This document shows, piece by piece, positions 1 through 28,342 of a stretch of 28,342 nucleotides of DNA. The notes under the pieces were generated by a model. The model saw only the letters and a program-made list of their open reading frames with translations. It was not told the DNA's origin and made no database searches. The stretch is from NCBI GenBank assembly GCA_005883295.1, contig VAWV01000061.1, positions 1 to 28,342 of the forward strand. Reading direction: 5' to 3'. The position numbers and the translations under genes are program-made. The DNA comes from Actinomycetota bacterium. Its GTDB lineage: Bacteria > Actinomycetota > Thermoleophilia > Solirubrobacterales > Thermoleophilaceae. Position 1 is the stretch's first letter. Every line of letters starts with the position of its first letter.

Positions 1-131
1 CGGCGCTCCACCAGCGCGGCGGCGGTCGCGGCGTCGTTGCGGACCACGTCCAGCTCCGCGCCCAGCTCCCCGAGGTACTGGACAAGGTTGTACGTGAACG
101 AGTCGTAGTTGTCGACGATCAGCACCCTCAT
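1..131 (-). CDS. trpG: Anthranilate synthase component II / glutamine amidotransferase (5' part; runs off window start)
   Basis: Manual translation from ATG at 131: [33 protein letters not shown], the classic TrpG/PabA N-terminus. ATGA overlap with the trpE stop. Confidence 0.93.
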
Positions 132-1624
132 GGCCAATCGGGCTGGTGGCACGCCAGCGCCACCGCCTCCCACACCGCGCCGGCCTTGTGCTCGGTCTCG
201 CGGACCTCGTAGTCGTGGTCGGAGTCGGCCACGATGCCGCCGCCCGCCTGCGCGTGCACCCGCCCGTCCTTGACCAGCGCCGAGCGGATGTAGATGCAGG
301 TGTCGAGGTCGCCCGTGAACGACAGGTAGCCGACGGCGCCGCCGTACGGTCCGCGGCTGGTGGGCTCGAGGGTGTCGATGATCTGCATCGCGCGGATCTT
401 CGGCGCGCCCGACAGCGTGCCGGCGGGCAGCGAGGCGCGCAGCGCGTCGATGGGGGTCACGCCGTCCGCAAGGCGGCCCGAGACCGACGACACGATGTGC
501 ATGACGTGCGAGTAGGTCTCGACCACCATGTGCTCGCCGACCTCCACGCTCCCGTACTCGCAGACGCGGCCGAGGTCGTTCCGCCCGAGGTCCACCAGCA
601 TCTCGTGCTCGGCGCGCTCCTTCTCGTCGGCCAGTAGCTCTCGGGCGCGCTCCAGGTCCTCCTCGGTGGTCTGGGCACGCGGGCGGGTGCCCGCGATCGG
701 GCGCTGCTGGGCCAGCCGGCCGCTGACCTTCACGAGCGACTCGGGCGACGCGCCAGCGATCTGGAAGTCCTCGAAGTCGAGGAAGTACATGTAGGGGCTC
801 GGGTTGATCGTGCGGAGCCCGCGGTAGATCGAGAACGCGTCGACCGGGCAGTCGGCGCTCCAGCGCTGGCTGGGCACGATCTGGTAGGCGTCGCCGGCGC
901 GGATGTGCTCCTTGGCGACCTCCACCGCGGCGGCGTACCCCTCGGACCCGATGTTCGAGGTCCAGCGAGGGGGCTCGCGGCGGCCGGCGTCGGAGCGCGG
1001 CACCGGCGCGCGCAGGCGCTCGCGCACGTCAACGATCGCCTCGACCGCGCTCGCGTAGGAGCGCTCCAACTCGTCCTCGTCGGCGAAGACGTACGCCAGG
1101 ACCGTGACCCTATGCGTGAAGTGGTCGAACGCGAGCAGCACGTGCGAGACCATCACCGCGAGCTCGGGCACGCCGAGCTCGTCGGCACCCCGGGGCCCCA
1201 CGCTCGGCTCGAACGTGCGCACCAGGTCGTAGCCGAACATCCCAACGGCGCCGCCCGCGAACGGCGGCAGCCCGTCAAGCTGCGCCAGGCGGTAGCGATC
1301 GAGCTCGCCAGCCACGGCCGCGTAGGGATCCTCGTAGTCGCGGGGCTCGCCGTCCACGGTCAGGCGGCCCTGGTCGAGCCGCATGACCGCCCGCTGCTGC
1401 ACCCCGAGGAACGACCAGCGGCCAAAGCGCTGACCCTGCTCGGCCGACTCGAGGAGGAACGAGGGGCCCTCGCCGCGCAGCTTGAGGTACGCCGAGACGG
1501 GCGTCTCGCAGTCGTCGATGAAGCTGTGGCGGAGCGGGATCAGCGTGTGCTCGCGGGCGAGCTCGCGGACCTCGTCCAGGCTCGGTGCGATCTCGAGCTC
1601 GGCCGGATCAGCGGCGACGGCCAT
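128..1624 (-). CDS. trpE: Anthranilate synthase component I
   Basis: C-terminal part of ORF 128..1978 from [11 protein letters not shown]. Motifs [81 protein letters not shown]. PabB not fully excluded. Confidence 0.9.
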
Positions 1625-2207
1625 TGAGCTCCTCGAAGGCGTCCGCCAGCGACAGCCCCCGCGATGCGAGCAGGACCGTGAGGTGGTAGAGCACGTCGGC
1701 CGCCTCCTCCTCCACCCGCTGGTCGGACTCGCCGGCCGCGGCGCGGGCGGCCTCGTCGGCCTCCTCGCGGACCTTGTCGCCGATCCGCGCGGGATCGGCC
1801 AGGAGCTCCGCCGTGTAGCTCCCCTCCGGGCGCTCCGCGCGCCGCGCTGCAACCGTGCGCTCGAGCACCGGGAGCGCCTCGTGCGGGGCAGGGGGCTCGA
1901 GCCGCCCGTTGTGGAAGCAGGTGCGCTCGCCGGTGTGACAGGCGGGGCCGGCCGGCTCGACGAGGGCCAGCACCGCATCGAGGTCGCAGTCGAACCGGAG
2001 CTCCCGGACGCGCTGGACGTTTCCCGAGGTCGCGCCCTTGTGCCAGAGCTCGCCGCGCGAGCGGCTCCAGAAGTGAGTCTCGCCGGTGGCGCGCGTTCGC
2101 TCGAGCGCCACCTCGTTCATGTATGCGAGCGTGAGCACCTCACCGGTCCGCCAGTCCTGCACGATGCACGGGACAAGTCCACGCTCGTCGAAGGAGATCT
2201 CCTGCAT
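1608..2207 (-). CDS. hisIE: Bifunctional phosphoribosyl-AMP cyclohydrolase / phosphoribosyl-ATP pyrophosphatase
   Basis: Last 199 aa of ORF 1608..4133 from [18 protein letters not shown]. HisI motifs [33 protein letters not shown]; HisE motifs [21 protein letters not shown]. Confidence 0.93.
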
Positions 2208-2215
2208 CCGAATCG

Positions 2216-2221
2216 ATTCTA
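2216..2221 (-). promoter_or_regulatory. Putative -10 element (TAGAAT) of near-leaderless hisIE transcript
   Basis: TAGAAT 8 nt upstream of the hisIE ATG; no Shine-Dalgarno between them. Confidence 0.55.
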
Positions 2222-2242
2222 AGGAGGGCCCCTCCGGCCGAT

Positions 2243-2248
2243 TAGTCT
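2243..2248 (+). promoter_or_regulatory. Putative -10 element (TAGTCT) of leaderless amidase transcript
   Basis: TAnnnT hexamer 7 nt upstream of ATG 2256. Confidence 0.5.
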
Positions 2249-2255
2249 TCGCGCG

Positions 2256-3662
2256 ATGGACGCCACCGAGCTCGCGTTCACCGGGCTCGCCCGCCAGGCC
2301 GAGATGGTGCGGGCGCGGGAGGTGTCCCCACTCGAGCTCGTGGAGCTGTACCTGGAGCGGATCGAGCGCATCGATCCCAAGCTGGACGCGTTCCGCGTGG
2401 TCCTCGGCGAGCGAGCGCTGGCCGAGGCGAGGCAGGCCGAGGGCCGGGTCGGCGCCGGCGAGGACCGGCCGCTGCTCGGCGTGCCGGTGGCGGTCAAGGA
2501 CAACCTCGACCTCGCCGGCGAGTTCACGGGCGACGGCTCGGCGGCGCATCGCGGGCCGGTGGACAGGGACTCGGAGCAGGTCCGGCGCCTGCGTGAGGCG
2601 GGCGCGATCATCATCGGCAAGACCAACCTGCCCGAGCTCGCCATCTTCCCGTGGACCGAGTCCGAGGCGTTCGGCAAGACCCGGAACCCGTGGAACACGG
2701 ATCGCTCCGCAGGCGGATCGAGCGGCGGGTCCGCGGCGGCGGTGGCGGCGGGCCTGGCAGCCGCAGGCTCGGCCAGCGATGGCGGCGGCTCGATCAGGAT
2801 CCCGGCGGCCTGCTGCGGCCTCGTCGGGCTGAAGACGCAGCGGGGCCGGGTGAGCCTGATGCCGTTCCCCGAGCACTGGCACGGGCTGAGCGTGGCGGGT
2901 TCCGTCACCCGAACCGTGCTCGACGCCGCGGTGTGGCTCGACGCGGTCTCGGGGCCGGCCTCCGGCGACGTCGACCGCGCCGAGCCTCCCGCGCGCCCGT
3001 TCGCCGAGTCCGCGCGCACCCCACCCGGGCGGCTGCGGGTCATGGTGTCTGCCAAGTCCCCGATCCCGCTGGTGAAGGTCTACGGGCCAGCCAAGGAAGC
3101 CGTCCGCGAGACGGCGGAGGTGCTGCGCTCGCTGGGGCACGAGGTGATCGGCCGCAACCCGAAGTACACGGACGTGCGCTCCTCCTTCCTGCCGCGCTGG
3201 CTGCGGGGGATCGCGGACGACGCGAACGGGATGCCCGACCCCGAGCGGCTCGAGAAGCGCACCCGCTCGCTGGCAGGGGTGGGACGGCGCATCGGCGACC
3301 GCGGGCTTCGCCGGGCGCGCGAGCGCGAGGCGAGGATGACCGCGAAGATCGCTGCGATCTTCGATCAGTGCGACGTGCTCGTGACACCGACCATCCCGCA
3401 TCCGCCCCGGGAGGTCGGCCGCTACGACGGGCGCGGCTGGCTGTGGGCGACGATGGGCGCGGCGAACACGACCCCCTTCACCATCCCCTGGAACGTCACC
3501 GGGCAGCCGGCGATCTCGGTGCCGGCGCCCTCGCTGCATGACGGCCTGCCGATGGGCGTGACGCTCGTCGGCCGCCCGCACGACGAGTCCACGCTGATCT
3601 CGCTCGCAGCGCAGCTCGAGGCCGAGGTCGGCTGGCCGGACCGCCGGCCACCGGTTGACTAG
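2256..3662 (+). CDS. Amidase signature family enzyme (Ser-cisSer-Lys)
   Basis: VAVKDN (Lys), [45 protein letters not shown]. No gatB/gatC adjacent, so not called gatA. Confidence 0.9.
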
Positions 3663-5134
3663 GTAGGTCCGGCCGTGGGCGTCGCCGGACGTGAGCGGCT
3701 CGCCCGCTGAAGCCCGGCGAGCCCGCCGATCATTGCCGAGGTCACGAGCAGGACGGTGGTGTAGCCCTGCACGTTGTCGGCGTAGCTGACTATCGCCAGC
3801 GCGATCATCACGGCCACCATGGCCCTCGCGTACGCGCGGAGCGGGGGGGCGCGCCTCGCCCGCCAGGCGGCGGAGATCAGCCCTCCGAGCGTGAGCACCC
3901 ACAGCGAGAGCCCGATGATGCCGGTCTCCACGAACATCTTCACGTAGTCGTTGTGGGGCGCGATCCCCCTTGGGGCGAAGGGATGGCCTGGGTCGGCGAC
4001 CTGGTAGTGCCGGTCGAAGTAGCCGAACTCCTTGATGCTCAGCCGCTGGTAGCTCCCGAAACCCTGCCCGAGGAAGGGCCGCTCCCACCCCCAGTGCTCC
4101 ATCCGCGACCACTGCCCGGTACGCCACTTCCATGAGTTCGACGCGTGCGATTCCGAGCTGGTCGACAGGTCACCGAACCGGTCCTGGACCTTGCGCGCGG
4201 CGGCCGGGAACGCGAACGCCGCCAGCGCCAGCGCAATCGCCCCTCCCACGAGCAGGATGCGGTAGCGGAGAAGCCCGAGCACGAGGACGACGATCGCCGC
4301 TCCGATCCACGCCGAGCGGGTGTACGTGAGGAACAGGCACACCGACGCGGCCGCCAGCAGCCCGAGCAGCGCCAGTCGCACAGCGAGCCTGCGGGCCTCT
4401 ATGAACGCGGCAAGCGTGATCCCAATCACCACAAGGAGGTAGAAGGCCAGGAAATTCGGGTGATGGAACGGGCCGCGCACCGCCGCGAACGAGCTGCTCT
4501 GGTTGGTCCGCACGGTCAGATCACCGGCCGCGTACTGCTTGAACGCGTAGGCGATCGGATACAGCGACCCCACCAGCAGCGCGCCGACGAACCACGACAG
4601 CCGCCTTCTCGTCGTAACGGCCCAGGCGGCGAGGCAGAAGGTGGCGAGGACGGATGCGACGCCGATCCAGGCGGACAGCTCGGTCGACACGGCGTCCGAG
4701 TAGCGGATGTGCAGGGCCGGCAGGGTGACGACCGGCGGCACGTTCCCCTCGTCCGGACTGGGATGCACAGGCACGCCCGGGAGCGTTAACACGAGCAGCA
4801 CGAGCAGGGGGAGCATCACCCGGCGCGGGATCCCGGCGGGCGCGCGCACCAGGACGGCCAGGCCGACTCCGGCGGCCGTGAGCGAGGTCCAGAACAGGTG
4901 CCACGGCGAGATCACGTTGACCGTGACCACGGCGAGCAATGCCGGATAGGGCCGGATCGCGATCAGGACCGCCGCGGCCACCACCAGCCCGAGGTCTAGC
5001 GGGATGAGCGGGTGGGCGCCGAGCAGTACTCCCGTGCCCACCGAGAGCGCCACGCCGACCAGGGCCCACGGAGCGGCGGCGAGGATCCGGGGAGGGAGTC
5101 CGGCACGAGGCGGTGCGAACGCGGGCTGGCCCAC
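3659..5134 (-). CDS. O-antigen ligase / Wzy-like polysaccharide polymerase
   Basis: Multi-TM protein with [18 protein letters not shown]-x2-QW, GQGFG and [16 protein letters not shown] (Wzy_C/WaaL-type motifs). GGAGG RBS before GTG; directly downstream of wzc. Confidence 0.82.
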
Positions 5135-5148
5135 CTGCCCCCTCCCGA

Positions 5149-6642
5149 TCAGTAGTAGTAGTAGCCCGCCGACATGGTGTCGGCGCCCAGCACCACGACG
5201 CCCACCGGCTGGATGCCGGTGCTCGCGAGCTGGTACTTGAAGCGCTCGATCTCGTCGCGGCGCGAGTGGTCGAGCCGCACCACGACGATGACGCCGTCCA
5301 CGCGCTGGGCCACCGGCAGCATGTCGCTGAACACGCCCATCGGCGGGCCGTCGACGATGACCGTGTCGCTGCGCGCGCGCGCCTCGCCGAGCAGGGTCTC
5401 GAGCCGGCGGCCGTTCAGCAGCACCTGCGGGCTCGGGGGCAAAGGCCCGGACGGGACCAGCGCGAGGTCGCCTGCGATTGCCACGGCCGGCCCCTTGCCG
5501 TTACGCGAGGGGACCGCGATGACCCGGCGCAGGCTGCGCTCGAGGGTGGCCTCTCCCACCAGGATCCGCGACACCCCGGTGTCGGAGTCGGTCTCGACCT
5601 TCAGCCGCTCGGAGAGCGCCGGCCTGCGAAGGTCCGCCTCGACGACCACCGGCGAGCGCCCATGCGCACCGAGCGCGAGCGCGAGGTTCGCGGCCACGGT
5701 GGACTTCCCCTCGCCGGGCGACGCGCTCGTCACCAGCAGCGATCGCAGGCGTTCGTTGGGGCTGAGCAGCCCGACGTTCGCCTCGAGGTTGTGGAAGCTC
5801 TCCAGGGTGCGCGCCATCGCCTTGGCGCCCCGCCTCGGCGTGGGGATCGTGCCGATCACGGGCACGCCGGGGAACAGCTCGCGGACCTGCTCCTCGCTCT
5901 TCACGTGCCGGTCGAGCCGGTCGCGCAGGAAGGCCAGCAGGATCCCGAGTAGCAGGCCGATGATCGCACCCGCGATGAGCGTCCGGACTAGGCGCGGCTT
6001 GAACGGAGCGCCGGGGATGCCGGCCGTCTGGACCACCTGGGCGTCGCCTGTCTGGACCTGCGACACGAGCGTGAGCTGGCGCGCCTGATCGGTGAGCCGG
6101 GTGCGCTGGGCCTTCGGGGCGTGGCTGTGCAGCGCCGTCTTGAGACGGGCCTTCACCACCGCGAGCACGGTGGCGTAGCGGCGTTTGTTAGCCGCGGCGC
6201 GGAACTTGATGAACGTCGAGGCGTACGCGTTCGCGTAGCGCGCCGTGAGCTTCGGGTTGCGGTCCTCGACGGTCATCGCGATCACGTTGGCGTCGCCCTC
6301 TCCGCTTGCCTGGACGTTGTCCGGTGCGCGCCGGAGGTGGAGGCTCTTGGCGGCCGCCAACCGAACGGCGGGAAGGTTGGCGAGTTGCGTGTCGGTCGCC
6401 GCCTGCCGGAGCGGGTCGGTACCGAACTCGCCGGGGTTGAACAGCTCCGTCGCGAGGTTGTTCTGCTGGACAAGGACCTTGGCCGTGGCCCGGTACTCCT
6501 TGTGCTGATCGTGCGCGTAGAGATACGCGCCGCCGGTCGTGGCCAGGACGCACAGCAGGACGAGCCACTTCTGCTCGCGAACCACCCGCAACTGGTCCCG
6601 AATCTGAGTAGCGAAGTCGCTTCGCGAGTTCTCAGTGGACAT
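5149..6642 (-). CDS. Polysaccharide co-polymerase / BY-kinase fusion (Wzz-Wzc/CpsCD type)
   Basis: Two TM helices flanking an extracellular domain. Walker A SPGEGKST, A' VEADLRRP, B IVDGPP, C-terminal tyrosine cluster GYYYY. GAGGG RBS. Confidence 0.9.
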   Translation of the reverse strand: MSTENSRSDFATQIRDQLRVVREQKWLVLLCVLATTGGAYLYAHDQHKEYRATAKVLVQQNNLATELFNPGEFGTDPLRQAATDTQLANLPAVRLAAAKSLHLRRAPDNVQASGEGDANVIAMTVEDRNPKLTARYANAYASTFIKFRAAANKRRYATVLAVVKARLKTALHSHAPKAQRTRLTDQARQLTLVSQVQTGDAQVVQTAGIPGAPFKPRLVRTLIAGAIIGLLLGILLAFLRDRLDRHVKSEEQVRELFPGVPVIGTIPTPRRGAKAMARTLESFHNLEANVGLLSPNERLRSLLVTSASPGEGKSTVAANLALALGAHGRSPVVVEADLRRPALSERLKVETDSDTGVSRILVGEATLERSLRRVIAVPSRNGKGPAVAIAGDLALVPSGPLPPSPQVLLNGRRLETLLGEARARSDTVIVDGPPMGVFSDMLPVAQRVDGVIVVVRLDHSRRDEIERFKYQLASTGIQPVGVVVLGADTMSAGYYYY

Positions 6643-6711
6643 CTTGTCGTTTTCCCTCGTCCGGCCCGCGCGCGGGCTTGATCAATTCCCTCGTTCGGCC
6701 CGTCCGCGATC

Positions 6712-6717
6712 AGGATA
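6712..6717 (-). promoter_or_regulatory. Putative -10 element (TATCCT) for the wzc-wzy transcript
   Basis: TAnnnT hexamer about 70 nt upstream of the wzc ATG; the same hexamer recurs at 17823 and 25009. Confidence 0.35.
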
Positions 6718-6948
6718 CCCAGGCTTGAGGTGCGGAACCGCCGCTTCCTGCGCGCCGGCTAGCGCCCGGCGGCGGTGCGAGAGCAGGCGCAGGAGGGGCC
6801 CGGATGCGGGCTCGGGAGGAGGCGCACCGCCCGGCGCAGCGCTCCGCCGCGGTCCCGCGCGTTCAGACACGTCCGCTCGGTTGCGGCCGGGAACGACAAC
6901 CGACACGGGCAGGACATCTGGCAGGTCCAGTCGGCTCATAATGCTCCA

Positions 6949-7704
6949 GTGGTGAGTTCGCTACGCACGGTGGCCCGCGGCGTGCGCGACGTGTATCGCT
7001 CTCTGCGCTTCAGAGCTTGGGCCGCGCGGCTGAGGATCGACCTCAAGCGGAACGGCTGCCGGCTCGTCCTGGACGCGCCGTACGGGGCGCTGCTCGAGGA
7101 CGGGCCGGCAATCCGCGCGCGCATGGCCGGAGAGGGCGACGGCACGTTCACGCTCCGGATCGGCCGGAACGTGACGGTGGGAAAGGGCGTCCGCCTCGTG
7201 ATCTGGGCACTCGGGACAAACGTCCTCGAGATCGGGGACGACACCCTCGTCGACGATCAGGTGCATCTGCACCTGCGCGGCGGGGAGATCCGCATCGGGC
7301 GCGCCGCCGTCATCCGCGAGTTCGCCGTCCTCCGCTCCGAGGGCCTTCTCACGATCGGCGAGAAGGGCAACGTGAGCCACGGGAGCGTCATCCACTGCAG
7401 GGAGCGCGTCGCTCTCGAGGACCTGTCCAACATCACCGAGCACGTCACGGTGGTCGACTCGGACCACAGCCACGACGGCAGCGGCGACTACGTGCTCGAC
7501 CAGCCGCTGCGGGTGTCACCCGTGTCCATTGGTCCCAACACCTTCGTCGGGGCGGGATCCGTGGTTCTGCGAGGCGCCCGGGTCGGCCCGAACGCGATGG
7601 TCGCCGCTGGATCGGTCGTCCCCGAGGGCGACTACCCATCCGGCTGGCTGATCGGCGGATCGCCAGCCAAAGCCATCCGACCGCTCACGAAGCGCGACGA
7701 CTGA
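6949..7704 (+). CDS. Hexapeptide-repeat (LbH) acyltransferase, CysE/LacA/LpxA/NodL superfamily
   Basis: Repeats such as IGRNVTVG, IGDDTLVD, IGRAAVIR, IGPNTFVG; DSDH His; C-terminal GGSPAK. Start moved to GTG 6949, 6 nt after a CATAAT hexamer. Confidence 0.85.
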   Translation: MVSSLRTVARGVRDVYRSLRFRAWAARLRIDLKRNGCRLVLDAPYGALLEDGPAIRARMAGEGDGTFTLRIGRNVTVGKGVRLVIWALGTNVLEIGDDTLVDDQVHLHLRGGEIRIGRAAVIREFAVLRSEGLLTIGEKGNVSHGSVIHCRERVALEDLSNITEHVTVVDSDHSHDGSGDYVLDQPLRVSPVSIGPNTFVGAGSVVLRGARVGPNAMVAAGSVVPEGDYPSGWLIGGSPAKAIRPLTKRDD

Positions 7705-7721
7705 CCCCGTACGCTTCGGCG

Positions 7722-9374
7722 GTGCTCGCCGCCAGCCTTGATCGACTCCAGGCGGAGGTGCCCGACGACGCGCTCGTGCTCGACGTGGGCGGCTGGGTGA
7801 AACCGCTCACCCGCGCCGACTGGGTGATCGACATCATGCCCTACGAGACCAGGGGCATGCAGGGCCACGAGGGCGCCGGCACGGAGCGCTTCTCATCGGA
7901 GACCTGGGTCCAGCGCGACATCTGCGACCGCGACCGCTGGCCCTTCGCGGATGGGCAGTTCGACTTCGCCGTCTGCTCCCACACCCTCGAGGACGTTCGC
8001 GATCCCGTCTGGGTCTGCACCGAGCTCACGCGGGTGGCCCGAGCCGGCTACATCGAGGTCCCCTCCCGCCTCGACGAGCAGACCTACTACCGGCAGGGCC
8101 CGTGGGTCGGCTGGGGGCATCACCACTGGCTGGTCGACGTGCACGACCGCGGGATCGACTTCGTCTTCAAGCATCACGTCATCCACGGTCCCGAGGAGAA
8201 CCGCTTCCCGCCCGACTTCCTCGCTGGGCTGAGCGCCGAGGACCTGGTCCAGACCCTGTGGTGGGAGGGCGGGTTCGAATTCCGCGAGCGCGTCCTGCTG
8301 AGAGCCGAGGAGGTCGATTCCTACCTCGCCGACTTCGTGCGCGAGCACGGCGAGGCCGCTGCGCGCCGGCCCCGGTCACGCGCGCGCGACGAGAAGCTCG
8401 CGGTAGAGCCGCAGGTGCTCCGCAGCGGAGCGCTCGGTGGAGAAGTCCCCGGCGCGCGCGCGACAGGCGGCCGCGGTGCCCGGGTCCTCCGACAGCTCCA
8501 GCGTCTCCAGGAGCGCGCCCGCCAACTCTGCTTCGCCGCCCTCGAACAGCCGCCCCACGTCGGGTCGGTCAACGATCTCTGGCAGGGCCCCGTCGCGAGT
8601 GGCTACCACCGGCGTGCCGCACGCGAGCGACTCCACCAGCACGATCCCGAAGGCCTCGTTGTAGGAGGGGAGGACGGACACCCAGGCCCGGCGGAAGACC
8701 GGCGCCACGGCATCCGGGCCGGGCTCGAAGAGCTCCACGCCGTCGGTCTCCTCCAGGCGCGACGCGGTTCGCGGATCGCCGGGACGCGGCAGGAGCAGCC
8801 GCACACCGGGTCGGTCGCGGCGCACCAGCGGCAGGGCGCGCAGGAGAAGGTCCACGCGCTTGCGACTGTCCTCTGGCGCCGCCGCGTACGCGATCGCCGG
8901 CTCGGGCGCGCGCTCTCCGCGGGGGCGGAACTCGTCGAGCCGAACGCCGGCGTTGATCACGTGCGGGTCGATGCCGAACCACCGCCGCATGCCGTCGGCC
9001 GCAGCCCTGCTGTAGACGACGACCGCGTCGGCGCCGTCCAGCGCCTGGCGCAGGATGCGCAGCCGCAGGCGCCGCGCCGCGAGCACCGGACGGGTCGGGA
9101 GACCGCCGTAGTGGAAGACCGCCGGGCGGCCGGTCCGGCGCGCCCAGCCGACGGCCGCGAGCATGTCCGTGAGGTAGAACGCCTGCGCCAGGTCGTCGTC
9201 GCCCGTGAGCAGCGACGCGTAGCTGAAGGGCACGTGGGTCATGTGCTCCTGGAACCCGCGCCGCAGGAGCCACGCCTCGGGCGGCCGCCAGTGGCGGACC
9301 ACCAGGAAGCCGTCCTCCTCGCCGCTCGACGGCGCTCCAGGGTGGCTCGTGATCACGCGCGGCTTGTGACCTGA
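7722..9374 (+). CDS. Class I SAM-dependent methyltransferase-like protein (core about 7722-8380; frame runs on antisense through the GT4 gene)
   Basis: GTG 7722 after TACGCT. LDVGGW (degenerate motif I), WPFADGQFDFAVCSHTLEDVRDP (Methyltransf_11-like). Plausible protein ends near 8380, but the first in-frame stop is at 9372-9374. Confidence 0.65.
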   Translation: MLAASLDRLQAEVPDDALVLDVGGWVKPLTRADWVIDIMPYETRGMQGHEGAGTERFSSETWVQRDICDRDRWPFADGQFDFAVCSHTLEDVRDPVWVCTELTRVARAGYIEVPSRLDEQTYYRQGPWVGWGHHHWLVDVHDRGIDFVFKHHVIHGPEENRFPPDFLAGLSAEDLVQTLWWEGGFEFRERVLLRAEEVDSYLADFVREHGEAAARRPRSRARDEKLAVEPQVLRSGALGGEVPGARATGGRGARVLRQLQRLQERARQLCFAALEQPPHVGSVNDLWQGPVASGYHRRAARERLHQHDPEGLVVGGEDGHPGPAEDRRHGIRAGLEELHAVGLLQARRGSRIAGTRQEQPHTGSVAAHQRQGAQEKVHALATVLWRRRVRDRRLGRALSAGAELVEPNAGVDHVRVDAEPPPHAVGRSPAVDDDRVGAVQRLAQDAQPQAPRREHRTGRETAVVEDRRAAGPARPADGREHVREVERLRQVVVAREQRRVAEGHVGHVLLEPAPQEPRLGRPPVADHQEAVLLAARRRSRVARDHARLVT

Positions 9375-9491
9375 GCCCGCGAGCGCGGCGGCCAGGTCCC
9401 GGACGGTGCGCTCGGTCCCTCGCTGGACCTCCGGGTAGTAGCGCGGCGTGAGCAGCGCCACCCGCAATGTGGCCGGGTCGCGCCCGCTCAC
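8376..9491 (-). CDS. Glycosyltransferase family 4 (GT-B)
   Basis: RVALLTPRYYPEVQRGTER N-terminus, RKRVDLL, LPSYNEAFGIVLVESLACGTPVV (E-x7-E). GTG 9491 overlaps the upstream GT2 stop (GTGA). Confidence 0.9.
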   Translation of the reverse strand: MSGRDPATLRVALLTPRYYPEVQRGTERTVRDLAAALAGSGHKPRVITSHPGAPSSGEEDGFLVVRHWRPPEAWLLRRGFQEHMTHVPFSYASLLTGDDDLAQAFYLTDMLAAVGWARRTGRPAVFHYGGLPTRPVLAARRLRLRILRQALDGADAVVVYSRAAADGMRRWFGIDPHVINAGVRLDEFRPRGERAPEPAIAYAAAPEDSRKRVDLLLRALPLVRRDRPGVRLLLPRPGDPRTASRLEETDGVELFEPGPDAVAPVFRRAWVSVLPSYNEAFGIVLVESLACGTPVVATRDGALPEIVDRPDVGRLFEGGEAELAGALLETLELSEDPGTAAACRARAGDFSTERSAAEHLRLYRELLVARA

Positions 9492-10471
9492 AGGAAGAGG
9501 CTCTTGTGACGCACGCTTCCGGCGGCCAGCGCCGCGAGCTCTGCAGCGTCCACCGCCGCGTGCCCCGGCAGTTCGAGCGCCCTTCGGAGCTGGCTGCGCG
9601 GATAGGGGTGAACCGGATCGAGCAGCGTGCGCAGGTACGGGGCGGCCAGAAGCGCCGCTCCCGGGCGCCGCCCCATGGCGGCCATGCCACCGATCGCCAG
9701 GAGGAGCCAGCCGTGGCGTGCCCGCCACAGGCGCCCACCCAAGGGAAAGCGGCGGCGCAGCTCTTCGTGCCGCCCGACGACCGCCGGGAGGTCACGCCAT
9801 TTCCACGAAAGCCTGGCCATACCGACCGCGGTGAAGGACTCGACGGCGTGGTTCACGACAGCGTCGCGTGCGCCCACATGGGCCGCCCCGGCGGCACGCG
9901 CCCGCCAGAGCAGGTCCGCGTCCTCGCCGGAGCTCGCCAGGAGCTCGTCGAAGCCGCCCATCTGCTCGAGCACCTCCCGCGGATAGAGGATGTTGCACGT
10001 CTGGCCGAACGGGCCGGGCGGGTCGACCACGATCGTCCTGTGGTGGGGAGCAGCCAGCACATCGGCCTCGAACGGGTCGGCCCGTGTGGCTCCCTGGACG
10101 ATCGCGCCGGGATTGGCGCGTGACGCCGCGAGCAGGGCCTCGAGCCAGTCGGGCTCGGGCCGGCAGTCGTCGTCGGTGAAGGCAACGCATGGGCCGCTCG
10201 CCATGCGCCAGCCGACGTTGCGCTGCCTCGGAGCGGGCCCCGATCCAGGCGGCAGACGCCGTTCTCGGAGCGACACCCGCTTCGCGAGCGGATGTTCGCG
10301 GAGCAGGCTGACCGTGTCTTCCGACCGCGAATCGTGCACCACGATCAGCTCCCAGCGGTCGGGTGGGATGGTCTGCTCCTCGAGCGCGTTCAGCAGCCAT
10401 AGAAGCCGCAGCGGGCGCTCGTGCGAGGGGACGACGACGCTCACCTCAGATCTCATCGCGGGCGGAATCAT
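9488..10471 (-). CDS. Glycosyltransferase family 2
   Basis: VSVVVPSHER, LIVVHD, QRNVGW, AFTDDDC (DxD), GGFDE, GEDADL. Start may be ATG 10471 or 10456. Confidence 0.88.
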   Translation of the reverse strand: MIPPAMRSEVSVVVPSHERPLRLLWLLNALEEQTIPPDRWELIVVHDSRSEDTVSLLREHPLAKRVSLRERRLPPGSGPAPRQRNVGWRMASGPCVAFTDDDCRPEPDWLEALLAASRANPGAIVQGATRADPFEADVLAAPHHRTIVVDPPGPFGQTCNILYPREVLEQMGGFDELLASSGEDADLLWRARAAGAAHVGARDAVVNHAVESFTAVGMARLSWKWRDLPAVVGRHEELRRRFPLGGRLWRARHGWLLLAIGGMAAMGRRPGAALLAAPYLRTLLDPVHPYPRSQLRRALELPGHAAVDAAELAALAAGSVRHKSLFL

Positions 10472-10546
10472 GGCCGCGGACAGCTCCTGAGCGCGCCGCC
10501 GGTTATCTGCGCCCACGCGACGACTGAGTTGCAACCCTATGCCGCA

Positions 10547-12355
10547 ATGGACCGGTCGCACACGTCGGGCGCGTGGATGGCGCGTGCGACGGGGCCGGGC
10601 GCCGCCATCCTTCTCGCGCTCCCTTTCTACGCCACCTTCATCGGTCGCAGCGCGTTCCGGATCGATGGGAAGCGCTACTACTCACTGTTCGACGACGCGA
10701 TGATCTCGATGCGGTACGGCGAGAACCTCGCGCATGGGCATGGACTCGTCTGGAACGTGACCGGGCACGCCGTCGAGGGCTACAGCAACCTGCTCTGGAC
10801 GCTGTGGATGGCGTTTCTGCACGTGCTCCCGATCCCGAGCGCGGACACGTCCCTGGCCGTGATGATCACCGCGGTCGCGATCCTCTGTGCAACGGTCTGG
10901 GTGGTCCACGCGGTCGCGCTCGAGCTCGCGCCGGGGACCCCTGGCGTCGCGTTCGTCTCCGCGCTTCTCACGGCCTTCCTGTATCCGCTCGTGTACTGGT
11001 CCCTGCGGGGGATGGAGGTCAGCCTCGTGGCCCTGGTCGTCACATGGTCGGTGCTTGTCGCGGTGAGGCTGCAGCGAGGCTTCACCGCGCGGCGGCTGGC
11101 GCTCCTGGCCTTCCTCATGGCCGTCGGCGTTCTCATCCGTGACGACGTGGTGGTCCCATGCGTCGTCATCGCCGCGTACGCCGCGCTCACGGCCGATCCG
11201 GACCGGCGGCGCCGTGTCGCGCTCGTGCTGGGCGGAACGATACTCGCCACGGTCGCCGCACACACGGGGATGCGACTGCTGATCTATCACCAGGCGCTGG
11301 CGAACACCTACTACCTCAAGGTGGGCAACGTCCCGCTTGGTGTGCGCCTCGGGCGCGGGGCGACGGCTCTGCTCCACAGCCTGGGTACAGGGCTTTACGC
11401 GCCCCTGGCGCTCGCGGCCGCCTATCTCGTGACCAACCGTGAGCGCCCGTTGCGCCCCCAGCACCTGATCCTCGCGATCTTCGCGGCGGTCTGCGCCTAC
11501 TCCGTCTACGTGGGAGGCGATGCGTGGGAGTCGAATGAGATACCCAACCGCTATCTGACCCCGACCCTCCCGCTCCTGTTCGCCCTGGCCGCCGCAGGAG
11601 CCTGGTCGGTGGTGCGGGCACCCGGGCGCATGCGGCTCCGCGTGTTCCTGAGCCTCGCCGTGATCACCGTGATTGCCACGGTGGCGACGCGGCACTGGTA
11701 TCCGATCAGCCTGCAGATCGTCCAGCCTCCGACCACCTACGAGAACCGGCAACTCGCCGTGGCAGCCCTGTTCGCCACGTGCGGCGTGTTCCTGTGGCTT
11801 GGTCCGCGGCCGCCCGTCTGGCTCGCCTCGCGCCAGGGCTTCGGCGCGGCCGCCGCGGCCGTCCTCGCCTTGGTGGTGGTTCAGGTCGTGCCGGTCAGCC
11901 GCTGGATCGACGCGAACGCATCGGGGCTCGTCATCGACCAGCAGCTGTCGAGGGAGGGCGTCCTGTACAGGCAGACGACGACCCCGGGCACGTCGGTGGC
12001 AACCACATCAGCCGGAGCGATGGGTTACTTCTCCCGCCGCCCGGTCGTGGACCTGTTGGGCAAGATGGACCCCGTAGTGGCGCGCGGCCGGCAGCGCGCG
12101 AAGGAGTACCGCCCAGGCCATGACAGGTGGAACTACGACTACAGCATCGGGAAGCTCCGGCCACCCGTCGTAGCGGGGTTCCTGCACGTGACGGCGCATG
12201 AGCTGTGCGAGATCCGCGCGTGGGGCTACCGCGAGATCGCGTACCACTTCTACCTCCGCGACGGCTATCGCGGCGTGGACGTGCCGCGGCTCGGTCGGGG
12301 GATTCGCCGGCTGTTCGGGGGCCGCCCGGCCGGCTGGCCGCCGCAGTGCAGCTGA
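10547..12355 (+). CDS. GT-C fold membrane glycosyltransferase (AftB/ArnT/PMT-like)
   Basis: FDDAMISMRYGENLAHGHGLVWN...VEGYSNLLW first-loop signature, many hydrophobic helices, LRGME, PNTYY-like ANTYYLK, C-terminal AGAMGYFS...VDLLG. Start 10547 or 10577. Confidence 0.72.
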   Translation: MDRSHTSGAWMARATGPGAAILLALPFYATFIGRSAFRIDGKRYYSLFDDAMISMRYGENLAHGHGLVWNVTGHAVEGYSNLLWTLWMAFLHVLPIPSADTSLAVMITAVAILCATVWVVHAVALELAPGTPGVAFVSALLTAFLYPLVYWSLRGMEVSLVALVVTWSVLVAVRLQRGFTARRLALLAFLMAVGVLIRDDVVVPCVVIAAYAALTADPDRRRRVALVLGGTILATVAAHTGMRLLIYHQALANTYYLKVGNVPLGVRLGRGATALLHSLGTGLYAPLALAAAYLVTNRERPLRPQHLILAIFAAVCAYSVYVGGDAWESNEIPNRYLTPTLPLLFALAAAGAWSVVRAPGRMRLRVFLSLAVITVIATVATRHWYPISLQIVQPPTTYENRQLAVAALFATCGVFLWLGPRPPVWLASRQGFGAAAAAVLALVVVQVVPVSRWIDANASGLVIDQQLSREGVLYRQTTTPGTSVATTSAGAMGYFSRRPVVDLLGKMDPVVARGRQRAKEYRPGHDRWNYDYSIGKLRPPVVAGFLHVTAHELCEIRAWGYREIAYHFYLRDGYRGVDVPRLGRGIRRLFGGRPAGWPPQCS

Positions 12356-12357
12356 GC

Positions 12358-13359
12358 TCACGCGTCGGCGTCGAGCGGAAGGAGCGCCCGAGCCGCACGC
12401 TCGTCGGCGGCGAGGATCGTGCGCCGCGAGCGCAGGCCCTCACGGTGCACGCTCATCCAGAAGCGCGCGCGCTGGGTGCGGCGCGCCAAGCGACCGGGAA
12501 GCACGCGGGCCAGCGGCGCAAGCAGGGCGCGCCGTAACGCCAGCGTGGCGTACGAGACGCCGGCCGTCGCCCATGTCACGGCGAGCCCTCGCCGCTTGAC
12601 CATCCACGCGTAGGTCGCGGCCATCCGCGTCGCGGTTCGCGCGTCCCCGAACGTGGCGAGGGTCGCGGCGCCGCCGTGGTGAATGACCCGGGCCGCCGGC
12701 TCGTACCAGACCGACCATCCGCGCGTGCGAAGCCGCCAGGCGAGGTCCAGGTCGTCGGCGTACATCCAGAGATCACGGCCGAAGCCGCCAACGGAGTCGA
12801 ACGCCTCCCGGCGGATGAGGACGAATGCGGCGAACGCCCATGGCACCTTCCGAGGGCGCTCGGGATCCCAGTAGCCCTCAAGGCACAGGCGCTCGCCGAG
12901 GCGCCGGCTGAGCCGCTGGAGCCCCAGGTGGTGGGCGGCGGTGACCAGGAAGGTCGGGAACGAATAGACGGTGTGCTGCGTGGACCCGTCCGGGAGCACG
13001 AGGCGGGGCGCGATTATCGCCGCCTCGGGGTGCCGCTCCGCCGCCTCGAGGAGCGTCTCGAGGGCTCCCGGCGTCAGCTCGATGTCCTCGTTGGCGGTGG
13101 CGAACCACTGGCCGCTCGTTCGGTCGGCAGCCAGGTTGGCCGCCTGCGGAAAGCCGAGGTTCTCGGGCGACGCCACCAGGTGCACCCAAGGGAACTCGCG
13201 CTCGACCATCTCCGGCGAGCCGTCTGCCGAGGCGTTGTCGACTACCCATGCCTCCGCGAGCCCTGCGTTCACCTCCGGCTCGATCGAGCGGAGGCATGCC
13301 GCCAGGAGATCGTGCGCGTTCGTGTTCACGACCGCGATGGTGACCGGGGCTTCGCCCAC
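12358..13359 (-). CDS. Glycosyltransferase family 2 (WbbL-like rhamnosyltransferase group)
   Basis: VDNASADGS, SPENLGF..AAN, NEDI, MYADDLDLAWR, VWYEPAARVIHHGGA. Confidence 0.87.
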   Translation of the reverse strand: MGEAPVTIAVVNTNAHDLLAACLRSIEPEVNAGLAEAWVVDNASADGSPEMVEREFPWVHLVASPENLGFPQAANLAADRTSGQWFATANEDIELTPGALETLLEAAERHPEAAIIAPRLVLPDGSTQHTVYSFPTFLVTAAHHLGLQRLSRRLGERLCLEGYWDPERPRKVPWAFAAFVLIRREAFDSVGGFGRDLWMYADDLDLAWRLRTRGWSVWYEPAARVIHHGGAATLATFGDARTATRMAATYAWMVKRRGLAVTWATAGVSYATLALRRALLAPLARVLPGRLARRTQRARFWMSVHREGLRSRRTILAADERAARALLPLDADA

Positions 13360-13365
13360 GCAGTA

Positions 13366-13371
13366 AGCCTA
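13366..13371 (-). promoter_or_regulatory. Putative -10 (TAGGCT), leaderless GT2 transcript
   Basis: TAnnnT 6 nt upstream of GTG 13359. Confidence 0.5.
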
Positions 13372-13436
13372 GGTGCGCTCGAGTCGCGGTCGAGGCGGCG
13401 GATCCGGGGGTCCGACGCTGGTACCTTGGCCGCGCG

Positions 13437-14255
13437 ATGACCGCCGAGGCCCCGGCAGGCGACCAGCTCGCGGACCGGGTCGCGGGCATCAACTGGTACC
13501 ACTCCATCGAGCTCGCCCCCGGCGTCCTGACACCCGGATGGTTCGACACTCGCGCCATCGCACCGCGGCTCCCGATGCCGGCCGACCTCTCCGGCAGGCG
13601 CTGCCTCGATGTCGGTACGTTCGACGGCTTCTGGGCGTTCGAGATGGAGCGCCGCGGCGCGGCCGAGGTGGTGGCCCTCGACATCCCGGACCCGGATCTC
13701 TGGGACTGGCCTGCGAACACGGATCCCGATGCTCGCGAGGAGATCTCATCGCGCCGTCCGGGCGAGGGCTTCGCGCTCGCGCACGCCGCCCTCGGCTCCG
13801 CCGTCAACCGGCTCGAACGGAGCGTCTACGACCTCGACGCCGGCAAACTCGGGACCTTCGACTACGTCTACCTGGGCAGCCTCCTTCTCCACCTGCGTGA
13901 CCCCGTGCGGGCCCTCGAGCGCGTCCACGACGTCTGCCGCGGCGAGCTTCTCCTCGTGGAGACGATCGACCTGCCGCTGACGCTGATGATGCCCGGTCGG
14001 CCGGCCGCGACCCTCGACCTCCGCGGCCGGCCCTGGTGGTGGACCGCGAACACCGCCGGGGTCGTTCGGATGCTCGAGGCCGCACGATTCGCGCCGCTCG
14101 GAAGGCCCCGCCGGATCTACATGCCCGCCGGGCGGGGGCAGGAGGTCCCGCCGCTGTCGATACGCCGGCTCCTGCATCCGCAGGGACCGAAGCTCGCCCT
14201 GCTCGCGCTGAAGGGTGATCCGCACGTCGCCGTACGGGCCCGGCCACTGGCCTGA
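13437..14255 (+). CDS. Class I SAM-dependent methyltransferase (CmoB/DUF1698-like group), paralog A
   Basis: WYHSIEL..G..TPG, CLDVGTFDGFWAFEMERRGA, FDYVYLGSLLLHLRDP. Confidence 0.8.
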   Translation: MTAEAPAGDQLADRVAGINWYHSIELAPGVLTPGWFDTRAIAPRLPMPADLSGRRCLDVGTFDGFWAFEMERRGAAEVVALDIPDPDLWDWPANTDPDAREEISSRRPGEGFALAHAALGSAVNRLERSVYDLDAGKLGTFDYVYLGSLLLHLRDPVRALERVHDVCRGELLLVETIDLPLTLMMPGRPAATLDLRGRPWWWTANTAGVVRMLEAARFAPLGRPRRIYMPAGRGQEVPPLSIRRLLHPQGPKLALLALKGDPHVAVRARPLA

Positions 14256-14256
14256 G

Positions 14257-15201
14257 ATGGCGCCGCGGATCAGCGTCGTGATACCAACGCTGGCGCGGCA
14301 CGACCGGCTGGCGCTCGCGCTCGATCGGCTCGAGGGCCAGGCCGGCGGCCACGAGCTCGAGGTCGTGGTGGTCGAGGACGCGGACGCCGTCGAAGGCAAT
14401 CGCGTGAGCGCCGCGATCGCGGGCCGGCCATACGCCGTGCGCAGCCTGAGAGCCACGCTCGCGGGCGCCTCCGCCGCCCGCAACGTGGGCTGGCGGGCGG
14501 TGGAGGCAGACCTCATCCTCTTCATCGGCGACGACATCCTCGCCTCACCGCACCTGGTCGACGAGCACCTGGCGTGGCACCACCGCCATGCCGCGCCCGA
14601 GATCGGGGTGCTCGGTCACGTGCACTGGGCGCGCGAGCCCCGGCCGACCACCTTCATGCGCTGGCTCGAGCGCGGAATCCAGACGGACTACGGCTCGATC
14701 AAGGGGCAGCAGGCCGGGTGGTGGCACCTCTATACGACGAATGTGTCTTTGAAGCGGGGCATGCTCGAGCGGGTGGACGGGTTCGACGAATCCCAGCCCT
14801 TCCTGTACGAGGACCTCGACCTGGGGAAGCGGATGGCCGAGCACGGCTTCTCGCTCCTCTACAACGCCGACGCCTGGGCCGAGCACCTCCACCCCACGAC
14901 ACTCGACGACTGGCGCCGCCGGATGGCGATGGTGGCTCGCGCCGAACACCGCTTCGTGGCGCGCCACCCGGAGCTCGAGCCCTACTTCCACCGCATGTTC
15001 AGCGAGGCGGCAGAGGCGCCCCGCGCCCGCGGGCTTGCCGCGCGGCTCGCCCCACTGGTCCCTCAGGACACACCGCGACTCGGGCGGCGGGTCTGGGAGA
15101 GCGTGGACCGCAAGTACCGCCAGGCGCTCGCCCCGGACTTCCTGCGCGCCTGGGACGAGGCCGCCGCCGAACTGCGGTACGAGCTACCCGGGCGCTCCTG
15201 A
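14257..15201 (+). CDS. Glycosyltransferase family 2
   Basis: ISVVIPTLAR, AARNVGW, LFIGDD, NVSLKR, GFDE, YEDLDLG. Starts 1 nt after the methyltransferase stop. Confidence 0.88.
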   Translation: MAPRISVVIPTLARHDRLALALDRLEGQAGGHELEVVVVEDADAVEGNRVSAAIAGRPYAVRSLRATLAGASAARNVGWRAVEADLILFIGDDILASPHLVDEHLAWHHRHAAPEIGVLGHVHWAREPRPTTFMRWLERGIQTDYGSIKGQQAGWWHLYTTNVSLKRGMLERVDGFDESQPFLYEDLDLGKRMAEHGFSLLYNADAWAEHLHPTTLDDWRRRMAMVARAEHRFVARHPELEPYFHRMFSEAAEAPRARGLAARLAPLVPQDTPRLGRRVWESVDRKYRQALAPDFLRAWDEAAAELRYELPGRS

Positions 15202-16713
15202 ACCTCGCGCGCGCTCCGTCAGCTGCTGGCGATCCACCTTGCCGGTCGAGGTGCGCGGGAGAGAGCTCTCGATGAGTACGTCTCCCGGAACCATGTACCG
15301 CGGCAGCGCGCTCGCCGAGTGCCGCTTCAGCTCGGTCGGGCTCAGCTCCTCGTCGGACGCCACGTACGCGACCAGCCGGTGCCCGATACGCTCGTCGGGA
15401 ACCGCCACGACCGCGGCCTCGGCCACGGCGGGGTGGGCGTGCAGGACAGCCTCGATCTCACCGAGCTCGATGCGGTACCCACGGCTCTTGACCTGGTGGT
15501 CGCGGCGACCGAGGAACTCGTACTCGTCGGCCGGCAACCGGCGGACGAGGTCCCCGGTGCGGTACGCGGGATCGGGATAGCGGTCGTGCAGCGGGTTCTG
15601 GCGAAGCCGCTGGCCTGTCAGTGCGGGATCGCCCCAGTAGCCCTTCATGACAGTGGGGCCCCGGACCCACAGCTCTCCGACCTCGTCCTCTTGCACGGGC
15701 CTGAGGTCGTCGTCGAGCGCGAACACCTCCTGGTTCTCGCACGAGCGCCCGATTGGAAGCGGCGCGTCGTCGGACGACAGTTGCTCGGGGACGACGTGAT
15801 ACGTGCAGACGTTCGTCTCTGTGGGTCCGTACAGGTTCGCGAGGACGGCTTGCGGTACCAGCGCGCGTAGCACGCGCAGGTGCTTCATCGGGAACACCTC
15901 GCCCGCGAACAGCACGATCCTGAGCGCGGAGAGGTCGGCCTCGCTCGCGGCCCTCGGGAGCAGCATGAGGGCCGATGGCACCGAGTACCACACGGTGATC
16001 CCGTGGCGCCTGATCGCGGCGACCATACTCGCCGCCAGTGCCTCCTCGCCGGCCGCCAGGAGGTGGAGGCTCGCGCCCGCCATGGCGGCGCCGTAGAGGT
16101 CGAAGATCGAGAGGTCGAAGTGGAGCGGGGCGTGGCTCGACAGCCGGTCGTCCGAGCGGACCCCGAACCGGCTCACCGCCCACTCCACGAACGACAGCCC
16201 GTTGCGGTGCGTGAGCATCACGCCCTTCGGCCTTCCGGTGGAGCCCGACGTGTAGAGGATGTACGCGAGGTCGGACTCGCAAGCCCTGGACGCGTGAACG
16301 GGATCAAGCCCGCTCACGTCCTCATCAATGTCCAGCGCGGGCGCGCCCTTCGCGCGGATCGCGTCCAGGCGCTCGCCGTCGGCACACACGAGCCGGCACC
16401 CCGCGTCATCGATCATCGTCAGGGCGCGCACCTGCGGACTGCGCGGATCGAGCGGGACGTACGCCGCGCCCGCGCGCATGATCGCGTAGAGCATCGTGAT
16501 CGAGCGAGCGGACTTCGGAGCCCAGACGCCGACGCGGTCACCGCGACGAACCCCGAGCTCCTCGAGCGCAGCGGCCGTCTTCGCCACCGCGAGCTCGAGC
16601 TGCGCGTAGCTCAGCGTGGACTCTGAATCCTGCATCGCCATCCGGTCGCCGCCCGCGTCGGCCGCCAGCGCCACAAGACGGTCGAGGGTGAAGGCGCCCG
16701 CGGCAGGCGTCAC
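15184..16713 (-). CDS. Stand-alone amino-acid adenylation enzyme (type II NRPS A domain; predicted L-proline--carrier protein ligase)
   Basis: Core motifs LSYAQL, AYVPLD, LAYILYTSGSTGRPKG, HFDLS, NLYGPTE, YRTGDL, GRRDHQVKSRGYRIELGEIE, LPRTSTGKVDR. No C or T domain fused. Pocket residues read by eye: DLFYLALVCK. Confidence 0.85.
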   Translation of the reverse strand: MTPAAGAFTLDRLVALAADAGGDRMAMQDSESTLSYAQLELAVAKTAAALEELGVRRGDRVGVWAPKSARSITMLYAIMRAGAAYVPLDPRSPQVRALTMIDDAGCRLVCADGERLDAIRAKGAPALDIDEDVSGLDPVHASRACESDLAYILYTSGSTGRPKGVMLTHRNGLSFVEWAVSRFGVRSDDRLSSHAPLHFDLSIFDLYGAAMAGASLHLLAAGEEALAASMVAAIRRHGITVWYSVPSALMLLPRAASEADLSALRIVLFAGEVFPMKHLRVLRALVPQAVLANLYGPTETNVCTYHVVPEQLSSDDAPLPIGRSCENQEVFALDDDLRPVQEDEVGELWVRGPTVMKGYWGDPALTGQRLRQNPLHDRYPDPAYRTGDLVRRLPADEYEFLGRRDHQVKSRGYRIELGEIEAVLHAHPAVAEAAVVAVPDERIGHRLVAYVASDEELSPTELKRHSASALPRYMVPGDVLIESSLPRTSTGKVDRQQLTERARGSGAPG

Positions 16714-17816
16714 AGACCGAGGTCCCGGGCCACTATCCGACGCATCAGCTGCGAGGTCCCGGAATACAGGCGCCCACCCACGGCGTCACGAAGCCGCCGG
16801 CCATCGGACATGTCGAGCGCCGCCCTCAGCACTGTCTCCGACGCGAACAGCTTCACGGCCGCCGCCCTGGAGGCACGGGTCTCGCCGTGGTCGTACGACC
16901 ACGCGGTCTCGTAGAGAAGCGCGCGCGCCGCGTCGAGCGCCACCCGCACGTCAACGAGCACGTCGTTGTTGGGCTCCAGTCCGAACGCGGACCTCTTTGA
17001 ATGGCGAGCGGCGGCGACCTCCTCCTCGAGGGCCCTGTCGAGGGCGCCCAGCTGCGCGGCCATGATCAGCAGGCGCTCCCACTCCATCGACGAGGCGAAC
17101 ACCCGCGCCCCCCGGCCGGGCTTGCCGAGCACCGCCTCCGGTCCCACGTACACGTCGTCCAGCACCAGGTCCGCCATGGGCGAGGTGCGGAGGCCCATCT
17201 TCTCCGTCGGCTCGCCGGTGCTCACTCCGGCAGCGCCGGCCTCCACGAGGAAGGCGCTCACACCAAGCGCCCCTTCGGTCGCTGGGGCGCGCGCGAACAC
17301 GATGTAGAGGCGGGCGACGGGCGTGTTCGTGATGAGCGTCTTGCGGCCGCGCAGCACGTGACCGGCCCCGTCCGGCTCGGCGACGGTACGCAGGGCGAAC
17401 GCATCGCTGCCCGAATCCGGCTCGGTCATGGCGTGGAGACCAACCACCTCCCCGCGCGCCAGGCGAGGGAGGAAGCGCTCGCGCTGATCATCGCTCCCGT
17501 GCCGCCAGAGCGGGACGACCGCGCTCCAGAGGTGTGCGTTGATGGAGAAGACGAGGCCCGCGTCGACGCATCCGTACCCGAGCGCCTCCAGCGCCGCGGC
17601 CGTGGTAACGCGATCGGCGCCCGCCCCGCCGAGCTCCTGCGGCACGGGCAGGCCGCAGAGGCCCTTGGCCGCGCATTTACGCCAACCCTCGTGCCAGAAC
17701 TCGCCGCCCTCCTCGCGGTCGGCGTATCCGGGGTCCGCGAGCTCCTCCAGCGCGAATCGCCGCACGTCATCGACCAAGCCGCGTCGCTCTTCGTCCAGGA
17801 GCGGCGAGTGCACCAA
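16710..17816 (-). CDS. Acyl-CoA/acyl-carrier-protein dehydrogenase, prolyl-PCP dehydrogenase-like (possibly degenerate)
   Basis: FSINAHLW, HAMTEPDSGSDA, GRKTLITN, KMGLRTSPM, SMEWER, RDAVGGRLYSGTS. Start TTG 17816 or GTG 17813. Stop overlaps the A-domain start (GTGA). Confidence 0.8.
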   Translation of the reverse strand: MVHSPLLDEERRGLVDDVRRFALEELADPGYADREEGGEFWHEGWRKCAAKGLCGLPVPQELGGAGADRVTTAAALEALGYGCVDAGLVFSINAHLWSAVVPLWRHGSDDQRERFLPRLARGEVVGLHAMTEPDSGSDAFALRTVAEPDGAGHVLRGRKTLITNTPVARLYIVFARAPATEGALGVSAFLVEAGAAGVSTGEPTEKMGLRTSPMADLVLDDVYVGPEAVLGKPGRGARVFASSMEWERLLIMAAQLGALDRALEEEVAAARHSKRSAFGLEPNNDVLVDVRVALDAARALLYETAWSYDHGETRASRAAAVKLFASETVLRAALDMSDGRRLRDAVGGRLYSGTSQLMRRIVARDLGL

Positions 17817-17822
17817 CCTGAT

Positions 17823-17829
17823 TATCCTA
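17823..17829. promoter_or_regulatory. Overlapping divergent -10 elements (TATCCT on +, TAGGAT on -)
   Basis: TATCCTA reads TAnnnT on both strands; the minus-strand box lies 7 nt upstream of TTG 17816. Confidence 0.45.
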
Positions 17830-17860
17830 CGCGGCCGCCCAAGCCGGACGGGGTACCCCG

Positions 17861-18103
17861 ATCGCCGATATCGAGCCACTCCGCGAGTTCATTCGCAAGC
17901 AGTTCCTCTTCGACGAGAACGCGCAGCTCGACGAAGGCGACCCGCTGTTCCCCGACGTGATCGACTCACTCGGCGTGATGGAGGTCGTCGAGTTCGTGGA
18001 GGAGGCCTACGCGATAAGCATCGACGAGCAGGACCTGCTCGCCGACAACTTCAGGTCCCTCGACGCCATCTCCTCGCTGGTGGATCGCAAGCGTGCCGGT
18101 TGA
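17861..18103 (+). CDS. Acyl/peptidyl carrier protein (about 80 aa; not in ORF track; start codon ATC)
   Basis: Manual translation: (I/M)ADIEPLREFIRKQFLFDENAQLDEGDPLFPDVIDSLGVMEVVEFVEEAYAISIDEQDLLADNFRSLDAISSLVDRKRAG*. Acidic, DSL phosphopantetheine motif, 'DNFRSLDAI' type II carrier tail. Confidence 0.85.
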   Translation: MADIEPLREFIRKQFLFDENAQLDEGDPLFPDVIDSLGVMEVVEFVEEAYAISIDEQDLLADNFRSLDAISSLVDRKRAG

Positions 18104-19109
18104 TCGCCGCCGGATCGAGGCACGGGTACGGCTGAACCGCCTCGCGATCGGGGGATGGTCAGCGCAGACCCTCTTTGCGGCGAACAGGCTCGGCGTCTTC
18201 GACCTGCTTTGCGACGGGCGTGCGCTCACCGCGGCGGAGGTGGCCCGCGAGCTCGGGACCGAGGAGGATTCGACGGCGCGCCTCCTGGGAGCGCTCGCCG
18301 CGTTGGACCTCGTCGAGCACCGCGACGAGCAGTTCTGCAATTCACGCGCTGCCGAGGACTTCCTCGTCTCCGGCCGGCCGGAGTCGCTGGCCACCTGGGT
18401 GGCGCTCATCGGAGATTGGAACCAGACCTTCGCGCAGCTCGGCGAGTCGGTCCGCACCGGTGAGCCGGCCGAGGTCCCGGAGGAGCACCTCGGCCGGTCG
18501 CCGGAGTACACCCGCAGGTTCATCATCGGGATGCACGACTACGCGATCGGCCCCGGCCGCGAGCTCGCGCGCCACCTCGATCTGGAGGGGCGGCGGCGGC
18601 TGCTCGACCCGGGAGGGGGCCCGGGCACGTACTCGATCCTGCTCGCCGAGGCGAACCCCGGGCTGACCTGCACGGTGTTCGACCTCCCGGAGGTGGTCGA
18701 GATCGCGCGGGAGGTGATCGCCGAGCACGATCTCGAGGACCGCGTGTCGACCGCCGCCGGCGACTACCACTCGGACGAATTCCCAACGGGGTACGACGTT
18801 GCCCTCGTCTCGAACACGCTGCATCAGGAGGACTGGGACACCTGCGTCGCGATCCTGAGGAAGGCCCACGACGCGCTCGAGCCGGGCGGGCTCGCGGTAG
18901 TTCAGGCGATGTTTCTGAACGAGCGCGGCGACGGTCCGCTATGGCCGGCGCTCCACAACCTGCTCATGCTCCTCGTCTACCGGGGCGGTCGGGCGTATTC
19001 CGTCGAGCAAACGTTCCGCATGCTCGAGGAGGCCGGCTTCCAGCACCCGGAGATCCACAGGATGTCACCGTTCAACGCCGGTTCCTTCGTCACCGCGACT
19101 CGCGCCTAG
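18093..19109 (+). CDS. Methyltransferase family 2 (dimerisation HTH + Rossmann; CrtF/COMT-like O/N-methyltransferase)
   Basis: N-terminal AANRLGVFDLL...TAAEVARELG...RLLGALAALDL; LLDPGGGPGTYS, VFDLPEV, AGDY, SNTLH. Overlaps the carrier-protein stop by 11 nt. Confidence 0.87.
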   Translation: MPVDRRRIEARVRLNRLAIGGWSAQTLFAANRLGVFDLLCDGRALTAAEVARELGTEEDSTARLLGALAALDLVEHRDEQFCNSRAAEDFLVSGRPESLATWVALIGDWNQTFAQLGESVRTGEPAEVPEEHLGRSPEYTRRFIIGMHDYAIGPGRELARHLDLEGRRRLLDPGGGPGTYSILLAEANPGLTCTVFDLPEVVEIAREVIAEHDLEDRVSTAAGDYHSDEFPTGYDVALVSNTLHQEDWDTCVAILRKAHDALEPGGLAVVQAMFLNERGDGPLWPALHNLLMLLVYRGGRAYSVEQTFRMLEEAGFQHPEIHRMSPFNAGSFVTATRA

Positions 19110-19754
19110 CGCTTCAAGCCCGGCCTCGCTCAGCGTGCGGGGATAGGGCACGCGCCGGGCCGGGTTCCCTGAAACCATGGTCTCGGGCGGGACGTCGCGG
19201 GTGACGACGGACCCGGGGGCGACTATCGCGCGCGCCCCGATGGTGATCCCCCTGTAGAGCCCGCAGTTGTTGCCGATCCAGGCCCCGCTCTCGATCCGAA
19301 GCGGTGGACCTGTGACGAAGGATGCGCGACTGGCCGGCACCCCGTCCATCACCTCAGTCCAGTCGTGGATCGTGTCCGCGATCGTCACCCCGTGACCGAT
19401 CCCGCAGTCCTCGCCGATATGGATCCCGTTCACGGCCACCAGCCGGACGTTGTGGCCCACCACGGTTCGGTCGCCGAGTCGAAGGACGACCTGACCTCGT
19501 GGCGCGTACGCCTCAATGCAAATCCCCGATCGGATCTCCACGTCGCTCCCGATCGCAACGGACGCCGGATTGATGAGCGCGACCCTCGGGCTCGCAATTC
19601 GAGAGCCCGCTCCGAACTCCGCGAAGCGGGAGGCGAGGGGGTCTCCGTGTCCGATCGCGAGCGAGTCGTCGCGGAGTCTCTCGAGACGATTGAACAAGCG
19701 TTGGAGCAGCGCCCGCCATGGGCCCCGAAGCCTCCGACTCACGCGACCGGGCAT
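19065..19754 (-). CDS. Hexapeptide-repeat (LbH) acyltransferase
   Basis: IGSDVEIR, LGDRTVVG, IGEDCGIG, DTIH, IESGAWIG, IGARAIVAPGSVVTRDVPPETMVSGNPAR. Start ATG 19754 is a judgement; the ORF extends to 19859. Confidence 0.83.
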   Translation of the reverse strand: MPGRVSRRLRGPWRALLQRLFNRLERLRDDSLAIGHGDPLASRFAEFGAGSRIASPRVALINPASVAIGSDVEIRSGICIEAYAPRGQVVLRLGDRTVVGHNVRLVAVNGIHIGEDCGIGHGVTIADTIHDWTEVMDGVPASRASFVTGPPLRIESGAWIGNNCGLYRGITIGARAIVAPGSVVTRDVPPETMVSGNPARRVPYPRTLSEAGLEALGASRGDEGTGVER

Positions 19755-19880
19755 CTGTGCGCACCGTACCAGCGGGCGAGCAGGCCACCGCGTGCAACCG
19801 GCTTGCCCGGGCGAGTCGTGGGCTACGCTCCGTTCGCCCGGCCGAGCAGCGTCCCCCACCGGCGGGGCTGCCGATTACCC

Positions 19881-21339
19881 ATGGCCAACGAGGCTCAACT
19901 GCTAGAAGCTCCGGAGGCGCCGCAGCTCGAACCCGCGGTCTCCGGGGACGGCCAGTCGCTCCGCACGCGCGCAGCGCGCGGCACGGTGATCAACGCGGCC
20001 TTCATGGTCCTGCTCCAGACCATCGGCCTGCTGAAGGGCTTCATCATCGCCGCGTTCCTGACCCGCAGTGAGTACGGGGTCTGGGGCATCCTCGTGATAA
20101 CGATCGGGACGCTGGGCTGGCTGAAGGACGTCGGGATCTCGGACAAGTACGTCCAGCAGGACGAGCACGATCAGGAGGTCGCGTACCAGAAGGCGTTCAC
20201 GATCGACCTGATCTCGAACGCCGGTCTGTTCCTGCTGGTCCTCGTGGCGCTGCCCCTGTTCGCGCTCGCGTATGGCGACTGGAAGCTCGTGATCCCGGGC
20301 CTGGTGATCAACGCGACCCTGCTGGGCCAGTCGCTCAAGACCCCGAGCTGGATCTTCTACCGCGAGATGCGCTACGGCCGCCAGCGTCTCCTCGACGCGG
20401 TGGACCCGCTCGTCTCGTTCGCCGTGACGATCGGGCTCGCGATCGCGGGGCTCGGATACTGGGCGCTGGTTCTCGGTTTCTTCGCCGGCGTGTACGCGGG
20501 CGCGATCGCGGCCGTGATCGCCAGCCCATACCCGATCGCGCTGCGTTTCGATCGTAGGACCGGCCGCGAGTACTTCGGGTTCTCTTGGCCGCTGATCGTC
20601 GCGAGCTCGAGCGGCATCCTGGTCCCGCAGGTCGGCATGCTCGTAGCGACCCGCAAGCTCGGTCTCGGCGCGGCGGGCGTCCTCAGCCTCGCGGGAACGG
20701 TGGGCGTCTACACCAACAAGATCGACGAGCTCGTCACCTGGACGCTCTATCCGGCCATCTGCCGCGTGAAGGACCGCACGGAGCTGCTGTTCGAGGCGTT
20801 CGTGAAGTCGAACCGGCTCGCGCTCATGTGGGGCGTTCCGTTCGGCGTGGGGATCGCACTGTTCGCTTCCGAGCTGGTCCATTTCGGGATCGGCGATCGC
20901 TGGCGGCCGGCGATCGGGCTCCTCGAAGTCTTCGGCCTCGTGGCGGCCATCAACCACATCGGGTTCAACTGGATGTCGTTCTTCGGCGCCCGCGGCAACA
21001 CCCGTCCCATGGCGGTCTTCGGGCCCGTCGTCCTGCTCGCGTTTCTCGTCTTCGCCGTTCCGCTCCTCCTGCTCTACGGGCTCATGGGCTTCGGAGCCGG
21101 GACATGCCATGCGGGCCATCGCGCCGACCGTCCCGGCCGCAGCCGTCACGCTCGCGCTTCGCGCCGCAGCTCCCGCGCGGTCGCTCGCATGGGCGCTGAC
21201 CGAGCTCGCGGTGTACCTGCTGGTGACGGTCGTCGCCACGTGGCTGCTCGAGCGCGATCTGCTCCGCGAGGCGGTCGGATACGTGCACGGCCGAGCGCGT
21301 CCCCGGTTCGTGACCGGGCGCATCGCCGCGGACGGCTAG
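19881..21339 (+). pseudogene. wzx: Wzx-type oligosaccharide flippase, frameshifted near 21102/21103
   Basis: SLRTRAARGTVINAAF...FLTRSEYG...DVGISDKYVQ...REMRY...LYPA Wzx/PST pattern in one frame until ...GFGAG (21101). The hydrophobic C-terminus HAMRAIAPTVPAAAVTL...ERDLLREA continues in another frame to TAG 21339. Confidence 0.75.
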
Positions 21340-21381
21340 CTTCCAGGGCTGCGCCCCAAGATCGAACGAGGAGCGATTCGG

Positions 21382-21939
21382 ATGGAGAGGATTCAGAGCA
21401 GGCTGGACGGCCCGATCCTGGTCGAGCCGACCATCCACCGCGACAAGCGCGGGTTCTTCCACGAGAGCTACCGGCGAGGCCGGTACTCGGAGCTCGGGAT
21501 GACCGCCGAGTTCGTGCAGGACAACCACTCCCGCTCCTCGCACGGGATCGTGCGCGGCATGCACTTCCAGGTTGGAAAGGGCATGGCGAAGCTGGTCCGC
21601 TGTGCCCGCGGCGCCATACTCGACGTGGTGGTGGACCTGCGCCGCGGCTCGCCGACATTCGGCGAGTGGGAGGCATTCGAGCTGAACGACGAGAACCTCC
21701 ACCAGCTGTACTGCCCGGTGGGGTTCGCCCACGGCTTCTGCGTCACCAGCGAGACCGCCGACGTGCTCTACAAGTGCGACGCGTACTACGACGAGTCGAT
21801 CGAGCGCGGCATCAGGTACGACGACCCCGATGTGGGGATCGAGTGGCCGGCGATCGAGCTCATCCCGTCGGAGCGTGACGCGAACGCCCCGCTCCTGTCG
21901 GAGGTCGCGGACCACCTCCCCTTCGAATACCGGCCCTGA
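21382..21939 (+). CDS. rfbC: dTDP-4-dehydrorhamnose 3,5-epimerase
   Basis: DKRGFFHESY, FVQDNHSRS, RGMHFQ, KLVRC..G.I.DV.VDLR.GSPTFG, GFAHGFC, YKC..YY, GIRYDDP. Confidence 0.93.
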   Translation: MERIQSRLDGPILVEPTIHRDKRGFFHESYRRGRYSELGMTAEFVQDNHSRSSHGIVRGMHFQVGKGMAKLVRCARGAILDVVVDLRRGSPTFGEWEAFELNDENLHQLYCPVGFAHGFCVTSETADVLYKCDAYYDESIERGIRYDDPDVGIEWPAIELIPSERDANAPLLSEVADHLPFEYRP

Positions 21940-21942
21940 CGG

Positions 21943-22830
21943 CTATCGAGCGGCGGCGGGTGTCAACCCGGCGCTGAGCATGTAGTCCGCCAGCGCGTCG
22001 CGCCAGGGGCGGAGCTCTGCCAGGCCCGCGGCGTCCGCTCGCGGCCGGGCCAGGACGCCGTTCAGCGGCCGGTCGGCGCCGCCCTCGGGAACCACCGTCG
22101 CGACGGGCTCGAGCGGCACGTCGATCGCGGCGAGCTCGAGGATCCCGCGAGTGAACTCGTACCACGAGCAGTCGCCCCCGTTCGTGATGTGGAGCAGCCC
22201 GTTCACGCCCCGATCGACAGCCTGGATCAGCGCGGCGGCGAGGTCGGTCGTGTAGGTCGGGCTCAGGCGCTGGTCGGCCACAACGCTCAGCTTCCTCTGC
22301 TCGCGGGCGCGGCCGATCATCCTCACCACGAAGTTGCCGCCCTTCGAGGCGCTTCCGAATCGTCCGTACAGGCCCGCCGTCCGGACCACCAGCGCGCCCG
22401 GCGCATACGCGAGCGCGGCGTGCTCGCCCCCGAGCTTCGAGATCGCGTAGACGCTCCGCGGGGACGGCCGGTCGAGCTCGCCGTAGGGCTCGGTGGCGGA
22501 CCCGTCGAACACGTAGTTGGTGCTGAGGTGAATGAGGGTGGCGCCGTGCGCCTCGCACCGCTCGGCAATCCGCTTGACCGCCCGCGTGTTGACCTCGAAC
22601 GCGCGGTCCTCCTCGCCCTCGCAGACGTCGACGTTGTGGAACGCGGCGCAATTGAAGACGACGGTCGGCCGCAGACGCGCGAAGGTATCGGCGACTGTCC
22701 GGTCGTCGGTGATGTCCAGCTCGGAGCGGGCGCGCGCGTGCACCTCGACACCCAGCCGGCCGAGCTGATCCTCGAGGTCCGAGGCGAGCTGACCGCCGCC
22801 GCCGGTGACCAGCACCGGGCCGTCCGTCAC
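21943..22830 (-). CDS. rfbD: dTDP-4-dehydrorhamnose reductase-like SDR
   Basis: From GTG 22830: LVTGGGGQLA, LDITD, NCAAFHNVDVCE, HLSTNYVFDG, YAISKLGGE, VVADQRLSPT. Confidence 0.87.
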   Translation of the reverse strand: MTDGPVLVTGGGGQLASDLEDQLGRLGVEVHARARSELDITDDRTVADTFARLRPTVVFNCAAFHNVDVCEGEEDRAFEVNTRAVKRIAERCEAHGATLIHLSTNYVFDGSATEPYGELDRPSPRSVYAISKLGGEHAALAYAPGALVVRTAGLYGRFGSASKGGNFVVRMIGRAREQRKLSVVADQRLSPTYTTDLAAALIQAVDRGVNGLLHITNGGDCSWYEFTRGILELAAIDVPLEPVATVVPEGGADRPLNGVLARPRADAAGLAELRPWRDALADYMLSAGLTPAAAR

Positions 22831-23933
22831 GTAACCGCGTCGAGCCGACCGAGGCGCGGGCGCAGCTCGTTCAGCAACTCGAGCCACCGGATGTTGTAGT
22901 GGCGCGGGTCGCTGAGCGATGTGCGATCGGTGATGTCCACCCGGCCGAGAAGGTCGTGCACGGCCTCGACGACCGACCGGCTGGGCGAGAAGCCGAGGTG
23001 CACCGCGAGCTTCGCATTCGAGCACTCGTAGTCGCGGGTCAGCTCCGGCGCCGGGACCTCTTCCAGCTCGACCCGCCGGCCCATGAGCTGGACCGACCCT
23101 GCGACCAGCATCGCGAGCTCGCGGATCTGGTAGTTCGAGTGCAGGACGTTGAAGATCTCCCCACGCACCAGGTCGGCATCGGCCTCGAGGGCGACGATCA
23201 TCGCGTCCGAGACGTCGCAGACGTCCACGAGCGGCCGCCACATCCAGCCGCCTCCGTGGAGGAGCAACCGCTCCTGTAGCAGCGCGTCCTTGACGAACGT
23301 GTTGACCACGAGGTCGTACCGCATGCGCGGGCTGTAGCCGTAGACGGTGCCGTTGCGAAGCAGCACGGCGGTCAGCCCCTCGCTGGCCAATGCGAGCAGC
23401 GCCTCCTCCGCGTAGCGCTTGGAGGTCGCGTACGCGCCGACCGGCCGGAGCTCCGCGCTCTCGTCGTGCATGCCGAGCGGCAGCCCGTCGTAGAGCGAGC
23501 ACGAGGAAGCGAAGACGAAGCGCTCGATGCCGCGCTCGAGGCACGCCCGTCCGAGCGCCCCGGTCCCGACCGCGTTCATCTGCCAGTTCGCCTCGGGGTC
23601 GTACTCGGCGGTGGGATCGTTCGACAGGCCCGCCAGGTGGATCACCCCGTCGATGCCGTCCAGCGCCTCGGGCGGCACGGCGCGGATGTCAGCCTCTACC
23701 AGCTCGATGCGGTCGCGGAACGAGGCGAGCGGCCCCTCGCCCCAGTAGAGGACGTCGAGCACGCGGACCCTGTAGCCGCGCTCCAGTAGGCGCGGCACCA
23801 GCACGCATCCGATGTATCCGCCGCCCCCCGTGACGAGCACCGTGCGGCCACGTTCCGGCGGCTCGGGCGGGAGCCCGTTGCTGCGGACGCTGCGCTTCGG
23901 AAGTGGCGACCGCGAGTGTCCGTTCTTCGTCAT
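22827..23933 (-). CDS. NAD-dependent NDP-sugar epimerase/dehydratase (extended SDR)
   Basis: LVTGGGGYIG, HLAGLSNDP, FASSCSLY, YATSK, LRNGTVYGYSPRMRYDLVVN. Start ATG 23933 with GGAG upstream; stop overlaps the rfbD start. Confidence 0.87.
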   Translation of the reverse strand: MTKNGHSRSPLPKRSVRSNGLPPEPPERGRTVLVTGGGGYIGCVLVPRLLERGYRVRVLDVLYWGEGPLASFRDRIELVEADIRAVPPEALDGIDGVIHLAGLSNDPTAEYDPEANWQMNAVGTGALGRACLERGIERFVFASSCSLYDGLPLGMHDESAELRPVGAYATSKRYAEEALLALASEGLTAVLLRNGTVYGYSPRMRYDLVVNTFVKDALLQERLLLHGGGWMWRPLVDVCDVSDAMIVALEADADLVRGEIFNVLHSNYQIRELAMLVAGSVQLMGRRVELEEVPAPELTRDYECSNAKLAVHLGFSPSRSVVEAVHDLLGRVDITDRTSLSDPRHYNIRWLELLNELRPRLGRLDAVT

Positions 23934-23971
23934 TTCCGGTCCAGTGCTCCCCCCGCGCACGAGCCCGCGCC

Positions 23972-23977
23972 AGGGTA
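23972..23977 (-). promoter_or_regulatory. Putative -10 (TACCCT) for the SDR-rfbD transcript
   Basis: TAnnnT about 38 nt upstream of ATG 23933, followed by a GGGGGGAG SD-like leader. Confidence 0.3.
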
Positions 23978-24024
23978 CCAGCGGCCATCGCCGCCGGCGC
24001 CGCCCTGTGCGATGATCGCCAGGG

Positions 24025-24981
24025 ATGAGCGGGCCCGCGCCGACCGTCAGCGTCGTGGTGCCGGCCCGTGACGCGGAGGCGACGATCGCCGCGACGCTCG
24101 AGGCACTCACCTCCCAGGTGGTGGACGTTCCCTATGAGGTGATCGTCGTCGACGACGGCTCGAGCGACGCCACGGTGGACATCGCGGCACGCGCGCCCGG
24201 ACCGGTGCGAGTGCTGCACGAGCAGGGAGTCGGGGTCGCGGCGGCCCGCAACGCCGGCGCTGCTGAGGCGTGTGGCGCGGTCCTTGCGTTCACGGACTCC
24301 GACTGCATGCCGGTGAGCAGCTGGCTCGCCAGCGCGCTCGCCGCGCTACGCGACGCCGACCTGGTGCAGGGACCGATCGTGCCCCCGCCGGGGGCCGCGC
24401 ACGGTCCTTTCGACCGGAGCCTCTGGGTGGACGAGGAAACTGGACTGCACGAGTCGGCGAACCTCGTGGTCCGCCGTGAGCTGTTCGAGCGCGTCGGCGG
24501 TTTCGAAGGATGGCTCGAGCACCCGGGTGCGCGCATAACCTCGATCGGGGAGGACACTTGGTTCGGGTGGCGTGCTCGGCGGGCGGGTGCGCGCATAACC
24601 TTCTGCCGCGACGCTGTCGTGCACCACCACGTCTTCCCGCGCAGCGCGTGGGAGTTCGTCTTCGAGCGGCGCCGCGTCCAGTACTTCCCGGCCATGGTCA
24701 GGCGGATGCCCGAGCTACGCGAGTACCTCTTCCGGCGCTGGTTCCTGAGCCGTCGCAGTGCTGCCTTCGACCTAGCCCTGGTGGGGATTGCAGGTGGGAT
24801 ACGCCGGCGCTCGTGCGGTCCGCTGACAAGCGTGCTCCCATACGCATTCGAGCTCTACCTGCATTCACGCGCTTGGCGGCGCCGGGCGCCGGCGATGGCA
24901 GGCGTGACGGTCGCCGCGGACCTCGTGGCGTTTCTGTCGCTCGTGCAGGGAAGCCTCCGCGAGCGCGCCCTCCTGCTTTAA
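24025..24981 (+). CDS. Glycosyltransferase family 2
   Basis: VSVVVPARDAE, VVDDGSSD, AARNAG, AFTDSDC, ANL, GGFE, GEDT. Confidence 0.9.
   Translation: MSGPAPTVSVVVPARDAEATIAATLEALTSQVVDVPYEVIVVDDGSSDATVDIAARAPGPVRVLHEQGVGVAAARNAGAAEACGAVLAFTDSDCMPVSSWLASALAALRDADLVQGPIVPPPGAAHGPFDRSLWVDEETGLHESANLVVRRELFERVGGFEGWLEHPGARITSIGEDTWFGWRARRAGARITFCRDAVVHHHVFPRSAWEFVFERRRVQYFPAMVRRMPELREYLFRRWFLSRRSAAFDLALVGIAGGIRRRSCGPLTSVLPYAFELYLHSRAWRRRAPAMAGVTVAADLVAFLSLVQGSLRERALLL
24524..24601 (+). repeat. 18-bp exact direct repeat CGGGTGCGCGCATAACCT (24524-24541, 24584-24601), 60-bp period
   Basis: Read directly from the sequence; encodes GARIT twice. Confidence 0.9.
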
Positions 24982-25022
24982 GCGGCACGGACTCCTGCGG
25001 GTCCTGCGTATCCTGCCGCCCC

Positions 25023-25745
25023 TTGGCGACACGCGCCTCAGAGGATCTGCTGGAGCGCGCTAAGGCGCGCCGCTGGTACCACACGCTCGAGCTCGCGCCC
25101 GGCCACGTGACCGACGGCTGGTGGGACCACCGGCCGTTCGTGGACCGGTTCGGGCTGCCCGAGAGGATGGACGGCCTCCGGGCGCTGGACGTGGGTACGT
25201 GGGACGGCTACTGGGCCTTCGAGATGGAGCGCCGGGGGGCCGAGGTGGTTGCGCTCGACCTCGACGACGAGCGCGACCTCGACTACCCGCCGCGACGCCG
25301 GCCGACCGAGTTCCCGGACGAGCCGCGCGGGGCCGGCTTCGAGCTTGCCCGGCGGATCCTCGGCTCAAAGGTCGAGCGGGTGAACCGCAACATCTACGAC
25401 GCGACCCCGGAGGAGCTCGGGACCTTCGACCTGGTGTTCTGCGCCACGGTTCTGGTCCACGTGCGCGACCAGCTGCTCGCCCTCGAGCGGATCGCAAACC
25501 TCTGCGCGGGCACGTTCATCTTCGCCGACGAGTACGACCCGCTCGCCGGGCTGGCGCCGTTCCCGGCGAGCAGGTATCTCGCCGACAGGGACAAGGCGGT
25601 GGTGTTCTGGCTCCCGAGCGCTCGGACCTGGAAGAAGATGCTCTACACGGCGGGGTTCAACCGGGTGGAGGAGCGCGGCAGGTTCAAGCTCAGGGCGACC
25701 GACGGGCTCGCGGTGCGCCATCTCGTGCTCCATTCGTTCAAGTAG
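25023..25745 (+). CDS. Class I SAM-dependent methyltransferase (CmoB/DUF1698-like group), paralog B
   Basis: WYHTLELAPG..TDGW, ALDVGTWDGYWAFEMERRGA, FDLVFC..VLVHVRD. Start TTG 25023, 8 nt after TATCCT; the ORF's upstream part overlaps the GT2 and is not protein-like. Confidence 0.8.
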   Translation: MATRASEDLLERAKARRWYHTLELAPGHVTDGWWDHRPFVDRFGLPERMDGLRALDVGTWDGYWAFEMERRGAEVVALDLDDERDLDYPPRRRPTEFPDEPRGAGFELARRILGSKVERVNRNIYDATPEELGTFDLVFCATVLVHVRDQLLALERIANLCAGTFIFADEYDPLAGLAPFPASRYLADRDKAVVFWLPSARTWKKMLYTAGFNRVEERGRFKLRATDGLAVRHLVLHSFK

Positions 25746-26550
25746 CCGGACCGCCGGGGTCCGCAGCCCCGAGCCGCTCCAGGGCCCGCTGTATCACCTC
25801 GTAGTCGTGGGCCAGCACGCGTCCGTCCACGCCGTCCACCCCACTCCCCGGCAGCGAGTGGACCCATGGAAGTCGTCCCGCCGGCAGGCGGAACAGGACG
25901 CTCCCGTGAGCGCGGCGCTCCATTGACGCTCCCTGCGCCGCCGGCACCAGCGGGTCGTCGTCCGCGTATAGCAGGAACAGGCGCGCCGGCATCCTCGGTC
26001 GCCACAGGCGCACCGGGCTCGCGCGGGCCAGGGCGGCGCGGCCCTGACCGAAGACGGCCGACAGCGTGCGCGTGACGAATGCGCGCGTGGGTCGATCCCG
26101 CACCTCCGATGGCCACGCCGGCAGGTCCGTCGGCGCCGCGGCGGCGACCACGCAGCGAAGCCGGGAGCGCCTGACAGCGAGCACGAGTGCCCAGTAGCCG
26201 CCGCTGGACTCGCCATACGCGCATATCGGCGAAGCGCCGTAGCGCTGCTCCGCGTAGTCGAACGTGGCGACGACGTCCGCGAGGCCGGCGCGCCCATTGC
26301 GGTAGGTGGACGTCAGCGCGCGCCAGCCCCAACCGCGCACCGCGGCGGGGCCCTCCGCCGCCCAGCCGCCCTTGTGGAACAGCAGGATGGTCCCTCGCAC
26401 GGATCCGGCCGGGGGTGAGAGCAGCTCGGCGTACTCGCGGCCCACGGTCATCACTCGGAGCCCCTCGAGGGATCGCTCGTGCCCGCCGCACCCCGCGATC
26501 ACGGTTGCCACGAGCGCCGCGCACGCAAGGTTGTAGCGGGAGGTGATCAC
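25738..26550 (-). CDS. Alpha/beta-hydrolase (esterase-like) with predicted lipoprotein signal
   Basis: Signal MITSRYNLACAALVATVIAG-C (lipobox IAGC). FHKGGW oxyanion-type motif, GESSGG nucleophile elbow, ADDPLVP (Asp), PWVHS (His). Confidence 0.72.
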   Translation of the reverse strand: MITSRYNLACAALVATVIAGCGGHERSLEGLRVMTVGREYAELLSPPAGSVRGTILLFHKGGWAAEGPAAVRGWGWRALTSTYRNGRAGLADVVATFDYAEQRYGASPICAYGESSGGYWALVLAVRRSRLRCVVAAAAPTDLPAWPSEVRDRPTRAFVTRTLSAVFGQGRAALARASPVRLWRPRMPARLFLLYADDDPLVPAAQGASMERRAHGSVLFRLPAGRLPWVHSLPGSGVDGVDGRVLAHDYEVIQRALERLGAADPGGPAT

Positions 26551-26620
26551 CCCGGCTCGGTGGCGATCGTAGCCTCAGGCGGGCTCCCGCCGTGCGGGTC
26601 CGCCTTATTCTCCTGCCGCC

Positions 26621-28342
26621 GTGTCCCCCTCCGAGTACGCGGCCGGCTGCTTCTTCGCGCTCCTCACCGGCGGCGCAGCGCTTGCAACGGCCGTCCTGAT
26701 CGCCCGCCGCTCGATGCCGGCGATACGCGGCTCGGCTCGCGTCGTGGCGCTGGGTCTCCTCTTCACGGCTGCGTTTGTCGTGGCCCATCTCGTGCCAGCG
26801 GCGCTGGCGGTCCTGTCGCGCTGGACGGTGGCCGCCGCAGCGCTCGCGGAGGTCACGATCGCGTGGTGGGCGGTGCGACACGGACCTGCGAAGGCCCGAG
26901 CTCCCAGCGCAGCCCCCGAGCGCAGGTCTGGATCTCGGCTGTCCGGCGCGATCGCGGCCATCGGCGTCAGCCTCCTCGGGGGCTGGATCGTGGCGGCCAC
27001 CCATTCCCGCGGCGTCACCGCCATCAACTCGATCGACCTCCTGACGTTCAACCTGCCGCTGCTCGGGCGCTGGATGCAGGACCACAGCCTGTGGCAGCTC
27101 GCGGACTACTTCCCGCTCCAGTCGCACGGGAGCTATCCGCACGACGGCGACCTGGTGATCCTCGGCTCGATGCTGCCGTGGCGGTCCGACTTCCTTGTGC
27201 GGTTCGTGCAGTACCCGTTCTTCGCGCTCGCCGGGACCGCGGTGTACGCGCTGGGGCGGGAGCTGCGCGTCGGGCCTCCCGCAGCGCTGCTCGCCGCGTC
27301 CGCATGCGTGGCGATCCCGGCTATGTCCTACACCGCGTTCCTCATCGCGCTGCCCGACACCGTGCTGCTCGCGGCGCTCGCGGGAGGCGCGCTCTTCCTC
27401 GTGAGGCACTCGCGCACCGGCGCGCGGGCGGACCTGGTGCTCGCGGGCCTCGGGTTCGGGATCGCGTTCGGCACCAAGTGGTACGGACCGACCACCATCG
27501 GCGTCGTGCTGGCCGTCTGGACCGGTGCTTCGTGGCTCGCGGGGCGGCGAGTCCGCCGAATCGTGGCCGACGGGGGGATCCTCGTGGCGCTCACGCTCGC
27601 ATTGGGCGGCTTCTGGCTCGTCCGAAACGCGATCGAGTACGGGAACCCGGTCTTCCCGGCCACCGTTCGCGCGTTCGGCGTGACCCTGTTCTCGAGCCCG
27701 CCCGACGTCGCCCGGCGCCAGGTCGGTTTCACGCTCGCCCACTACATCGGGAACGCATCCGTCTGGCGGCACGCGATCTGGCCCGGGCTCCGCGCGGCCT
27801 TCGGGCTCGGTGGAGCGATGCTCCTCGGCGGATCCGTGGTCGCGGTCCTGGCGCAGCTGGTGCGGGTGGTGCGCCGCCGCGCCGCGCGCGAGACCGTGCT
27901 GGCCGTTGTGCTCGCGGGGACGGCGCTGCTCCTCACGGCCCTCTACCTGGTGACGCCCGACTCCGCGCTCGGCCCGCCGGGTCATCCCGACGTGCTCCCG
28001 AACGCGCGCTACGGCATGCCCGCGATGCTCATGGCCGCCCCCGTGCTCGCTTGGCTGGCGGGCCGGATTGGAAGACTCGGACTCGCCCTCGAGCTCTTGA
28101 TGCTCGCCGCGATCGTGGACGCTCTGGGTCGCCGCGGGCTGAATACGGGGACAGGCGCCGCGCTGCTGGCGTCCGTCGCTTGCCTGGCCGTGATCGGCGC
28201 CGTACGAGCGGCGCGGCGCTGGCCCTGGCGGTCCCTGCTGCCCGCGCGCCGGCCGGGACCTTTCGCGGTGGCCGTCCTCGTCCTCGCCGTTGCCGCCGTC
28301 GGCTACCGCGAGCAGCGGCAGTTCTTCAAGTACCGCTATCGC
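26621..28342 (+). CDS. GT-C fold membrane glycosyltransferase (ArnT/PMT-like); runs off window end, absent from ORF track
   Basis: Manual translation from GTG 26621 (MSPSEYAAGCFFALLTGG...) is open to 28342. SIDLLTFNLP..RWMQ, GSYP, LPD, GIAFGTKWYG, GGFWLVRNAIEYGNPVFP, NARY; many TM helices. Confidence 0.75.
   Translation, partial: MSPSEYAAGCFFALLTGGAALATAVLIARRSMPAIRGSARVVALGLLFTAAFVVAHLVPAALAVLSRWTVAAAALAEVTIAWWAVRHGPAKARAPSAAPERRSGSRLSGAIAAIGVSLLGGWIVAATHSRGVTAINSIDLLTFNLPLLGRWMQDHSLWQLADYFPLQSHGSYPHDGDLVILGSMLPWRSDFLVRFVQYPFFALAGTAVYALGRELRVGPPAALLAASACVAIPAMSYTAFLIALPDTVLLAALAGGALFLVRHSRTGARADLVLAGLGFGIAFGTKWYGPTTIGVVLAVWTGASWLAGRRVRRIVADGGILVALTLALGGFWLVRNAIEYGNPVFPATVRAFGVTLFSSPPDVARRQVGFTLAHYIGNASVWRHAIWPGLRAAFGLGGAMLLGGSVVAVLAQLVRVVRRRAARETVLAVVLAGTALLLTALYLVTPDSALGPPGHPDVLPNARYGMPAMLMAAPVLAWLAGRIGRLGLALELLMLAAIVDALGRRGLNTGTGAALLASVACLAVIGAVRAARRWPWRSLLPARRPGPFAVAVLVLAVAAVGYREQRQFFKYRYR

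Follow-up and report, generated by a model that had tools for sequence, protein, structure and literature searches.

Why would enzymes of the kind that turn proline into pyrrole building blocks for antibiotics be encoded in the middle of a locus for a surface polysaccharide? We examined a stretch of 28,342 nucleotides (hereafter, the window) from the MAG of an uncultured, Thermoleophilaceae-like soil actinobacterium, a genome that is 84% complete. A cassette of five genes at 15184-19754, encoding an adenylation enzyme, an ACAD-family flavoenzyme, a carrier protein, a methyltransferase, and an LbH (hexapeptide) acyltransferase, is surrounded there by a Wzx/Wzy/Wzz locus with rhamnose genes and multiple glycosyltransferases (GTs). 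To the reading that we develop below we give an even chance: the products of the five genes work as a module, assembling a heterocyclic acyl group from proline on a dedicated carrier and then linking it to the polysaccharide of the Wzx/Wzy locus. If this is true, antibiotic-type enzymes with a carrier of their own supply the decoration of a surface polysaccharide; no glycan bearing such a proline-derived acyl group is described in the literature we searched.

The surroundings are those of a Wzx/Wzy-dependent polysaccharide locus, in that a flippase (Wzx), a polymerase- or ligase-like Wzy_C protein (Pfam, 3.5e-22), a chain-length regulator, GTs, and sugar-nucleotide genes occur together in the window. 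Pfam identifies a Wzz/GNVR/P-loop protein, one GT4, four GT2, rmlC, rmlD, and an epimerase/dehydratase, and no initiating phosphoglycosyl transferase was seen within the window. On one side of the cassette, a GT2 gene (14215-15201, plus strand; Glyco_tranf_2_3, 2.5e-14) converges on the adenylation enzyme gene. On the other side lie wzx (19881-21339, plus strand; Polysacc_synt_3, 1.4e-38) and rmlC (21382-21939, plus strand; dTDP_sugar_isom, 2.5e-65), which encodes dTDP-4-dehydrorhamnose 3,5-epimerase and might help to supply the acceptor sugar; rmlD (21943 to ~22830, minus strand) comes next. All of the genes named in the initial annotation of this DNA, including the flanking GT2, LbH, wzx, and rmlC genes, were recovered with Pfam.

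The stand-alone adenylation enzyme (15184-16713, minus strand; 509 aa) is a predicted L-proline--carrier-protein ligase with AMP-binding (3.6e-87) and AMP-binding_C domains, and it scores 389.8 bits, above the cut-off, against the NCBIfam model TIGR01733. Its top stand-alone match in the PDB is PltF (6o6e, 1.4e-101). Its pocket reads D-L-F-Y-L-A-L-V-C-K, with positions assigned by the core motifs and without a computed alignment to GrsA; at these motif-placed positions it matches exactly the published code for stand-alone L-proline enzymes, L(L/F)YLALVC, from a study that also places AnaC in the class of stand-alone proline adenylases (PMC3874040). The pattern DL[FL]-Y-L-A-L-V-C is kept in all eight of the cassette and triad adenylases examined. 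The pocket and the structural match both support the proline-type assignment made in the initial annotation.

The neighboring gene (16710-17813, minus strand) encodes an ACAD homologue of 367 aa with three ACAD domains (Pfam), predicted to be a prolyl-S-carrier dehydrogenase. Its reading frame is open as far as GTG 17879, and the true start is probably GTG 17813 or TTG 17816, since homologues align from there; a GTGA overlap joins its stop to the start of the adenylase gene, in agreement with the minus-strand coupling reported earlier. Three independent methods place AnaB, PigA, RedW, and PltE closest to this protein. The PDB returns AnaB (4irn, 1e-72) as the best match and also PigA (5zw0, 1.3e-63); the NCBIfam models for RedW and PigA give 307 and 303 bits (next family, 181 bits), both under the equivalog cut-offs of 650 and 500; and the top three Foldseek matches in Swiss-Prot are RedW (42% identity), PigA, and PltE. 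Identity to the named prolyl-carrier dehydrogenases ranges from 32 to 42%. A phylogeny, which the initial annotation had proposed as a check, groups the protein with these dehydrogenases in a clade with 100/99 support, separate from housekeeping ACADs, and the ACADs from methyltransferase-containing cassettes are monophyletic within the tree (100/100). These comparisons support a predicted assignment to the prolyl-carrier dehydrogenase type. The W-E-R motif is invariant; its E246 is the presumed catalytic glutamate, on the model of isovaleryl-CoA dehydrogenase and AnaB. A 13-aa deletion removes the QxxGGxGY segment and the RxQFG segment is degenerate; both contact the FAD adenosine in classical ACADs. 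The sequence is compatible with both a two-electron and a four-electron reaction.

The divergently transcribed carrier gene (17861-18103, plus strand) encodes 80 aa with a DSL motif, the phosphopantetheine serine lying within VIDSLGV. Scores against Pfam are under the cut-offs (PP-binding, 17 bits; PP-binding_2, 18 bits), and the NCBIfam ACP models AmcB and OlsHI-ACP give 37 and 31 bits. The carrier claimed in the initial annotation nonetheless holds as a conserved reading frame, with orthologues at 50-72% identity. The gene for a family-2 SAM methyltransferase of 338 aa (18093-19109, plus strand; Methyltransf_2, 1.2e-27; Dimerisation, 4.3e-15) begins at a GTG still inside the 3' end of the carrier gene, so the coupling noted before is borne out. 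In the PDB the methyltransferase is closest to DsyB (S-methylation, 7e-35), SibL (C-methylation), and MmcR (O-methylation), whose substrates are free small molecules methylated at S, C, or O. The methyltransferase is the most conserved product of the cassette (65-81% identity).

Convergent with it is the LbH acyltransferase gene (19065-19754, minus strand; Hexapep, 2.8e-11), whose 229-aa product, counted from the ATG at 19754, we call LbH2. It scores 67 bits, under the cut-off, against the WcaF-family model of NCBIfam, and in the PDB it matches O-acetyltransferases of maltose, galactosides, and polysialic acid. LbH2 shares its fold family with these enzymes, WcaF, LpxA, and LpxD; it differs from the known LbH enzymes in being tied by synteny and distribution to a carrier-protein cassette and in carrying an Arg-rich N-terminal extension of ~50 aa. 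The His of a D(T/S)(I/M)HDW motif is kept among the orthologues, which are 76%, 70%, and 60% identical in loci L031, L033, and L038 and lie at most one gene from the cassette; these levels are in step with those of the other cassette genes. LbH2 is, by its sequence and position, a candidate for the enzyme that moves the acyl group from carrier to sugar.

How regularly does the cassette keep such company? The block of methyltransferase and carrier genes on one strand and ACAD and adenylase genes on the other was found in eight contexts. Six of these are glycan loci, and a Hexapep gene adjoins the block in seven, so the synteny check proposed in the initial annotation came out in favor of an association. 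Among 40 relatives, orthologues of the ACAD, the methyltransferase, and LbH2 are limited to the same two (G001 and the unpublished G006). Triads of 41-50% identity in other phyla also occur among GTs, Wzx, and sugar-nucleotide genes. Across all five cassette genes dN/dS is 0.12-0.31 (ACAD, 0.23-0.27; carrier, 0.12-0.27).

The same three parts, namely a stand-alone proline-code adenylase, a small separate carrier, and a RedW/PigA/PltE-like ACAD, make up the thiotemplated proline-to-pyrrole cassettes PltF/PltL/PltE (pyoluteorin), RedM/RedO/RedW and PigI/PigG/PigA (prodiginines), and CloN4/CloN5/CloN3 (clorobiocin). In clorobiocin, the pyrrole acid is esterified to a 6-deoxysugar. Unlike these cassettes, the set in the window has an LbH homologue and a family-2 methyltransferase within a Wzx/Wzy locus, and its ACAD is sub-equivalog and has lost the two FAD-adenosine segments. 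Nor did we find the partner to which the acyl group is handed over in such pathways (a ketosynthase, a condensation domain, or an enzyme of the CloN2/CloN7 type). The earlier observation that the window has no condensation, ketosynthase, or PKS gene is confirmed with Pfam and extends to the 84%-complete genome, in which there is no match to the Condensation domain and a single partial, unconvincing match to ketoacyl-synt (26 bits, on another contig); since 84% is the share covered, an NRPS or PKS may lie in the remainder. With the anatoxin-a set AnaC/AnaD/AnaB, the window shares the adenylase class of AnaC and an ACAD closest to AnaB among PDB structures, but the two-electron product of AnaB, a pyrroline, passes to a polyketide synthase, and no PKS was found in the 84%-complete genome. 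DltA/DltC D-alanylation of teichoic acids and the exosortase-A-associated ligase/ACP set (TIGR03098) resemble the cassette in that an adenylase and a small carrier provide a cell-surface polymer with an acyl or aminoacyl group, and models of both rank fairly high in the NCBIfam comparison of the adenylase. The DltA models, however, reach 265-286 bits against cut-offs of 476-560, the code here is for proline rather than alanine, and an ACAD and a methyltransferase are added. Transfer here would be cytoplasmic and by LbH, whereas Dlt uses a membrane relay through MBOAT/DltB; we saw neither an MBOAT nor a DltD-like gene in the ORFs of the window.

These elements suggest a pathway. The carrier would be primed by a PPTase encoded elsewhere, presumably by the one PPTase domain of the genome (contig C213). 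The adenylase would then activate L-proline and load it onto the carrier, a step with strong sequence support, and the ACAD homologue would oxidize the prolyl-S-carrier, by four electrons to pyrrolyl-2-carbonyl (as in RedW, PigA, and PltE) or by two to a pyrroline (as in AnaB). The methyltransferase gene is always coupled to the carrier gene, and this conserved coupling suggests that its product may methylate the ring, on N or C. The cytoplasmic LbH enzyme would then take the acyl group off its carrier thioester and place it on a sugar hydroxyl, either in the lipid-linked repeat unit or in a nucleotide sugar, before flipping by Wzx; this transfer is suggested by synteny, by co-occurrence in the same relatives, and by a fold shared with sugar O-acyltransferases. 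The likeliest product is a methylated pyrrole- or pyrroline-2-carbonyl group that would be handed from the carrier, its site of assembly, to the glycan. The initial annotation proposed that the module supplies a proline-derived acyl group for a glycan. The enzymology of that proposal has good support (pocket code, PltF, ACAD matches, and tree), and synteny and co-distribution support the link to glycan loci and LbH; that the acyl group reaches the polysaccharide, that it is pyrrolyl, pyrrolinyl, or an N- or C-methylated form of these, and that LbH2 uses a thioester of the carrier protein we infer. A fuller scenario is one that we put forward tentatively: methylated pyrrole-2-carboxylate would esterify an exported, rhamnose-containing, heavily methylated surface polysaccharide, in soil Thermoleophilia and, via related triads, in many phyla, with the LbH enzyme having switched from acyl-CoA to acyl-carrier donors and the ACAD clade having given up the cross-subunit FAD-adenosine contacts of classical ACADs.

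One other explanation starts from the contexts that do not fit. Two of the eight (L035 and the P0056 locus) are without glycan genes, and in L035 an SGNH/GDSL protein, coupled to the adenylase, stands in place of LbH and could release a free acid; the SGNH/GDSL fold includes thioesterases such as TesA. Together with halogenase-like genes near some triads, reminiscent of halopyrrole antibiotic pathways, this would fit a cassette that makes a free small metabolite or decorates something other than a glycan (e.g., lipid, protein, or small molecule), the glycan loci being merely variable, horizontally exchanged islands. We consider this fairly unlikely, given that GT, Wzx, Wzz, or ABC-export loci house the other six contexts and the more distant triads as well, that an LbH of the sugar-O-acyltransferase type travels with the cassette, and that the 84%-complete genome offers no condensation domain or convincing ketosynthase as an acceptor, which the initial annotation had named as a possible refutation. 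The cassette might instead feed the glycan while LbH2 is an ordinary acetyl-CoA O-acetyltransferase and another protein, e.g., the alpha/beta hydrolase encoded at 25738-26550 (cf. CloN7/CloN2), makes the transfer. The nearest characterized relatives of LbH2 do use acetyl-CoA and not carrier-protein thioesters, the LbH beside the cassette is non-orthologous in L039 and absent in L035, and in clorobiocin the transfer of the pyrrolyl group to noviose is not known to involve an LbH enzyme. This reading nevertheless seems to us a poor prospect: the orthologues of LbH2 track the cassette in position, identity level, and distribution, the hydrolase gene is 6 kb away, and LpxA and LpxD are LbH enzymes able to take acyl-carrier-protein donors.

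The enzymes themselves could be read differently as well. The adenylase might activate some other acid, e.g., D-Ala, Ser, or a fatty acid, with an ordinary alpha,beta-desaturation by the ACAD, in a Dlt-like or aminomalonyl-ACP (Zma)-like system; this would accord with the 265-315 bits that the DltA and exosortase-A-associated ligase models score on the adenylase. These scores are far under the cut-offs, however, and with an exact stand-alone proline code, PltF as the best stand-alone structure, and the convergent placement of the ACAD, we regard this as highly improbable. Decay of the module is improbable, too. It would explain the ATC start of the carrier gene, at a codon for which every orthologue uses ATG, GTG, or TTG; none of these three starts is present for the gene in the window, and the ATC is genuine in the population, being identical in contigs from four runs. 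It would also account for the deletion and the degenerate segment of the ACAD, but no fewer than five sequences, 76-82% identical, share these lesions. Pairs of cassette genes that include the window copy, the ACAD and carrier among them, have dN/dS of 0.13-0.30, a Shine-Dalgarno-like motif (GGACGGGG) lies 7 nt upstream of the ATC, and the five genes are free of stops and frameshifts.

The one frameshift that the locus seems to have, in the neighboring wzx, is an 80-bp omission of the present assembly. With the wzx of L033 as a tblastn query, the match passes from frame 3 into frame 1 in the interval 21092-21193; the gene is split over two frames because 80 bp are absent after 21102, and contigs from three runs have 80 extra letters at 21102/21103, which give a Wzx of 512 aa in one frame. 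The wzx named in the initial annotation is thus present, on the plus strand; the minus-strand ORF at 19902-21323 has no Pfam match, and we rejected it as the antisense shadow of the true gene.

The window, an entire contig of 28.3 kb with a G+C content of ~71%, comes from a 2.57-Mb soil metagenome-assembled genome (MAG) that is 84% complete. Proteins labelled Thermoleophilaceae match its TrpE at 87-88% identity, which makes an uncultured representative of the Thermoleophilia (Actinomycetota) the most likely host. Judged by the gene map, which we drew from GC3 frame analysis and Pfam scans, the locus is of the Wzx/Wzy surface-polysaccharide type. After trpE-like and amidase genes at the window start, the minus strand carries genes identified by Pfam as a Wzy_C protein (3659-5134) and a Wzz/GNVR/P-loop protein (5149-6642); these are followed on the plus strand by an LbH acyltransferase gene, LbH1 (6775-7704), and a methyltransferase gene (~7700-8400). 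A GT4 gene (8376-9728) and three GT2 genes separate the latter from the cassette (adenylase, ACAD, carrier and family-2 methyltransferase), which is preceded by a further methyltransferase gene; the map also includes a 644-aa protein whose sole match, glycosyltransferase-like, is weak. Beyond the cassette lie a second LbH acyltransferase gene, LbH2 (19065-19754, minus strand), and wzx (19881-21339, plus strand), then rmlC, rmlD and an NAD epimerase/dehydratase gene, and finally a fourth GT2, a methyltransferase, an alpha/beta hydrolase and a PMT-like GT-C protein.

Every element named in the initial annotation is present by Pfam. The adenylase gene (15184-16713) and the ACAD gene are coupled on the minus strand through an overlapping GTGA, the carrier gene (17861-18103, plus strand) diverges from this pair, and the 5' end of the family-2 methyltransferase gene (18093-19109, plus strand) overlaps the 3' end of the carrier gene; LbH2 is convergent with the methyltransferase gene. 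An ACAD start at GTG 17879 was dropped because it would overlap the carrier ORF and homologues begin at 17813/17816; GTG 17813 or TTG 17816 is most likely the start by comparison with these homologues, leaving ~47 bp between the divergent ACAD and carrier starts.

We place wzx on the plus strand, correcting an earlier reading; a minus-strand ORF (19902-21323) proposed as wzx was dismissed as an antisense shadow, because Pfam finds nothing in it and its GC3 pattern is that of an antisense frame. Contigs from three independent soil-metagenome runs contain 80 extra letters between 21102 and 21103 that are absent from the window, and those from a fourth run stop at 21102/21103. Because 80 leaves a remainder of 2 on division by 3, the extra letters bring the two halves of wzx into one frame, giving a protein of 512 aa, the same length as the orthologue on the JGI contig L031. 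With the frame restored in independent contigs, the idea that wzx is a pseudogene was dismissed; since the extra letters occur in three runs, its "frameshift" reflects either letters left out of this assembly or a minor variant. Two other ORFs are overlong. The trpE ORF (128-1978, 616 aa) exceeds its close homologues, which are all 498 aa and cover 81% of it, and its real start lies ~118 codons downstream. The methyltransferase ORF at 7701-9374 meets its first stop at 9374 and traverses the GT4 gene antisense, and a 255-aa homologue aligns only to 8348; either a further minor assembly fault or a frame left open by chance in high-GC DNA could explain this.

The adenylase passes the NCBIfam model TIGR01733, and its best stand-alone structure in the PDB is PltF, an L-proline--[L-prolyl-carrier-protein] ligase (1.4e-101); the LgrA entries, which score higher, sum two adenylation domains. 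The ten pocket positions, placed by the core motifs FDLSIFD, ITVWYS, VLFAGE, NLYGPTETNVC and GK and not by a computed GrsA alignment, read DLFYLALVCK. The code common to stand-alone adenylation domains for L-proline is L(L/F)YLALVC, that of modular ones VQ(Y/F)IAHVV (PMC3874040); the inner eight residues in the window match the stand-alone consensus exactly, and the code is kept in all eight related cassette and triad (adenylase, carrier and ACAD) adenylases examined.

For the ACAD, the best PDB matches are AnaB (1e-72), a prolyl-ACP dehydrogenase, and PigA (1.3e-63). Among NCBIfam models, RedW scores 307 bits and PigA 303, both under their equivalog cut-offs, and the next family 181; an AlphaFold model (pLDDT 84.8) retrieves RedW (42% identity), PigA and PltE as its top three Swiss-Prot structures. 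In a maximum-likelihood phylogeny, the ACAD falls within a prolyl-carrier-dehydrogenase-like clade (support 100/99), separate from the genome's own housekeeping ACADs, and the ACADs of methyltransferase cassettes are monophyletic (100/100). By these comparisons, the cassette encodes a stand-alone adenylase predicted to be specific for proline, together with a dedicated carrier and a relative of the prolyl-carrier dehydrogenases, and proline is very probably loaded and oxidised on the carrier.

The nearest structures to the family-2 methyltransferase are DsyB, SibL and MmcR, which methylate S, C and O, respectively, so the methylated atom is not readable from its sequence. LbH2 resembles WcaF and the maltose, galactoside and polysialic-acid O-acetyltransferases; it has an Arg-rich N-terminal extension, and the His of its D(T/S)(I/M)HDW motif is conserved among orthologues. 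A complex prediction for the LbH2 trimer with the carrier scored 0.01, gives no verdict either way and is not used as evidence. The initial annotation had proposed that an antibiotic-type proline-to-pyrrole starter feeds an acyl group to the glycan. In the mechanism we favor, the methyltransferase would methylate the carrier-bound ring, yielding a methyl-pyrrolyl or methyl-pyrrolinyl carbonyl, and LbH2, acting on the cytoplasmic side ahead of the flippase step, would move this acyl group off the carrier thioester onto a sugar hydroxyl. We regard the case for the complete pathway, ending in acylation of the glycan by LbH2, as evenly balanced.

The methyltransferase-carrier and ACAD-adenylase block was found in eight contexts, grouped as the window; the genus-mates G001 and G006 with the JGI contigs L031 and L032; L033, from a Solirubrobacteraceae MAG; L035; P0056; and L038, P0055 and L039. 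Six of the eight are glycan loci, marked by genes for GT2, GT4, Wzx or Wzm/Wzt, Wzz, sulfotransferases, Glf or PMT. Of 40 relatives, G001 and G006 are the two that have orthologues of the ACAD (76-77% identity), the methyltransferase (81%) and also LbH2 (76-79%) (all statements on G006 rest on an unpublished genome), and the next-best matches among the 40 are generic, at ≤37% identity. Since an ACAD homologue of even 42-48% identity is present in only 4 genomes of a 400-genome class sample, the cassette is a rare, patchily distributed accessory module. Position and distribution bind the methyltransferase and the LbH transferase to the triad, in a predominantly glycan-locus context. More distant triads (41-50% identity, without the methyltransferase) are spread over Actinomycetota and no fewer than eight further phyla, again amid glycan genes (Bac_transf, DegT, PPTase, GT1/GT4, GT2, Wzx) and sometimes with a halogenase-like gene. 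In the search for loci with the ACAD alignment, the matches listed were all ≤44% identical (named outgroups and loci of other phyla), and the close cassettes were not among them.

Several alternatives bear on individual steps. An adenylase substrate other than proline is highly improbable; the pocket positions rest on motif placement, and both the code and the PltF match point to proline. Local inactivity of the module would be suggested by two features. The carrier ORF has no ATG, GTG or TTG ahead of its core, and has ATC at 17861-17863, where orthologues all have ATG, GTG or TTG; the ATC follows a GGACGGGG motif at a distance of 7 nt. As this start and the ACAD region are identical in contigs assembled independently from four soil-metagenome runs, the ATC is a real non-canonical or lost start and not an assembly error. 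In the ACAD (region 16710-17015), a 13-aa 'LLQVHGGYGYTxE' (QxxGGxGY) segment is deleted and the 'RxQFG.PI' segment has degenerated; in classical ACADs, both serve to bind the adenosine portion of FAD across the subunit boundary. The window ACAD and four of the 12 homologues aligned with it (76-82% identity) have both changes in common, and more distant homologues (≤69% identity) have both segments intact; the L033 orthologue is one that does not have the deletion. The W-E-R motif, which we take to be the site of the catalytic Glu, is retained together with the TEPxxGSD and ITN flavin motifs, and pairwise dN/dS is 0.12-0.31 across all five genes, LbH2 included. Given that several sequences share the change and that purifying selection acts on the gene, the loss reads as a derived but predicted functional state, and we consider local inactivity quite improbable.

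Transfer by an enzyme other than LbH2 is unlikely. A Hexapep gene lies directly beside the block in seven of the eight contexts, and true LbH2 orthologues lie ≤1 gene from it at L031 (76% identity), L033 (70%) and L038 (60%), identities that run parallel to the divergence of the other four genes. In G001, wzx is on the other side of the block and LbH2 is still with the block. Release of a free metabolite, or a non-glycan acceptor, we judge unlikely. Some homologues, among them G011/L029, L048, L056 and L065, adjoin megasynthase-sized ORFs; the families that recur as neighbours of the distant triads include neither Condensation nor ketosynthase domains. The initial annotation had seen neither domain in the window, and this extends to the whole MAG, where Pfam gives no Condensation match and one 26-bit partial ketoacyl-synt (PF00109) match, on another contig. 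An NRPS or PKS partner elsewhere is weakened by this absence at 84% completeness; a FabF/FabB-type ketosynthase was likewise not found in the MAG, which may be a gap. The genome has one PPTase domain.

The closest known systems are PltF/L/E, RedM/O/W, PigI/G/A, CloN4/5/3 and AnaC/D/B, the likeness covering the first two steps. Unlike these, the window cassette is without a ketosynthase, condensation domain or CloN2/N7 downstream partner; what it has in addition, within a polysaccharide locus, is an LbH enzyme together with a family-2 methyltransferase. Likeness to Dlt-type systems is conceptual (carrier-dependent surface acylation); measured by Dlt criteria, the module falls outside them. The literature searched, mostly without subscription journals and hence weak evidence of absence, does not describe a glycan (polysaccharide, O-antigen or capsule) carrying such an acyl group. 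If the proposed glycan acylation is correct, chemistry so far known solely from pigment and antibiotic pathways (pyoluteorin, prodiginines, clorobiocin, anatoxin) would also decorate surface polysaccharides, and an aromatic heterocyclic ester would join the known glycan substituents (acetyl, pyruvyl, succinyl, aminoacyl, methyl). A pyrrole-type group would change how hydrophobic the surface is, how phages and antibodies recognise it and how it absorbs UV, and the acyl-carrier protein would be a new donor class for WcaF/Maa-type LbH acyltransferases. The genome-mining rule that adenylase, carrier and ACAD together denote a pyrrole natural-product cluster would mis-assign these loci.

Related loci vary in their surroundings. 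L029 (G011:C29:1-20000, from a genus-mate) has an ACAD of 44% identity next to an adenylase and a small carrier, beside 1655-aa and 913-aa ORFs and a second adenylase; the arrangement resembles a megasynthase-linked form of the triad and not the glycan one. FAD-dependent halogenase-like genes (Trp_halogenase family) lie near the triads at P0056 and L037 (15741-17183), as in halopyrrole pathways; the window has no gene of this family. At L038, a 2OG-Fe(II) oxygenase gene adjoins the family-2 methyltransferase gene. The cassette-bearing glycan loci L031, L038, L039 and P0055 often also contain sulfotransferases, a carbamoyltransferase and several methyltransferases, a set suggesting that the polysaccharides of these soil Actinomycetota are very heavily decorated.
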